A stretch of 64,000 bases of DNA, from positions 6,040-70,039 of the forward strand of contig JAKLIQ010000011.1 of the NCBI GenBank assembly GCA_022709525.1, in the 5' to 3' direction. This DNA is from Candidatus Omnitrophota bacterium. GTDB lineage: Bacteria > Omnitrophota > Omnitrophia > Omnitrophales > Aquincolibacteriaceae. The notes under the pieces were generated by a model that worked only from the letters and a program-made list of their open reading frames with translations, ran no database searches and was not told the origin of the DNA. A program made the position numbers and the translations under genes. Positions within the stretch are counted from its first letter, which is position 1, and each line of letters opens with the position of its first letter. Shown here in pieces: positions 1-64,000 of this stretch.

Positions 1-3000
1 TTTGTCAGCGTATAGACCTCCGATTTGTCAGCGCTGACCCAGCTATAATTGACATCCCGGCCGATCTTGGTCATCGTAAAATCGGTCGCGGAATCAACCT
101 TGCTCAGCGCTTCCATGTACTGAATGCGCCGATCCGGTGTTAAGACGGATTCCCGGCCCGAAACCTGGTCCATCGAGATCCTTCGGACCGATTTAAAACT
201 CCAACGCTCATCTTTAGCGTAGACACTGTTTCCCTGAGAATCTTCGCTAATGGCGATCATATCGATGGACTGCGACAGCGTGTGGGTAGTAAATCCATCC
301 AACGACTCCCATCTGTATTCATAACCGTCTTTTGACCGCGTCATCGTGAAGATCGTATAGTCGTCCGTATCGGCTAAGGCCGTTTGGAATTCGCTATACA
401 ACGATGAACTGAGCGACGTAAAAGTCCTAGGTTCTTTAAGATCCGATTGGATCTTGGGCCAGTCTGTATCCGCTAACGCAGCGGCAGCGGCTTTAATATC
501 GGAGTTGAGCGAAGAATTTGCGATAAGCGCCTGAAACTCTTCGAGCGCCGCGGCGCCTTGCAGTTGGACCAATGCGACACCAGAATCTTCCTTAAGGGAA
601 GCTGTGATATAAGGCACCAAGCAAAGTTGCGTGAGGTAATCCAGCGTGATTTGAGCAAAACGCTGCGAGATAGAAAAGCTTGCTTCGCGCACATATTCAA
701 CCTGATTGCTGTCATTAACGATGGCGGAATTGTTGTAGCCCAAGGAATAACTCTTGATGCCGTCCATGCTTTCCCATGAATATTGAACAAGATCTTCCCC
801 GGCCTGACTGTCGATCGTAACCGAACGATTAAAAGTTAAAGCGGGATTTGTGCTTTCCCGAAGCCCCTCGGCGAACATTTGGAGTTCTTCCGGCGAAACC
901 GTCGCAATACCCAAAAGCGCTTTATCCTTCAAATCTTTATTGGCAAGATTCATCTTCACGGCCTGCCAGGTAGCCACATCTTCTGCATTTGCAGAACTCC
1001 ATGACGCGACCACTTCCTTGAGCTCGGCGGGAAGTTCCGGATTTTGCTCAATTAATGATTTGAAAGCGCCGATGCTACCGGCTCGGATCAAATCCTGACG
1101 GACCGTTTCATCTACAAGTGATAAGAGAACGAGCGCGACCTGTTCGTTATAGGTCACCAACACGGTCTCGCGGCTGACACGCGTGTTCGTCGTAAACGTA
1201 GCTTCTTGGGTAAAATTACCTTCTTCGCCCACGGGGGCTTCCTTATTGATCGAGACAGAGTAAGAAACGTTCGGGTTCAATGAATTCGTCCACTGATAGG
1301 AAACCGTTTTGCCGTCGCCTTCGACTTTATAGAAAACCGCCAGAGGATCCGAAACGGCGCGGCTCGCGGCCTGGCGCATCGCTTCATCGCGGATCAGATT
1401 GACTGCTTCAAGCACTTCGGCCTGATCGGCCTCAGTGATGAACTGTACCTCGGACTGACTAAGGAGAATCGCGACCCTTACTTTGTCTGAGTCATAACCG
1501 GCAAGATCATAGAAATCGCTGATAAGGACACGCTGAGCTTCATCAAAACTGCTTGTTGAAACCGTGATGTGAGCGACGGGCCAATCCCCATCATTGACGC
1601 GATCTCCAAAAACCGCCTCGGCCGTCCGGCCGCCCACAGGGGTGCTCCGGTTCACTTTGGTGGTTTCGATATATTGAATGCGATCGATCGCCGGAGTAGC
1701 GGGATTCACATCGACATAGTGTCCGTTCGCGTCCACCTCAAGATTCAAGATCACCATCCGGGTCGTCGTTCCGTCCTCAGAAGTGATCGAATATCCGGTC
1801 CAGGAAAGCGTTCCGTCAGCGCCGAGCCCTTCCACAAGCTCAACGACCGCGTTATCCCAATTTGGATCATCAGTCAAATCCCCCAGTAAAAGATCGCGGA
1901 TCGGCTTGGTCCCGAAACGGGAATCCGTAACACTGGACGTCGCGGTCACTGTCGTGGTGGTAGCGGTCAGCGCCCGCAGATCTTCCTGGCTGACGCGGGT
2001 GGTCTTCTTGAAGGTTGCCTCCTGGCCGCGAACGGTCTGCATATCGAGATTGATGGAATAATTAACGGTAAGATTTGAGAAGCTTGACCAAGCATAATTC
2101 ATGTCGCCATTACCGCGGCGGGAAACAGAGAAGCTGTCGCCATCGGCAATAGCAGCCAGAGCATTGGCTTTTTCCGTGAAATTCCTGATGCTCTCCGCCA
2201 AGGTGACCATTGTTGAGCGGCTGACGCGCTCTGTACGGGTAAAGTTGGCGATCGTCATCTCGCCGGCCGAAGTACCCGCACCTGTAGGAACATGCGTATC
2301 GAAAGAAATACTGTAACTGACATCGGTATTACGGGGGCTTGACCACTGATAAACCGGCTCTCTCCCATCCGTCACAGCCACATAGATCATGACGCCTTGC
2401 ATTTCGCTGGCCGCAAGCGCCAGGTCGATCTGCTCAAGCTGATAAGGGTCCTTAATCAACGCATAGGCCTCGCTATTTTCATCGATCGCATGAACGCTGA
2501 CGCGCATATTGACCGTCACGGATAATTCCGTGCGAAAATTCGCGTAATTCCCGTTCGCATCGGCTTCGCCGACCGGCACGTGATTGTTGACCGACAAGCT
2601 ATAGCTGGCATTCCGATCCGTTTTGCTGGACCATTGATAGCTTGGATCATCATTCCCCGCCTGGGAACGGTAGACCATTTCGCCATCCGCGAGGGCTGTT
2701 TCGAGCTGGGCTTTCTGAGCATTGTGATTATTCGTAAGCAGCTCCAATGCCGCCGCCTTATCTTCGACTTCCGGATCGCTCTGAATCTGCAAGTAGCGTG
2801 CGTTATAAATGGCCGTGAGCTCGGCAAGACGGGCCTCAAGTTCGGAAAACGGAACGCGTTCAGCCCTTGAAAAATTCGACTGGTGCCACGCATCCCTTAC
2901 CTGCATGCTGTAGCTGACGTCCGGATCGCTGATGCTTGACCACTGATAGACCGGTGTTTCATCAGTCCCGCCTTGCGACATATAAAACATATCGCCATCG

Positions 3001-6000
3001 GCAAGCGCCGCGATCGCCTGGGCCTTCTTCGCCGGGTCCTGGACCCATGCCCCATCCGCATCCGCTTCAATGTGCTGGCGAACTTGGTCGCGGCTGATCC
3101 GGGTCGTGATATTGATCGTCGCTTCTGGACCGTCCGGGGCATCCACATTTACCGCCAGAGTGTAGTTTTTATCCGGATTGATGGGGTCTGCGAACGTGTA
3201 AACGGGGTTCGCCGGATTTCCATCCAGAGAAGATTCACCGTCGGAAAGCGTACGGTAAGCAATAACCCCCTCGAGAGCCAAAGCTGTTTCGATATCCATC
3301 CGATCGCTGACATCATGTACGAGCGGGGTCTGCGCCTGGACAAATGCGGTGCTCATCCGCTCGGTCACCGAGACGGTCAATTGGATTGCGCCGTTTACCA
3401 GATTGAGACCGAGGCCATAATTTCTATTCCGATCGGTTTCGCTTGACCATTGATAACTCGGCTGATCATTCCCCGCTTGGGACTCATAAAACACCTTCCC
3501 ATCAGCGATCGCGACCTGAAGCTTGGCGTAGCGGCTATCCGCGGGGTCGAGGCGGGCGAGCTCGGCTGTAACTGTCTCTTTGGTTACACGCTCCGAACGG
3601 TTAAAGGTCGCCTCGTGCCAATTGACTCCCGTCACAGGATTTGGCTTATCCTTGACCTGAAGACTGTAACTGATATTTGGATTTGAACGATCCGTCCATT
3701 GATATGTCTCATTATCGTTTTCCCCGGCATAAGACATATAGAAAATATCACCGGCGGCCAGAGCTTCAAGCGCCTCCGCGAGTTTCGATGCGTCAGCAAT
3801 CCACGCAGCCGTTAAATGCTGGCTCACCTGCGTCCGGCTGATACGTTCGCTCACGCTCCATGTCGCCTCAACTTTGGTATTGACCGGAGGATTGGCCTCG
3901 GGAATTCCGCTCCTGATCCCAATCGAATAATTCTTGTCAGGATTTGTAACATCCGCGAACTGATAGACAGGATCGATCCCGTCCAAAGCGGATTCGCCGT
4001 CCGAAAGCGCCCTATAGATCGCGACCCCGGAAACCGCGAGCGCTGCAATAGCTTCGGCCCGGTCCGATGGATCCACGATCTTGCCCGCTTGCTTTACCGC
4101 TTCTTCAACGCTTTCCCGGAAATTTCTCGTGAACGTCGCTTCGGTCCTGAAGCTTGTGTATTCGCCACGTTCATTCTTGACGCCAACCGGCACCTTGGAA
4201 TTAATCGAAATGCTGTAGTTTAAATTCCGGTCGGTCTCGCTGGCCCAGTTAAAACTCGGGTCATCATTTCCGGCGCGGGACATATAAAAAATCTTTCCAT
4301 CCGCAATGCCGGCCTGGAGCTTCTCTACCCGCGAGGCATATTCCGCTATTAAGGTGGAAAGTTCGGCTTCAAGCGCGGATTTTTCATCGCCTGCCGCCGT
4401 TGCGATCCTGAGTTCAAGCGCAGCTTTGTCTGTGTTGTAATTATGGGTAATACTTGCGATCCCGGCTTCAACTTCCGCCTGACTGACGCGACGCGTCCGG
4501 TTAAAGGTCGACTCATGCCAATTGATGCCGGTCACGGAATTCGGCTTATCTTTAACAAGCAAGCTGTAGCTGACATTCGGATTGGACCGGCTGGTCCATT
4601 GATAAGTAACGTTATCGTTCTCTCCGGCATAGGACATATAAAAAGCTTCCCCGTCATCGAGTGAAGCTAACGCATCGGCCCTTTTCGCCGGATCCAAGAT
4701 CCACTCCCCCGCCGTATCCGCTTCGATATGCTGGCGAACCTGGTCCCGGCTGATCCGCACACTCACATTCCAGCTAGCTTCCGTTCGAGCGCTTGGATAA
4801 GTGCCATCAGGTCGTTTTTCCCCAACGGGTATCCCGCTTTTGATCCCAATCGAATAATTTTTATCCGCATTTGAAAGATCGGAGAACTGATAAACAGGAT
4901 CAATAAAATCAAGAGCCGATTCGCCGTCGCTTAACGTTTTATAGACCATAACGCCCGATTGTCCCAAAACAGCGGCTGCTTCGGCTCTATCCGACGCATC
5001 ACCGATAAGCGCCAATTGCCTTTGAGCTTCGCTGATCTTCACGCGTTCATTGCGTGTAAAAGTCACTTCGGTTTTGTAGCTAGGATAAATGCCATTGGCG
5101 TCTGCGATGCCGACGCCTATCTTGGAATTCACCGACATACCGTAGCCAAGGTTCCTGTTGGTTTCGCTGGACCAGTTAAAACTCGGATCGTCGTCACCCG
5201 CCTGCGACATAAAAAAGATCTTTCCGTCAGCCATAGCTGCTTCGAGGTTTTCATAGCGGGAATCGCCTGTATTTTTTAAATAAGCATATTGCTTCAAAAC
5301 ATCTTCTTTGCTGACGCGCCGCGTGCGGTTAAAGATCGCCTGGGTCCAAGCCGGTGTGACTCCCAAACTGTAGTTGATATTAGGATCCCAGGCATCGCTC
5401 CACTGATACTGTTGTGCGGTATCGTTGGATCCGGCCCGGGAAACCGAGAAATAATCTCCACGAGTCAAAGCCGCAACAGCGTCCAGATACTTTGCATCAT
5501 TCGCATCACCGGCAAACCATGCGTCCGTAACATATTGGGCAACCGTCTGGCGGGAAACGCGTTCGATAATGTTAAAAGTCGCTTCCGGACCATCCGGGGC
5601 TTGGGAATTCATCGCGATGGTGTAACTCTTATCGGGATCTGCAAGGTTCGTGAATTGATAGACCGGATCAAGATAATCCAGCGCGGATTCACCATCCGTA
5701 AACATTTTGTAGACAGCAAGCCCTTGCTGCTCCAATACGCCCAAAGCATCGCCGGCGCCGCCCGGGTTATAGACAAGGTCCGAACCGAGAAGGTCTTTTT
5801 TGTCGCTTGTGTCCGCTACGAGCAGCGCCCTCTGAACCGCTTCTTGAATACTGGCCCGCTCGCTGCGTGAAAACGTCACTTCGGTTTTATAACTTGCGTA
5901 GTTCCCGTTCGCATCAGCCTCTCCGACCGGTATTTTGGTGTTGACGGACATACCGTAGCTGATGTTTTTATTGAAAATACTCGTCCACTGAAAGCTCGGA

Positions 6001-9000
6001 TCTTCAAGGCCGGCCTGCGACATATAAAAAACGCGCCCATCCGCAAGAGCCGCTGCCAAATGAGCATAGCGAGTGTCCCCCGCCACATAACGCAGATCGG
6101 ATGGATCGTTCAAATAAGCGAATTGCTTCGCGACTTGTTCGCGGCTGATGCGTATAGTACGGTTAAAAGTCGCGGTGCCGAGACGCGGATTTTCAGCAAG
6201 CGTATAACTTGTATTCGGGTCTTTCCGGTCCGTCCACTGATAAGAAGCATCGTCATTGCCGGCCTTGGACAGATAAAAGGCGCCGGCGCTGAAAAGCGCC
6301 ACATAGGCCTGGCTACGTTTTACTCCCGTCACATCTGCGATAATGGGAATAAGCGCTAACATTTCCTGTAAACTGATGCGCTGATTTTTCGCGAAAGTCG
6401 TTTCTTTGGTATATTGCGCATAGCTTCCGTCCGCACGAGGTTCTCCCACGGGAACGGTGGCGTTGACTGTGACGGTATAACTTATCCGGGAATTTCCTTC
6501 CTCCGTCCACTGATAGACAGCATCGTCAAGTCCCGCCTTCGAAAGATAGAAGGATTTTCCTTTTAAGAATGCGGCTTGCGCTTCCGCTTTTTTAACGGGA
6601 TCGGCGATCTGGCCGATATACCCAGAAACATCCTCAGCAGAAACCCGGATATTATGCGTGAACACAGCTTCAGTCCCGGTTGGAGCAGAATTTTCGCCCT
6701 CCGGAACGCGAGTATTAATTGAGAGACTCCAGCTCTCATCCGGATTTTCGGGATTCGTCCACTGATACACGATATCTTTGCCATCGGTGGTTGACCTGTA
6801 GAATACAGCGCCCGGCAGCGCCATCGCGGCTTCGGCTTCAGCTTTCTTTTGAGCGTCATTTGCATTACTTGGCTCAATCGGCATGAGGCCTAACACCGAA
6901 TCTCCTCTCATAACTTCCGGGCTCATTCTCTCGCTTTGGACAAATGAGATTTCCGAACGGAAAGAAGCGTAATCGCCGCTTGCGCCGCGAAGCCCGACCG
7001 GAACTTTTGAATTGACGTTCAAACTGTAATTCAGATTGATATCCGAATTGCTTGCCCAGCTATAGGAAGGATCCTCTTCGCCGGATTGGGATCGATAGAA
7101 AACCTTTCCGTCGGCAAGTTTCGCTTCGATAAGAACGCGTTTTGCGGCGTACTCGCCGGGAAGATCGTTCTGCTCTTGCGTAAGAGCCGCGCGTTCATCG
7201 GCCGTAAGTGTTGTTTTTTGAAGTTCGCCAGCGATCTCTTCTAACCGGGCGGCAAGGTCTGCGCCTAGAATAGCCAATTGAGCGCTGGCCGTTTCCGCGC
7301 TGATTTGATCCGTCATTGTAAGGATTGCGTCTTCCGAACGGTCTTTGACGGCAAGAGTGTAGCTCCGGTTTGGATCATTTTTGTCGGTCCACTGATATTG
7401 CCTCTCAGCAAGATCATCGGAACCGGCTCTTGACAAATAAACGGCTGTTCCGGCGGCAAGCGCGGATTCAAGCGCTGCGATCGCCTCTGGGTCTGCCTCA
7501 TATTTCTTGAGGTCTTCTAATGCAGAAGCGGGACTGACGCGCGTTGTGATGTTCCAATTCGCTTCGATGCCCGTATTGGCCGACGGATCGCCTGCAGGCA
7601 CTCTTGAGCGAACTGCTATGGTGTAGCTTGTGTTTTCATCGACCGGGTCGGCGAACTGATAAACAGGGTCCACGCCGTCCGTCTCTAAAACGCCATCGGT
7701 GATGGAGCGGGATATAGCAATACCTTTAATGGCCAGCTTGGCGAGCGCTTCAGCGCGGTCCTCAGGATCTGCAATCTTCGCCGCATCCAAGGCGGCTTGT
7801 TCTTTGCTGACACGAACGGTGGTTGTGAAGGTTAACTCGGTTTTAAAACCGGCCATCGGCCCCGTGCCCACCGGGAATTTCTGATCAACGCTAAGGCCAT
7901 AATTTTTATTCCGGTCCGTTTCGCTTACCCATTGATAATTGGGCCCTTTTTCTCCCGTGCTCCGATAAAAGATCTTTCCGTCCGCCAGCGCATCCAAAAT
8001 TGGCTGATAGCGGGAATCTGAGGTGGCCATAAATTGAAGCGCGATCACGGCATCAAGTTCCGCGCGCACCGTTTCAGCGCTTACTTGGGTCGTCGCATTC
8101 AAAGCGACTTGTCGGAATTCCTCGCTGGCCTGCAACGTAAAACTGGCATTGGGATCTATCTTGCTGGTCCACTGGTATTGCCCCTCGTCATTGGTGCCGG
8201 CCTGAGATAAGTAATAAAGGGTATCGTCAGCAAATGCCGTGGCGATATCCACATCATTATTGATAAGCGTATAGCCCTCTTTGGAAAGCCATGCCTGAAC
8301 CGCCGCTTTGCTAACACGCGTTGAAATATTCCATGCTGCTTCAACGCCTGTATACCTCAGTGTTTCACCGGCTCCTACAGGAAGCCCGCTACGGATCGCA
8401 ATGCTATAACTCATGTCCGGATTGATCAGATCAGAAAATTGATAGACAGGATCCATGCCGTCCGTCGCTGAGGGGCCGTCCGTTACCGACTTCATAACGG
8501 TTACACCAGCTTTACTGACGCGGTCTTGCGCTTCGGCGCGATCGTTATCATCGGCAATGAGATTAAGCTTATTCGTAACTTCTTGAATGCTGGCCCGGAT
8601 GCTCGTCGTTAACGAAAGCTCCGTCCTGAACCCGGCCGCGGCACCTTCGCCTACCGGAAATTTTGTGTCGACTAACAAGCTGTAGTTTTTGTTCTTATCG
8701 CTGTCGCTGGACCACTGATAGGTGGGGCCTTTATCGCTTATTGTTCGGAAAAACACAAGGCCGTCGGCGATTGCGGCCGCGATCGCGCTATTTCTCGAAT
8801 CCGATCCTGTGACCGTTCCGGCGGCCTGGGCTGCGGCTAATTCCGCAGCCACGGTTGCCGCACTCACCTGCATAGTTTCTGTTAAAGTCACCTGCCCAAG
8901 ATCGGGGCGCGCTTGAACCGAATAGCTTAAATTGGGATTGATGAAACTGGTCCATTGATAAGTCCCCGGCTCTGTCAGTCCGCCGCGGGAAAGATAAAAA

Positions 9001-10600
9001 GTCTCGCCTGCAGCGATCGCGGATCCGGCGCTGAGACCATCTTGCGCGATAGTGGTCATGCCCTGCGCGGCAAACCAGGCGCGCACTTCGGCATCATCCA
9101 CGCGAGTCGAAATGCCCCAAACAGCTTCGCGACCGGTATTTTGCGGCGGATCTCCGACGGGAACACCGCTACGGATGGACATTGTATAGCTTGTATTGGG
9201 ATCTTTCATATCCGCGAACTGATAAACAGGATCCACACCATCAATAGCCGCGGGCCCATCGCTTACTGAGCGATAGACGGGCGTTGCAGGGCTCAGCTTG
9301 CCTAAAGCTTCATTGCGTTTTGTTTCATCACCAATAAGCATCGCTTGAACTCGCGCTTCTTCAATGCTGGCGCGAACGCTTGTCGTAAAGGTAATGGCTG
9401 GCGGAACCCGGAAAGCCCCGGATGTTCCGACGGGAAAATATTTATCAAGCGAAAAACTATAACTGATATTTTTATTGTTTTTATCGGTCCACTGGAAATT
9501 CGGCCCCCGATCGCCCTTAGACATGTAAAAGGCCTTCCCTTGGAGAAGAGCGGCTTCAAGGCCTTCCTTGCGGGGATCACCATCGGCCAAGCTCTCCTCA
9601 TACTGAGCCATAACGTATTCCACGCTGACGCGTTTGTTGTAATTAAAAATCGCACTGTGCCACGCCTCATCGATCTGAAGCGTATAATTTGTATTCGGAT
9701 CACCGCCGATATTCCATTGGAGGATAGGCGCCGAAAGACCGGCCTGAACCATGTAAAAAAAGCTACCGACCGCGACGGCCGCATTATAAGCGGCAAGCGC
9801 CTCAGCCCGGTCCTCCGGATTCACGATCCAGGCGCCAACGCTATCGTTACTAATGTGACGAAGCGCTTCATTCCGTGAAACGCGCGTGTTGACGCTGATC
9901 GTTGCCTCCTTACCGTCCGGCAATGGATTAGCTTCTGTTCCTCGAGGCACATGGCTGTTGATCATAAGCGTGAATGAAACATTGGTATCCCCAAGAGCCG
10001 ACCATTGGTAAACGGGATCTTCCGTTCCGGATTCCTGCCGGTTGAAGTAGACGAAATTGGGGTTGGCATTCAACTGAGCGAGCTCTTGGCCTCTCAGTTC
10101 TTCATTTTGGATGAACGTCATTTGCTCGATAACTTCGCGACGGCTAACGCGGGTGCTTTTGATAAAAGTAACTTCAGTACCCGTCGGGGCGTTATCCAAT
10201 CCCTCGGGGACCGAATTATTAAAGCTTATGGCATGGCTAATATTAGGATCGGACGAGCTTACCCATTGATAAACCGGGTCTCCGGCGCCCTGGATCGACA
10301 TGGTGATCGATGCGCGAGGATCAGCTTGCAAAGCAGCTAAGGCCTGGGCCTTTTGATCCGGATCCGTAATCTGATCGATGGCGGCAAAAGCATCGGCGTG
10401 GCTGACGCGCTGGCTTTGCGTAAAAGTCATTACCGGGCCATCGGGCGCTTTACGGTCCACGGCAAGACTGTAATTTTGATTACCATTGCGAGAACTCCAG
10501 GAATAGATCGCCGACCCCGGTTGCGGCGTCGTTGAGCCCGCGGAGAAATAATAATTGGAGGTCGTCATATAGAAGATCGCCGAAGGGTTGACCGCTAAGG
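1..10600 (-). repeat. Over 25 diverged tandem coding repeats of about 270-300 bp (about 90-100 aa) inside the giant gene; each unit ends in a YQW[ST] motif
   Basis: Recurring plus-strand strings gaccactgata / gtccattgata / gtccactgata about every 270-300 bp (e.g. 2335, 2632, 2936, 3441, 3698, 4599, 5400, 6232, 6509, 6770, 7390, 8170, 8715, 8948). One translated unit reads ...YQWTDRSNPNISYSLQVKDKPNPVTGVNWHEATFNRSERVT...LQVAIADGKVFYESQAGNDQPSYQWSSE. The two units aligned by eye (3600-3760 vs 4500-4660) look roughly 75% identical at the nucleotide level. Confidence 0.75.
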
Positions 10601-13600
10601 CATTTTGAATAGTCGCTGCTAACGTCAATCCGGAATCCAAAAGCGTATCTCCCGGCGGCACAAAGGCGATCGTCGGATCATTTAAAAGGCCTTCCACATG
10701 GGCCGTTTCATATTGCCCCGTTTCCCGATTGAATATCCGAACATCTCCGCCAGCGATATCCGCCAGACGCATCCGCTCGGAGCGTTGATACGTAACGACC
10801 GGGTATCCTTCCGGAACCTGGCTATCAATCATAAGAGAATGCGTCGTGTCTCCATCCCGCGCGGTTACCTGATAGGCCTTGGATGTAATGTTGCGATTCG
10901 AAATACCGAACGCATCGTTGGAGCCGATGGCCAAATAGAACGGGTTATGAGCAAATTCCGGGTCGTTAAAAACGCTCATAAAGATCTCGCGCTCGCCCGG
11001 CAGCATGGCGATCTCGGCATTCTCGCTTCCGTCCGGGTTGTAAAGAAGGTTGTAGACTTCTTCCCGCGTCGCGCGGATCGACGCCGAATAGCTGACACGC
11101 GGCCCGTCGGGGTGGTGACGATCGACATTGAGAGTGCGCGTCTCGGAGCGATTTCTGGAGGTAACCTGATAGTATTCGGAATCAATGAAGCGGTTTGTAA
11201 CATTGAATGCGTCCGTCGAACTCGTCATGTAAAGAATGCTCTTAGAGCTCCAGTTCGAACCGCAAACTTGATCATGACAAACATCGCCCAATAAGCTGTC
11301 CCCAACGATGATGCCGTTCACGGTAGCGGTGGTATAAGGAACTTTGATCTGTTCCAGATAATTGTACCGGACCTCGCCCTTAACTGCGTCCCAGTTGGCG
11401 CTGCGGGTAACCCGGCCATCCGCTGAAGTGATCTGATAGGATTCGCCCTCAAAATAACGGATGCCGGCAAAATCAAACCCTTCGGCCCAGGTTTGTGTCC
11501 GGCTGACATGCTCTTCGGCCCAACTTGCATTGGTTGCAAGGGGCCCCAAAAGAAGATCGCCGATCGAGTGCACGCCGTCATAAGAGATCGTGCTATGGGC
11601 CACTTCTTTTGTTTCGCTAAAGCTTGTCTTCCCGGTTTCGTCTCCATTCACGACTTCGATATTTTTTGAGCGGGTCACCGTTCCATCCCCATAAATATCG
11701 ATCGAAAAATTATGATCTAAAAGAAACCGGTTTGAATCGTTAAAAGCTCCCGCCCAGGACCAGGATTCATACATATCCTCATCGGAGGTGAGTAAAAGGC
11801 CGCCGGCCCCAAGGATCGAAGCGCGAACACCGGCATCTTCTGATTTTTGCTGATGGGTGTAGGTGAGAACATCCGAGAAAATATCCCGTGAAACGGAGCG
11901 CGTAATGTTTTCATCGCGAGACGTTACGGAATAACTTTCAGATTTGGCAATACGATCTTCTTCTTCGATATCAAAACCGAATTTCCAAGTTTTTGTAAAC
12001 GAAAAATCCTGGCCGCGGAAATTCTCAAGAACATCACCCGTAAGACCGCCCAAAAGAGTGTCATATAAGGTTCCTTCGTAGGCGGCTTCACTGCCCAAAA
12101 GCTTTTGAGTTTCGCTGTAAGTCGTTTCGCTTGTTTCCACCCCGCCAACAAACCGGTAGCTTTTACTACGAATCAGCGACCCATCGCCATAGACGTCGTA
12201 CTGGATCGAATGGCTCTGCTTGTCGGTAAAAAGGCCTTGCTCGTAAGCGATCTTATAGCCGTCCTTACGGGTCAGGGTCGGGTCGGCGATCCCCTCGTAT
12301 TCGAAGGTCTCGGTGCCCCATTCCCGGCGCGTTGGATCGCCGTCCAGGTCATCGCCTAAGGGACGAGAGATGCTGACCGTGAAAGTATCGTCTTCGCTGT
12401 CCTCAACAAAATCATTGCCAAAGTCATGGGTGACAGTAATGCGGTCATCCACCTGTTCGGTCCGGAAAACGCTCTGAAGAACCGCATCATTGATATTATT
12501 CCCGATCACGTTATACCGGCTCGTAAAATCAATATCGGTGGTGCCGGGAATATACGTAATATCGTCATAGGAAACGATCTCGCAGCCCGAAAATCCTTCT
12601 CCGCACGCCCCCCCGCCGGTCGGGTGTTTATAAGTGACGCTCCGGACGAGCTGAAAAAGGTTGTACTCCTGCTGGATCGAAGAAAGAAAACGCGGCTCCC
12701 CTTCCGGTGTCAGCGGTTTCAGGTAGGTCTCCGTATAATCCACAAGCCCGAGGCCGAGATAATCAAAGCGGCCCAAAGTCGTTTCATTAATAGTGGATTC
12801 CGGCTCATCTTCCGGCGGCTCGGCATGGCGCGCCAAGTAATGCGTGCGGCTTTGGATCGTGCCCAAGGTGCCGGTAATATCATCGATCGAGCTTTTTAAA
12901 AGCTCCGCCACATTGTAGGTCTCGACGAGTTTTAGAAGGCGGAAATCCTTATTTTCTTTATCAGTGCCGTAATAGGTGTAAACGCTATGGCTGAGGATCT
13001 TGGTGCCGCCGTCATCAAAGGCGTAAGAATCGCTCACGCGCCCGTCAGAATCGTACTTCGTTACGCTTGCAAGCGTTCCGTCGGCGCGCAATTCCGCCGT
13101 CTTTTGAATGTCCTTCCCTTCCAGATGGTAGATCGTGACCCGCCCGAATTCAGAAAGAACGTAGTGAGCGTTCGGGATCTCTTGCCATTCATCTTTACTT
13201 CGGGGCGCATAAAAGGTGATGCTTCCGTCGTGACGGATCGAAAACGCCAGACGCGGGTCCTTCACATCGAATTCGGGGACCTTGTACTCGGTTGTCCCCA
13301 TATCCACGCCCGTGGCCGGCAGAGCATCGATAGCGGCCTGGATCTGGGCCTGCGCGCTCTCAAGATCGACGGCGCGGCATTCGGCGTTCCCACTCGACCC
13401 GTAGTAGCAATAGGTTTCGACATCCCCGCGAAGACTGATCGAATTCTGGATCTCATAAAACCCGGCGACCTGGGAATAAACGCTCTTGCGGCCGTCGTTA
13501 TAGCGGATCGTGAGGTCTCCGGTTGCAGGGTCTGTCGTCTGTGTAAAGTCGGTGCCAAGCGGGTCGCCGATCCAGACAAGCACGGGACGGTTATCTTTCA

Positions 13601-16600
13601 TTTCATATTCTAAGATGATACCGTTTTCATAGATCACGCGGTAATTGGAGCACGCGCCTGTCTCCCCGGAAAGACAGATGGAGACCTTCGCAAGGGTGTC
13701 TTTTCCTTCGAAATTGACGTCGGTCAAAAGGCCCGTCGCGGGATCAACAACGTGCGTGTAGCTGCGAAGAACGGTGCCGTCGCGCTTGACCACGGAAAGG
13801 ATCACGCCGTCCTGAAAGAAGGTGGTCACGCCGTCTTTATCGGTTACCGATGTCACATAATGGCCGCTTTTTATTTCGACCGTTTCTCCGGTGATAAGGT
13901 CGACCGTGGAAACAAGCTGTTCGTCCTCATCCCAGACCCGCTTGATGCCGTCGCGCTCTTCTTCGGTGAGCCGGGCAAAGGCGAAATCCCCGGGATGGGC
14001 ATCATCGAATTTGTAGACCTGTTTGAAATAATTGCCGCTTGAAGTGATCGTGACGGTTTTTTCCGTATCATCATATTTATAACGGATTTCATCGCCGGTA
14101 TCGAGGTTCCTATAAAGGATCACGCGGCCCTGCGCGTCATAATTTTGCTCGTAGCGGATTTTTGTCGAAGGATCGTAATCCTGAACATAGACGAGGATAT
14201 CGTCGGGCGTTCCTAGGCGGTCATCGGCGCCGGCTTCATAGGTCATTTGATTTTGAAGGGTCCGCTTTTCCCCTTCGATCACATAGGTTGAAACCGTAAC
14301 GGTCCAATCCAACCCGTCGCCCCGCTCTTCAATCGGAAGGGCTGAAACGTTTTCAGTTTCTTTGCTGGTCCAGTTGTAGCTGATCACCTGCCGGACAAAG
14401 GTTTTGGCGGCCTCGGCTCCGATCAATGCGATCGTGCCATCCGCCCGCAGAAGGTTTCCCGCCTCGTCACGAACGGGAACTTCCGCATAGCCCTCCCAGG
14501 AAAGGATCCGGCCATTGGCATCGAAGGTCTCTAAAAACATGTGGCCATTGTAAATGCCGCTTACCGAGAGGAAATAATCGTCTCCCGTGCCGAGCAAGCC
14601 GTCAGCGCCAAGCCCCACTCGTTGCAAATTGATAAGATTCCCTCCGGCCCAGCGAGTTTCGATCTCCGCTTCAGCCCCGCTATAGGTGAATGTCGTAACG
14701 GTTCCGTACGTCTCATCAACGATCTGAAGAACGCGCCCCGAGGATGCGTCCCTCGTCACGACAAGGCCTCCGTCCGTCCCATCCACAAGATAATCATCCG
14801 CAGTCCCAAGGGCTCCGTCGCCGCCGAGGTTGACGATCCGCGTTCCTGCCGCGGAGGTCAGAGTTGCCTGGTTTAAAAATGGGTCATAGTCATAATTCGT
14901 GCAATGGGTCCCTTCGCCGTCGCAGACCGAACTAAGCTTCCCGTCTTCATAACTGTGGATCGTCCACTCACCGTCTTTTTGGAATTTGACCGCGCGGATC
15001 TCGCCGGAATCGTCATAGGTATATTCGGCCAAGAGGTTCCCGTCGGCGTCCTGGACGCTTGTGATGCGGCCGTCGGTGTAATTCCAGACGGTGTTAGTCG
15101 CGGTATCCGTGACCTGCAGAAGAATGTCATTGCCATTTCCAAACCCTTCAGGGCCCGCCTCCCAGACTTGCACTGTCCCATTGAGCCCGATGGTTGCGGT
15201 ATTCACACCATTCACGACCGCGTAATCCACCCGGGCATTCGGATTATCGATCGGAGCGCTGCCGACCCCTTGCAAAGGCGCCAGATATTCCGGCGAAGGA
15301 GCCGGATTATGATAGTTAAGATCGATGTCGCCACTACCGCCCTTGCCGCCCTCTCCCATTCCGCCGAGCCCTCTGTATTGCTCATCCTCGATCTTCTTTT
15401 GAATAAAGCCGGCCTCGCCCATGAACTCTTCGCACTTCTTGGCGACTCTCCAATTTGAACGCATGCTTTCCTCGGAGCATTCCTGGAAATCGCGCATCAA
15501 AGCGCGGAGCCGGCGGATCAGCTCTTCCATATTGGCGTTCTCTCCTCCGGGGCCTAGCGGACGGCGCGGGCCCTGGCCCTGCTGCGGACCTCTTTGTGGG
15601 CGGGTTGTTTCGGCGTCATCTTCGGTCAGCATGATCCCGTCGGCCCCGTAGGTATACCATTTGGCTTCATCATTGCCCGCGCCCTGAAGCGAATAAATGC
15701 CCATGACCTCACCGCCGTTATCATAGGCGTCATTGTAAAAGCCGGCGCGGATCGTCGCGCCGATCTCTCCGGTATTCTCCGAATAGTGCGCGACACGGAT
15801 CGTATGGTTGACGCTATCGATAATGATCACTTCGGCGGCGGTGTCATAGCGGTAGATCAGCTGAAGGGTCAGTTCGCCTTCTTTAGATTCCTTAAATTCG
15901 CGGACCTTCCGGCCCTGGACATCATATTCAATAATATGGAAGGTTCCGTCGGGATTGGGCGTCCGGGTCTTAAGAAGGATGCTGGTGCGGCCTGCGGGGT
16001 CTGCGCTGGCGGTGGTGTCATACACATAATAGTACTCGGTGCCATGATGCTCCAAAACAACCGTTAAAACTCCGGGGCGATCGGGATCGGTCAGGATCCG
16101 GAGCGGCGCAATACTTGAAGGGCTGGCGCCCGGAAGCTCCTTTAAAGCGGCGGTCGCCGAATCAAAGGCGGCGGCGGTGTCGTAGGCGGTTTCAGGGATA
16201 TCGATGAGGCCAAGGATTTCGGCATTATAAGTCTTTGTGGCAGCATGGGAGAGAACGTTGTTGTTACTATCAAGAACAATGGTGCCCTGTTCTAAAAGGC
16301 GCGGTGTTTCGGGGTTCTTCCAATCGTAAAGCGCGTAGCGGAGATTCGTGAGGTCATAGACATAAACCACCGGACGGCCCGCGGGCTCCTCCTGATACTC
16401 ATAGAGGTAGTCCACGAGAGTTGTTGCGCCTTCTTCCGGAGGGCCCCGGCTCCGGATCAAACCGCTCCACTCGTTACTGGGAAACGCATCATAGACATCA
16501 AAGATCCGTCCGTCATTGGGGTCTGTGACGATCCATTCGCTGTCGGAGACCTTTTCGAGGAGTTTTTGGTATTTGGGAGTGGTCCCGACCAGCGTGAATT

Positions 16601-17963
16601 TCCCGGCTTCGAGGATATTCTGGAAGTTGTCGATCTTGCTTGCATCCTGCGGCGCCGCCCCTTCAATGAAGCCCATCTTAAGGTATGTATTGGCAGTATA
16701 ATTGAGGATAGTCACGGTCCTGTTGCCGGAAGCGTCCTCTTCGTAGAGATATTCCATATCGATCGCGCCATCCCGCTGCCTTAAGATCCTCCCGAACGCG
16801 CCGCCGTCAGTCCGCTCAAAAATATAAAGCCGCGCGGGATCCTGAGGGAAGGTGATCCTGTAAGTTGTTTCGGCGATATCCGTCCGGGAAAGCACTTTAG
16901 CGCCCGTGAGCTTGTTTTCCATCTCCCCTACGGCCAATAAAGCGCCCCGCTTGTTCCTGTCGCTCAACCGGTATTCCCAGAAGTTCAGGGTCGAAGGGGC
17001 TACTTCGCCGGCCTGCGACCGGTCCATGACGGTCAACGTTCCACCCTCATCATCATAGCGTATTTCGATGTTAATAACGGCGCGATCCCGGCCATCCACA
17101 TTCTCGATCTTCTTATAACTTAAAAGGCGGCTTTCGCCCCGGGACAGTTGCTGGTAGGTTCTTTCTATATAATAGGAAGGATCCGACGTCCGGTCATAAA
17201 ATATCACGTGATCGCCGTCATAACGGACAGAAACCGATTGGACAAATTGCCTCTTTGAATCGTCCCAAAGCCAAAACCCTGTCTCGATCAATTTGTCAAG
17301 CTGGCCGTCTTCTAAGATCGTAAATTTCTGATAGGTGCTGAGCGCATCGCCATCCCCCACCGTAATGATGCGGACATAGGAAACATTCGCGCCGTTTTCC
17401 GAACTTGTCTCATATGAAAACTGTCGCGTCTCCAGAGCGTGCCCGATGATCTTGCCCTGATCATCAAAAATGGCTCTTGTTTTGTCGCAGATCTCGGTGA
17501 TCTTGTTGCTGGCGGTGTTGTATTTAAAATAAGTGCCGTCGGCGTAACTGATGGTCATGACATGAGTGGCTTGATCTTCGGTCGCGGTCGCGCCGACATC
17601 GGATTTCCCGCTTAATGGATTGGCGGTGGTTAAAAAAGTAGTGGAGATCTGGGGAATCTGGGATTGGGGAATATCGCCGGCGAAAGGATTGAGCTGCGAT
17701 TGCATAGGATCGACCGCGTTCAAAGGGCTCTCGCTTGTTTGATCCCGCACGGCCTGTTGAAGATCATCGAAATTTTGAGAGAAATGGATCTTGTCGTTTT
17801 TGGCGAGATCGCCGGAAGGAATAGCGGCGGGAAGACCTGTGGTCGCGTTGTAGGCAAAAACAAGCTGAACATCGCTTTGTGTCACGAGGAACGTGAGGAT
17901 CACAAAGATACTCAGCCCTTTTAAAAACCACGACTTCTTCTCGCTGTGATACGCGCTGATCAC
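1..17963 (-). CDS. Giant secreted repetitive surface/adhesin-like protein; 5' part of the gene, C-terminus lies beyond the left window edge (>=5987 aa visible)
   Basis: One minus-strand frame has no ORF-track entry anywhere across 18 kb, while the other five frames are broken into short ORFs. GTG start at 17961-17963 is preceded by GGAAGGAGG (SD) and an in-frame TGA. N-terminus translates to VISAYHSEKKSWFLKGLSIFVILTFLVT..., consistent with a signal peptide/TM. Sampled translations (15180-15300, 3421-3780) are open and protein-like. Confidence 0.8.
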   Translation of the reverse strand, partial: MISAYHSEKKSWFLKGLSIFVILTFLVTQSDVQLVFAYNATTGLPAAIPSGDLAKNDKIHFSQNFDDLQQAVRDQTSESPLNAVDPMQSQLNPFAGDIPQSQIPQISTTFLTTANPLSGKSDVGATATEDQATHVMTISYADGTYFKYNTASNKITEICDKTRAIFDDQGKIIGHALETRQFSYETSSENGANVSYVRIITVGDGDALSTYQKFTILEDGQLDKLIETGFWLWDDSKRQFVQSVSVRYDGDHVIFYDRTSDPSYYIERTYQQLSRGESRLLSYKKIENVDGRDRAVINIEIRYDDEGGTLTVMDRSQAGEVAPSTLNFWEYRLSDRNKRGALLAVGEMENKLTGAKVLSRTDIAETTYRITFPQDPARLYIFERTDGGAFGRILRQRDGAIDMEYLYEEDASGNRTVTILNYTANTYLKMGFIEGAAPQDASKIDNFQNILEAGKFTLVGTTPKYQKLLEKVSDSEWIVTDPNDGRIFDVYDAFPSNEWSGLIRSRGPPEEGATTLVDYLYEYQEEPAGRPVVYVYDLTNLRYALYDWKNPETPRLLEQGTIVLDSNNNVLSHAATKTYNAEILGLIDIPETAYDTAAAFDSATAALKELPGASPSSIAPLRILTDPDRPGVLTVVLEHHGTEYYYVYDTTASADPAGRTSILLKTRTPNPDGTFHIIEYDVQGRKVREFKESKEGELTLQLIYRYDTAAEVIIIDSVNHTIRVAHYSENTGEIGATIRAGFYNDAYDNGGEVMGIYSLQGAGNDEAKWYTYGADGIMLTEDDAETTRPQRGPQQGQGPRRPLGPGGENANMEELIRRLRALMRDFQECSEESMRSNWRVAKKCEEFMGEAGFIQKKIEDEQYRGLGGMGEGGKGGSGDIDLNYHNPAPSPEYLAPLQGVGSAPIDNPNARVDYAVVNGVNTATIGLNGTVQVWEAGPEGFGNGNDILLQVTDTATNTVWNYTDGRITSVQDADGNLLAEYTYDDSGEIRAVKFQKDGEWTIHSYEDGKLSSVCDGEGTHCTNYDYDPFLNQATLTSAAGTRIVNLGGDGALGTADDYLVDGTDGGLVVTRDASSGRVLQIVDETYGTVTTFTYSGAEAEIETRWAGGNLINLQRVGLGADGLLGTGDDYFLSVSGIYNGHMFLETFDANGRILSWEGYAEVPVRDEAGNLLRADGTIALIGAEAAKTFVRQVISYNWTSKETENVSALPIEERGDGLDWTVTVSTYVIEGEKRTLQNQMTYEAGADDRLGTPDDILVYVQDYDPSTKIRYEQNYDAQGRVILYRNLDTGDEIRYKYDDTEKTVTITSSGNYFKQVYKFDDAHPGDFAFARLTEEERDGIKRVWDEDEQLVSTVDLITGETVEIKSGHYVTSVTDKDGVTTFFQDGVILSVVKRDGTVLRSYTHVVDPATGLLTDVNFEGKDTLAKVSICLSGETGACSNYRVIYENGIILEYEMKDNRPVLVWIGDPLGTDFTQTTDPATGDLTIRYNDGRKSVYSQVAGFYEIQNSISLRGDVETYCYYGSSGNAECRAVDLESAQAQIQAAIDALPATGVDMGTTEYKVPEFDVKDPRLAFSIRHDGSITFYAPRSKDEWQEIPNAHYVLSEFGRVTIYHLEGKDIQKTAELRADGTLASVTKYDSDGRVSDSYAFDDGGTKILSHSVYTYYGTDKENKDFRLLKLVETYNVAELLKSSIDDITGTLGTIQSRTHYLARHAEPPEDEPESTINETTLGRFDYLGLGLVDYTETYLKPLTPEGEPRFLSSIQQEYNLFQLVRSVTYKHPTGGGACGEGFSGCEIVSYDDITYIPGTTDIDFTSRYNVIGNNINDAVLQSVFRTEQVDDRITVTHDFGNDFVEDSEDDTFTVSISRPLGDDLDGDPTRREWGTETFEYEGIADPTLTRKDGYKIAYEQGLFTDKQSHSIQYDVYGDGSLIRSKSYRFVGGVETSETTYSETQKLLGSEAAYEGTLYDTLLGGLTGDVLENFRGQDFSFTKTWKFGFDIEEEDRIAKSESYSVTSRDENITRSVSRDIFSDVLTYTHQQKSEDAGVRASILGAGGLLLTSDEDMYESWSWAGAFNDSNRFLLDHNFSIDIYGDGTVTRSKNIEVVNGDETGKTSFSETKEVAHSTISYDGVHSIGDLLLGPLATNASWAEEHVSRTQTWAEGFDFAGIRYFEGESYQITSADGRVTRSANWDAVKGEVRYNYLEQIKVPYTTATVNGIIVGDSLLGDVCHDQVCGSNWSSKSILYMTSSTDAFNVTNRFIDSEYYQVTSRNRSETRTLNVDRHHPDGPRVSYSASIRATREEVYNLLYNPDGSENAEIAMLPGEREIFMSVFNDPEFAHNPFYLAIGSNDAFGISNRNITSKAYQVTARDGDTTHSLMIDSQVPEGYPVVTYQRSERMRLADIAGGDVRIFNRETGQYETAHVEGLLNDPTIAFVPPGDTLLDSGLTLAATIQNALAVNPSAIFYMTTSNYYFSAGSTTPQPGSAIYSWSSRNGNQNYSLAVDRKAPDGPVMTFTQSQRVSHADAFAAIDQITDPDQKAQALAALQADPRASITMSIQGAGDPVYQWVSSSDPNISHAISFNNSVPEGLDNAPTGTEVTFIKSTRVSRREVIEQMTFIQNEELRGQELAQLNANPNFVYFNRQESGTEDPVYQWSALGDTNVSFTLMINSHVPRGTEANPLPDGKEATISVNTRVSRNEALRHISNDSVGAWIVNPEDRAEALAAYNAAVAVGSFFYMVQAGLSAPILQWNIGGDPNTNYTLQIDEAWHSAIFNYNKRVSVEYVMAQYEESLADGDPRKEGLEAALLQGKAFYMSKGDRGPNFQWTDKNNKNISYSFSLDKYFPVGTSGAFRVPPAITFTTSVRASIEEARVQAMLIGDETKRNEALGKLSPATPVYRSVSDGPAAIDGVDPVYQFADMKDPNTSYTMSIRSGVPVGDPPQNTGREAVWGISTRVDDAEVRAWFAAQGMTTIAQDGLSAGSAIAAGETFYLSRGGLTEPGTYQWTSFINPNLSYSVQARPDLGQVTLTETMQVSAATVAAELAAAQAAGTVTGSDSRNSAIAAAIADGLVFFRTISDKGPTYQWSSDSDKNKNYSLLVDTKFPVGEGAAAGFRTELSLTTSIRASIQEVTNKLNLIADDNDRAEAQDRVSKAGVTVMKSVTDGPSATDGMDPVYQFSDLINPDMSYSIAIRSGLPVGAGETLRYTGVEAAWNISTRVSKAAVQAWLSKEGYTLINNDVDIATAFADDTLYYLSQAGTNDEGQYQWTSKIDPNASFTLQASEEFRQVALNATTQVSAETVRAELDAVIALQFMATSDSRYQPILDALADGKIFYRSTGEKGPNYQWVSETDRNKNYGLSVDQKFPVGTGPMAGFKTELTFTTTVRVSKEQAALDAAKIADPEDRAEALAKLAIKGIAISRSITDGVLETDGVDPVYQFADPVDENTSYTIAVRSRVPAGDPSANTGIEANWNITTRVSPASALEDLKKYEADPEAIAALESALAAGTAVYLSRAGSDDLAERQYQWTDKNDPNRSYTLAVKDRSEDAILTMTDQISAETASAQLAILGADLAARLEEIAGELQKTTLTADERAALTQEQNDLPGEYAAKRVLIEAKLADGKVFYRSQSGEEDPSYSWASNSDINLNYSLNVNSKVPVGLRGASGDYASFRSEISFVQSERMSPEVMRGDSVLGLMPIEPSNANDAQKKAEAEAAMALPGAVFYRSTTDGKDIVYQWTNPENPDESWSLSINTRVPEGENSAPTGTEAVFTHNIRVSAEDVSGYIGQIADPVKKAEAQAAFLKGKSFYLSKAGLDDAVYQWTEEGNSRISYTVTVNATVPVGEPRADGSYAQYTKETTFAKNQRISLQEMLALIPIIADVTGVKRSQAYVALFSAGAFYLSKAGNDDASYQWTDRKDPNTSYTLAENPRLGTATFNRTIRISREQVAKQFAYLNDPSDLRYVAGDTRYAHLAAALADGRVFYMSQAGLEDPSFQWTSIFNKNISYGMSVNTKIPVGEADANGNYASYKTEVTFSRSERASIQEAVQRALLVADTSDKKDLLGSDLVYNPGGAGDALGVLEQQGLAVYKMFTDGESALDYLDPVYQFTNLADPDKSYTIAMNSQAPDGPEATFNIIERVSRQTVAQYVTDAWFAGDANDAKYLDAVAALTRGDYFSVSRAGSNDTAQQYQWSDAWDPNINYSLGVTPAWTQAIFNRTRRVSKEDVLKQYAYLKNTGDSRYENLEAAMADGKIFFMSQAGDDDPSFNWSSETNRNLGYGMSVNSKIGVGIADANGIYPSYKTEVTFTRNERVKISEAQRQLALIGDASDRAEAAAVLGQSGVMVYKTLSDGESALDFIDPVYQFSDLSNADKNYSIGIKSGIPVGEKRPDGTYPSARTEASWNVSVRISRDQVRQHIEADTAGEWILDPAKRADALASLDDGEAFYMSYAGENDNVTYQWTSRSNPNVSYSLLVKDKPNSVTGINWHESTFNRTRRVSQAEVEAGIASITHNYNTDKAALELRIATAAGDEKSALEAELSTLIAEYASRVEKLQAGIADGKIFYMSRAGNDDPSFNWASETDRNLNYSISINSKVPVGVKNERGEYTSFRTEATFTRNFRESVEEAVKQAGKIVDPSDRAEAIAALAVSGVAIYRALSDGESALDGIDPVYQFADVTNPDKNYSIGIRSGIPEANPPVNTKVEATWSVSERISRTQVSQHLTAAWIADASKLAEALEALAAGDIFYMSYAGENDNETYQWTDRSNPNISYSLQVKDKPNPVTGVNWHEATFNRSERVTKETVTAELARLDPADSRYAKLQVAIADGKVFYESQAGNDQPSYQWSSETDRNRNYGLGLNLVNGAIQLTVSVTERMSTAFVQAQTPLVHDVSDRMDIETALALEGVIAYRTLSDGESSLDGNPANPVYTFADPINPDKNYTLAVNVDAPDGPEATINITTRISRDQVRQHIEADADGAWVQDPAKKAQAIAALADGDMFYMSQGGTDETPVYQWSSISDPDVSYSMQVRDAWHQSNFSRAERVPFSELEARLAELTAIYNARYLQIQSDPEVEDKAAALELLTNNHNAQKAQLETALADGEMVYRSQAGNDDPSYQWSSKTDRNASYSLSVNNHVPVGEADANGNYANFRTELSVTVNMRVSVHAIDENSEAYALIKDPYQLEQIDLALAASEMQGVMIYVAVTDGREPVYQWSSPRNTDVSYSISFDTHVPTGAGTSAGEMTIANFTRTERVSRSTMVTLAESIRNFTEKANALAAIADGDSFSVSRRGNGDMNYAWSSFSNLTVNYSINLDMQTVRGQEATFKKTTRVSQEDLRALTATTTTVTATSSVTDSRFGTKPIRDLLLGDLTDDPNWDNAVVELVEGLGADGTLSWTGYSITSEDGTTTRMVILNLEVDANGHYVDVNPATPAIDRIQYIETTKVNRSTPVGGRTAEAVFGDRVNDGDWPVAHITVSTSSFDEAQRVLISDFYDLAGYDSDKVRVAILLSQSEVQFITEADQAEVLEAVNLIRDEAMRQAASRAVSDPLAVFYKVEGDGKTVSYQWTNSLNPNVSYSVSINKEAPVGEEGNFTQEATFTTNTRVSRETVLVTYNEQVALVLLSLVDETVRQDLIRAGSIGAFKSLIEQNPELPAELKEVVASWSSANAEDVATWQAVKMNLANKDLKDKALLGIATVSPEELQMFAEGLRESTNPALTFNRSVTIDSQAGEDLVQYSWESMDGIKSYSLGYNNSAIVNDSNQVEYVREASFSISQRFAQITLDYLTQLCLVPYITASLKEDSGVALVQLQGAAALEEFQALIANSSLNSDIKAAAAALADTDWPKIQSDLKEPRTFTSLSSSLYSEFQTALADTDDYTIFTMTRSKDGYEYRWESLDGFTTHTLSQSIDMIAISEDSQGNSVYAKDERWSFKSVRRISMDQVSGRESVLTPDRRIQYMEALSKVDSATDFTMTKIGRDVNYSWVSADKSEVYTLT

Positions 17964-18324
17964 AAGTAACCCCTCCTTCCTCCTTCAACCACTTATCAAG
18001 ACACTAAAAAAAACGGAGAACAAGAACCTTCGTCTCGGCCTCTTCTATCTGGCTCTAATTTTGATTCCTCCATACATATATTTTATTCTCTCGTTTTTTT
18101 AACTTCTAAAAAAAGTATAACTACACTCGATACCTTTGTCAAATAATCTTGTGCTATAAATTGCTATATATTTTTAGTTTTAAACTTATGAAGATTTTGT
18201 TTGTAAAACTTTCTTTAAAAAACTCTTTTAAAATTAAATTAGTTTAAGATTTTGTTGCTAATCTCCATCCTCGTTCGTAACTTGAAAATTTACAGATATG
18301 GTTCGGATGCCAAGGCCGTTCCGC
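17964..18324 (-). promoter_or_regulatory. Extremely AT-rich region of about 360 bp upstream of the giant gene; probable promoter/regulatory region
   Basis: Visibly AT-dominated intergenic sequence (ttttattctctcgtttttttaacttctaaaaaaagtataactac...) that contrasts with the GC-rich flanks, lying between def and the giant gene start. Confidence 0.45.
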
Positions 18325-18819
18325 TCAGGACGCGGAGATTCTTGGAAAAAGATCGGTTTTAAGACAGGTCACGTGATCGATAAAAAGAACGCCGCTTAGA
18401 TGATCGACTTCATGCTCAACGCAGACCGCCTCGATCCCCGCGCTGATCTTTTCATGGTGTTTGCCGCGCTCATCTTGCCACCGGAAACGGACCCACTTGT
18501 GGCGCTTCAAAAATGCCGTGTAATCCGGAAGACTCATGCAACCTTCTTTACGCGCTTCCGGTTCCCTTCTTTCAAGGATGACAGGATTCACAAGAACAAG
18601 CCGCTTCGCTTTCGGATCGCGCTTGGAAACATCCACCACGGCGACGGCTTTTAAAACGCCGATCTGCGGCGCCGCGATGCCGATCCCGTGCGGCTGGCTT
18701 TTCATGACGCGGACCAGCCGCGCGATCAGTTTTAAAAGCGAGCGGTCGAACGACGTCACTGGCTGGGTTTTCTTGCGAAGGATCGGATCCGGAAAGATCC
18801 GGAGATGCGCGGGTTTCAT
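18325..18819 (-). CDS. def: Peptide deformylase
   Basis: Motifs GIGIAAPQIGV, EGCMSLP and HEVDHLSG (the HExxH metal site) are all present. Confidence 0.9.
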   Translation of the reverse strand: MKPAHLRIFPDPILRKKTQPVTSFDRSLLKLIARLVRVMKSQPHGIGIAAPQIGVLKAVAVVDVSKRDPKAKRLVLVNPVILERREPEARKEGCMSLPDYTAFLKRHKWVRFRWQDERGKHHEKISAGIEAVCVEHEVDHLSGVLFIDHVTCLKTDLFPRISAS

Positions 18820-18825
18820 GGAAGT

Positions 18826-19377
18826 TTAGAGCGAAACGCGTTCCAACGGTTTGATCTGGATCTCGATCTTGAGTTTTTTGGAAACTTTTGAAAGCAACGC
18901 TCGAAGCCGCGCCAGCGGGATCTTGGGCGGCGCATCAACTTCCAGAAGCATCGCGTAAGTGGTTTTGGCGCCTTTGCCGAGAATCCGGCTGTCCAGATCG
19001 GTAATATTGACCTTCAGGCCCGCCAAGACCCGGCTTATTTCATAGACGATCCCTGTCCTGTCTTTGCCGAAAGCGCTGACCATATAAGACAAGGAACCCG
19101 TCGGATGCTTTTTCCCATGAAGCGTCTTGCCTTTTAATTCCGTCATGTGGCAATCCATCGACCATGGCGCCGACCTCAAGACCTCCAACCCTTGGAGAAC
19201 GCGAGCGGTGCAGGCCGGCGACGGCAACGACGCGGTAAGCATCATCGCAAACTGCCCCTCCAGAAGGGTCATGCTGATATCTTCTAAATTGCACCCCCGG
19301 GCATACAAAAGCCCGCTTACCTTGGCGATAATGCCGGGTTTGTCTTTGCCGCTCACGGTGATCAGTATTTTTTTCAT
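18826..19377 (-). CDS. Tandem ACT-domain regulatory protein (GcvR-like)
   Basis: Two ACT-like segments with the pattern KDKPGIIAKVSGLL.. / KDRTGIVYEISRVL.. . Confidence 0.6.
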   Translation of the reverse strand: MKKILITVSGKDKPGIIAKVSGLLYARGCNLEDISMTLLEGQFAMMLTASLPSPACTARVLQGLEVLRSAPWSMDCHMTELKGKTLHGKKHPTGSLSYMVSAFGKDRTGIVYEISRVLAGLKVNITDLDSRILGKGAKTTYAMLLEVDAPPKIPLARLRALLSKVSKKLKIEIQIKPLERVSL

Positions 19378-20897
19378 TTTCTTTTACGCTCCAGATATTT
19401 GGATAGTTCTTCAAGGCCCCGGTTCAGCAATTGCTCCGCCCCTTTTTGCATGAGACGGGATGTCACGTACGGGATATCGGGCTGGACCGCCGCATCCGGC
19501 AGCACGCCGCTATAACGGAACGGGATCATGACCTGGCCGTTCCGGTCCGCGAGAAGCTCCATTTCACGGATCTTTTTCATAAGATAAGCCGAGATGTTTT
19601 TGGAAAGAAGAAGTTCCATGGAGCCGTCAACCCGTTCATCGAGCAATCCGTAAGTGCCCGCGCCGCTCAGCTGATAGTTCGGATGGATCAATTGAAAGCC
19701 CGTGAGTTTAGCCGAGCCCCCTTGCGCGTTAAAGGCGGCCCGCAGCGACTGGAACGGCGTATCCCGCTCTTTTAACATCTCGGCTAATTCCGGCGGCATC
19801 TCCCCGCCCAAAGCGGTGGTGACCGCGAGCACGGGGGTAAGACGGTCAAAAACCTCTTTAACCAGGTTGCGGTTCTTCAAAGCGCCGTTTTTGATCTCAA
19901 CGGTTCCCTGGCCCTTAAGCGACCTTTTGATACTGTCCGGGTTGGCGCCCTCAAGGGAAACCTGCATCCCTGCACGAAGTTGGCCCGTCAGATACTCTTT
20001 GCTTTTATAAACAGCCGGGGTGACCGATTCAATGTCGAGATCGCGAACCTCGAGTGACCCTTCAAAGCGAGGAAGATGGTTGACGATCTTAAGAAGCCCT
20101 TTAAAAAGGACTTTTTCCGGGCCATATCGCAATGACAGCTCAAGCGATCGTGATGCGATATCCAGGTTCCCCTCGGCTTCAAGGTTCCTTTTTGCCGCAT
20201 CAAAAATATTAGCGGCAGCCGTAAAGTGGAATATCTTGCCGGACTCCTTTTCCAGGACTTCGGCATCCAGGTTCCGGATATCAAGTTTGTAGGCGGGCTG
20301 GACCGTCGCGTCCTCGAAGTGGATCTCCCCCTCCCGGATCTGGACCTTGCCGATCCCGAACTTCCATCCTTCCCCGAGATCTTTCAGGCCTGCAAGGGAA
20401 ATGCCGGACTGGGCTTCGGAGACCTCCGCGACAGGGATCAGCCCCCCTCCGGGATTCGGTCCCTTTGGCGAAAGGGCAGCGGGAGCGGGCTGTTTTGCAA
20501 CTTCCCAATTCCATGCTCCGCGGATATCCCTTTTCAGGAAGATCTGGGGGCTTTGGATCACAACCTTTGAAAGATTGAATTGTTTTCGCAGCAGCGCAGT
20601 CAGGTCCGCGTCGATGCGGACATGTTCGCTTTGGAGAAGTTTCTCGAGGGTTTGCGGCTGATAAAAATTAAGACTGGCGACCTGAACCTGAGGTTGGGGC
20701 CCCCATTGAAAACTGATCTCGCCGAGCTCGACGCGGAATCCTGTCTGTTGCGTAAGGTATCTCTCGAATTCCGTCCGGAACATATTGGGATCGATATTCC
20801 GGACCGCGAAAAAACCCACTGCGCCCAGGATTACCCCGAGGATCAACAGCGCGAGAAGAAGACTCCCCAAGAACCTCATCATCCCTGATAGGACCAT
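19374..20897 (-). CDS. AsmA-family outer-membrane biogenesis protein
   Basis: N-terminal TM segment followed by a long beta-rich periplasmic region; a length of 507 aa and the overall composition are typical of the AsmA family. Confidence 0.55.
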   Translation of the reverse strand: MVLSGMMRFLGSLLLALLILGVILGAVGFFAVRNIDPNMFRTEFERYLTQQTGFRVELGEISFQWGPQPQVQVASLNFYQPQTLEKLLQSEHVRIDADLTALLRKQFNLSKVVIQSPQIFLKRDIRGAWNWEVAKQPAPAALSPKGPNPGGGLIPVAEVSEAQSGISLAGLKDLGEGWKFGIGKVQIREGEIHFEDATVQPAYKLDIRNLDAEVLEKESGKIFHFTAAANIFDAAKRNLEAEGNLDIASRSLELSLRYGPEKVLFKGLLKIVNHLPRFEGSLEVRDLDIESVTPAVYKSKEYLTGQLRAGMQVSLEGANPDSIKRSLKGQGTVEIKNGALKNRNLVKEVFDRLTPVLAVTTALGGEMPPELAEMLKERDTPFQSLRAAFNAQGGSAKLTGFQLIHPNYQLSGAGTYGLLDERVDGSMELLLSKNISAYLMKKIREMELLADRNGQVMIPFRYSGVLPDAAVQPDIPYVTSRLMQKGAEQLLNRGLEELSKYLERKRK

Positions 20898-21385
20898 ACG
20901 CCCTCGCCCTTTTGTCTGGCTTCATCCTGAACCTTCAAAAACCGGGCCTTGCGGCTGAAATCCTGGGCCTCATCCACTTTGGCGGCTCCGACCTTGATCA
21001 AGAATTCATTGATGAGAACTTCTTCTTCGTCGGGAACCCGATCTATCTTGACGGGGAATTTCACGTATTTGGCTTTAAGATAAGCGTAGGCAGATTCTTT
21101 GCCTTCGTGAAGGGAGTTGGCGAGAAGTTGGAATTTGACGTCCTGCTTGCGAGCAAGCACCCGGAGCACCGAAACCCCCTGGTCGTCCATCTGGATACCG
21201 GCCAAAACCACCTTCTTCCCATCGGCAAGCGTCAGGACCCCGTCGTTCCCAACTTCCATAACAGTCTCTGCATGAAGGATAACAATTCCAAAAAAAAAGT
21301 AACTCAAACATCCTAGAAAAAACTTTTTTTTTCTTAAACCCATAGTTACCTTATGCAAACACGCTGCGGGATCTCTTATAAACAA
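20879..21385 (-). CDS. Thermonuclease (SNase)-like domain protein; catalytic motif looks diverged
   Basis: SNase-like layout: VLTLADGKKVVLAGIQMDDQ (compare GID-APE in active enzymes) ... ARQKGEGVWS (compare the A..K.GlW C-terminal motif). Confidence 0.4.
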   Translation of the reverse strand: MFIRDPAACLHKVTMGLRKKKFFLGCLSYFFFGIVILHAETVMEVGNDGVLTLADGKKVVLAGIQMDDQGVSVLRVLARKQDVKFQLLANSLHEGKESAYAYLKAKYVKFPVKIDRVPDEEEVLINEFLIKVGAAKVDEAQDFSRKARFLKVQDEARQKGEGVWSYQG

Positions 21386-21395
21386 GACCCCGCAG
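21364..21395 (-). terminator. Stem-loop (ctgcggg ... cccgcag) downstream of the lipoprotein gene
   Basis: 7-bp GC-rich stem with an 18-nt loop. A T-run lies about 25 nt downstream on the minus strand, so this is a weak intrinsic terminator candidate. Confidence 0.3.
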
Positions 21396-21414
21396 CGAGG
21401 ATTAGGGGTGAAAA

Positions 21415-21876
21415 TTATTGTTTATATTGTTCTTTTAACTCACGAAACTTCTTTTGCCCTTGTGGAGTATAGGTGTAATAGCGCACCGTTTCCTTCTTAT
21501 TGATAATAGTGGCATCAGATGCGGCCCCTGGGATGCCCCACAAAATTGAAAGAGGCCATGTTAGAAGGTTCAACGCCCCTATAGTCCACTGGTCGGTTTC
21601 CATGGTGCCATTTGCTAAATAAAAGTTACCAATGCCCGGGAGAATATTTAGCGCAGCTGCGATACCGGGATTTTTCACAGCAACATCCGACGACGAAACG
21701 CCGTAAGATTGAAGTTCATACATAGTATTCTTCTCTTGTTGGGTCATTGCTGCGCACCCGCTCATTGCTAGCATAACTAGCAGGACAACGGCCACCCCTT
21801 TAGTCTTCCTCATTTCACCCTCCACCTGGTTGAATTCTCCATTGAAAAACCCTAGGATATTAAAGCACATAAACAA
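21415..21876 (-). CDS. Putative lipoprotein (hypothetical)
   Basis: Lipobox MLAMSGCAA after an N-terminal hydrophobic segment. Confidence 0.5.
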   Translation of the reverse strand: MFMCFNILGFFNGEFNQVEGEMRKTKGVAVVLLVMLAMSGCAAMTQQEKNTMYELQSYGVSSSDVAVKNPGIAAALNILPGIGNFYLANGTMETDQWTIGALNLLTWPLSILWGIPGAASDATIINKKETVRYYTYTPQGQKKFRELKEQYKQ

Positions 21877-21900
21877 AAAAACTACAGGGAAATATCGTCG

Positions 21901-23241
21901 TCAGTTCTGTTTAAATTTTGAAACTATCCAGCGCAAAGCTGCATCGCGATTCGGAAATTCGCCTTCCAGCTGAAGCTCGTAAAGTTCTTCGAGGATGGGC
22001 TTCATGGCGGGCCCCGGCTTCATCCCCAGCTCGATCAGATCGGTGCCGCTAATAAGCGGCTTGGGCTTAAGCTCTTCATTCGCATACTCTTTGAGCTTGC
22101 CTTCAAGAAAAGTGAGATTATCCAGCATCCCGTGGCTCGCGACACAATCAACACGGTGAAGCTCCATTTCCTCTTTAAAATACGGGCGGCTGATGAATTG
22201 TTTGAGCTTGCCGGCGCGCATCTTCTGCACATCCATGAATTTCATGTGATTGGCGACACATTCGGCGACGCCATCGATCTCCTCGTTGGAGAACCGGAGG
22301 CGCCTCATGATCTCGCTTGCGATCTTCGCGCCCTCTTCGGAGTGCTCATAGAAGGTCAACCGCCCTTTGCGGATGGCCGAAGTTTTGGGCTTTCCGATAT
22401 CATGAAAAAGCGCCGAGAACGCGAGAATGGTCGAGACCGGAGGCCGGAGATTCTCCAAAAGAAGCCGCGTGTGCTCATAGACATCCCCCTCGGGATGAAA
22501 ATTCTCGGGCTGTTTCACGCCCCGCATGGCCTCGACCTCAGGAAGGATCTCCTTCATAAGCCCGGATTCGGAAAGAAGCGTTAAGCCGCGGGCGGCGCCC
22601 GTACGGGTGAAGATCTTCACAAGTTCTTCGCGGATCCGCTCGGGACTGACCGCGCGGATCTCGGACGCTTTGCCGCGAAGCGCTTCCCAGGTCTTTTTCT
22701 CGATCTCAAAACCGAGAGTGGACGCAAAACGGACAGCGCGGAGCAGGCGCAGCTTATCTTCTTCAAAACGCGCCGCCGGATCGCCAATGGCCTTGATCAG
22801 TTTCCTCGGAAGGTCGGCCATGCCTCCGACAAAATCGATCACTTTCCCCGCGAAAGGATCATAAAACATGCCGTTGACGGTAAAATCGCGCCGCTTAGCG
22901 TCTTCTTCCGGCTGGGTAAAAGAAACGCTCGAGGGATGGCGGCCGTCCCGGTACCCGCCTTCGCAGCGGAACGTCGCGACTTCAAACGGGATCTCTTCGT
23001 CGACGACGATCATCACGCCGAATTGCTTACCTACCGGAATGGTTTTTCGGAAGAGTTTTTCGACCTCTTCGGGTTTGGCGGTCGTCGCGATATCAAAATC
23101 ATCGGGCTTGCGGCCCATCAGGTGGTCCCGCACGCAACCGCCGGCAAAGTAAGCGAGAAAACCCTTTTCTTTCAGGATCTTTGCGATCCCGTAAGCCAGC
23201 CGCCCTTTTGTTTCGCTGAGGTCCATCGGTCCGGGGTCCAT
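21901..23241 (-). CDS. cca: CCA-adding tRNA nucleotidyltransferase / poly(A) polymerase family with HD domain
   Basis: GGCVRDHLMGRKPDDFDIATTAKPEE nucleotidyltransferase motif; HD domain (..FHDIGKP..). Confidence 0.85.
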   Translation of the reverse strand: MDPGPMDLSETKGRLAYGIAKILKEKGFLAYFAGGCVRDHLMGRKPDDFDIATTAKPEEVEKLFRKTIPVGKQFGVMIVVDEEIPFEVATFRCEGGYRDGRHPSSVSFTQPEEDAKRRDFTVNGMFYDPFAGKVIDFVGGMADLPRKLIKAIGDPAARFEEDKLRLLRAVRFASTLGFEIEKKTWEALRGKASEIRAVSPERIREELVKIFTRTGAARGLTLLSESGLMKEILPEVEAMRGVKQPENFHPEGDVYEHTRLLLENLRPPVSTILAFSALFHDIGKPKTSAIRKGRLTFYEHSEEGAKIASEIMRRLRFSNEEIDGVAECVANHMKFMDVQKMRAGKLKQFISRPYFKEEMELHRVDCVASHGMLDNLTFLEGKLKEYANEELKPKPLISGTDLIELGMKPGPAMKPILEELYELQLEGEFPNRDAALRWIVSKFKQN

Positions 23242-23257
23242 GCCGCTCCGTAATGCG

Positions 23258-23578
23258 TTAGACGCTGAAAAAATCGCGCGCGGCCTTATCGCCGGCGGCT
23301 TTTTGGTAATCTTGATAGTCGATCAGGATAAGATCCGGACGCTTTTCGGCGAGGCGCCGGGCAAGCCGGAACCTTTCCGAAGGATGGGATTCGAGCCGCC
23401 GGCTTGCGATATATTTAAAAACGGCGCCGCATTCCGGACAGGCCTTGGTCTCATAGGCGTTGATCCCCAGGGCATTGCAGGCGGCGCAATTCCCGGTGAG
23501 ATCGCCGATGACCAGGAGACTTTTTTTGACCTCTTCCAGCGTAAAGGGCCTGAAGGTGCGCAGGTAATGCTGAGCCAT
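23258..23578 (-). CDS. Hypothetical Cys-rich (zinc-ribbon-like) protein
   Basis: CAAC...CPEC motif; no family recognised. Confidence 0.35.
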   Translation of the reverse strand: MAQHYLRTFRPFTLEEVKKSLLVIGDLTGNCAACNALGINAYETKACPECGAVFKYIASRRLESHPSERFRLARRLAEKRPDLILIDYQDYQKAAGDKAARDFFSV

Positions 23579-23595
23579 CGTCCAAGATCCCCGGG

Positions 23596-24045
23596 TTATT
23601 TTTTCTTAAAGACCAGGTCGCCGGCACGGACGCGGGATTTGACCTCCACGCCGAAATCATCGCCTTTCCTGGCGACCAGGACGGGCTTGTGATCGATCTG
23701 CATCGAAACGACCTTCTGCTTAAAATCCGTGGTGTGGCCTTTGAACTGAAGCTCATCCCCGATCCTGATCTCCCCCGTCTTGATCTTGAGCACCGCGGCA
23801 TTCACATGCGGAAAGTAGTGCGTGACCTCGGCGATCGGCATGGCCGCGAGCGCGGCTTTGACCATGGCGGGCTGCTTCTTGGCGCCGGTTTTCTTGCCCG
23901 TTTTTTTCTTTGTGGGTTTTACCGTTTTTTTCGCAGCTTTTTTTCGGACCGGTTTCGCGGCCTTCTTTTTTGCCGCTTTCTTAGGGCTCTTGGCCTTCTT
24001 CTTGGAACTGAAAAGCGCTTTTCCGATCTTTTTCAAGAATTTCAT
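23596..24045 (-). CDS. Lysine/alanine-rich histone-H1-like N-terminus plus a small C-terminal beta domain; hypothetical
   Basis: KKAAKKKAAKPVRKKAAKK... low-complexity basic N-terminus. Confidence 0.4.
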   Translation of the reverse strand: MKFLKKIGKALFSSKKKAKSPKKAAKKKAAKPVRKKAAKKTVKPTKKKTGKKTGAKKQPAMVKAALAAMPIAEVTHYFPHVNAAVLKIKTGEIRIGDELQFKGHTTDFKQKVVSMQIDHKPVLVARKGDDFGVEVKSRVRAGDLVFKKK

Positions 24046-24072
24046 GGGTCCCTCCGGTCGTTGATAGAACGC

Positions 24073-25152
24073 TTAAGAGTGATGTTCTTGGGTGATCGAC
24101 TCAGGCAAAGAAGTTTTGATCTGTCCTTGATGCTGTTCTAGAACGTTCAGCCGGTTCCGCAGCTTCTGAAACCGCTGTTCGGTCTTTTCGTAGGCGGTCC
24201 GCGCATGCGACAAGTGACCGCCGATCTTCTCAAAATCAGCCAAACACTGTTCAAGATCCACTTCCAATTGGCCTAAATTCTCAAGAATGATCTGCGCCGA
24301 GCGCTCGATCCTCATTCCTTTAAGCCCGCGCACGATGGCCTGGAGATAAGCGTAAAAACTGTTGGGCGATACCGGAATGACCTTCCGCTTGATCGCGTAG
24401 ACCGAGAGACTTTCGTTCTGCATGTCATCTTTGATGATCGTCTCGTAATAAATGCTTTCGGACGGGATATACATGAGGGCAAACTCAAAGGTCCCCTCCT
24501 CGGGAAGAATGTATTTGGAGGCGATGTCATCGATGTGTTTTTTCACGTCCTTCCAGAAGATCTTGCGGGCCTCGGCCTGCTTTTCATCGCTCCCGGCTTC
24601 CAGGATACGCTTGAAATTCTCAAGCGGGAACTTCGCGTCGACCGGGATCAGGCCTTCGCCGAGACGGATAATGGCGTCGACCTGGGAGCCATTCCCGAAA
24701 CGGTACTGAAGCGCGAAATGGTCCTCCGGAAGGATCTGCCGCAGCAATTCGGCCAAGAGGAATTCCCCCATCCCGCCGCGGAGTTTTGGCGCGCGGAGAA
24801 TGTCATGAAGGGAGGAAATATCTTTCCCGATATCCATCATGGATTGGGTCGCCTGCTGCAGGGCGCCAAGCCGGTGCTGGACGTCTCCCATGACCTGGCG
24901 GTAATTCTGCTGGTTTTCCTGGAGAAAGCGCGAATTCTGCTTCATCTGATCGTTCATCTGCCCGGAAAGCGAGCGGATCTGCTCCTGGAGCGTCGCGTGA
25001 AGATTGTGAAGTTCCTGCTGAAGCTGGAGAAAAGGCTGGAGAGTTTTAGCGCCGCTGTCGCCGCGGGAAAGGTAACGAAAAAGCCATGCCCCCGCGAAAA
25101 AACACGCAAACGCCGCCGCCACCGCGATCAGGACAAGAAGGAGCATATTCAT
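24073..25152 (-). CDS. rmuC: DNA recombination protein RmuC
   Basis: N-terminal TM, long coiled coil, then a C-terminal RmuC-type nuclease-like domain (...GEFLLAELLRQILPEDHFALQYRF...VDAII...). Confidence 0.7.
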   Translation of the reverse strand: MNMLLLVLIAVAAAFACFFAGAWLFRYLSRGDSGAKTLQPFLQLQQELHNLHATLQEQIRSLSGQMNDQMKQNSRFLQENQQNYRQVMGDVQHRLGALQQATQSMMDIGKDISSLHDILRAPKLRGGMGEFLLAELLRQILPEDHFALQYRFGNGSQVDAIIRLGEGLIPVDAKFPLENFKRILEAGSDEKQAEARKIFWKDVKKHIDDIASKYILPEEGTFEFALMYIPSESIYYETIIKDDMQNESLSVYAIKRKVIPVSPNSFYAYLQAIVRGLKGMRIERSAQIILENLGQLEVDLEQCLADFEKIGGHLSHARTAYEKTEQRFQKLRNRLNVLEQHQGQIKTSLPESITQEHHS

Positions 25153-25288
25153 GAGCGGATTATAGCTTAAAGAACGACTTCAGACCAGCGACAAGAGACT
25201 GGACAAGTTGGTTCGGGACTTGGGACTCGGGACTCGTAACGGTAGGTCTTTAAAAGAGTCCCGAGGTGCGAGCCCCTAGTCTCAATCT

Positions 25289-26923
25289 TTATTTAATGAA
25301 GGTAATATTGATGTCTTCGCGATGGGCCGTCGGCTCTGAATAAACAGAGATGCGGCTTCCCGTGCTTTTTTCAAGGAAACGCAGCGCTTTCCGCTCCTGC
25401 TGAAGCAACCGCTCCGCCACATCGGGATGGACATAGGCGTTGATGATACGGTTCTTGGAATCCTTCAGCGATTTGCGCAATTCCCGGATCACCTGGATCG
25501 CCATCGTTGCGGTCGACTTGATGTTGCCCTTGCCTTCGCAATAGGGGCAGGTGTCGTAGACCGCGCTTTCAAGCGACGGGCGCATCCTCTGGCGCGTCAT
25601 CTGGATCAACCCAAGCTCGGAGACCTGCACCAGGTGGGTCTTGGCGCGGTCTTTGCTGAGCGCCTCTTTGAAGATATTAAAGAGACTGCGCCGGTGCTGG
25701 CCCTGCTCCATATCGATAAAATCGATCACGATAATGCCACCCACATCGCGGAGCCGGAGCTGGCGCGCGATCTCCTGCGCCGCCTCCACGTTGTTCCGGT
25801 AGACCGTTTCCTCAAGGCCCCGGTTGCTGCCCGTGAACTTGCCGGTATTCACATCGATCGCCACAAGCCCTTCGGTCTGCTCGATCACGACGTAACCGCC
25901 GGACTTCAGGTAGACGTTCTTCTGGAACGTGCGCTCGATCTCTTTTTCGATCCCGTGGCGCTCGAACAGACTGCCCCTTTCTTTCGCGAATTCGATATTC
26001 AGGTTCTGACCCGGCATATAGACCGAAGTGAACCGCTTGAGCTTTTTGAAGATCTCGGGATGATCCACGATGATCTTGGTCGTCTCTTCGTTGACATGGT
26101 CGCGCACGACGCGTTCCACGAGGCCAAGCTCCTGATGGATCATAACCGGGGCTTTCTTGGTGGAGATCATGCCGTGGATCTTCTTCCACAACCGGATCAG
26201 ATAGCGGATATCACGCGTGAACGCTTCGTCGCTTTTCCCTTCCGCGTTTGTGCGAACGATAAAACCGACGCCTTTGGGGATCTCGAGACTTCTGAAAATA
26301 TTCCGGATCCGCTCGCGCTCGGCTCGGTTCTCGACGCGGCGCGAGATGCCGATCTTTTCTTCGCCCGGCATCATGACGAGATAACGCGCCGGGATGGAAA
26401 ATTGGGTCGTCAGGCGCGGCCCTTTGTTCCCGAGCGGCTCCTTGACGACCTGCACGATGACCTTCTGCCCGACTTTGAGGACTTCTTCGATCCTCGGACG
26501 GCGCTGGTGCTGATGATGCGGGCGATGGTGTCGCTGATGCCTTCCCCGGCTGCCGTGGCGTCCATGATCCTGCTGCGGACGTCCTTGTTCCTGGGGCTTG
26601 CTCTCTTGCGGAGCGCCCTCCGGTTTTGCTTCGCCGGCCGGCCCCTCCGGCTTTTGCTCATCGCCGTCATCAAATTCTGCGTCAAGATCAAGCGGCGAGC
26701 GGAGCGCGTCACCGACATAGAGAAATCCGTCCTTGCCCGTGCCGATATCGACAAAGGCCGCATCGATGCCGGGGATCACGGTCTTGACGACCCCTTCGTA
26801 GATATTCCCGAAAAGCTTTTTGGAATCCCCCCGCTCGATATAGAACTCTTCGAGCCGGCCGTCCTCGAGAATGGCCACCTGTTTTTCGTTCGCGTCCTGT
26901 GAGATCAAAATTTGCCGTTCCAT
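25289..26923 (-). CDS. rng: Ribonuclease G/E family (Rne/Rng catalytic domain) with a His/Arg-rich insertion
   Basis: S1 domain at the N-terminus (GNIYEGVVKTVIPGIDAAFVDIG) and the RNase E/G catalytic core (..VIDFIDM..). An insertion HGRHGSRGRHQRHHRPHHQHQRRPR is present. Confidence 0.8.
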   Translation of the reverse strand: MERQILISQDANEKQVAILEDGRLEEFYIERGDSKKLFGNIYEGVVKTVIPGIDAAFVDIGTGKDGFLYVGDALRSPLDLDAEFDDGDEQKPEGPAGEAKPEGAPQESKPQEQGRPQQDHGRHGSRGRHQRHHRPHHQHQRRPRIEEVLKVGQKVIVQVVKEPLGNKGPRLTTQFSIPARYLVMMPGEEKIGISRRVENRAERERIRNIFRSLEIPKGVGFIVRTNAEGKSDEAFTRDIRYLIRLWKKIHGMISTKKAPVMIHQELGLVERVVRDHVNEETTKIIVDHPEIFKKLKRFTSVYMPGQNLNIEFAKERGSLFERHGIEKEIERTFQKNVYLKSGGYVVIEQTEGLVAIDVNTGKFTGSNRGLEETVYRNNVEAAQEIARQLRLRDVGGIIVIDFIDMEQGQHRRSLFNIFKEALSKDRAKTHLVQVSELGLIQMTRQRMRPSLESAVYDTCPYCEGKGNIKSTATMAIQVIRELRKSLKDSKNRIINAYVHPDVAERLLQQERKALRFLEKSTGSRISVYSEPTAHREDINITFIK

Positions 26924-27122
26924 TTAAAAATCTTCCTTTCTTGAAGCCGTCCGATCCGCTTCATGCGGAAAAAAGACGGCGATGGTTGCCGGAAGATCCA
27001 TGGGGACATGCTCAGGAGGGTCCTGGTTGGGAGGAAAAGAAAAACCGAGTTATCGGAATTCAAAACTTGCGGACCCGCTTGTCAGGCAAGATCCGGACAA
27101 TCCCGGCCCCTTCTTGGGAGCG

Positions 27123-28721
27123 CTAGGTTGTTTTATCTTTATCCGAAGTTTCCGGCGCCGCTTGCTTTTCAGGATCTTTCAGGCCTTGCCCGGCATCCGT
27201 TACAGCCGTTTTTGGCTTCGCCTGATCTTTTTGCGACTGGCTACTTTCCTCATCAACTTTGGAACCCACAGGCTGTCCCTGCGAATCCACCGTAGTAACT
27301 GTTACGAAAAAAAGCGTTTCAATTTTCGCGTTCCCGGTCGGTTCTTGCCGCTTGGAACGGAAAAGCTTTCCGACAAGCGGGATATCCGCCAGATACGGCA
27401 CCTTATCCTCACTTTGGGTCGCGCTGTCGGACAGAAGACCGCCGATCGCAATGGTCTGCCCGCTTTTGATCAGCACCTGAGTTTCAGCCTGCGTCACGTT
27501 GAAGCTGGGCGCTGCCAATGTCGCTGTAAAATCTATCATATCTCCCATGGAACTTACTTCAGGTTTCAGGTCCACAAGGATCTCATCCGCGGAGTTGATA
27601 TGCGGCGTTACATTAAGCACAACGCCCACATCGCGGTAAGTGAAACCCGTCACCTCCATACTGCCAGTCGTTTCATTCCGCTCGAAGCTTGCCAAGGGAA
27701 TCTGTTGCCCAACTTGGATTAGCGCTGTCTGGTTATTTAAAACGACCACGCGTGGATTTGAAACAATTTTCGTGTCGGAATAGCTTTTTAACATTTGCAA
27801 AACGGCCGAAAAGCTTGAGAAATCTAGAGTACCCCATGCAAAACCAGCGCCAGGTTGTATGTTTGGAAATGAACGCGGATCAGATGGATTTGGCGCCGAT
27901 GCTGGCACAGTCAACGTAGCTCCTGATTGCGTTGGAAAAAAATCCTTGAACGGAAATGCGGATCCTTTGTCCCGAACCGCGGAAAATGGGAATGTGGTCG
28001 GCCGTGACGCGCCGCTTGTAATACCTCCTTCTACATTCCAATCGATTCCAAGATTTTCGGCGAGACCGGCTTCGGTCCGAACAACTCTGGAATCGATAAA
28101 GGCCTGCGAGGTTTCTTTATCGAGTTTTTTGATGACCTCGCCGATCCGGTAGAGATTGGTCGGGATATCGGTCACGACCACCATGTTCGTCCGCTCGGCC
28201 ACCTTGATGCGGCCCCGCTCGGTCAAGATGTCCTGAACTGCCGTCTGGATCTCGGCGGCCTTCGAGTAGTTCAAGATGAAGGTCTTGGTTTCGACCGGCT
28301 CCAGCTTCATTTTATCGCGCGTCGTCACGCGGATAATGTTGCCGTCCCGCTCGTAGACATAATCGTAGGTCCTCAAGATCACATCGAGCGCCTTTTCCCA
28401 AGGCACATTATCAAGCCGCACCGTCACGAGCCCTTTTACTTCAGGGCCTGTCACGATATTGACGTTGCTTTTCATGCTCAAAACACGAAGCACGCTCCCG
28501 ATGTCGGCGTCCTTAAAATCCAGGCTGATCGTATCGTCCTGAGGCGACGGAGCTGTCTTAACGATTGTCACCGTATCCACGGAAGCCGGCGCGGAAGCAG
28601 CGTCCGGCACTGCGCTTTTTGGAGCCGGCGAAGCGGGATCCGCAGCGAAAACAGGATTGGCTGCCAGTCCGAGACACACACCGGCCGTCAAAAGAGCTAA
28701 TGCCAAGGATGATTTTCTCAT
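27123..28721 (-). CDS. pilQ: Type IV pilus secretin PilQ
   Basis: Signal peptide; secretin C-terminal domain with VPYLADIPLVGKLFRS motif. Confidence 0.85.
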   Translation of the reverse strand: MRKSSLALALLTAGVCLGLAANPVFAADPASPAPKSAVPDAASAPASVDTVTIVKTAPSPQDDTISLDFKDADIGSVLRVLSMKSNVNIVTGPEVKGLVTVRLDNVPWEKALDVILRTYDYVYERDGNIIRVTTRDKMKLEPVETKTFILNYSKAAEIQTAVQDILTERGRIKVAERTNMVVVTDIPTNLYRIGEVIKKLDKETSQAFIDSRVVRTEAGLAENLGIDWNVEGGITSGASRPTTFPFSAVRDKGSAFPFKDFFPTQSGATLTVPASAPNPSDPRSFPNIQPGAGFAWGTLDFSSFSAVLQMLKSYSDTKIVSNPRVVVLNNQTALIQVGQQIPLASFERNETTGSMEVTGFTYRDVGVVLNVTPHINSADEILVDLKPEVSSMGDMIDFTATLAAPSFNVTQAETQVLIKSGQTIAIGGLLSDSATQSEDKVPYLADIPLVGKLFRSKRQEPTGNAKIETLFFVTVTTVDSQGQPVGSKVDEESSQSQKDQAKPKTAVTDAGQGLKDPEKQAAPETSDKDKTT

Positions 28722-28847
28722 GAAATTCTCCTGTTGCCTATCATACCACGATAAATATCGGCCTGTTCAGCAAATTAATAAGCTTTTTTCACCGTCTTTT
28801 TGACCGGTTTTGAGGACTGACGCCCTCGAAAAACAGGGGCTCCGAAG

Positions 28848-29219
28848 CTAGGTGCCGGCTAAAACGGGAGGTAATTCTTCTTCGCGCATCCAGAGCGTTT
28901 TTTCTTCATCGTTCTCCGAGATGACGATGCGGTCCTTATAGATCGCAAGGATCTTCACTTCCCCCACCATATCACCGGCCTGGTAGCTTTTCCCGCTGAT
29001 AACGACCATCGAGCGGCCGTTCGGGTCGTAGATGATGCCTTCTAATTTGACGCCTGTCGATGAAACCAGATCGGCGGCTTCGGGATTGATGGGAATAAAA
29101 GGGTCCCGCCTTTTCCCCGAGTCATAGGTGATCTCATCTTGGGCGTAAAGCCCGGCAACGGCTGCCGTCAAAACCAGCAAGATCAGTGCCCCGACCTTCT
29201 TCATATTATTTTTTGGCAT
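28848..29219 (-). CDS. pilP: PilP-like pilus assembly lipoprotein
   Basis: Signal peptide; size and position between pilO and pilQ; RDPF motif. Confidence 0.55.
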   Translation of the reverse strand: MPKNNMKKVGALILLVLTAAVAGLYAQDEITYDSGKRRDPFIPINPEAADLVSSTGVKLEGIIYDPNGRSMVVISGKSYQAGDMVGEVKILAIYKDRIVISENDEEKTLWMREEELPPVLAGT

Positions 29220-29838
29220 CTTTCGCTCCTCCCGGGGAAGCGGGTGTTGCGTTTAGGATCGCCCATAATCTTAACTGGGAAATATGCCGGTCAGGCGATT
29301 TGCCTGACGGCACGATCTGGATGCTTTGGATCCTCATCAGTTTCTCGTGGCCCTCGATCCGGCTTACCATCCGGGCCAGCTCATGGTAGCCGCCCTGCAC
29401 CGTGAACTCATAACCGCTCGGCTGGTATTTCAAATGGTAAGGGGCCGGGAAAACCAGGGCCTCGGTCATGGGCTTGGAAGCCAGCACATCCACCCGCGAA
29501 TCGCCGGCCTTTTTAGAGACCTGCCCGAGAAGCAAGGCCAGGCTTTCCGGTGTAAAAAGCCGGTCCTGCGTCTTTTGGATCAAGGCCTCGAAGACCTTTT
29601 GATCTTCCTCCCAGACGAGGCGTTTTTGATTGAGCGCGTTCACCTGGCGGATCTGTGATTCCATGCTCTGGATATCGCGTCGAAGCAACGGACGTTCGAT
29701 CCAGGCGGGAATAACGAAAAAAACAAGAAGCAGGAGCGCTCCGGCAACCGAGGCGCCGATCACGATCCATGTCCTTTTATCGATGCCTTTGACAAGCGCC
29801 AGGACGTCGGCAAAATTCCATTGATTGAGCGGCTTCAT
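29206..29838 (-). CDS. pilO: Type IV pilus assembly protein PilO
   Basis: TM segment plus coiled coil. The likely true start MKPLNQWNF overlaps the pilN stop as ATGA. The ORF track gives 29206..29862. Confidence 0.65.
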   Translation of the reverse strand: MKPLNQWNFADVLALVKGIDKRTWIVIGASVAGALLLLVFFVIPAWIERPLLRRDIQSMESQIRQVNALNQKRLVWEEDQKVFEALIQKTQDRLFTPESLALLLGQVSKKAGDSRVDVLASKPMTEALVFPAPYHLKYQPSGYEFTVQGGYHELARMVSRIEGHEKLMRIQSIQIVPSGKSPDRHISQLRLWAILNATPASPGGAKDAKK

Positions 29839-30410
29839 GATTTCTTCACCCCCCAATCCCATTCGGCCACAAAAGCGGTGCCTTCGGATTTTTCCTTGCT
29901 CTCTTTGGAGGTCGTAAGCGACAACCTGGCCTGCGGCGGTAGCTTGGCCTTCAACTGCTGCATGTAGGCCTCGATCTGCTCAATGCCGGTCTGCGCGCGC
30001 GACGGCAGCACGACGCCCTTCAAGGTCAAACGGTACCCCTCCCCGTCCCGTTCGGCTTTGAATTCGGTCAACCATCCTTTGGGCGGCAGGTATTCGCTCA
30101 CCCAGGAAAGCAGCTGCGTCATGGAATCCTTGTTCAACACGCTTTTTTCGAGGAATTCTTTCTCGCCTCTCATTTCGATCTCGATCTGGGTCTCCATCGC
30201 CTTAAGTTTCGACATGAGCGGGTTTAGGCGGGCCCATTCCTTTTGGACATTTTTATAAGTGGACCGGGCGCGGAGATAATCGCCGTAGAAGAAAAGGGTC
30301 AGGAGCATGAAAAGAACGCCCCCCAGGGCGATGAACGGGACGTAAGGGACCCGGGTCGGGGACCTTTTTTTCTTCCGGAGCTCTTGAGGTAAAAGGTTGA
30401 TCTTGATCAT
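29835..30410 (-). CDS. pilN: Type IV pilus assembly protein PilN
   Basis: MIKINLLPQELRKKK canonical PilN N-terminus. ATG 30408-30410 overlaps the pilM stop 30407-30409 as ATGA. The ORF track extends to 30521. Confidence 0.7.
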   Translation of the reverse strand: MIKINLLPQELRKKKRSPTRVPYVPFIALGGVLFMLLTLFFYGDYLRARSTYKNVQKEWARLNPLMSKLKAMETQIEIEMRGEKEFLEKSVLNKDSMTQLLSWVSEYLPPKGWLTEFKAERDGEGYRLTLKGVVLPSRAQTGIEQIEAYMQQLKAKLPPQARLSLTTSKESKEKSEGTAFVAEWDWGVKKS

Positions 30411-31504
30411 TCTTCGCGTAGCCCCAGCCCCAACGCAACCGGCAGAAAAGCCGCGTTGGCTTTGACAAGCCCTTCGTCGATCTCGGAAGCCCACCGGATC
30501 TTCGGAAGAACGTCCATGCAAACCACGGGGATCTGCAAACCGGCGCTCAGGGCTTTAAGAACCGCCGGATGCGTCATGCCGCCGCTTAGGAAAAGTTTGG
30601 TGATGGGCTTGGATTGGCCCGATTGATCATGGTAATAATCAAAAGAGACGCGCAGATCCCCGACCAGCCCTTCGAGGCTTTCGGTCATGGTCTGCGTCTC
30701 TTCCGGAGAACAAGCACCGTTCTCTTCAAATATTTTTTCGATCTTCTCATCCGTCAGATTCAAACGGCTTTTGAGCTTCTTTTGAAGGTCGTAGATCCCG
30801 TAGGAAATATCGCGGATAAAACGGGGTTTGCCTTCCCGGACAACCCCGAGCGTCGAGATCTCGGTGCCGAGGTCGAGCAGGCCGATATGACCCGAAAAAT
30901 CCTCCGGGTGAAAATACTCCAGGGCCGCCATCGCGGAAAGGATGTTCACGTCCACGACTGAAAGACGACATTCCAGATTGCGGAAGATCTCAAGCGTCGG
31001 GTCAAGCTCCTGGCGCTTCACGACCGCCAGCATGACCTCCATTTTTTCCCCGTCGTCGGTCTTGACACTTTCTTCGATCACGCCGAAATCAAGGACGACA
31101 TCGCTCAACTCGAACGGGATGTACTGTTCCGCCTCGTATTTCATGGCGCTGCTAAGATCTTCGACCTTCATCTTGGGAAAACGGATAAAGCGGATCACGA
31201 CGCCGTGCCCTTTGAGCGCGACGCGGATCCCGTCTTTGGGGAATTTTTTCCCGTCCAAAAAGGGCTTCAGGACAAGCGCCGGTTTTTGTTCACGGAAAGG
31301 ATTCTTGATCACTTCGAGCCGGCTGATATGAAGATGATCGGGACGTTTTTCGAGTTCGAGCAGGATGGTGCGCGTATGCTCCAGGTCGCAGGCCGTCACT
31401 TTGGAAATAACGGGCTTTTTCGTCATGTATTTCGACGAAATCCCGCTCCAAGCCGCGGAGGCTTGCTGGGCCGCTTTTTTGAGCTGTTCGGGATCAATTT
31501 TCAC
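30407..31504 (-). CDS. pilM: Type IV pilus assembly ATPase-like protein PilM
   Basis: Actin-like fold signature and position at the head of the pilMNOPQ operon. Confidence 0.8.
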   Translation of the reverse strand: MKIDPEQLKKAAQQASAAWSGISSKYMTKKPVISKVTACDLEHTRTILLELEKRPDHLHISRLEVIKNPFREQKPALVLKPFLDGKKFPKDGIRVALKGHGVVIRFIRFPKMKVEDLSSAMKYEAEQYIPFELSDVVLDFGVIEESVKTDDGEKMEVMLAVVKRQELDPTLEIFRNLECRLSVVDVNILSAMAALEYFHPEDFSGHIGLLDLGTEISTLGVVREGKPRFIRDISYGIYDLQKKLKSRLNLTDEKIEKIFEENGACSPEETQTMTESLEGLVGDLRVSFDYYHDQSGQSKPITKLFLSGGMTHPAVLKALSAGLQIPVVCMDVLPKIRWASEIDEGLVKANAAFLPVALGLGLREE

Positions 31505-31530
31505 AGGCAGACCTTAACAGAAAACGTTTG

Positions 31531-31578
31531 AAAAAAAAAGATAAAAAAACCCGCCCTGCTTTTTGAAAGCAGGGCGGG
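31531..31578 (-). terminator. Rho-independent terminator downstream of the major pilin gene
   Basis: Perfect 10-bp GC-rich stem cccgccctgc / gcagggcggg with loop tttttgaaa, followed on the minus strand by a T-run (plus-strand aaaaaaaaagataaaaaaa). Confidence 0.8.
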
Positions 31579-31607
31579 CCAACAAACACTTCTTGTATTT
31601 CCTATAC

Positions 31608-32102
31608 TTAGCTGCCGATCGCTACGCCGCCGGTGCAGCCTGCTGCAGCGCCCGTCGGAACGTTCGCGGTACCGTCATTGGTGGAACCGACAATCACGCC
31701 CGTCTGGTCAACACAATAGGTGTTGAGAGCCGTTTGCGCCGTTGCCGGAGCTGCCACGAGCGAGAAAGTGTTCGCGGCGGATGCGTAGGTCATGACGAAA
31801 CCGTGTTTCGGTGTTGCCGCTGCCTGAGCCAGGTTCCATGAGTTGTCAAGGTACGCGGGCCCAACCGCGGGAGTCACCATCGCAACGATGGTAGCAGGAT
31901 ACGTCGGAGGATTCTGTGCCGCGCGGAAACTTTCAACTGCAGAGCTGAAAGTACGCAGATCGGATCTCACAGCACCCTCATTCGCGTTGATGCGAGCGCG
32001 AAGAAGATTGGGGATGGCGATAGCGGCCAAAAGCCCAATGATCGCGACAACGATCATGATCTCCACCAACGTAAAACCTTTTTGGTTTAATTTGATAAAC
32101 AT
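31608..32102 (-). CDS. pilA: Type IV (pseudo)pilin, major pilin candidate
   Basis: Class III signal MFIKLNQKGFTLVEIMIVVAIIGLLAAIAIP (prepilin peptidase site G|FTLVE); own strong terminator. Confidence 0.85.
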   Translation of the reverse strand: MFIKLNQKGFTLVEIMIVVAIIGLLAAIAIPNLLRARINANEGAVRSDLRTFSSAVESFRAAQNPPTYPATIVAMVTPAVGPAYLDNSWNLAQAAATPKHGFVMTYASAANTFSLVAAPATAQTALNTYCVDQTGVIVGSTNDGTANVPTGAAAGCTGGVAIGS

Positions 32103-32292
32103 GTTATTCCTCCTATGTTTGCCACTGCCTACTAGTAGCTTAAACTACAAGTTATAATACGACAATCTTTGAGAGAACTAAACTATTTTTTTTATCAATA
32201 TCGTTATATTGAACCTCTTTAAAAAGACTCCAAAAGGCCATCGCGACACTCCTCCCCGTCTCAAAATGGCACAGGAACGAAGGAGCTTCGAA

Positions 32293-33531
32293 TTACTTGA
32301 TGGCTTGCGTCAGGGTAAGGATCGGGAGGAAGAGCGCGATCACAATGCCGCCGATTACGACGCCCAGGAAAGCGATGATGAGCGGCTCGATGAGCGAAGT
32401 GAGCCCGGCGACCGCGGCATCGACCTGGGTATCATAAAAATCCGCGATCTTGGTAAGCATCGCCTCTAATTCGCCCGTCTCCTCCCCGATCGAGATCATG
32501 CGGACGACCATGGAGGGGAAAATACCGCTCTTGCTTAAAGGCCCCGCGATGCTTTCGCCGCGTTTGACCGACGCCATGAGGTCGATGATGATCTTTTCGA
32601 TGCGGGCGTTGCCGGAGGTCTTGGAAACGATCTCCAATGCCGAGAGGATCGCCACGCCGCTCCGTACCAGCGTGGAAAGCGTCCTGGAGAATTTGCTGAC
32701 CGCCACTTTCATGATGATCGGCCCGAAGATCGGCATGCGCAGCGTAAAAGAATCCCACGACAACCTGCCGAACGGCGAGCGCGTGTACTGAACGAACATA
32801 AAAACAGCGCCGCCGATGACCGCGAGGATCCACCACCAGTTGGCCGCCAGATAATTGCTCAGGTTGATCAAGATCTGGGTCGGCATCGGCAGTTTTGCCC
32901 CCAACCCTTCGAAGATCGTCGCGAATTTCGGGATCACGAACGCCAGCATTGCGAACGTGATCGCGAACGCCATGATCGACACGATCAGGGGGTACATCAT
33001 GGCCGCCTTGACCTTTTTTTGGAGCGCGCTTGATTTTTCAAAATAATGCGCCACGCGGTCCAGGATCTCCTGCAGCCGGCCGCTGGTCTCTCCAGCCCGC
33101 ACCATGTGGATAAAAAGCGCCGAAAAGACCTTTTGATGGACCTGCATCGCTTCCGAAAGACTCTTGCCGCTTTGCACGTCGGAATGCATACGGCGAAGAA
33201 CAAGACGGAATTTTTCCTTATCCATCTGCTCGCCTAAGATGTCGATGGACTGGATGAGCGGGATGCCGGCCGCGACAAGCGTCGCCATCTGCCGGGCAAA
33301 AATAACGAGGTCGTCCAGCTTGATCGAGCCGGGTTTCCCCTTGGCGCCGCGGGGGGCGGGCCCTTTTTGGACGCTTAAGATCGAAGGCCCTTTTTTGACC
33401 TGCTCGACGCGGACAACCAGGTAGCCCTGCGTCCGGAGCTGCCGGACAAGCTCCGGAGCGTCGGCGGCATCCTGGACCCCCTTAAGGTCTTTTCCTGCCT
33501 TATCTTTAACGAGATATTCAAAGGACGGCAT
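32293..33531 (-). CDS. pilC: Type IV pilus platform protein PilC/GspF
   Basis: Two GspF repeats and 3 TM segments; 412 aa. Confidence 0.85.
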   Translation of the reverse strand: MPSFEYLVKDKAGKDLKGVQDAADAPELVRQLRTQGYLVVRVEQVKKGPSILSVQKGPAPRGAKGKPGSIKLDDLVIFARQMATLVAAGIPLIQSIDILGEQMDKEKFRLVLRRMHSDVQSGKSLSEAMQVHQKVFSALFIHMVRAGETSGRLQEILDRVAHYFEKSSALQKKVKAAMMYPLIVSIMAFAITFAMLAFVIPKFATIFEGLGAKLPMPTQILINLSNYLAANWWWILAVIGGAVFMFVQYTRSPFGRLSWDSFTLRMPIFGPIIMKVAVSKFSRTLSTLVRSGVAILSALEIVSKTSGNARIEKIIIDLMASVKRGESIAGPLSKSGIFPSMVVRMISIGEETGELEAMLTKIADFYDTQVDAAVAGLTSLIEPLIIAFLGVVIGGIVIALFLPILTLTQAIK

Positions 33532-33534
33532 CGG

Positions 33535-35289
33535 TTATTCCTGGCTTGAAACGCGGAGCACTTCTTCCAGGGTCGTCACCCCGGATTTAAAAAGGCCTAA
33601 AGCGTTTTCGAAGAGCGTTTCCATACCCTTCTCAACGGCAAGTTGATGAATAACATTACTGGATTTCTTCTGGATCACAAGCTCGCGGATATCGGAATCC
33701 ACCAACAGAACCTCGCTCGCCCCCGTCCTGCCGAAATACCCGGTCATGTTGCATTTGGCGCAGCCCTTTCCTTTATAGGCCGTCACTTTGGCTAATTCCC
33801 CTTCGGGAAGCTTGCAGCGGCGCAGAACTTCGGGCGGAACGGGCGACGGCGCTTTACAGTTCGGGCAGATCTTGCGAAGCAGGCGCTGGGCGGCGACGCA
33901 AACGACCGACGAAGCGATCAAGAAAGGTTCGACTCCCATATCCATCAGACGCGTCATGGCGCCCGCGGCGCTATTGGTGTGAAGTGTGCTGAATACCAAG
34001 TGCCCGGTCAGGGCGGCTTTGACCGCGATGTCAGCGGTCTCGGCGTCGCGAATCTCGCCCACCAGCACGATATCGGGGCTCTGACGCAGAAGGGCGCGCA
34101 GGCCGCTCGCAAAAGTCAGCCCGATCTCGGGCTGCACTTGCGTCTGTGTGATGCCTTCGACCTGGTATTCCACGGGATCTTCCACGGTCATCAGGTTTTT
34201 TTGCGGCGTATTGAGCGTGTTGAGGATCGAATAAAGCGTCGTGGACTTTCCGCTGCCGGTAGGGCCCGTCACAAGGATCATGCCGTAGGGTTTTTTGACG
34301 GCCTCGGCAAGCGCGCGGGTCGGTTTATCCGTAAAACCGAGCTTGTCGAGCCCCGAGCGGATCCCGCCCCGGTCCAGAACGCGCAGCACCATTTTTTCCC
34401 CATAATAAGTCGGCAGGACCGAGACGCGAAAGTCGACCTGTTTTTCCTTCAGGATGAGGCGGAACCTTCCGTCCTGCGGCACGCGTTTTTCGGTGATATC
34501 GAGCTGCGAGATGATCTTGACGCGCGCCACGATCGCCGGATAAAGGTCCAGCGCATGCGAAAAAGATTCCTTCAAGGCGCCGTCGATGCGGTAACGGATC
34601 CGGAATTCTTTTTCATAGGGCTCGAAGTGAATGTCCGAAGCGCGCGATTTGAGCGCCTTTTCAAGGATGAAGTTGACCATCTTGATGACCGGCGCGTCAT
34701 CGGCGCCCGTTTTTACAACATTGCCTCCCTCTTTTTCATCTTCCTTGATAACCTCAAGGCCTTCCGCGTCCGCCTCGGTCACGAATTCGTCGAAATTCTT
34801 GCTTTCGGAATAATAATCATCGATCGCGGCCGCGATCTTGGAAGGCGACGCGAGCACCATGCTTACATTGCACCCCGTCAGATGCTTGATATCGTCATAG
34901 ATCCTCAATTTGAAAGGATCGCTTGTGGCGACCGTCAGCATTTTTCCGATATGAGCAACGGGGATCACTTTATGCTGTTCGACGAATTTTTTGGGAAGCA
35001 GCTTCAATACTTCCGGATTGGATTGCAGGCTGTGAAGGTTCAGGGTCGGAACTTCCAGCTGGGCGCTTAAAAAATCCATTACCTCTTCTTCGGAAAGGGT
35101 CTTTTCGCTTAAGATGGCTTGAAAAATATTGCCGCCGTGTTTGGACGACAGTTTTTCCAAACGCTCGCAGTCCTCGTCGGACATTTTCAGGCCCTTCAGC
35201 CATCCCCGGACGATTCCCTTATCAATCATCGGAAACCCTCCCGGCTTTGGAACCGGCGTCCACGGTTGTGACGCGGAAAACTTCTTCAA
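33535..35289 (-). CDS. pilB: GspE/PilB-family secretion ATPase (copy 1)
   Basis: Walker A GPTGSGKSTT, Asp box, His box and a tetracysteine CPNCK...CAKC motif. The true start may be the internal MIDKGIVRG at about 35229. Confidence 0.85.
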   Translation of the reverse strand: MKKFSASQPWTPVPKPGGFPMIDKGIVRGWLKGLKMSDEDCERLEKLSSKHGGNIFQAILSEKTLSEEEVMDFLSAQLEVPTLNLHSLQSNPEVLKLLPKKFVEQHKVIPVAHIGKMLTVATSDPFKLRIYDDIKHLTGCNVSMVLASPSKIAAAIDDYYSESKNFDEFVTEADAEGLEVIKEDEKEGGNVVKTGADDAPVIKMVNFILEKALKSRASDIHFEPYEKEFRIRYRIDGALKESFSHALDLYPAIVARVKIISQLDITEKRVPQDGRFRLILKEKQVDFRVSVLPTYYGEKMVLRVLDRGGIRSGLDKLGFTDKPTRALAEAVKKPYGMILVTGPTGSGKSTTLYSILNTLNTPQKNLMTVEDPVEYQVEGITQTQVQPEIGLTFASGLRALLRQSPDIVLVGEIRDAETADIAVKAALTGHLVFSTLHTNSAAGAMTRLMDMGVEPFLIASSVVCVAAQRLLRKICPNCKAPSPVPPEVLRRCKLPEGELAKVTAYKGKGCAKCNMTGYFGRTGASEVLLVDSDIRELVIQKKSSNVIHQLAVEKGMETLFENALGLFKSGVTTLEEVLRVSSQE

Positions 35290-36997
35290 GCGAGGTCTCG
35301 CCGGAAAGCGCTTTCTGGATGGCGGATTCGCGCAGCGTATGCATCCCGTTTTCCCGGGCTTTCTGTTTGATCAGATCGGCCGACGCTCCTTGCATGATCA
35401 TGTCAAGGATGTCCGGTTTCATTTCCAGGATCTCGGTGATCACGCTCCGGCCCTGATAACCGAGCTGGCGGCATTGCGAACACCCTTTCGCCTTCCAGAG
35501 CTGCACCTTTTTGTGCGGGTCCAGGTTCAATAACTTATAGATATTCGGTTCCGGGTCGTACGCCGCGCGGCACCGGGGGCAAAGACGGCGGACCAGGCGC
35601 TGGGCCGAGATCATGAGCACCGTTGACGCGATCAAAAAGGGCTCAAGCCCCAGGTTCGCCATGCGGGTCACGGAACTGACGGCATCATTCGTATGGAGCG
35701 TGCTAAGCACGAGATGGCCCGTCAGCGCCGCCTTGACGGCAATGTCGAGGGTATCGGCGTCGCGGATCTCCCCGATCAGGATGATGTCAGGGTCCTGGCG
35801 GAGGATCGAACGCAGCGCGGCCGGAAAGGTCAGGCCGATCGCCTCGCGGACATTGACCTGATTGATGCCGGGCATTTGATATTCCACCGGGTCTTCGACG
35901 GTCGTGATATTGACCTGCGGAGAATCGAGGTGTTCCAGGATCGAGTAAAGCGTGGTCGTCTTGCCGCTCCCGGTCGGGCCGGTTACCAGGATCATGCCGT
36001 GCGGCTTCTGCGCGGAATCCCGAATGATCCTTTGTTCGGATTCCGTAAAACCAAGCTTGGAGATATCGTGGGATTGCGCACCGGTATCCAGAATACGCAA
36101 ACAAACCTTTTCGCCGAAACTGGACGGAAGGATCGAAACGCGCATATCCACTTCGCGCCCTTGCGTCCGGACCTTGAAACGGCCATCCTGCGGCACGCGG
36201 TGCTCGGCGATATTCAGCTGGCTCATGATCTTGATGCGCGAGACGATCGCGGGGGCATAGGTCTTCTGCGTTTTAACGATCTCTTCCAGGATCCCGTCCA
36301 CGCGGACCCGGATCCGGACGAAATTTTCCCACGGCTCGACAAAAATATCGCTCGCGTGGCGGCGTACCCCCTCGACAAGGACCATGTTCACCAGCTTCAC
36401 GACCGGGGCCTGATTGGCCTGTTCCATGAGGTCGGAAACCTGCTGCTTGTCGATCGTCGCCTCGCTCTCCACCATCTTCGCGAGATCGACAAGCTCTTCC
36501 CCGCCGCTCTCTTCGGCCGCCGCGGCCTCTTCGTAGGCGGGCGCCTCTTCCTGATAGCACTTTTTAATGTATTCCTTAAGCATCGAATACTCCGCCACCG
36601 ACGCGCGGATACGCATGCCCGTCGCCGCTTGGAGCTGGTCCAGGACTTTTAAATTCGTGGGGTTCGCGAAAGCGACGGTCAGCGTTTTCTCAAAAAGAGA
36701 GACGGGAAGACAGACGTGCTCTTCAGCCGCTTTTTTGGGAATAAGTTTCAGAACGTCTTTGTGGATCACGAGCATTTTCAAGCTGACAAGGCGATAACCG
36801 TATTCGGAGACTAAAAGCTGGACAAGCTTTTTTTCGTCGCATTTGCCGTGATCAAGAAGAATATCAAGAAAATGGCTTTTTTGCCCGCTCTTGGCCTGTT
36901 CCTGGCTTGCCTGATAAAGGTCCTCCGGCTTCACCGTTCCCGAGCGGACCAGCGCTTCTCTCAGATCTGATTGTGAACTATGCGGCCGTTCTTCCAT
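35222..36997 (-). CDS. GspE/PilB-family secretion ATPase (copy 2) with N-terminal GSPII_E_N (MshEN-like) domain
   Basis: Walker A GPTGSGKTTT; CPRC...CSQC tetracysteine; N-terminal ...TVKPEDLYQASQEQAKSGQ... domain. Confidence 0.85.
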   Translation of the reverse strand: MEERPHSSQSDLREALVRSGTVKPEDLYQASQEQAKSGQKSHFLDILLDHGKCDEKKLVQLLVSEYGYRLVSLKMLVIHKDVLKLIPKKAAEEHVCLPVSLFEKTLTVAFANPTNLKVLDQLQAATGMRIRASVAEYSMLKEYIKKCYQEEAPAYEEAAAAEESGGEELVDLAKMVESEATIDKQQVSDLMEQANQAPVVKLVNMVLVEGVRRHASDIFVEPWENFVRIRVRVDGILEEIVKTQKTYAPAIVSRIKIMSQLNIAEHRVPQDGRFKVRTQGREVDMRVSILPSSFGEKVCLRILDTGAQSHDISKLGFTESEQRIIRDSAQKPHGMILVTGPTGSGKTTTLYSILEHLDSPQVNITTVEDPVEYQMPGINQVNVREAIGLTFPAALRSILRQDPDIILIGEIRDADTLDIAVKAALTGHLVLSTLHTNDAVSSVTRMANLGLEPFLIASTVLMISAQRLVRRLCPRCRAAYDPEPNIYKLLNLDPHKKVQLWKAKGCSQCRQLGYQGRSVITEILEMKPDILDMIMQGASADLIKQKARENGMHTLRESAIQKALSGETSLEEVFRVTTVDAGSKAGRVSDD

Positions 36998-37000
36998 GGT

Positions 37001-37450
37001 TTACCCCTGCGGCGCCTCGTGATAAATGAAATAGATCGCGTTCAGGATCTCCGACATGCGGGAAAGATAGACTTGCGGGACGCGGCCGGTAAGCGCTTTG
37101 ACCTTTTCGATAGCCGCTTCGTTCATGGGATCCGCAAGCGCGACATAGACTTTTTTTGCGTCGCAGTCGAACGCGACGATCATATTTTCATGGCAAAAAT
37201 CCGATTTCAGGACTTCCGCCATATCGGGATTGATCGAATAGTTCTTCAGCGAAAGGTAAGGGATCTTGAACTGCTTGCCGAGAGCGCCGATCAGATCCTC
37301 TTCCTCCAGGAAATTCTTTTCAATGAGGATCTTCCCGATCAACCCTCCCTTTTCCTTTTGATGGGCGAGGGCCTCCTCCAGCTGCGTTTTGGTAAGCAGC
37401 CCGTCTTCGATCAAGATCTCCCCGATCCGGCGTTTTATCTTAGGACCCAT
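37001..37450 (-). CDS. Stand-alone GspE N-terminal (T2SE_Nter / MshEN-type) domain protein
   Basis: RIGEILIEDGLLTKTQLEEALAHQKEKGGLIGKILIEKNFLEEEDLIGAL matches the duplicated MshEN-like motif; 149 aa. Confidence 0.6.
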   Translation of the reverse strand: MGPKIKRRIGEILIEDGLLTKTQLEEALAHQKEKGGLIGKILIEKNFLEEEDLIGALGKQFKIPYLSLKNYSINPDMAEVLKSDFCHENMIVAFDCDAKKVYVALADPMNEAAIEKVKALTGRVPQVYLSRMSEILNAIYFIYHEAPQG

Positions 37451-37530
37451 CGACCACTCCTTGATTCACTTATCTTTAAGTAACGGCATAAGTTGCAAAG
37501 AATTTTATTATTTTTACCCGCCCGGGTGAA

Positions 37531-38214
37531 CTAAAAGAAACGTCGCAACGGACATGAGCCGCAATAGGGCGACTTGCGGCAATATTCCTTTCCTAGCCGG
37601 ACGATCTGGGCATGGTAATCATTGTAAAGATCAAGATCCTCGGGCAGGGCCCGGGTAAAAAGCTCCCGCCACCACTCATAGTCTTCATGGTCCCGGGCCA
37701 AACCATGCCTTGAAAAGATCCTTTTAGTGTAGGCGTCGATCACGAAAGATTTCTTATTCAGGGCGTAAAGAAGAATGGAATCAGCCGTTTCGGGGCCGAT
37801 CCCCTTAACGGAGAGCAGTTTTTGACGAAGCAAGGACGCGGGCTCACGCATAAGCCGCCGGAGATCTCCGCCGCACTCGCGGTCCAAAAAATCGATGAAG
37901 CATTTAAGGCGATCCGCTTTAACGTTGAAATAACCGGCGGGGCGGATCAAACGCGCGAGTTCCTTGCGGGAGATCTTGCGGAGGGCTTTAAATGAAAGCG
38001 CCTTGGCCCTTTTTAGATTAAGAATGGCTTTCTCGACATTGGTCCATGCCGTGTTCTGCGTCAGGATCGCGCCGACCATGACTTCGAACGGAGTTTCGCC
38101 CGGCCACCACCGCTGATGCCCGAAAGTCCGCCGCAGGGCGGCATAAACCTGCCTCAACTGCGCGGCCCGCAATTTACGCTTTTTTCGAAAAAGGATAGGT
38201 TTTGAGCACTTCAT
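37531..38214 (-). CDS. HhH-GPD superfamily DNA glycosylase (endonuclease III-like)
   Basis: ...LTQNTAWTNVEKA... HhH-GPD signature; Cys-rich C-terminus CRKSPYCGSCP (FeS loop). Confidence 0.6.
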   Translation of the reverse strand: MKCSKPILFRKKRKLRAAQLRQVYAALRRTFGHQRWWPGETPFEVMVGAILTQNTAWTNVEKAILNLKRAKALSFKALRKISRKELARLIRPAGYFNVKADRLKCFIDFLDRECGGDLRRLMREPASLLRQKLLSVKGIGPETADSILLYALNKKSFVIDAYTKRIFSRHGLARDHEDYEWWRELFTRALPEDLDLYNDYHAQIVRLGKEYCRKSPYCGSCPLRRFF

Positions 38215-38767
38215 AGCGGGCGCCTTCCGGGAAACAGTGGCTTTGATAAAGGACGAAATGATCCGCCGTCTTTTCCGGGGTTGGAAATCTGAACGGGATC
38301 TTTTCCGTCAGTCGGTCCAGATCCCTTACGGTTTTCTTCACGCGGCCCACGGTGACATGGGGATGAAAAGGCCTTGATTCGACCTCGAAACCAAGCCGCC
38401 TGATCTCGTTTTGGACGGCATCCTGAAAGAACAAAAGCTGCTTCCCGCTTTCTTCGACGCCAAACCAGATAATGTTCGGTCTTTTTAGACCCGGAAAAGC
38501 GCCGAGCTTGTCCATTTTCAACGAAAGAGGCGAGAAGTTCAAAGCGATGTTTTGCATGGAAGTATTGATTCTTCCGGTCTCGCTTGCGGGGATGGACCCG
38601 AAAAAGTGAAGTGTCAGATGGACCTGTCCGGGCTCGACCCAGCGAACGCCGGGAACGGCTTCGCGAAGCAACGGCAATATCCGATCTAACTCATCGCAAA
38701 AAAGCGCTCCGAGCGGCAACGCAAGAAAAACCCGGATCGAAGGATTGCCTACCGGATCGCCATCCAT
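38174..38767 (-). CDS. thpR: 2'-5' RNA ligase / 2H phosphoesterase (LigT/ThpR)
   Basis: Two H-x-T-x motifs: HLTLHF and HVTVGR. Confidence 0.8.
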   Translation of the reverse strand: MDGDPVGNPSIRVFLALPLGALFCDELDRILPLLREAVPGVRWVEPGQVHLTLHFFGSIPASETGRINTSMQNIALNFSPLSLKMDKLGAFPGLKRPNIIWFGVEESGKQLLFFQDAVQNEIRRLGFEVESRPFHPHVTVGRVKKTVRDLDRLTEKIPFRFPTPEKTADHFVLYQSHCFPEGARYEVLKTYPFSKKA

Positions 38768-39969
38768 AAATGCTCAAGCGCCTTCATCGCGGCCCTGGCC
38801 TGCACTTGATGCCGTTCGCCCCAGAAAAGATGCTTCCAGGCCCGGGCTTTCCCGTCCGGTGTCGCGAGCCCGATATAAACAAGGCCGACCGGTTTCCGGG
38901 AACTGCCTCCGCCGGGACCCGCGATCCCTGTGATGCCGATCCCGTAACTTGATTCCATTTTCTCTCTTACCGAAAGCGCGAGCTGCGCGGCGACCTGGGC
39001 GGAAACTTCTCCATGGTCCTGGATCAATTTTCCTGGAACGCCCAACTTCTTTTTAACGAGAGCGTGATAGGCGACCGTCCCGCCCCTGAAGAATGCGCTT
39101 GCGCCGGATTCAGCCGTGATCTTGGAAGCCAGAAGCCCTCCCGTGCAGCTTTCGGCGACCGCGAGCGTTTTTTTCTTTTTTTTAAGGATCTGCGCGATCA
39201 CGCCCGCAAGAGGGGTTTCATCCCAGGCGTAGATCCGGTCCTTAAGGCGGGCCGCGATCTTGCGCTTGACCCGGCTGAAAACAGCCGCGCTTTCGGCAAG
39301 GATGCGGATCGTCACTTCGCCCGGCGCCGGATAGATGCCGAAATCGAAAGGTTCGTCAAAAAAATCTTTCCCCAGACGCTTCATCACGTCCGGTTCTGAA
39401 ATGCCGGCCATCCTTGCGACCAGCTTCCGGCTGCCGAGGAGTTTCCCGTATTTTTTCCTCAAGACCGGCAACACCACATCAAAAAACATGCTCTTTAATT
39501 CCGCGGGCACCCCGGGAAGCGCGATCACAAGCTTTTGCGAAGTCTCGATCGAAAACCCGAGCGCGATCCCGAAGCGATTGATCAGGGGTTTCGCGTTTTC
39601 GGGATAAAAAGCTTCGCGCTTCACGAGCGGCGGGATCCGTTTCCCGAAACGTTTGTAGAGTTTTTGGAGGCGGCGGTACTGGGGCTCGGAAAAAACAAGC
39701 GGCACATTGAAATGCGCGGCAACGCCTTCGCGGGTCACATCGTCCGGCGTCGGCCCGAGGCCTCCCATGACAAACACCGCGTCGGCACGCCGTAATATCT
39801 CGCCCAAACGGAACCGGATGGCCTCTTGTGAATCGGGACAAACCGCATGCGAGATCACTTCGAATCCGAGGCCGGTAAGCTCGCGGCCCAGGAATGCGGC
39901 GTTCGTATTGACCACGCTCCCCCGCAACACTTCATTTCCGACGGAGAGGACCGCAGCGGTGGGTTTCAT
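38749..39969 (-). CDS. cinA: CinA (MoCF-like domain plus nicotinamide-nucleotide amidase PncC domain)
   Basis: N-terminus AAVLSVGNEVLRGSVVNTNAAFL is typical of CinA; 406 aa, two-domain length. Confidence 0.8.
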   Translation of the reverse strand: MKPTAAVLSVGNEVLRGSVVNTNAAFLGRELTGLGFEVISHAVCPDSQEAIRFRLGEILRRADAVFVMGGLGPTPDDVTREGVAAHFNVPLVFSEPQYRRLQKLYKRFGKRIPPLVKREAFYPENAKPLINRFGIALGFSIETSQKLVIALPGVPAELKSMFFDVVLPVLRKKYGKLLGSRKLVARMAGISEPDVMKRLGKDFFDEPFDFGIYPAPGEVTIRILAESAAVFSRVKRKIAARLKDRIYAWDETPLAGVIAQILKKKKKTLAVAESCTGGLLASKITAESGASAFFRGGTVAYHALVKKKLGVPGKLIQDHGEVSAQVAAQLALSVREKMESSYGIGITGIAGPGGGSSRKPVGLVYIGLATPDGKARAWKHLFWGERHQVQARAAMKALEHLWMAIR

Positions 39970-40985
39970 CTGAAAAAGATCAAGAGGATGATCCAGGCAT
40001 AAAAACCCGCGCCAAGATCGTCAGCCAGGATGCCCCAGTACCGGGGGATCCGCTCAAGCGCCCGTATGGGGAAAGGTTTGAACATATCAAAAACGCGGAA
40101 AAGGGCAAAACCAAGAAGCGCTGAAACCCAGTTCAAAGGGATCATCATAAAGGTCACAAAAATACCGCACACCTCATCGATCACAATGTACTGAGGATCG
40201 GGGTTCGGGTCTTTGATGCGTTCATAAGACCAAGCCCCCCAGACGGCTAAAAATAAAAAAACGGCCCCGTAAAGCCATCCGTTCCAATGCGTCAAAAAAA
40301 CCAGCAGAAGGCCGAGCATACTCCCCCAGGTTCCGGGCGCTTTCGGAAAAAAACCTACACCTACCGCGAGAACATACTTATTGAAGGCCTCCGAAGTAAA
40401 AAGGGCGCGCTGATTCCAGAGAAAACTCACGCCGGAGACAAACGTCAGGTAGATCACGATGAGCAGAAGAACGGGAAGCGTGTAATAAAAGAGCCTCGCC
40501 GCCCATTCTAAAATAAAATAAGGGTAAGGGTTCAGAAGCAGATAGACAAAAGAAACGCTTACCAGGGCCACCTGAAAACCGAATTTCCGCTTCCCCATCT
40601 TTTCCGCGCCCATCGACTTCCCCTCTAAAACCCATCCCGTCCGGCAAAACGTGACGATGATCTCGCGAATAAAGATCGGAACGATCCACCAGATCGAATA
40701 GAATTTAAGCGCGGCAAAAGCCGTCAGCGGTCCCAAGATCAGGATCTTATCGCTAAAAGGATCGATGTAGCGGCCGATCGGAGATTCGAGGTTGTGTTTG
40801 CGGGCGATCTTGCCATCCCAGTAATCGGTGACCCCGCCCATGATAAAAAGGAAAAGCCCGAACAAATGCCCCCAAGGGTTCGGCTGGAGGATCAGGAATG
40901 GGAGAAAAAGGCCGATCACGCCGCGCGAAATGGTCAGCACATTCGGATGGAAAATACGAAATTTATATTTGTCCCAAAAGGTCAT
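39966..40985 (-). CDS. Fusion of CDP-alcohol phosphatidyltransferase (PgsA-like) and phosphatidylglycerophosphatase A (PgpA)
   Basis: DYWDGKIARKHNLESPIGRYIDPFSDK (D-G-x2-A-R-x8-G-x3-D-x3-D motif) in the N-terminal half. The C-terminal half resembles PgpA (...GTWGSMLGLLL..VFDMFKPFP..). Confidence 0.65.
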   Translation of the reverse strand: MTFWDKYKFRIFHPNVLTISRGVIGLFLPFLILQPNPWGHLFGLFLFIMGGVTDYWDGKIARKHNLESPIGRYIDPFSDKILILGPLTAFAALKFYSIWWIVPIFIREIIVTFCRTGWVLEGKSMGAEKMGKRKFGFQVALVSVSFVYLLLNPYPYFILEWAARLFYYTLPVLLLIVIYLTFVSGVSFLWNQRALFTSEAFNKYVLAVGVGFFPKAPGTWGSMLGLLLVFLTHWNGWLYGAVFLFLAVWGAWSYERIKDPNPDPQYIVIDEVCGIFVTFMMIPLNWVSALLGFALFRVFDMFKPFPIRALERIPRYWGILADDLGAGFYAWIILLIFFR

Positions 40986-42342
40986 AATCCTGAGTATCCG
41001 TGATCTTTACCGTATAAAATTTTCCTGGCTCCAACGCTTTCCGGCTTTTCACAAGAACGCTGCCGTCTATTTCGGGAGCGTCCATGGCGGAACGACCCGC
41101 CCACCATCCAGCCTTTTCGGAATCCCCTGATTCAATAAGGACCCGAAGTTCTTCGCCAATATAGCGGCGATTCACTTCCCGCACGATCTCCTGCTGGAGC
41201 TGCATGGCGCGATGATAACGCTCTTCTTTGACAGGCTCCGGAACTTGATCTGGAAACTCCGCCGCCGCGGAGCCTTCTTCCCGGGAATAGCGGAAGATGC
41301 CGAGGCGCTCAAACTTCGTTTCCCGCATGAATTCCAGAAGTTCTTCGAAATCTCGTTCCGTTTCGCCCGGAAACCCCACAATGAAACTCGTCCGGATCAC
41401 CACGCCCGGGATCATCACGCGTAATTTTCGAATAAGCTCCGTGATCTGTTTTTTAGTACCGCCGCGGCGCATCGACCTGAGTATTTTATCACTAATATGC
41501 TGAAGCGGTAAGTCTATGTACCGGCAAACTTTTTTCGACCGCGCGATGGCCTGAATGATATTGTCGCTTAAGGTGGAGGGATAAGTATAGAGAAGCCGCA
41601 TCCACCGCACGTCACGCACCACGCTTAACGCCTGCAAAAGTTCCGGCAGAAGCGACCTCCGCGCATAGTCGCAACCGAATTTTGTGATATCCTGCCCGAT
41701 CACCACTAGTTCCTTGGCGCCTTCATCGGCTAATTGTTTCGCCTCTTTGACAAGGTCCGCGATATGGCGCGAACGGTACCGGCCGCGAAGCTTCGGGATC
41801 ACGCAAAAAGAGCACGTATGGTCGCAACCTTCGGAGATCTTAAGATACCGAGAGTGAGAAGGGGTCAGGGGCACGCGGGCTTCGTCGGAATTGGCAAGGT
41901 AACCAGCTTTGTGGACCGTGATGAATTTCTTTCCATCTGCGACTTTTTTAAGGACCTCGGCGATCCGCTTGTAATCTCCGGAGCCTACGAACGCATCAAC
42001 TTCGGGAAATTCTTTTTGAAGTTCCCCTGCATAGCGTTGGACAAGACACCCGACAACGATCACGCCGAGCAATTTTTTTTCTTTTTTCAACTCGAGGAGT
42101 TTTAAAAGAGCATCGATCGATTCTTCCTTGGCGTCGCGGATGAACCCACAAGTATTAAGAAGGACGATATCGCTTTTTTCGATGTCTTGGGTGATCGAGA
42201 AATGAGCCCCCCGGGCCTTCCCGAGAATCACCTCGCTATCCACAAGTGTTTTGGGACATCCAAGCGACACAATGCCAATACTAAGATTCTGCCTACTTTT
42301 CACTTGAGAAGAGCTTCCTTCGTGGATAGAATAACGCTCCAC
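40963..42342 (-). CDS. rimO: Ribosomal protein S12 methylthiotransferase RimO (radical SAM MTTase)
   Basis: IGIVSLGCPKTLVDSEV N-terminal MTTase domain, radical SAM CxxxCxxC (CDHTCSFC), C-terminal TRAM domain. Confidence 0.8.
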   Translation of the reverse strand: MERYSIHEGSSSQVKSRQNLSIGIVSLGCPKTLVDSEVILGKARGAHFSITQDIEKSDIVLLNTCGFIRDAKEESIDALLKLLELKKEKKLLGVIVVGCLVQRYAGELQKEFPEVDAFVGSGDYKRIAEVLKKVADGKKFITVHKAGYLANSDEARVPLTPSHSRYLKISEGCDHTCSFCVIPKLRGRYRSRHIADLVKEAKQLADEGAKELVVIGQDITKFGCDYARRSLLPELLQALSVVRDVRWMRLLYTYPSTLSDNIIQAIARSKKVCRYIDLPLQHISDKILRSMRRGGTKKQITELIRKLRVMIPGVVIRTSFIVGFPGETERDFEELLEFMRETKFERLGIFRYSREEGSAAAEFPDQVPEPVKEERYHRAMQLQQEIVREVNRRYIGEELRVLIESGDSEKAGWWAGRSAMDAPEIDGSVLVKSRKALEPGKFYTVKITDTQDYDLLGQI

Positions 42343-42364
42343 TTTTTAGGGCTTCCTTTGAGGT

Positions 42365-42441
42365 GGGGGCGTAGCTCAATTGGTTAGAGCTCCGGACTGT
42401 CGATCCGGAGGTTGCGGGTTCGAGCCCCGTCGCTCCCGCCA
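42365..42441 (+). tRNA. tRNA-Asp(GTC)
   Basis: GGGGGCGTAGCTCAATTGGTTAGAGCTCCGGACTGTCGATCCGGAGGTTGCGGGTTCGAGCCCCGTCGCTCCCGCCA. Cloverleaf folds with anticodon loop CTGTCGA; CCA is encoded. Confidence 0.85.
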
Positions 42442-42488
42442 TTTCTTTTTTAAAAATTCTCTTTCAATTCCCTTCCAAAATATAAACT

Positions 42489-42540
42489 TGGGCGCTGAAG
42501 GATTCGAACCCTCGACCCTATCCGTGTAAAGGATATGCTC
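42489..42540 (-). pseudogene. Degenerate tRNA-Val(TAC)-like copy: intact anticodon arm, variable loop, T-arm and 3' acceptor, but no pairing 5' acceptor strand
   Basis: GAGCATATCCTTTACACGGATAGGGTCGAGGGTTCGAATCCTTCAGCGCCCA parallels the adjacent tRNA-Val. No complementary 5' acceptor strand upstream. Confidence 0.5.
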
Positions 42541-42610
42541 GGCAAGTGCGATGATTTCTTTGATCATCGCACTTGCCGCACTTGCTCATCGGAGCAAGTG
42601 CTGACCAACA
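42541..42610. repeat. Two adjacent perfect hairpins (14-bp and 10-bp stems) inserted in the D-loop position of the degenerate tRNA-Val
   Basis: ggcaagtgcgatga-tttctttga-tcatcgcacttgcc and gcacttgctc-atcg-gagcaagtgc; the two share the gcacttgc core. Confidence 0.6.
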
Positions 42611-42624
42611 AGCTCACAATTTCG

Positions 42625-42698
42625 TGGGCGATACTGGATTCGAACCAATGACCCTCTCCGTGTAAAGGAGATGCTCTAACCAGCTGAGCTAATCGCCC
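42625..42698 (-). tRNA. tRNA-Val(TAC)
   Basis: GGGCGATTAGCTCAGCTGGTTAGAGCATCTCCTTTACACGGAGAGGGTCATTGGTTCGAATCCAGTATCGCCCA; anticodon loop TTTACAC. Confidence 0.85.
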
Positions 42699-42785
42699 AC
42701 GAAATTGTGGTTTCAACCAACTGCCCCAAGCCCCAATGGCTTGAGACGACTTCGGCGGAAACTTGTCGTTTCCGTCCGATCCGAG

Positions 42786-43844
42786 CTAAGCGCCCTCAAA
42801 GCTGTTGATCCGGTGTATCAGTTTATTAAGGTTGGCAAAAATGTCCTTTTTGAAATAAAAGGAAAGCCGCGTCAGATGGAACGTATACGGCACATTCCGC
42901 TCTTCCTCGAATGGCTTCAGCGACTGGGTAATCTTCCCTTTTTTGAGCAGGTGCTTGAACTCTTGATTGAGCAGACCCAGCTGTTTTTCGCTGAGCGGTT
43001 TTTCGATGCGCAGAACCAGAAGGTCCCGGATATAGCGCATGGAATGGTACATTTTATAAAAATTCGTCACATAAGCGGCCGCATCGACGGGATCATGGGT
43101 AACATACATAAGATCGAGATCTTCTTCATGGATCATCCCCTGCTGCAGTAGTTGCTGCCTCAGGAAATGAAAGAAATCCTTCCAGTAAGTCGAAGACGGC
43201 GCATCGAGGCAAACGATCGGCCTAGGATCGGTCTTCCCCGTCTGAACAAGCGTCAGGGTCTCGAATCCTTCGTCATGGGTCCCAAAACCTCCCGGACAAA
43301 GAACTGTCGCGTGCGATTCGCGAAGAAACATGAGTTTGCGCGTAAAAAAATATTTAAAGGTCATGAGTTTCGGATCCTGAAGCATCACAGGGTTGGGCTC
43401 CTGCTCATAGGGAAGCTGGATATTCATCCCGAAACTCTTTTTATGGCCGGCGCCTTCGTTGCCCGCCTGCATGATGCCGGATGCGGCGCCCGTGATGACC
43501 ATCCATCCTTTTTTGACGACCTCTTTGGCGAATTTCTCAGCGATCTGGTAATCCGGGGAATGGCGCGGCGTCCTCGCGGAACCGAAAATGGCGACTTTGC
43601 GGATCGAGCGGTAGGGTTCAAAAAGCTTGAGACTGTGCCGGAGCTCCTTGAGCGCCGTGTTGAGTATCTTGATATCGCCGCGGTCCAATTTATCGGTATG
43701 GACCTTAAGCGCGGTCACCACCAATTCTTCGGCAAGATCGGCATTAGAACCAGGACCCGCCTGATGGATCAGCTCATGAATGAGTTGATTAAGCTTAGGG
43801 TTCCCGGTCTGGTAAGGCTCGCGTTTTTTAAAGAAGTCTTCCAT
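42786..43844 (-). CDS. LOG-family (TIGR00730) Rossmann-fold nucleotide-binding protein with N-terminal extension
   Basis: VAIFGSARTP ... GGFGTHDE (compare GGYGTLEE in the LOG family) ... PGGFGT. Confidence 0.7.
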   Translation of the reverse strand: MEDFFKKREPYQTGNPKLNQLIHELIHQAGPGSNADLAEELVVTALKVHTDKLDRGDIKILNTALKELRHSLKLFEPYRSIRKVAIFGSARTPRHSPDYQIAEKFAKEVVKKGWMVITGAASGIMQAGNEGAGHKKSFGMNIQLPYEQEPNPVMLQDPKLMTFKYFFTRKLMFLRESHATVLCPGGFGTHDEGFETLTLVQTGKTDPRPIVCLDAPSSTYWKDFFHFLRQQLLQQGMIHEEDLDLMYVTHDPVDAAAYVTNFYKMYHSMRYIRDLLVLRIEKPLSEKQLGLLNQEFKHLLKKGKITQSLKPFEEERNVPYTFHLTRLSFYFKKDIFANLNKLIHRINSFEGA

Positions 43845-44528
43845 TTAATCACCGACCTTGACCCGAAGGATCAAGTCTCCCGGATGGTGACAAGCGTGGC
43901 ATACCCGTCCCTGGCGCGCCAAGCGCAGCTTCTGTCCTTCGCGGGTATTGGAGGGGATCTTCACCGAAACCGTTTGCCCTTCGGGGGTCCGGAATGTCAC
44001 GCTTCCGCCTTCTTTAGCCTTCCGTTTGGAGATCTTTAAATTCACGATCACATCCGCGGGCTCCTGGGATGGAACCGGCTGGTCATAATCATCTTCGGCC
44101 TCATAATAACCCTGTTGCGGCGACCCGGAAGAATAAAACCGGAAAGAGCCACCTGTTCCACCGCCTGAAAAAAGATCCCCAAAAATATCCGAAAACGCAG
44201 AATACCGGCCACTCGGTCGTCCGCGCCCGCCGCCTGAGAACTGCCGGAGCAGGTCCTCGAAATTGAACCCTTGAGCGCCCGCGTAATTTCCCTGGAAACC
44301 CCCGCCGAATTTCCGCATCTGGTCATACTGTTGGCGGCGTTTTTCGTCGCTTAGGATATAGTAGGCCTCGGAGATCTCTTTGAATTTTGCTTCCGCGGCC
44401 TTGGGGTTATCGGGGTTCTTGTCCGGATGGTATTTGACCGCGAGTTTGCGGTAGACCTTCTTGATCTCATCCGCCGAGGCAGACTCCGGAACGCCAAGGA
44501 CTTTATAGTAATCTTTTTGCTGGGTCAT
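43845..44528 (-). CDS. J-domain protein (DnaJ/CbpA-like, truncated C-terminal domain)
   Basis: DYYKVLGV...[13 protein letters not shown] (HPD motif); G/F-rich linker. Confidence 0.8.
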
Positions 44529-44765
44529 ATTTTCTAAAGCTTTTCCTTAATGAAAAAGCCCTCGATTCCAATTGAGGGCTTATAATTATAAATAAAGACG
44601 TGGAGGTGCTCTGATTTCTATTAAATTTTTATGGAAATCAGGACAACCTCCATTTCCAATTATTTTCTATAATAATGTCAATAGAGGTGGAGTTGGTCTG
44701 CCCCTGTCTAAACCACCCTCTGTATTATGAACGAGCAATGGCAACTGAAACCCAATTTATACCAC

Positions 44766-45176
44766 CTAAAGCGTGGAAACTTCGGTCCCACAATAGCGAC
44801 ACTTTTTCGCCTCTTTTTTAATCAATTCCGCACAAGAAGGACATTTGCGACGTTCTGTTACGAAGGGGGTTTTACATTTCCAGCAAACCCTTAGCTGAGG
44901 ATGATTTTTCACTTTGCACTGCGGACAAACAATCACAGACCCAGACGTAGTTTGAACCACTTCAACGTCCAATTCCGCAGGCGTGGCCCCTAATTTCTCA
45001 TCTGGTTGAAGCGCCCATACTAACGCTATCACCCAACCTATCAAGGACCAACCAAAGAAGAAATTCACTACAAAAACCTGCGTGCTTTGTTTTTTTCCAC
45101 TTGCGACGCTTGTAGGGATGAAATACACAAAAAGCCCCACAATAATCGCAACGACAACGATTACTACCTCCATCAA
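44766..45176 (-). CDS. Membrane protein with C-terminal double zinc ribbon (hypothetical)
   Basis: Two TM helices at the N-terminus, followed by CPQC...CWKC...CPSC...CRYC. Confidence 0.45.
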   Translation of the reverse strand: MMEVVIVVVAIIVGLFVYFIPTSVASGKKQSTQVFVVNFFFGWSLIGWVIALVWALQPDEKLGATPAELDVEVVQTTSGSVIVCPQCKVKNHPQLRVCWKCKTPFVTERRKCPSCAELIKKEAKKCRYCGTEVSTL

Positions 45177-45278
45177 AAAACCTCCCTAAGTCGCACTACT
45201 TCGAGATAAATACCAGCTCGCCGTCTTGATAGCGGTATGTTTCAACTTCTGTTTCATCGAGCCAGTTTACTATTGAAG

Positions 45279-45669
45279 TGGTGGAGGTGGCGGGAATTGC
45301 ACCCGCGTCCAAAAGATCCGTCACCAAAGGTTCTCCATGCTCAGTCCCCATTTGATCTGATCCCCCAAACCCATGCGGACAGGAAGTTGAGGGACGATCC
45401 GTCTAAGTCTTTTCTCCGGAACCGACGGCGGATCCCGGAAAGCATCCCGCTAATGTCGTCAGCGGAACTTAGCGGGCGTCGGCCCCGTGACGTCGCTAGC
45501 CCTTAGGCAGCGAGAGGAACGAACACGGGAGCCGAAACCGGCCCAACCGCTCTTTCGTTCCAGCTGAGTTTATCAGCATTTATGGTTTGCCACGTTGATT
45601 TAAGAGGAACCTGACGAACCTCTGCATGCTCCCTTGTATGCCTGATCCCCTGTCGAACCTATTCACCCC
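45279..45669 (-). ncRNA. ssrA: tmRNA (ssrA), about 391 nt
   Basis: 5' GGGGGTGAATAGGTTCGACAGGGG... and 3' ...GGACGCGGGTGCAATTCCCGCCACCTCCACCA. The acceptor stem pairs GGGGGTG with CACCTCC and keeps the G3-U70 alanine identity pair. An internal reading frame ends ...PVFVPLAA-TAA, a typical LAA-type tag end. smpB lies 0.9 kb away. Confidence 0.85.
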
Positions 45670-45772
45670 CAGGAGACTATGGAAAAGAACCAAAAGAAGT
45701 ATACCACCGAAAGACCGCCCGCTCAACTTCGCAAGCCGGCATCCGAAGCGGCAAAAACGGCCGGGTTTGACC

Positions 45773-46534
45773 CTATTTTCCGATATGCTCGAGGGCTTTT
45801 GTGATCGGAGCGCTTGAAATTTTCATGACACCGGAAAGAGGCGTGTTCATTTCTTCGATCAGGAACATCGCGCCGGTCACTGACATCGCCGAAACCAAAA
45901 GAACAACGATCACGGTCTCGTTGCGCGGCGCCAGAAGGCCGAAACAGGCGAAAAGAACAGTAAGCCAGAAAAGCAGCATGATGAAAAAGATCGGCGGCAG
46001 CGTCAATTGGGCGCGCTCGATCATCAGCCATCGCGACCCAAGAAGGTCGTTGCTGAACTGGATCGCTTGCGCCTGAAGGGAGCGCTGCGCGTCGCTTTGC
46101 GGCGCGAGCTGTCGAAGCTCCGCCTGGATGCGCTCCATCCCGTCCCCCTTTTCAAAAGCGTTCAGTCCCCCCATTTTCTTCCCTTGCCCCGGCCAGAACA
46201 TCGTAACAGCGTTCTGGATCGAACGACGAAGCTGAGCGCGCGCCGGTGCCGCCTCCGGGCCATAGGCGGCCAGCGTATGATCAAGTAAAATGACCTTGGC
46301 GCCGCATTCGGTAAGCGAAGTATTCACCGTATCGAACGACCCTTTCGCGGAACTCACTAAAAGCCCCAGTACGAGGGCCGTGAGGGTCGCGATCAGGCCA
46401 ACCCCTAGCTTGACCGCATCCCGTGACTCCTCGCTTAAATGATGGCTCGGGAGGACCGCCCGCAGGATGAGGCCGATCGCAGTCCCGACAAGAACAAAGA
46501 TAAAAATCAACGCGCTGCTCCAGATCGAATTCAT
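45773..46534 (-). CDS. Hypothetical integral membrane protein
   Basis: Four or more hydrophobic segments; no confident family. Confidence 0.4.
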   Translation of the reverse strand: MNSIWSSALIFIFVLVGTAIGLILRAVLPSHHLSEESRDAVKLGVGLIATLTALVLGLLVSSAKGSFDTVNTSLTECGAKVILLDHTLAAYGPEAAPARAQLRRSIQNAVTMFWPGQGKKMGGLNAFEKGDGMERIQAELRQLAPQSDAQRSLQAQAIQFSNDLLGSRWLMIERAQLTLPPIFFIMLLFWLTVLFACFGLLAPRNETVIVVLLVSAMSVTGAMFLIEEMNTPLSGVMKISSAPITKALEHIGK

Positions 46535-46559
46535 ATTTTTTCCTTTTTAAAATGTTGGC

Positions 46560-47060
46560 TTAGCGGATTTTTTTGATCGCCGCGGAAGTTTCGCGGTCAT
46601 GGATGCGTTTTCGGATCGCTTCGCGCTTGTCATGTTGTTTTTTGCCTTCGCCGACCGCGATCTCGATCTTGACGAGGCCTTTTTTAAGGTACATGCGAAG
46701 CGGCACGATCGCGAACCCCTTATGCGCGGCTTGGCCCATCAGACGATCAATCTCGATCCGCTTGAGCAAAAGTTTACGCGTTCGGATCGGATCCAGCTCT
46801 TGATGTCCCTGGATCTTGGAATAGGGTGAAATATGGCAATTGAGAAGGAATGCTTCTTCTTTCATGATGCGGACATAGCTGTCTTTTAAGTTCACCCGCC
46901 GCTCGCGAATGGACTTTACCTCATGACCCATGAGGCTCACGCCGGCCTCATATTTGTCACGGATGAAATAATTGAAATGCGCCTTCCGGTTCTCGGAGAT
47001 CACTTCAAACGAATTCCGGACAGGTTTCGGCGGCGAGGTTGCTTCTTTTTTCTTTTTCAT
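46560..47060 (-). CDS. smpB: SsrA-binding protein SmpB
   Basis: ...NRKAHFNYFI.DKYEAGV.L.G.EVKSIR... canonical SmpB sequence. Confidence 0.9.
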   Translation of the reverse strand: MKKKKEATSPPKPVRNSFEVISENRKAHFNYFIRDKYEAGVSLMGHEVKSIRERRVNLKDSYVRIMKEEAFLLNCHISPYSKIQGHQELDPIRTRKLLLKRIEIDRLMGQAAHKGFAIVPLRMYLKKGLVKIEIAVGEGKKQHDKREAIRKRIHDRETSAAIKKIR

Positions 47061-47151
47061 AGGATGGCGATTTCGTGCTTTAAAGGTGCCGTCATCGTAC
47101 AGAAACTTCTTTGGTTTCTGACGATGCGGTATTTTTACATCGGTAAAAATG

Positions 47152-47168
47152 CTGAGGGGGGGGACTTG
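47152..47168. repeat. Direct repeat of the tRNA-Leu 3' end (tgctgag-G8-acttg) about 120 bp downstream of the tRNA
   Basis: 47152-47168 tgctgaggggggggacttg versus 47271-47288 tgctgagggggggacttg, which is the T-stem and acceptor of tRNA-Leu. Three small hairpins lie between the two copies. Confidence 0.6.
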
Positions 47169-47267
47169 CCCTAGCGCCCAATGCGCTAGGCACCCCTCCT
47201 ACAAAGTGCGGTTGCCGTAGAGGGTTATCCTTAAACCCTCACGGCACCGTACCAATTCACTAAGAAT

Positions 47268-47354
47268 TGGTGCTGAGGGGGGGACTTGAACCCCCAAGGG
47301 ATCGCTCCCACAGGCTTCTGAGACCTGCGTGTCTGCCAGTTCCACCACCCCAGC
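47268..47354 (-). tRNA. tRNA-Leu(CAG), class II with long variable arm, CCA encoded
   Basis: GCTGGGGTGGTGGAACTGGCAGACACGCAGGTCTCAGAAGCCTGTGGGAGCGATCCCTTGGGGGTTCAAGTCCCCCCCTCAGCACCA. Confidence 0.85.
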
Positions 47355-47802
47355 ATAGTGTAAAGGATTCAGGAATATAGCGGTCTTAAGCGGGAACCGT
47401 CAACATCAAAGATAGAAAAGAACGCATCCCTCTTCAGACGGTCGCTAAAAAAGCTTCGGGCTTGAGCCCTCGTCAACACTTCGGGAATCCCCGGCGTGGA
47501 TTCCCTCGTTCGGTCTCACTCCTCGCTCCCTGCTGACGCAGGCCCATGCCCGCTCGTCATTCGAACGTGCCTCGGACTCAACCCTTTGCCTTTTTTCTTT
47601 CCGAGTGAAGACGGAAAGTGTGTTTAAGCGACGTAAGGAGGCCCGAGCGCCAAGGTTTTTTTGCGAGGCCGACGCTCCGAGTGAAGCCATGCCACGGTGG
47701 GGCATGGCAAACGTTCGCGAAAAACACACTTTCCGGCGAAACAAAGAATCAGTTAAAAACTACTATCTGAAATGAGATGCGTCCGATGGAAAGGGAAGGA
47801 AC

Positions 47803-49104
47803 TTAGCGTTGTGAAGTTTCCACAAGCGTGGTCGCGGGCTCTTGGGGAAGCGGCGCCGCAGCTTCGGATTGGCCCGAAGTGGGGGCCGCTGTCGGCGTCG
47901 GTTCGGGCGGCGGCAAAGGGATTAGATTCATATGGCGGAATTCCAAAACACCTTTTTTTGCTTCTCCGACCCTTGAATTCGTGAAGACGAATACCACTTC
48001 ATTCACCAAAAGAGGTTTTTGCGCGTGAAACTCAAATTCCCAAAGCGCCCAGTTCTTTTCGAAGGTGCGGGGGGCGAAACGGCGGACAACGTTTCCTTTG
48101 GATTTTAATTCGATAAAAAAAGCTTCGGGGGCGGCTTCCTCGGGATTGCGCCGCACCTCAAGAGAAAGTCCTTTGTACTGTGAGATATCGAAATCGCGGG
48201 TCTTGATATAGACGCCGCTGAAAGAACCCGCGGGAAAAACATCGTATTCGGATTCAAGGAACACTTCACCGGAATCCGGATCTTTGTAGAATTCCCTGCC
48301 AGCGTAGCCGATCTTGGGCGTATAAAAGGTGCCGTGATCGAAAACCTTGGTAAAAAAGGACCCCGCGTTTTTGGAAAGATCGATCTGCTCGGCTTCCATC
48401 ATCGCTGATTTCTCGAGAAGCTCGTATGATTCCTTCATAAAACCCCAATCCTCGGGGCTGACCCTTTGCGCGGCTTGAATGGCGCCGCCCACCACCTGGA
48501 CCCCTTCCAGACCGCGGACCCGGACCGGCTTGCGGAAGAACATCATGGGTTTTGAAACATCCGCAAAACCGCGCAAGACGCCCACCTTTCCGTCCTGCCC
48601 CATACCGGCGGCCTGAACCCGAAAAATAGCGCCGTGAATATTGGCGACATAATCCCGGGTCTTGATCTCTAAAACCGCCTTTTTGCCGGCCTGTTTGCGC
48701 TCAAACTGCCGGGTCGTGGCACCCAACAAAACACCCTGATGAAGGCGCAGTTTATAGATTTCTTTGCCCTGGGAGAAACGGGACGCCTCATTGGTTAATT
48801 CCGAGTTTTCTTTCAGGCGGAGACGGATCTCGTTTTCGACTTGAAAGTTGACCATGCCGTCGGCCCCGGTCTTGAGCTTTTGAGAGGTCCCGAAATCTTC
48901 GCCGCGCTTGGGCGCGCGCCACGAACGGCTCTGCAGGTCATAGATCTGAACATCCCCCTCGAAACCAAGAACTTCGAAGGCAAGGGGCGTGGAAGGCTTG
49001 GGAGCAAAATAAGGCCACAGGACAAGGATAGCCGCGATCACAAGAACGATCGTAAGGGGCTTCCAATAGCTAGGCTTCTTGGGTTTTTCGATGCGGAGAT
49101 TCAT
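47803..49104 (-). CDS. FecR-domain-containing membrane-anchored protein (hypothetical)
   Basis: N-terminal TM; central FecR-like beta region; no sigma-factor partner seen. Confidence 0.4.
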   Translation of the reverse strand: MNLRIEKPKKPSYWKPLTIVLVIAAILVLWPYFAPKPSTPLAFEVLGFEGDVQIYDLQSRSWRAPKRGEDFGTSQKLKTGADGMVNFQVENEIRLRLKENSELTNEASRFSQGKEIYKLRLHQGVLLGATTRQFERKQAGKKAVLEIKTRDYVANIHGAIFRVQAAGMGQDGKVGVLRGFADVSKPMMFFRKPVRVRGLEGVQVVGGAIQAAQRVSPEDWGFMKESYELLEKSAMMEAEQIDLSKNAGSFFTKVFDHGTFYTPKIGYAGREFYKDPDSGEVFLESEYDVFPAGSFSGVYIKTRDFDISQYKGLSLEVRRNPEEAAPEAFFIELKSKGNVVRRFAPRTFEKNWALWEFEFHAQKPLLVNEVVFVFTNSRVGEAKKGVLEFRHMNLIPLPPPEPTPTAAPTSGQSEAAAPLPQEPATTLVETSQR

Positions 49105-49162
49105 GGCGGTATTCTACACCCCCCTTTGGGGCTTGTCTATCTTCTGTGCGGTAGTAATTACG

Positions 49163-49237
49163 TGGGCGGTACAGGATTCGAACCTGTGACCCCTACCGTG
49201 TGAAGGTAATGCTCTAAACCAACTGAGCTAACCGCCC
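49163..49237 (-). tRNA. tRNA-Val(CAC)
   Basis: GGGCGGTTAGCTCAGTTGGTTTAGAGCATTACCTTCACACGGTAGGGGTCACAGGTTCGAATCCTGTACCGCCCA. Confidence 0.85.
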
Positions 49238-49266
49238 ACGCAATCACAAAACATCAGCGAAAAAAG

Positions 49267-49821
49267 CTACGCCCGGCCGACGTATTCGCCGGTCTCGGTA
49301 TTCACCTTGATCTCGGTCCCCTCGTCAATAAAAAGAGGGGCATTGACCTTAAGTCCCGTCTCACAGACGATGACTTTGACGGTATTGGAAACGGAATCTC
49401 CGCGGATCCCCGGAGGCGCTTCGGTGACCTTGAGCGTCACTATGGAAGGAAGTTCCGGAAAAACCGGTTTTTCGTCGTGAAAGTCGATCTTGATCTCCAT
49501 ACCCTCTTTTAAATAGTACTTTTTATCGCCCAGGATCTCTTCCGAAAGCGCGAACGAATGATAGCTCTCCATATCCATAAAATGATAACCTTGCGCGTCC
49601 TTATACAGGAACTGGCATTGTTTCGGGTCTAAAGTGATCCTCTCCAGCGGCTCGTCAGGGGAAAACCGGGACTGGATAATGCGGCCGTTCTTGAGGTTTT
49701 TCATGGTGATCTGGAAAAAGGCCCTTAAGTTCCCCGGGGTGCGGTGGGTGGCTTCGGTCACCAGGTGCATTTCATTTTGATAAAGGACAATCGCGCCCTT
49801 TTTAGCGTCTCTCGCTTGCAT
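49267..49821 (-). CDS. efp: Elongation factor P
   Basis: MQARDAKKGAIVLYQNEMHLVTEATHRTPGNLRAFFQITMKNLKNGRI... ; 184 aa. Confidence 0.9.
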   Translation of the reverse strand: MQARDAKKGAIVLYQNEMHLVTEATHRTPGNLRAFFQITMKNLKNGRIIQSRFSPDEPLERITLDPKQCQFLYKDAQGYHFMDMESYHSFALSEEILGDKKYYLKEGMEIKIDFHDEKPVFPELPSIVTLKVTEAPPGIRGDSVSNTVKVIVCETGLKVNAPLFIDEGTEIKVNTETGEYVGRA

Positions 49822-49896
49822 GTTATTTCCTCTCGTGATCAGATCAATATGGGGTTGAAGGAGCGATATTATACATGAAGCGAATTTCCGGGCAAG

Positions 49897-50589
49897 TCAA
49901 AGGATGCTGATGACCGAAAGAATGCGCTCCTGCGTCTGCTGTTCGGCTCGGTAAGAAAAGAATCTCTTGTTTTCGCAAACCGTACAAAAACCCGCGTCAT
50001 CGATCCGGCTTTCCGGCACCCCTCGCTTCATAAGCCGGCTTTTGATCACGCCCACAAGATCCAGATGGCCCTTGGCGGCGTCCCGGGCGTAATAAAACCC
50101 GGGGAAATACCCAAGGAATTCCTTCCCGACCTCATAACAACAGCGGCGGATGGCGGGTCCGATGGCAACCCGAAGATCCTCTGTCTTTGTTCGGTGTTTT
50201 TTCTCAAAAACGTTGAGCGCCTGGCTGATAATGCCGCTTTTAACGCTTTTCCATCCGCCATGAACGATCCCCGCAACGCGGCCAACAGGGTCCCAAAGGA
50301 ACACGGGCACACAATCCGCGGTCCTTATGCCCAGCACGAGACCGCGCGTTTGAGTGATCAGACCATCGGCGGGTGTTTCAAGAAGCGCGGGATCCGCTTT
50401 TTCTGCGGCCACAACGGCTTTGCCATGGACCTGCTTGACCATGACGAGATCCTCAAAACGCAGTCTGAGCCCCTCGAGGAATTCGGCGCGTTTGGAATTG
50501 TCGAACATGCGGGAGTGGAATCCGGCAACAACGCCCTCACCGAAAGATGTGAAGCGGTAAATGCCTTCGGGACCTTCCCGGAGGATCAC
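49897..50589 (-). CDS. pgeF: YfiH/PgeF family (DUF152; purine nucleoside phosphorylase / laccase-domain protein)
   Basis: ...DCVPVFLWDPVGRVAGIVHGGWKS... conserved motifs. Confidence 0.75.
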   Translation of the reverse strand: MILREGPEGIYRFTSFGEGVVAGFHSRMFDNSKRAEFLEGLRLRFEDLVMVKQVHGKAVVAAEKADPALLETPADGLITQTRGLVLGIRTADCVPVFLWDPVGRVAGIVHGGWKSVKSGIISQALNVFEKKHRTKTEDLRVAIGPAIRRCCYEVGKEFLGYFPGFYYARDAAKGHLDLVGVIKSRLMKRGVPESRIDDAGFCTVCENKRFFSYRAEQQTQERILSVISIL

Positions 50590-52751
50590 GGCTTGGGGTC
50601 CGAAGCGGCCTCTTGCGGCGCCCCTTCAAAGAACTTTTCGGCGGTCAGAAGCTTTTCGGCTTTTTGTATTTCGGGATTTTTATGAAAACGATTCCGAATG
50701 GCGCCCCGGTTCAGATAATTATTGATCGCGACAAGGATCATCCCCTGATCCAAAGCATAATATTTCCGGGCCACGCGCCCCGTCGCGACTTCCACGGCAT
50801 CATAAAAACCGTATTCTCCGTAAATATCGTAAAGCTCTTTGAGCTTCCGGAGATTTGAAACCGCTTCTTTGGGCGCGTATTCCAAAGCGATCGCCGAAGC
50901 ATGGGGCGTCACCACTCCGCTTTTATAACCTTTGATCCCCATCGGTTTAGCGCCATATTCGGAATAAGTTCCTCCGGGAACAGCGCACGGGCTCATGCCC
51001 CAGACCGGCATTTTCAGATCTTCTAAGGCATAACGGATCTGGCCCTGTGCGTGCGCCTCGTTGTTGCCGCCCAATCCCCCCGGCGCGAGTTCTTTTTCTT
51101 TTAGCACTACCGAGGGCATAAGCGCCTCAAAAGACGACCCACCCCAACTCGGAACATATTTCAGCCCGTTCCATTCGTAATAACCGCCTTTGTAGACATG
51201 CCCCAACACGGTTTTCTCGACGCGCCCTTTAGGCGTTTGCGATTGCCACTTATAATTTTCCGGAAAGGTCCGGACCGGCCCTAAGAACCAGTGCTCTTCC
51301 GGCACATCCCCGCGGGCAATGGCAAGGTAAGACCCTGCCCGGGGTTCGGCGTAAAAAACGCCATAACGGTAATCGGTATAGACGCCGAGATTGTCATAAA
51401 ACCCGTGATACATCTGCTTTTCCACGGGATCGTAGAAAAAGTTGAAGTTTCCGCGCTTGATGAACTCGGCGGCCGGACCGGACAATTCCTCGGGAAAAGC
51501 GTTCTTGGCGACGTAAAGCCCCAGCATCAGCCAGCCGCTATCCACGAATGAAACAAAGTAGCTCGTCGGATCGAGCAGGGTCGTGTCATAGTAATTGTAG
51601 GGAAAACCGCTTGAATGGAACTTCATTTTTTTCATCACCTCAAGCGTGGCCTTGATCCGGCTGACCGCGTCTTCCCGGGTAATGAAACCGAGATCGTAAG
51701 CGCTCACGACCGACATGAAATAGATCCCGATATTGGTCACATTCGTGTAATCGCCGATCCAGGCGCCCTTCCCGAGCGGCTCTTCTTCGCCCAGCTGGAC
51801 ATTATCGAGCGGCAGGTGGTTTTCCGCATCGATCATCAGATCAAAATATTTCCACGTGTCGCGGGCGATCTCCGTAAGAAAAGCGCGTTCCTCAGCCGGA
51901 GATTCTTTTTTAACGGTCACGACCGAAGGAAAGCCGCGCAACCTTGCCGCTAAGAATTTTTGATATTCCGGACTTTCGAAATGCAGGCTTGTTTTTTCTC
52001 CGGAGCGATGGGGTTGATCCACCGCGCTCGGGCCGGGGGCTCCCGTTTTTACGAACCGGATATTATCCAGATAAATGCGTCCGGTTTTTTGGGTAACGAA
52101 TTTATCGTTAAAAATGATGATCAGCTCATCGAGCGAATCGTAGCTTCGGAGCGGATTTTTCCAGCATTCGGGGTTGGCAAAATCGATCAGGCCGGTCATC
52201 TTGTTGAGAGGGATGCTGACCGTGCTCCATTCCCCCGTCACGGGGACCACCGCGGAACCCTGGATCGTTTCGAGGCATTGCGGCGCATCAAGGCACTTCT
52301 TAAGTTCGAGACGGAATTTTTCTGTGAACCCCTCCTCCGGATCGCCTTTGATCTCAAATTCCAGATGGTCGTATTGGCTCCCATCAAGATCCTTCAGTTT
52401 GGTCCAGAAGCCATTCTGCGCCGGAACATCAGAATCCACGCTGTAGGTAAGCCGCAAAACGCTTGATGCGTTCCCATCCTTCCCCGGCATTTTCACGATC
52501 TTGAGATCGGTGTAAGAGTTATTCGCGTCCGCCGGATTCAGGTTCCAATCGCCGGTCTCCCCTCCGAGATTATTAAGGATCTTGGGGTCTTCCGCCTCAA
52601 AATCAGCGACCATGGCGACTTTGGGAAGATCCGGAGACACCGTCTGCGTCTTGACGTTTTCGATCTTTTCCGGCTCCCGGGGAATATCCGCGGAACAGCC
52701 CGCATGAAAAACCGACAAAAAAATCCCTAAAAATAAGAATATTTTTTTCAT
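50586..52751 (-). CDS. Large lipoprotein, putative carbohydrate-active (six-hairpin glycosidase / DUF3131-like) enzyme
   Basis: Lipobox LSVFHAGCS. The C-terminal ~450 aa has Trp/Tyr-rich segments reminiscent of glucoamylase-like folds. The family call is tentative. Confidence 0.35.
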   Translation of the reverse strand: MKKIFLFLGIFLSVFHAGCSADIPREPEKIENVKTQTVSPDLPKVAMVADFEAEDPKILNNLGGETGDWNLNPADANNSYTDLKIVKMPGKDGNASSVLRLTYSVDSDVPAQNGFWTKLKDLDGSQYDHLEFEIKGDPEEGFTEKFRLELKKCLDAPQCLETIQGSAVVPVTGEWSTVSIPLNKMTGLIDFANPECWKNPLRSYDSLDELIIIFNDKFVTQKTGRIYLDNIRFVKTGAPGPSAVDQPHRSGEKTSLHFESPEYQKFLAARLRGFPSVVTVKKESPAEERAFLTEIARDTWKYFDLMIDAENHLPLDNVQLGEEEPLGKGAWIGDYTNVTNIGIYFMSVVSAYDLGFITREDAVSRIKATLEVMKKMKFHSSGFPYNYYDTTLLDPTSYFVSFVDSGWLMLGLYVAKNAFPEELSGPAAEFIKRGNFNFFYDPVEKQMYHGFYDNLGVYTDYRYGVFYAEPRAGSYLAIARGDVPEEHWFLGPVRTFPENYKWQSQTPKGRVEKTVLGHVYKGGYYEWNGLKYVPSWGGSSFEALMPSVVLKEKELAPGGLGGNNEAHAQGQIRYALEDLKMPVWGMSPCAVPGGTYSEYGAKPMGIKGYKSGVVTPHASAIALEYAPKEAVSNLRKLKELYDIYGEYGFYDAVEVATGRVARKYYALDQGMILVAINNYLNRGAIRNRFHKNPEIQKAEKLLTAEKFFEGAPQEAASDPKP

Positions 52752-53782
52752 AGATAGGCCTTTAATTTGCTCCAGGTGTTCGGCCCCACGATCCCGTCGA
52801 CCGTAAGACCTTTTGCTTTTTGAAAATTCCGGACCGCGGCTTTGGTCCGCTTGCCGTAAAATCCCGTAGGACCTCCCTTAAAATAACCCGCGCGGCCCAG
52901 CGCCTTTTGGATCTTGATCGTTTCTTTGCGCGAAGGCATCTTGGGAGCCGCCGCGATGGGCTTCGGCATCTTTCCCGAAGGGATCGAGGCGATCCGCCTA
53001 AGATCGGACCAAAGATACTGACGGCTTTTACTCCCCATCAGGCCCACAAAGATCGTTTTGCCGCCGGATTGCACGCGGCCCGCGAAACAATGGCGCGCGG
53101 CGCGGGTCCACCCGGTCTTGCCGATCACGCCGGCGGTGCGCCACAACATCTTATTGCAGTTGCTCAAGGGGATCCGCCTTCCCCCGCGGCTGTAGATGAC
53201 CGTTTCTCTTGTCTGAAGCGTGCTGACGATAAAAGGATAACGCGAAGCGGCCACCATGATCTTTGCGAGATCATACGCCGTGGAATATTGACCCGAGGCC
53301 GGAAGTCCGGACGCGTTCACGAAACGTGAATTTTTCCCGCCGATCGCGCGGACTTTCTGGTTCATGAGTTTCGCAAAAGCCGGCCGTGAACCCGCCACAA
53401 TGATCGCCAGCGCTTCCGCCGCGTCGTTGGCGGACTTGATGAGCGCCGCCCTGACGAGGTCCCGGACATAGAACCGCTCGCCTGTTTGCAAACCGATCTT
53501 CGACGGCTGAATGCGGTGCATGCCCGGAGGGATCCGCACTTCTTTATCCAGCGAAAGATGATCCAAAACCACGATGGCAGTCAACAGCTTGGTTGTGCTC
53601 GCCGGCGCCCGCTTGGCATGAGGCGAGCGGGCGTAAAGGACTTGCTGGGTATAGCCGTCCAGCAGGACCGCTGAAGGCGCGACGAGCGTGATCGTTCCCG
53701 CCTGCGCAATGCCCGCGGGAAAAAGCATCGAAACGGAAACAAGGCATGAGATGAAGCAATTCAGGATCTTTTTTTTCATCAT
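52748..53782 (-). CDS. D-alanyl-D-alanine carboxypeptidase (S11 serine peptidase) with C-terminal peptidoglycan-binding domain
   Basis: S-x-x-K (STTK), SxN (SAND) and KTG (KTGWT) motifs. C-terminal PG_binding_1-like LGRAGYFKGGPTGFYGKRTKAAVRNFQKAKGLTVDGIVGPNTW. Confidence 0.8.
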   Translation of the reverse strand: MMKKKILNCFISCLVSVSMLFPAGIAQAGTITLVAPSAVLLDGYTQQVLYARSPHAKRAPASTTKLLTAIVVLDHLSLDKEVRIPPGMHRIQPSKIGLQTGERFYVRDLVRAALIKSANDAAEALAIIVAGSRPAFAKLMNQKVRAIGGKNSRFVNASGLPASGQYSTAYDLAKIMVAASRYPFIVSTLQTRETVIYSRGGRRIPLSNCNKMLWRTAGVIGKTGWTRAARHCFAGRVQSGGKTIFVGLMGSKSRQYLWSDLRRIASIPSGKMPKPIAAAPKMPSRKETIKIQKALGRAGYFKGGPTGFYGKRTKAAVRNFQKAKGLTVDGIVGPNTWSKLKAYL

Positions 53783-53945
53783 CTTTTATGAAAACTCAGA
53801 CCTCGAGATTATCGACCCTTTTTCCGTCTTCAAGAGGGTTTCAAAATGACTCCCTGAAAAAAACGACCCCGGCGTGATTCTCCGCCAGAGAACGGATCCG
53901 CTCGCGCTGTGCGGCGGAGAACACGAATCTTAAAAGCAAGCTTCA

Positions 53946-53990
53946 AAAGGTCGACCCCGGGCAGATTCGAACTGCCGACCCCCTGCTTAG
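53946..53990 (-). other. tRNA-like T-arm plus 3'-acceptor fragment (GGCAG-TTCGAAT-CTGCC-CGGGGTC-G) without a foldable 5' half; candidate att boundary of an integrated element
   Basis: Canonical T-loop TTCGAAT with a 5-bp stem. Upstream sequence cannot form D or anticodon arms or pair with the acceptor strand. Lies 40 bp from the integrase gene. Confidence 0.4.
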
Positions 53991-54033
53991 AAGGTAAATG
54001 CTCTGTCACTCTATCTCGAGGCGCTGTAATAAG

Positions 54034-55278
54034 TTACAATTTCACTAATTTCTTTGGTGTCCAAAAAGTGTCCATCCTAGAGGGAAATCGGCGGCATTTG
54101 ACGGGTAATTCCCGGTATTTGATCCCCCAAACCGTCTCAGGCTCCTTAACCATAAATCTGCCCTTCCCCCCGCCCATGTCTTCCCTGGACTCGGGCATAA
54201 CATCAGATAAATAAACATCCAGTTTCCTGACAGCGGCTAAAAGATGGTCCTGTTGCAGGTGCGTATAGCGGGCAGTAATGGAATACATACCGCCCTTTGT
54301 TTTGTGCCCAAGCAACACCGCGATCGTATAAAGATCCACCCCAAGATGCGCCAAATAACTTGCAAATGTATGCCGTAGATCATGGAAATGCAAGTCATTT
54401 ATCCCCGCGCGGCGAAGCGCCGTCGCGAATGCCTTCCGGGGATTGTAGGAAAAATCAAACGGACCCTTCAGAATCGATTTTACCGTTTCATTGATCGGGA
54501 CATACCGCACTTCCCCGTTCTTGGTCTCGGGAAGGAAAACATAATTCATATCAAGTTTCACGTTCTCGGGGGTCATGCCCTGCATTTCCCCTTTCCTCAT
54601 GCCCGTATTAACGGCGACAAAAATATAATTGCGGAGATCCAAACTGCTCACCTGAAGGAGCTTGATCAATTCTCCTTTGGTTAAAAAACAGCTCCTTGGC
54701 ACCTCTCTAAGGCGTTTGAATCTCGCGGCGGGATTCGGGCCGGCGAATAACGGCGTTTTTTTATTTTCGGGGTTCCGCCATTCATGGATCGCTTTATTGA
54801 ACACCGCGCGCATACAGGAAAGTTCGTGATTGATCGTGGCGGGCTTCGGCCTCATTTCGATCTTCAGTTTTTTTGACACTCTCACGTCTTTTAGACGTTT
54901 CTGTTTATAGGCCTCGACATCCTCGGAGCTGATCTCACTAACCGGCATATCTCCAAAATAATCCGTAAGATGCTTCAACCAGATGGCATCCGTTTTCTCC
55001 CATGATTTTTTACCTGCCAGCTCGCAATGACCGAGATATTTTTCCCCGAGCTCACGGAAAGTCAGATGGCAATCCTTCCGGATATCAAAATACTTGTTTT
55101 CCTTGATCTGAATCTTGCGTTTGCTTAAGAGATCCTCCGCCATCGCCTTATTGGGAGCAGTCTCACGGCGGCGACGGCCGTTAACATAATAATCCACATA
55201 CCAGGTCCCCGCCTTACACTTGGCGCGACCCTCCCGGCACCAGTCACAGGCCCCGCATTTTTTTTGAAAAACGCCCAT
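54034..55278 (-). CDS. int: Tyrosine-type site-specific recombinase / phage integrase
   Basis: HDLRHTFASYLAHLGVDLYTIAVLLGH ... RYTHL (R..H-x-x-R..Y catalytic signature); Cys-rich N-terminus. Confidence 0.85.
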   Translation of the reverse strand: MGVFQKKCGACDWCREGRAKCKAGTWYVDYYVNGRRRRETAPNKAMAEDLLSKRKIQIKENKYFDIRKDCHLTFRELGEKYLGHCELAGKKSWEKTDAIWLKHLTDYFGDMPVSEISSEDVEAYKQKRLKDVRVSKKLKIEMRPKPATINHELSCMRAVFNKAIHEWRNPENKKTPLFAGPNPAARFKRLREVPRSCFLTKGELIKLLQVSSLDLRNYIFVAVNTGMRKGEMQGMTPENVKLDMNYVFLPETKNGEVRYVPINETVKSILKGPFDFSYNPRKAFATALRRAGINDLHFHDLRHTFASYLAHLGVDLYTIAVLLGHKTKGGMYSITARYTHLQQDHLLAAVRKLDVYLSDVMPESREDMGGGKGRFMVKEPETVWGIKYRELPVKCRRFPSRMDTFWTPKKLVKL

Positions 55279-55279
55279 T

Positions 55280-55465
55280 TCAGCCTCTCCCCGTTCTCTT
55301 CTTAAGCTCCCTGAGATCCTCTTCAGTCCAGTAACGATAATTACTCATAGGATCACGCTTCGGCAAAGGGATCTTTCCCGCACGCTCCCAGTTGTAATAG
55401 GAGCTCCGCGGTATCCCGAGCATTTTGACGACTTCATCAAGATAGTAGCGTTTATTTTTTTCCAT
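55280..55465 (-). CDS. AlpA/excisionase-like small HTH protein
   Basis: YYLDEVVKMLGIPRSSYYNWERAGKIP is an AlpA-type HTH. The start codon abuts the integrase gene. Confidence 0.6.
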   Translation of the reverse strand: MEKNKRYYLDEVVKMLGIPRSSYYNWERAGKIPLPKRDPMSNYRYWTEEDLRELKKRTGRG

Positions 55466-55511
55466 ATCGCTCCAGGAGTCCGCTGTAGATTATCAACATT
55501 ATTAAACCTTG

Positions 55512-55730
55512 TCAATCCTTAATTAACCTGACTTTTTTGCTTTCCACCCATTGCGAGATATCCAGAGGATCAAATTTTACCAAGCGTCCCACTTTGACAT
55601 AGGGTATTTGCCGGGCATGAACCCAGCAATACACGGTCTTAACCTTAACCCCAAGACGCTGCGATAACTCGCTTACATTCAGCAACTTCCCCGAAACTTC
55701 ACACCTTGAAATACCGTCTTGCTTATTCAT
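55512..55730 (-). CDS. Excisionase/MerR-like HTH DNA-binding protein
   Basis: LNVSELSQRLGVKVKTVYCWVHARQIPYVKVGRLVKF is an Xis/AlpA-family HTH. Confidence 0.6.
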   Translation of the reverse strand: MNKQDGISRCEVSGKLLNVSELSQRLGVKVKTVYCWVHARQIPYVKVGRLVKFDPLDISQWVESKKVRLIKD

Positions 55731-56118
55731 TTCATGGATAACTCCCTTCTATATAGCAGATAGTCCCTCATGGGACATTGAGTTAAGAAGGGACCGTTCA
55801 ACATTTGCGAACGTTTTTATACTAGAAATAAATTCTTACGAACATCATCCGGAGCCCCTTGGGAGATCCGTTTGGCGCGCAAGCGTTCATAGTGGCCAGT
55901 CGCCCGACAGGAGAGAGCCTATCGGGGATTAAAGGACTATACGGAAACAATTCGCATTTCACACATATTGCGACATAATTGAAATCGGAGCTGTGGCTTA
56001 AGGGGATTCCCTTTCAAATAGATGCTCTCTTCTTTGATTCAGAAGCTGAAAGGACAGCAATCCTTTAAAAGTCAGGGGCGGGTTAAGAACGAATCGATGC
56101 TTCACGTTCGTACGCGGA

Positions 56119-56322
56119 TTATTTTCGATTAAGCGCCGCCGAATAATCACTTCCGGAAATCCACAAAGTGATGTAACCTTCACGAGCAAGCCAACCCAGA
56201 CTCATCATCACGAGTTCGCGAGGGCGCTTCAATTCTTTGGTAAGTTCATCCGCAGTAACGCTTTTCTTACCATCCAGAAACTGCCAAATCTCCCCAGCGA
56301 CAATTCCGATTTCCGTGATCAT
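56119..56322 (-). CDS. Small hypothetical protein, possible winged-helix fold
   Basis: 67 aa; the last gene of a three-gene same-strand operon. Confidence 0.35.
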   Translation of the reverse strand: MITEIGIVAGEIWQFLDGKKSVTADELTKELKRPRELVMMSLGWLAREGYITLWISGSDYSAALNRK

Positions 56323-56420
56323 GAGGAACTCCTACCTGAGACCGAATTCACAACAACACGGACCGCATAGCAAGAAGCGCCTATCAAAGCAGGCTAACCG
56401 TGGCCGCGTTTCGGATTGAA

Positions 56421-56588
56421 TCGTCTATTTCTTGACCAATCTTTCGGCTTCGAGCCAGATCTCCAGATCTTGCCCCTGAACGCGGCCCTTTTTCTCCCAA
56501 AGCTCCTTAGCCTTTTCTCTGATTCGTTCGGTCAGTTCCGCTTCAGTCATTTTTCCTTTTTTAACACCTGAAACCCTTGCCATGTTTT
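56421..56588 (-). CDS. DUF2934-like small protein (55 aa; below the ORF-track size cut-off)
   Basis: Translated by hand: MARVSGVKKGKMTEAELTERIREKAKELWEKKGRVQGQDLEIWLEAERLVKK. The W-EKKGR..G.DL..WLEAE pattern matches the DUF2934 family as remembered. Confidence 0.5.
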
Positions 56589-56660
56589 ACTTCTCCTATG
56601 TTAGATGTTGATAAAGCGTTCAATATTCTTTGTTTTGATTCAGCGTTCTTTTTCCAATAG

Positions 56661-57704
56661 CTACAAGCGCTTTCCTGTTTTGCGGATGGGCGCAGGTCTT
56701 TCTGTGCTGCGGTTCACGATCGGCGTGATCACTCTCTCTTCGATGCCATCCGAAGATTCGGCGTGGCAATCGAAGATGAATTTCCCATCCGGAAGCGCAT
56801 ATCGGAGCGTGAATGTCCCATCCGGGCGGAGCTTTACGGGCCGGCCCTGGATGGTTACGGTCGCGTCCGGTTCCGTGCCGCCGTAAATGATGAGTTCACA
56901 TTCAAGCCAAAAGAAGAATCCTCGCTTTTTGATCTTGACCGGACTTGCCAAACTGGAAACCGCTCCGACACCCGAACCTGAAGTAATGGCGCCTTTCATC
57001 CGCTCTTCCATGAGCATGCGGAGTTCAGCAGAACTTTTGCCGACCTGAAAACCCCCGGAAAGCGCATACATCTTGTCAAAATCAATGCCCATCCATTGTT
57101 CGTCAAGAACCTCGGACATCCCGGCCCGCGGCGTTGTGATGCTATTGGAACGGGCAAGGCGCGCAAAACGGCCGTCCCGGTGAAGCAGGCCAATCTCAAC
57201 AAAGTAGCTCCGGTTAGGTTGGGTATTGATATACCAGCTTGTGGCCATGTTCTGGAGAACAATGTCAAAATAAGGAGGATTATTCGTGCCATTGGTAATA
57301 TCAAAAACCCGAAGGACCGAAACTACACCATCCCAGTTCCCGCCAATTTTCGCAAGGACCTTCTTTTGATGATCTTTCTGGATCTCCCAGTATGAATAGA
57401 TCCAGTAAGGATCGCGCACTAATAAGTAAATCTGATTGTCACCGTAGTTGTCCGGAAGTTCCTGAAGTCGCTGTGAGATTTCTACTTTCGGACTTGATTG
57501 TGTGACCTGATCAGGAGACACAGCAGAGGCGCTGTCTTTGTTCTTCTTTTCGGCAGGTCGGGCAGACGATGTTATTTTTTCTTGCGCGCGGGCCGCTGCG
57601 CGCATCGCAAGTGCACGTCTTTTGTTTGTAACTGTTTCTTCCGGGCCATTCTTCTTGCCAGGTCGCTCTTGGGATTTCTTTTTCCGGCCTTGGAACAAAC
57701 CCAT
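56661..57704 (-). CDS. DUF4912-like protein with a basic low-complexity N-terminus
   Basis: ...LPDNYGDNQIYLLVRDPYWIYSYWEI... resembles the DUF4912 family N-terminal signature as remembered. The rest has no recognisable catalytic motifs. Confidence 0.45.
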   Translation of the reverse strand: MGLFQGRKKKSQERPGKKNGPEETVTNKRRALAMRAAARAQEKITSSARPAEKKNKDSASAVSPDQVTQSSPKVEISQRLQELPDNYGDNQIYLLVRDPYWIYSYWEIQKDHQKKVLAKIGGNWDGVVSVLRVFDITNGTNNPPYFDIVLQNMATSWYINTQPNRSYFVEIGLLHRDGRFARLARSNSITTPRAGMSEVLDEQWMGIDFDKMYALSGGFQVGKSSAELRMLMEERMKGAITSGSGVGAVSSLASPVKIKKRGFFFWLECELIIYGGTEPDATVTIQGRPVKLRPDGTFTLRYALPDGKFIFDCHAESSDGIEERVITPIVNRSTERPAPIRKTGKRL

Positions 57705-57794
57705 TTTACTTCACCTCATCAGGTCAAATTCACAGGTTGTTATACTTAACAAGCATTATAGTATCTTAGCCTTTTATTTCTGAGTAAAAAGTAT

Positions 57795-57808
57795 GCGATA
57801 ATTATCGC
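57795..57808. promoter_or_regulatory. Perfect 14-bp palindrome GCGATAATTATCGC in the AT-rich leader of the DUF4912 operon; candidate operator
   Basis: Seen directly in sequence about 90 bp upstream of the operon start codon. Confidence 0.4.
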
Positions 57809-57965
57809 GCAAAAATTACCCCGATTCACTTTTTCTTCCCACAATCCAATGTCATAAATTGGGTACTTTGTGACATCCAATAACCCATTCAACCTGCGGA
57901 CCTCGTAGACTTGTTATACAGGATTCCCGACACCATCTATACCCAAGCTCTAAGTTCGCTTAATT

Positions 57966-59759
57966 TTAAAGGCTCCCGAAATATGCTTTAATCTTTTGCG
58001 CCATAAGTTTACGTCGCTCTATTAGAAATTCGGGGTAATCTTCTAACGACATCTCCCCCATAATTTGAGGGATGCAGTGCATCTTTAGATTTTCTTTTAG
58101 CTCATTCTGCTCGGTAAGATTCCCATACCGTTTTTTCCCACCTTTGCATTGATCCAAAAGATGCCCGAAATAAACCCTGGGTTCCTTGTTCCCAATCGCT
58201 ATGTTGATCTCGCTTTGCGTCACTGCGTAATTGGCAATCTGATTATATTGCCCCCGACTCAAACCATTCTTTTTAAGACAGTCCTTCGGGAAAAGATGGT
58301 GAACATCGGACTTCACCTCAATGAGCTCACGAACCGTAATGTCACTTGAAAGGAACCCCTTGTCATTCATCTTGATTTGGGCAGCCAAAAAAACGCAAAA
58401 ATAGGGGCTCGTTGCCACGGAGGTGTCCATTTCTTGAGGAAGCGAAGCATTCCAAAAAGCATCAGATAGTTCACCAGCAATAATGGATTCCGAATAACTC
58501 TTGATCCCTTGCGCGTGAATCTGGCGTATGTCATAGTCAATCATGGACTCCGGCGACCCTGAATACCGACCCGTGAGGACCGACATAACAAACCAGCGGC
58601 GGACATATTTCTCTATATCCGCATCAGGCATATTCTGACTCCTTAAAGTCAAATACAGGATATAGGCAAAGTTAAGAACGTTCTGCGACCCGATCATCGA
58701 CGAATCAACGAAACCTGATGACCTAATAATCATGATGAATCGCTTGAAATGCGTTTCGTTCATGAACCGGGAAATACCTTGTTTTAACCGCTTAAAAGAA
58801 TCCTCCACGATCGTTTCTTCATATTGCTTTGTCTCAAAATTTCGACCGGAGAGCAAGGCAACAAGGTCTTGAAGTTTACCTCGTTTGAATTCGGAGGTAA
58901 AAGCTACGCGAAGCATATCGGTATAGGAGGGGTCATACAGATCATCGTTCTCCCGTTGCATCCAAGACAGCTGGGGAAAAAGCTCGCTACTGGTAAACAC
59001 AGTGTCTTCTTTGATGATCTTGTAAAAATCTGGAGCGACGGCTAGATGGCAAAAGTAGTCGATTGCTTTCCTCAAGGCATTACCACCGTACGTTTCGTTA
59101 ACTGCGATTTTTGACATAGCAAAATCTGCCTGGCTCAACGGGACTCCTTCAGAGTTCACGCGAATAAAGATCTCCGTAACTGTTTCTATGTCCAACTCTG
59201 AGGCAAGTTCAATCAAACCGATTTGATTGCTCGTGATGCCACGCAACAGTTCTAGGCTCCGAAAAACATCGTCCTTTTTAGACTCCGGGTTTTTCTCACA
59301 ATACTTATTCACCAATTCAAACATGCTGGTGTTTGGATCAAAAACAGCTGCAATATCGGGAATCCATGAAACATCTTTAGCGATTGCTGGGTTTGATACT
59401 TCAAATTGATTCTCGAGAGGGTGAAAAGCAATACGAATACGAACCTGCTGATAGTCCTTATTGATTACCTCACGTCCCAGAAGGGACGCCATAAGAGCCG
59501 TAATGCGCTGCTGCCCGTCAATCAGAATACGTTTCCCTGAAGAAGAGGTCCCATCTTTTAGTTTCACATCAGGATTTTTCCAGGCGATCAGATATCCTAT
59601 CGGAAAACCTTCAAATAGAGAGTCGAGAAGGTTTCTGACTTTTGTCGCATCCCATACAAATGGGCGCTGGATCTCAGGAATTGCAATCTCACCCGATTTG
59701 ATCCAAGTAAACAGCGTCTCAATCGGAGGTTGAGTGACAGAATATCGTTGAGTTGGCAT
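57966..59759 (-). CDS. GmrSD-like type IV (modification-dependent) restriction endonuclease (DUF262 N-terminus plus DUF1524 HNH-like C-terminus)
   Basis: N-terminus [45 protein letters not shown] (DUF262 / ParB-like DGQQR: [10 protein letters not shown]). C-terminus DVHHLFPKD (DUF1524 His-Me finger). Confidence 0.75.
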
Positions 59760-59883
59760 TAAACGCTCCTTATAGCTTTATTATTGCTCGATTACTTAAA
59801 GTAGTGCCCTCGATCGCATCACCCCATCGCCAATATTAATGACCATCAATATGATAAGCTCATCTCAATAATTTCAGCCATCC

Positions 59884-62800
59884 TTAAATCTTTCCACCAG
59901 AAATATCAAAAAATCGTTCAAAAAAGCGGGTCAGTTTCTCCAAAACACTCTCGCGTTTTTGGGAACGCTCTCCTCCCGGAGAAAAGCGTGATACAGGCGG
60001 CAAAACTTTGGCCAAAGCAGTGCCTGTTGTCGCAACACTGCCGTTACGAAACGCGTTTCGCACAAATTTATAGGTTTCGTCGTGATCGAGATTTTCGTGC
60101 TTAATAATCTCGTCCAGCTCCTCAATCTTTTTCTTTTCCACATACTTCTGCCAGTCTTCATCTACCACTGAATGGGCATCAAGCGAAGCAATAAACTGGT
60201 TGATGAGATCTTTTTTGTTACGCAGCTCAACACTTGAGTCAATTGCCTTGTTAATGTCAACGAGCAGCTCGCGATTCTTAATGTGGTCCTCGTGGTACTT
60301 TTTAACAAGCCCCAAAATATAATCGATGTTGATCTCGATCTGTTTGATCAGCTCCATTTCAAACACAATGTCATCGTTGATATTTTCTTTTTCGCCTTCA
60401 TCTGCCTTGCGAAACTCGTTATAGAGGTCAATGTAGATACTGTGATAATCTTGAATGCCCCGCTCGGTTAAAATTTCGTTGCCGCTAAATTCGTCGAAAG
60501 TCACCAAGATATTTCTCACCCGTAAAATTCCGCCGTAGAGCCTGATAAAATCCTTTTGATTTTGTTCCCCTATAATCCGCTCGCCAACTGGAAATTTCTC
60601 CAAAAGCTCTTTGACCAGACTGGTATACCCCCGGACCTCTCTGTCGCCATCTTTATAGCCGTTGTAGTACTCGTCATAGGTCTTTAAAAGCACAATCCCG
60701 CTGGCTTCTTTATCACCAAAAAGGGCTATGGATTCATTGGTCGCTTTTTCCAGATTGCGGAAGCAAACAATGTTCCCGAATGTTTTGACGGTGTTTAAGA
60801 TGCGGTTCGTGCGCGAGTACGCCTGCAACAAACCATGTAAGCGCAGGTTTTTGTCCACCCACAAGGTGTTAAGCGTTGTAGCGTCAAAACCGGTCAAAAA
60901 CATATTGACCACCAGCAGAATATCCACTTCCCGATTCTTCACCCGCTCGCTGACATCTTTGTAGTAATTCTGAAATTTATCGGAAGATGTGTCATAGGAT
61001 GTCCCAAACATAGCGTTATAGTCTTGGATGGCACCTTCAAGAAAATCCCTTGATCCTTTATCCAATCCGCTGGTGTCTTCGGAGTTTTCATCTGTCACGC
61101 CGTCGATTTCTTCCTCGTTAACGCCAAAGCTGTAAATAAGCGCTATTTTGAGTTTTTTATCGCTCGGCGCCTCTGCCAGCTGTTTTTTGAATTCCGCGTA
61201 GTATTTTTTGGCAACATCAATGGATGAAACGGCAAAAATAGAATTAAACCCCGCCAGCCTGCGATCCCTGAGCTTGTAAAAGCTGTTCCGTTTGGTTTTC
61301 TGATCGAAATGGTCACGGATATATCGGGCAATATTTGTCAAACGCTCTGGCGCGACAAGGGCAGCCTCGCGATCAATATCACGAACTTTCTTGTCTTCGA
61401 TATCCTCGGCTTCATGCACCGTGGAAACATAATCTACTTTGAAGGGCAAAACATTTTTATCGGCAATGGCATCCACAATGGTGTAGGTGTGTAATTTATC
61501 GCCAAAAGCCTGCTCGGTGGTCTTGAAATCGGGCCGTCCGCCTGAGGAGGCGTTCACGGCAAAGATGGGCGTACCGGTGAAGCCGAAAAGATGGTAGTTT
61601 TTAAACGCCTTAGTAATAGCGGCGTGCATTTCGCCAAACTGCGACCGGTGGCACTCATCAAAAATCAGGACGATATGACCGTCAAAGATCGTGTGTCCTT
61701 TATTCCGGCTAATAAACCGATCGAGCTTTTGGATCGTGGTAATAATGATCCGCGAGTTGGAGTCTTCGAGCTGCCGTTTTAATATCGCCGTACTGGTATT
61801 GCTATTGGCCGCGCCTTTCTCGAATTTGTCGTATTCTCGCATGGTCTGATAATCAAGGTCTTTGCGATCAACAACAAAAAGCACCTTGTCGACATAGGGC
61901 AATTTACTTACCAGTTGAGCGGTCTTGAAACTGGTCAAGGTTTTACCAGAGCCGGTAGTGTGCCAGATGTAACCGCCACCTCCCACGGTGCCCAGTTTTT
62001 TATAATTAGTACTGACCTCGATTCTGCTCAATATTTTCTCTGTCGCCACGATCTGATAAGGCCGCATTGCCAAAAGCTGTTTCTCGGTGGTAAACACGCA
62101 ATAGCGGGTGAGGATATTGAGAAGCACATGTTTGGCAAAAAAGGTTTTGGCAAAATCCACGAGATCGGTAATGGGCTTATTGGTTGCATCCGCCCACCAG
62201 CTTGTGAATTCAAAGCTGTTGCTGGTGCGTTTCCCTTTCCTGATAGCGCCTTCGCTTAATTCCTTGATGTGTTCTGAACGTGTGGTATTACTGTAATATT
62301 TGGTATGCGTGCCGTTGGAAATCACAAAGATCTGCACGTATTCAAAAAGCCCTGAGCCCGCCCAAAAACTCTCGCGCTGGTAACGGTTAATCTGATTGAA
62401 CGCTTCCTGAATCGCCACCCCCCGTCGCTTAAGCTCGATATGCACGAGCGGCAGGCCATTGACCAGCACCGTTACATCGTAGCGGTTGGCTCTTCGGCCT
62501 TCCTCGGTGGCGTATTGATTAATTACCTGTAAACTGTTTTCGTGGATTTTGTCTTTGCGGAGTAAATAAACATTTTTAACCGCTCCGTCGTCACGTTTTA
62601 GATTCTTAATGTAGTCTTCCTGAATAGTAGCTGTTTTTTCGGCAATGCTCTGATTGGGATTAGCAATCTCTCCGCCAAAAAACGCTTCCCATTCTGTATC
62701 GGAAAAGGTGAAGTTGTTCAGTTTCTCAAGTTGTTTTCGAAGGTTAAGAACAAGATCAGTTTCGGCGGCAATAGGCAAATACTCGTATGCCTGCGACTTT

Positions 62801-63039
62801 AACTGCTCGATAAAAGCGCGCTCTAATTCCGCCTCGCTCTGGTACGCTTTGGCAGTCCGGTATTCGGCAGCATATTCGGCTACCACTGTGCTTTGCGGGT
62901 TTTCCGCCACCAGCTTGTATTCTCTATTGCTTGGCATATTCTTTTTCCAATGGCTCGAAAGTAAGCAGTTTGCCTCGGTAGTATTCGTATTGCTTTCTTC
63001 GAGCATTAAGTTCCGCAGGCAAACCGGCTGACAAGTCAT
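59884..63039 (-). CDS. hsdR: Type I restriction enzyme R subunit HsdR
   Basis: 1051 aa. N-terminal nuclease region, SF2 helicase motifs TTGSGKT (motif I) and DECHRSQ (motif II), C-terminal HsdR domain. Confidence 0.85.
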   Translation of the reverse strand: MTCQPVCLRNLMLEESNTNTTEANCLLSSHWKKNMPSNREYKLVAENPQSTVVAEYAAEYRTAKAYQSEAELERAFIEQLKSQAYEYLPIAAETDLVLNLRKQLEKLNNFTFSDTEWEAFFGGEIANPNQSIAEKTATIQEDYIKNLKRDDGAVKNVYLLRKDKIHENSLQVINQYATEEGRRANRYDVTVLVNGLPLVHIELKRRGVAIQEAFNQINRYQRESFWAGSGLFEYVQIFVISNGTHTKYYSNTTRSEHIKELSEGAIRKGKRTSNSFEFTSWWADATNKPITDLVDFAKTFFAKHVLLNILTRYCVFTTEKQLLAMRPYQIVATEKILSRIEVSTNYKKLGTVGGGGYIWHTTGSGKTLTSFKTAQLVSKLPYVDKVLFVVDRKDLDYQTMREYDKFEKGAANSNTSTAILKRQLEDSNSRIIITTIQKLDRFISRNKGHTIFDGHIVLIFDECHRSQFGEMHAAITKAFKNYHLFGFTGTPIFAVNASSGGRPDFKTTEQAFGDKLHTYTIVDAIADKNVLPFKVDYVSTVHEAEDIEDKKVRDIDREAALVAPERLTNIARYIRDHFDQKTKRNSFYKLRDRRLAGFNSIFAVSSIDVAKKYYAEFKKQLAEAPSDKKLKIALIYSFGVNEEEIDGVTDENSEDTSGLDKGSRDFLEGAIQDYNAMFGTSYDTSSDKFQNYYKDVSERVKNREVDILLVVNMFLTGFDATTLNTLWVDKNLRLHGLLQAYSRTNRILNTVKTFGNIVCFRNLEKATNESIALFGDKEASGIVLLKTYDEYYNGYKDGDREVRGYTSLVKELLEKFPVGERIIGEQNQKDFIRLYGGILRVRNILVTFDEFSGNEILTERGIQDYHSIYIDLYNEFRKADEGEKENINDDIVFEMELIKQIEINIDYILGLVKKYHEDHIKNRELLVDINKAIDSSVELRNKKDLINQFIASLDAHSVVDEDWQKYVEKKKIEELDEIIKHENLDHDETYKFVRNAFRNGSVATTGTALAKVLPPVSRFSPGGERSQKRESVLEKLTRFFERFFDISGGKI

Positions 63040-63448
63040 TCACCAACGCGTCGAATTTATTGAGAATCGTAGCGATGCGTTCTTGTTCTTCGACCGGAGG
63101 AACACTTATTTGCACTCCCTCTAACTTGCCAACAGCAAGGCCAGGTTGAGCGGATTTAGATGCATACTGATTTAGATTCATCAGTGTGAGCATATGAAAT
63201 GCCCAATCGATATTAACATCGTCGTTGCGGGCAACAACCACCGCATGTTCTGTAGCGTAAAACTTTCCGCGAGTGCGTTGCACATTGCCACAAAGCGCGC
63301 CTTGTCGTCCAATAATCAAATAGTTTCCATCGTGGCTGTAACTTTTAACAAAGCCGCGGACCCCATTTCCACCAAAACACGGATATGGATAACATTCGTT
63401 CTCTTCATTTGCGATTTTGATGGCGGGAATATGCTGACCTGCACGCAT
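62924..63448 (-). CDS. hsdS: hsdS distal half (second target-recognition domain plus C-terminal conserved region). Currently in a different frame from the upstream half and would be fused by a change in SSR copy number
   Basis: The ORF2 frame (lowest codon coordinate 2 mod 3) is open upstream through ...A-R-W-A-T-L-G-E-I-F-N-M... up to the repeat; ARWATLGEI matches the canonical start of a TRD. Conserved ...RRKQYEYYRGKLLTF... region. Confidence 0.75.
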   Translation of the reverse strand: MRAGQHIPAIKIANEENECYPYPCFGGNGVRGFVKSYSHDGNYLIIGRQGALCGNVQRTRGKFYATEHAVVVARNDDVNIDWAFHMLTLMNLNQYASKSAQPGLAVGKLEGVQISVPPVEEQERIATILNKFDALVNDLSAGLPAELNARRKQYEYYRGKLLTFEPLEKEYAKQ

Positions 63449-63462
63449 ATTAAATATCTCTC

Positions 63463-64000
<538 letters not shown>

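What the first reader, a model, noticed from the sequence alone, without database searches (positions are those of the whole stretch)
56119..57870. Uncharacterised three-gene operon (DUF4912-like, DUF2934-like, small wHTH-like) inside a defence island: candidate novel defence module
- Three same-strand genes with no assignable function sit between the integrase and excisionase module and two bona fide restriction systems (GmrSD-like and type I R-M), inside what appears to be a horizontally acquired AT-richer segment.
- The operon has its own AT-rich leader with a perfect 14-bp palindrome GCGATAATTATCGC.
- By guilt of association in a defence island, it is a candidate for an unrecognised anti-phage or anti-MGE system, or for an anti-restriction or regulatory cassette of the island.
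Basis: inference. Interest (0 to 1): 0.55.

Follow-up and report, generated by a model that had tools for sequence, protein, structure and literature searches.

The report
Island-borne glycogen-operon paralogue cassette
The three genes are real and form a small mobile cassette that recurs inside anti-phage defence islands of Omnitrophota bacteria. Two of its proteins are extra copies of helper proteins normally encoded beside a glycogen-branching enzyme, so a defence role is possible but unproven.

Summary
Three minus-strand genes, DUF4912 (56661-57704), DUF2934 (56425-56583) and DUF2582 wHTH (56119-56322), lie in an AT-richer island. The island order is IetAS, type I R-M, GmrSD, trio, two xis-like genes, integrase, then a tRNA-like fragment.

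The defence interpretation is only partly supported.
- **Against:** DUF4912 sits directly upstream of a GH57 glycogen-branching enzyme in 65 of 75 loci from at least nine phyla, and DUF2582 often follows that enzyme. The window trio is a GH57-less paralogue in which DUF2934 occupies the enzyme's place. All three proteins look non-catalytic. The folded part of the trio DUF4912 is as similar to housekeeping copies (83%) as those are to each other. None of the three hits PADLOC, PHROGs, phage or plasmid collections.
- **For:** the roughly 1.9-kb cassette, with its own leader, keeps the same break points in four unrelated flanks. Neighbours of trio loci are strongly enriched in defence and toxin-antitoxin genes (124 PADLOC families against 4 for canonical loci). 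All three genes are under purifying selection. Duplicated trios recombine and swap the cargo between them.

My best reading is a mobile, non-enzymatic accessory or regulatory cassette derived from the alpha-glucan operon. A true defence role has a probability of about 0.25. The 14-bp palindrome is real but is not conserved in related leaders.

The parts
57705..57876 (-). Cassette leader and upstream homology break point. Similarity to L089, L101, L102 and L104 starts at ATGTCAC (57876-57870). It contains a 21-nt box identical in the L089, L091, L092 and L094 leaders (AATTTATGACATTGGATTGTG, 57860-57840), the window-specific palindrome (57795-57808), a conserved box TTTTTACTCAGAAATA (57790-57775), a -10-like TATAAT (57760-57755) and the RBS GAGGTGA.
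   Evidence: The promoter assignment is my inference from the sequence.
57795..57808 (.). Perfect 14-bp palindrome GCGATAATTATCGC followed by a T-run on the minus strand. It is not conserved in orthologous leaders.
56661..57704 (-). DUF4912 protein, 347 aa. It has a basic disordered N-tail (residues 1-87, with a trio-specific helix NKRRALAMRAAARAQEKI), the DUF4912 beta-sandwich (about residues 88-195), a conserved Ser/Gly linker and a C-terminal beta-sandwich (about residues 268-332).
56425..56583 (-). DUF2934 protein, 52 aa, predicted helical. It is 96% identical to the L089-type copies and occupies the position that GH57 holds in the canonical operon.
56119..56322 (-). DUF2582 winged helix-turn-helix protein, 67 aa. 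It belongs to a subfamily 51-99% identical across trio and stand-alone copies, but is only 30-41% identical to the DUF2582 of the GH57 operon.
55960..56118 (-). Conserved non-coding 3' tail of the cassette. The downstream homology break point lies at CAATTATGTCGCAATATGT (ATGTCGC at 55976-55970). No RNA structure signal was found.
55280..55730 (-). Two small HTH_17/MerR excisionase-like genes (55512-55730 and 55280-55465). They are island flank, not part of the cassette.
54034..55278 (-). Tyrosine integrase, 414 aa. It has no homologue in the other trio loci fetched up.
53950..54012 (-). tRNA-like 3' fragment (T-arm GGCAG-TTCGAATC-CTGCC; anticodon-arm-like CCTTCTAAGCAGG). I read it as an att remnant that marks the left end of the island.
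   Evidence: read by eye. Not called by ARAGORN or Rfam. Single copy in L098.
57966..59759 (-). GmrSD_N type IV restriction-like gene (PADLOC HEC-05). It is flank, outside the cassette's homology boundaries.
59884..64000 (-). Type I R-M genes: hsdR, a split hsdS with a tetranucleotide repeat, and the start of hsdM. IetA/IetS follow beyond the window end on the same contig.

Best explanation
**What it is.** The three genes form a discrete cassette of about 1.9 kb with its own leader (window about 55960-57876, minus strand). It is an island-borne, enzyme-less paralogue of the accessory genes of the alpha-glucan (glycogen) branching operon DUF4912 - GH57 branching enzyme - DUF2582. In the cassette a 52-aa DUF2934 helical protein takes the enzyme's place.

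**The proteins.** All three products look like non-catalytic binders.
- The DUF4912 protein has a basic disordered tail and two Ig/FN3-like beta-sandwiches rich in invariant aromatic residues.
- DUF2582 is a winged-helix protein.
- DUF2934 is a short protein that I predict to be a helical hairpin.

**Shown.**
- The cassette moves as a unit between unrelated flanks in one Omnitrophota clade, mostly into defence/toxin-antitoxin islands and integrated elements.
- When two copies are present as direct repeats, they recombine and gain or lose the cargo between them.

**Inferred.**
- The folded part of the trio DUF4912 is indistinguishable from housekeeping copies. It therefore most likely keeps the same biochemical activity: binding alpha-glucan or the branching machinery, supplying the carbohydrate-binding module that GH57 branching enzymes lack.
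- DUF2582 probably acts as its DNA-binding or regulatory partner.
- The trio-specific N-tail and DUF2934 probably redirect or regulate this activity.
- On this reading the cassette is an accessory or regulatory carbon-storage module, and a recombination scaffold, that rides on islands. It is not an immune effector.
For: **Link to the glycogen operon.**
- GH57 lies directly downstream of DUF4912 in 65 of 75 loci with enough flank, with a median gap of 2 nt.
- 56 of 58 of these GH57 genes carry both branching-enzyme fingerprints, HxHLP and EL[FY]GHW (fingerprints as cited in PMC11206854).
- DUF2582 follows GH57 in 27 of 56 loci, and an amylase-like gene and glycogen phosphorylase follow in many.
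- A CBM48-only gene precedes other DUF4912 paralogues.
- The same contig or MAG holds both the canonical operon and the trio, for example JAKJDL010000004.1 with L046 and L075.

**Protein properties.**
- In the folded part of DUF4912, trio-canonical identity is 83% and canonical-canonical identity is 82%. Only two positions are trio-specific. The N-tail is trio-specific.
- The AlphaFold model shows two beta-sandwiches whose PDB matches are all FN3/Ig-like domains.
- Many aromatic residues are invariant.

**Cassette behaviour.**
- The break points are identical in four different flanks.
- dN/dS is 0.02-0.18 for all three genes.
- L181 is a clean hybrid of the two L087 copies, with the crossover inside DUF4912.
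- The trio is often followed by single-domain response regulators, or lies in a two-component/sigma-factor cluster.

**Negative searches.** None of the three proteins hits PADLOC or NCBIfam. DUF4912 and DUF2934 have no PHROGs hit, and DUF2582 has one weak hit of unknown function. DUF4912 has no relative in the plasmid or phage collections, and none of the three has one in IMG/VR.
Against: - No biochemical activity of DUF4912, DUF2934 or DUF2582 has ever been shown. The library holds 2, 5 and 0 papers that mention them, none functional.
- Glucan binding is inferred only from gene neighbourhood and fold.
- A purely metabolic accessory module does not obviously explain the repeated embedding in independent defence islands. 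It also does not explain why the enzyme gene is always left out.
- The model's confidence is moderate (mean pLDDT 57). It is high only for residues 88-195.
Confidence: 0.45

Rival explanations
1. The trio is a new anti-phage (or anti-MGE) defence system. Its DUF4912 and DUF2934 proteins would sense an infection cue, and the wHTH or an unknown host partner would execute the response.
For: - Neighbours of 11 trio loci hit 124 PADLOC families at E<=1e-10, including GajB at 1.9e-172, type I REase/MTase, IetA/S, AbiEii and HEC-05. Neighbours of 11 canonical loci hit 4 weak families.
- The flanking defence genes compared between loci are only 23-29% identical, so the islands are independent.
- At least six of about nine distinct contexts hold defence or toxin-antitoxin genes within 10 kb.
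- The cassette travels as a discrete unit with its own leader.
- It is under purifying selection.
Against: - No nuclease, NTPase, protease, TIR/SIR2, pore or other effector domain was found.
- It is not in PADLOC.
- The folded part of DUF4912 is not diverged from housekeeping copies.
- There are two copies on single contigs and up to five in one MAG bin, which is unusual for a defence system.
- One close relative is flanked by efflux/TetR and LMWPc/ComEC/LeuRS genes.
- Defence islands also collect non-defence cargo.
- My sample of contexts is small and not phylogenetically corrected.
Confidence: 0.25
2. The trio is a backbone or regulatory cassette of integrative elements. The wHTH protein and its partners would control island gene expression, excision or maintenance, and the defence genes would be merely the variable cargo beside it.
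For: - The trio lies within 0.4-3.5 kb of a recombinase in several contexts. Examples are xis-xis-int in the window, sigma/anti-sigma followed by int and HTH_17 then a serine recombinase in L088/L181, a serine recombinase in L006, and an IS3 transposase in L102.
- It is frequently coupled to REC domains and sigma factors.
- The conserved leader boxes could be operator sites.
- In L087 and L181 the trio frames slots in which cargo varies between strains.
Against: - The recombinases differ between contexts, and the window integrase has no homologue in the trio loci compared.
- The cassette's break points exclude the recombinase genes.
- No relatives were found on plasmids, in phages or in IMG/VR contigs.
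- A glucan-operon accessory protein has no obvious role in the life cycle of a mobile element.
Confidence: 0.2
3. The trio is a functionless passenger: a decaying partial duplicate of the glycogen operon trapped in an island.
For: - The enzyme gene is missing.
- Divergence within the cassette is mosaic. dS is about 1.0 for DUF4912 but 0.24-0.33 for the other two genes against L089 and L101. This suggests recombination or gene conversion among paralogues.
Against: - All three ORFs are intact with strong ribosome-binding sites.
- dN/dS is 0.02-0.18.
- The trio is conserved in several gene orders and in many samples.
Confidence: 0.05

Closest known systems
DUF4912 - GH57 glycogen-branching enzyme - DUF2582 operon. 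It is conserved in Omnitrophota, and the DUF4912-GH57 pair is also found in Planctomycetota, Verrucomicrobiota, Chlamydiota, Nitrospinota, Thermodesulfobacteriota, Eisenbacteria, Chitinivibrionales and Auribacterota. I found no description of it in the searchable literature.
   Same: - The two flanking gene families are the same and keep the same order around a middle gene.
- The folded part of DUF4912 is about 83% identical to canonical copies.
- Both arrangements occur in the same genomes.
   Different: - The window has no GH57 gene; DUF2934 sits in its place.
- DUF2582 belongs to a different subfamily, 30-41% identical to the operon type.
- The N-terminal tail of DUF4912 is trio-specific.
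- The context is mobile and defence-rich rather than housekeeping.
Candidate defence systems found by guilt by association in defence islands (the approach behind the PADLOC PDC/HEC candidates and similar screens; named from my own knowledge)
   Same: - It is a multi-gene cassette of DUF proteins.
- It recurs next to known systems in independent islands.
   Different: - It has no PADLOC model hit and no recognisable effector domain.
- Its parent Pfam families are mostly housekeeping, so family-level defence scores would be low.
Carbohydrate-binding modules attached to alpha-glucan enzymes, such as the CBM48 of GH13 branching enzymes
   Same: - It has a beta-sandwich fold.
- It carries many invariant aromatic residues.
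- It is tightly coupled genetically to a branching enzyme.
- Small CBM48-only genes precede some DUF4912 paralogues.
   Different: - It has no sequence or profile similarity to any CBM family.
- Binding is untested.
- It is a separate polypeptide with a long basic tail.
Conserved framework genes that flank cargo hot spots in integrative elements and chromosomal defence hot spots (named from my own knowledge)
   Same: Conserved units bracket slots whose defence or toxin-antitoxin content differs between strains, and cargo is lost or gained by recombination between the units.
   Different: Here the framework unit itself is duplicated and relocated, with identical break points in unrelated flanks.

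Membership tests
Pfam DUF4912 (PF16258) | Profile match above the gathering score | tested here: met
   109.6 bits against a cut-off of 29.4; residues 87-202 cover the whole 118-position model.
Pfam DUF2934 (PF11154) | Profile match above the gathering score | tested here: met
   52.4 bits against a cut-off of 22; residues 16-51.
Pfam DUF2582 winged helix (PF10771) | Profile match above the gathering score, and similarity to the solved members 2l01 and 2l02 | tested here: met
   47.2 bits against a cut-off of 24.2. PDB 2l01 at E 4.3e-5 and 2l02 at E 5e-4, both deposited as 'uncharacterized protein'.
Canonical DUF4912-GH57-DUF2582 alpha-glucan operon | GH57 branching-enzyme gene immediately downstream of DUF4912 | tested here: not met
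   My GH57 profile found no ORF anywhere in the window, and DUF2934 follows DUF4912 instead.
Canonical DUF4912-GH57-DUF2582 alpha-glucan operon | DUF4912 protein of the same sequence type as the operon copies | tested here: met
   81-83% identity to the nearest canonical copies over residues 81-340, equal to the spread among canonical copies. The N-terminal 75 residues differ.
Canonical DUF4912-GH57-DUF2582 alpha-glucan operon | DUF2582 of the operon subfamily | tested here: not met
   Only 30-41% identical to operon DUF2582 proteins, against 67-99% to the DUF2582 of other trio cassettes and 51-81% to stand-alone relatives.
Known anti-phage defence systems (PADLOC-DB 2.0.0) | Match of any component to a defence-system protein model | tested here: not met
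   No families at E<=0.1 for all three proteins.
Defence system (operational definition) | Enrichment next to known defence genes in independent contexts | tested here: met
   124 PADLOC families against 4 for neighbours of 11 trio loci and 11 canonical loci. The flanking systems compared are only 23-29% identical. The sample is small and not phylogenetically corrected.
Defence system (operational definition) | Protection against phage when expressed | not testable with these tools
   This needs an experiment, and the host phylum is uncultured.
Type II toxin-antitoxin module | Recognisable toxin domain paired with a small DNA-binding antitoxin | tested here: not met
   No toxin family hit in Pfam, NCBIfam or PADLOC. 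The gene order is permuted between loci.
Phage or plasmid gene | Relatives in phage, plasmid or viral contig collections | tested here: not met
   No hits for DUF4912 in INPHARED, PLSDB or IMG/VR. No IMG/VR hits for DUF2582 or DUF2934. PHROGs gave nothing for DUF4912 and DUF2934, and one weak hit (E 0.003, a family of unknown function) for DUF2582.
Site-specific gene cassette (integron-like) | Conserved recombination core at both cassette ends | tested here: inconclusive
   An ATGTC[G/A]C-like motif lies at both homology break points in the window-order cassettes, but it is degenerate in some copies and absent from the permuted cassettes.

The most novel reading that the evidence does not exclude
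The island-borne trio may be an immune sensor built from a copy of a housekeeping protein. It could act as a decoy or guard version of the glycogen-machinery protein DUF4912 that detects phage interference with the canonical copy. Alternatively, its sugar-binding beta-sandwiches and basic tail could recognise glucosylated phage DNA and work alongside type IV (GmrSD-like) restriction. In both the window and L101 a GmrSD_N gene lies within 3 kb of the trio. The near-identity of the folded domain to the housekeeping paralogue, the trio-specific N-tail and the defence-island enrichment are all compatible with this reading. None of them demonstrates it.
Probability: 0.1. Interest if true: 0.85.

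Novelty: new variant of a known kind. Interest (0 to 1): 0.5.

Why it matters
- **A function for DUF4912.** It ties an uncharacterised family of more than 4,000 clusters at 50% identity to GH57 glycogen-branching enzymes. GH57 branching enzymes lack a carbohydrate-binding module (from my own knowledge). This gives a concrete and testable hypothesis for what DUF4912 does.
- **A caveat for defence screens.** A subfamily of housekeeping-type genes can be strongly enriched in defence islands while its parent Pfam families are not. That situation is missed by family-level guilt-by-association screens, and it is also easy to over-interpret.
- **A mechanism of cargo turnover.** In an uncultured phylum, duplicated cassettes act as homologous-recombination handles that swap defence and toxin-antitoxin cargo.
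- **If the trio is defensive.** It would then be an effector-less, three-DUF system of a new type.

Tried and rejected
- **Palindrome as a conserved operator: rejected.** It is absent from the aligned homologous leaders, and palindromes of this length are not enriched in the window.
- **Structured RNA or terminator in the conserved 3' tail: no support.** The z-score is -0.23 and there is no covariation. Rfam found nothing credible in 53000-58500.
- **DUF2934 as a deletion remnant of GH57: rejected.** My DUF2934 profile hits no GH57 ORF.
- **Trio-type DUF2582 as a trio-specific marker: rejected.** Most metagenome relatives stand alone in a UvrA/ExbBD/CutA1/pilus neighbourhood.
- **Linkage to one integrase family: rejected.** The window integrase has no homologue in the trio loci compared.
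- **Phage or plasmid origin: no hits**.
- **Trio-type DUF4912 as an old, neofunctionalised clade: not supported for the folded domains**. Only the N-tail is trio-specific.
- **Other end of the island: not found.** The 21.8 kb fetched around the trio (L098) holds no intact tRNA-Arg and no second att-like copy.
Full report
**1. What is in the sequence.**

Three ORFs lie on the minus strand at 56661-57704 (347 aa), 56425-56583 (52 aa) and 56119-56322 (67 aa). Each follows a good Shine-Dalgarno sequence: GAGGTGA, AGGAGAAG and GGTAGGAG (read).

They match Pfam DUF4912 (E 1.5e-31), DUF2934 (E 3.9e-14) and the winged-helix family DUF2582 (E 2.5e-12). All three scores are above the gathering cut-offs.

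PADLOC and NCBIfam give nothing meaningful for any of the three. PHROGs gives nothing for DUF4912 and DUF2934, and one weak hit (E 0.003) to a family of unknown function for DUF2582.

- a tyrosine integrase at 54034-55278;
- two HTH_17/MerR excisionase-like genes;
- a GmrSD_N protein at 57966-59759 (PADLOC HEC-05);
- a type I HsdR.

G+C falls from 53.0% to 46.2% at about 54 kb.

**2. The island.**

Best hits show that the organism is a member of Candidatus Omnitrophota. A look-up of the GmrSD protein recovered the source contig as L098, 79.8 kb from a JGI metagenome. On that contig the island continues beyond the window end with hsdS, hsdM, a small HTH gene and an IetA/IetS pair.

Next to the integrase, at about 53950-54012, lies a tRNA-like 3' fragment with a T-arm and an anticodon-arm-like stem. 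Neither ARAGORN nor Rfam calls it. I read it as an att remnant that marks the left end of the island.

The other end is not within the 21.8 kb fetched around the trio. The trio therefore lies inside a genuine integrative defence island.

**3. The palindrome.**

GCGATAATTATCGC occurs once, at 57795-57808.
- The window holds 8 perfect palindromes of 14 bp or more, against 5.5 expected.
- The chance of one in a leader of this size is about 2%.
- In the aligned leaders of the closest homologous cassettes the palindrome is absent. L089 has a different short palindrome there, and L101 and L102 have none.

It is a real feature of this copy, but it is not a conserved operator.

**4. What the gene families normally do.**

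An alignment of DUF4912 homologues (A1) was used to scan one genome per GTDB species.
- In 65 of the 75 loci with enough downstream flank, the next gene is a GH57 glycoside hydrolase. The median gap is 2 nt.
- 56 of 58 full-length copies carry both published fingerprints of GH57 glycogen-branching enzymes, HxHLP and EL[F/Y]GHW (fingerprints from PMC11206854).
- The pair occurs in Omnitrophota, Planctomycetota, Verrucomicrobiota, Chlamydiota, Nitrospinota, Thermodesulfobacteriota, Eisenbacteria, Chitinivibrionales and Auribacterota.
- In Omnitrophota, DUF2582 follows GH57 directly in 27 of 56 loci. It is often followed by an amylase-like gene and glycogen phosphorylase.
- Other DUF4912 paralogues follow a small CBM48-only gene.

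Omnitrophota have been predicted to store glycogen (PMC8542988). The family is large, with 4,294 clusters at 50% identity at E<=1e-10. I found no functional paper on any of the three domains.

**5. The protein.**

The AlphaFold model has mean pLDDT 57, rising to block means of 76-90 for residues 88-195. It shows three parts:
- a disordered Lys/Arg-rich N-tail;
- a beta-sandwich that corresponds to DUF4912;
- a second beta-sandwich at the C-terminus.

All PDB and viral structure matches are generic FN3/Ig-like domains, and none is catalytic. Many aromatic residues are invariant.

GH57 branching enzymes lack the CBM48 module of GH13 enzymes (from my own knowledge). I infer that DUF4912 is a separate glucan-binding or scaffolding subunit. 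This is an inference, not a result.

DUF2582 resembles two solved but uncharacterised winged-helix proteins, 2l01 and 2l02.

**6. The window trio is a GH57-less paralogue.**

The window holds no GH57 gene. The same three families, without GH57, recur in several orders:
- in the window order in L046 and L089-L094, L101, L102 and L104;
- in a permuted order, DUF2582-DUF4912-DUF2934, in L008, L010, L011, L087, L088, L124, L128 and L132;
- as DUF2934-DUF4912 in L006.

The trio and the canonical operon co-exist in the same assemblies, once on the same contig (JAKJDL010000004.1, L046 and L075).

Over the folded part of DUF4912 (residues 81-340), trio and canonical copies are 83% identical. Canonical copies are 82% identical to each other, and only two positions are trio-specific. 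In contrast, the first 75 residues or so are trio-specific, including the helix NKRRALAMRAAARAQEKI.

The trio's DUF2582 is only 30-41% identical to the operon type. A metagenome scan with the trio-type DUF2582 mostly returned stand-alone genes. These are often tandem pairs and lie in a conserved housekeeping neighbourhood of UvrA, a TPR protein, ExbB/ExbD, CutA1, an HTH_17 gene, a PilM-like gene and a secretin. That subfamily is therefore not defence-specific either.

All three trio genes evolve under purifying selection, with dN/dS of 0.02-0.18. Divergence is mosaic: against L089 and L101, dS is about 1.0 for DUF4912 but 0.24-0.33 for the other two genes. This suggests recombination among DUF4912 paralogues.

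**7. The trio is a discrete, relocated cassette.**

DNA similarity between the window and its closest relatives starts and stops at the same points in four unrelated flanks (window, L089/L104, L101, L102).
- Similarity starts about 170-210 bp upstream of the DUF4912 start codon, at an ATGTC[A/G]C motif (window 57876).
- It ends about 150 bp after the DUF2582 stop, at CAATTATGTCGCAATATGT (window about 55960).

The leader shares a 21-nt box that is exact between the window and the L089-type leaders and differs at 2-3 positions in L101 and L102. It also shares a T-rich box and the ribosome-binding site.

A similar short core at both ends could be a recombination site. However, it is degenerate in some copies and absent from the permuted cassettes, so I leave this inconclusive. 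The conserved 3' tail shows no RNA-structure signal.

**8. Where the cassette lands.**

| Locus | Flanking genes |
|---|---|
| Window | IetAS, type I R-M and GmrSD on one side; xis-like genes and integrase on the other |
| L102 | OLD-type TOPRIM ATPase, GajB-like UvrD helicase (Gabija-like), HsdR, two Holliday-resolvase-like nucleases and a nucleotidyltransferase upstream; methyltransferase and IS3 transposase downstream |
| L101 | Phd/ParE, DUF6880, a 733-aa GmrSD_N protein, a WYL regulator |
| L087 and P0021's contig | AbiEi/AbiEii, Fic, BrnT/BrnA, Bro-N, response regulators; then sigma/anti-sigma, a small integrase, a nuclease and a large serine recombinase next to a ComEC fragment |
| P0005's contig | WYL, DUF6361, helicase |
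| L011 | a Schlafen/AlbA_2 protein |
| L089/L104 | RND-type efflux genes and TetR on one side; LMW phosphatase, a ComEC N-terminal fragment, GH35 and LeuRS on the other |

As a crude test I scanned neighbours against PADLOC at E<=1e-10. The 98 neighbours of 11 trio loci matched 124 families. The 117 neighbours of 11 canonical loci matched 4, all weakly.

The GmrSD and HsdR genes next to different trios are only 29% and 23% identical. The islands are therefore independent.

No relatives were found in phage genomes, plasmids or IMG/VR contigs.

**9. Duplicated cassettes exchange cargo.**

L087 carries two trios that are about 90% identical over about 1.55 kb. They bracket about 5.8 kb of cargo.

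L181, from another sample, has a single trio in the same surroundings. It matches copy 1 up to about position 2033, inside DUF4912, and copy 2 from there on. A homologous crossover between the direct repeats therefore removed or added a 7.3-kb unit: the REC-REC-AbiE-Metallophos segment plus one repeat copy.

**10. Interpretation.**

*Shown:*
- The genes are real and under constraint.
- They form a mobile cassette with its own leader.
- Their families are primarily accessory genes of a GH57 branching-enzyme operon.
- The GH57-less trio is strongly associated with defence/toxin-antitoxin islands and integrated elements.
- Duplicated copies mediate cargo turnover.

*Inferred:* the biochemical role.

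I favour a non-enzymatic accessory or regulatory module derived from the alpha-glucan operon that rides on islands (0.45). The folded DUF4912 has not diverged from housekeeping copies, and no effector domain exists. The trio is often wired to response regulators and sigma factors, and the cassette is multi-copy.

The rivals are:
- a genuinely new defence system (0.25), supported by the neighbourhood enrichment;
- an island backbone or regulator (0.2);
- a decaying passenger (0.05), which is unlikely given the selection signal.

**11. Verdict.**

The defence interpretation is partly supported by association, but it is weakened by the housekeeping ancestry and by the lack of any effector.

The most novel reading still open is a decoy/guard or sugar-modified-DNA sensor that works with neighbouring restriction systems. 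I put its probability at about 0.1.

Novelty: a new, enzyme-less, island-borne variant of a conserved but unstudied gene arrangement. Interest: 0.5.

Noticed in passing
window 63477-63567: About 22 tandem copies of a tetranucleotide (CTTG on the plus strand, GCAA/CAAG on the coding strand, giving an ASKQ repeat). They lie exactly at the junction of two half-hsdS ORFs (63463-63972 and 62924-63448). This looks like a slipped-strand phase-variation switch in the specificity gene of the type I R-M system.
   Followed up: partly
window 53950-54012: tRNA-like 3' fragment next to the integrase, with a T-arm GGCAG-TTCGAATC-CTGCC and a possible Arg-TCT anticodon arm. ARAGORN and Rfam do not call it. 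It is probably the att remnant of the island. No second copy lies in the 21.8 kb fetched around the trio.
   Followed up: partly
L098:118-3675 (same contig, beyond window position 64000): An IetA (E 5.8e-76) and IetS (E 1.4e-57) defence pair, plus a small mad1-like HTH gene upstream of hsdM. These extend the defence island beyond the window.
   Followed up: yes
L088:7449-10663, L181, L183, L184; L089:4407-5243, L090, L104: In one set of contigs a large serine recombinase sits directly upstream of a 506-aa ComEC 'Competence' ORF. In another set a 278-aa DUF4131 ORF (the ComEC N-terminal domain) lies near the trio. comEC may be split by an integrated element that carries the trio.
   Followed up: no
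L105-L180 (for example L141, L166, L176, L179): Stand-alone DUF2582 genes, often in tandem pairs, lie in a conserved Omnitrophota neighbourhood: UvrA, a large TPR protein and ExbB/ExbD upstream; CutA1, HTH_17, a PilM-like gene and a secretin downstream.
   Followed up: partly
L004:7584-7958, L036, L038: A small CBM48-only protein (112-124 aa) is encoded directly upstream of a further DUF4912 paralogue that lacks GH57. This is another link between DUF4912 and glycogen binding.
   Followed up: partly
L087:1205-2793 and 8549-10159; L181:1000-2800: Two 90%-identical trio copies lie on one contig. In another sample a single hybrid copy has its crossover inside DUF4912. This is strain-level gain or loss of a 7.3-kb AbiE-containing segment by homologous recombination.
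   Followed up: yes
window 57870-57876 and 55970-55976; L089, L101, L102, L104: An ATGTC[G/A]C-like core lies at both homology break points of the window-order cassette. It could be a site-specific recombination core or it could be chance.
   Followed up: partly
window 50586-52751 and 45279-45670: Outside the island: a 721-aa Glycoamylase/DUF3131 protein, and a tmRNA gene with tag peptide ADKLSWNERAVGPVSAPVFVPLAA.
   Followed up: no
L039:4854-5057: A trio-type DUF2582 copy (72% identical to the window's) lies 4.5 kb upstream of a canonical DUF4912-GH57-DUF2582 operon that has its own operon-type DUF2582.
   Followed up: no
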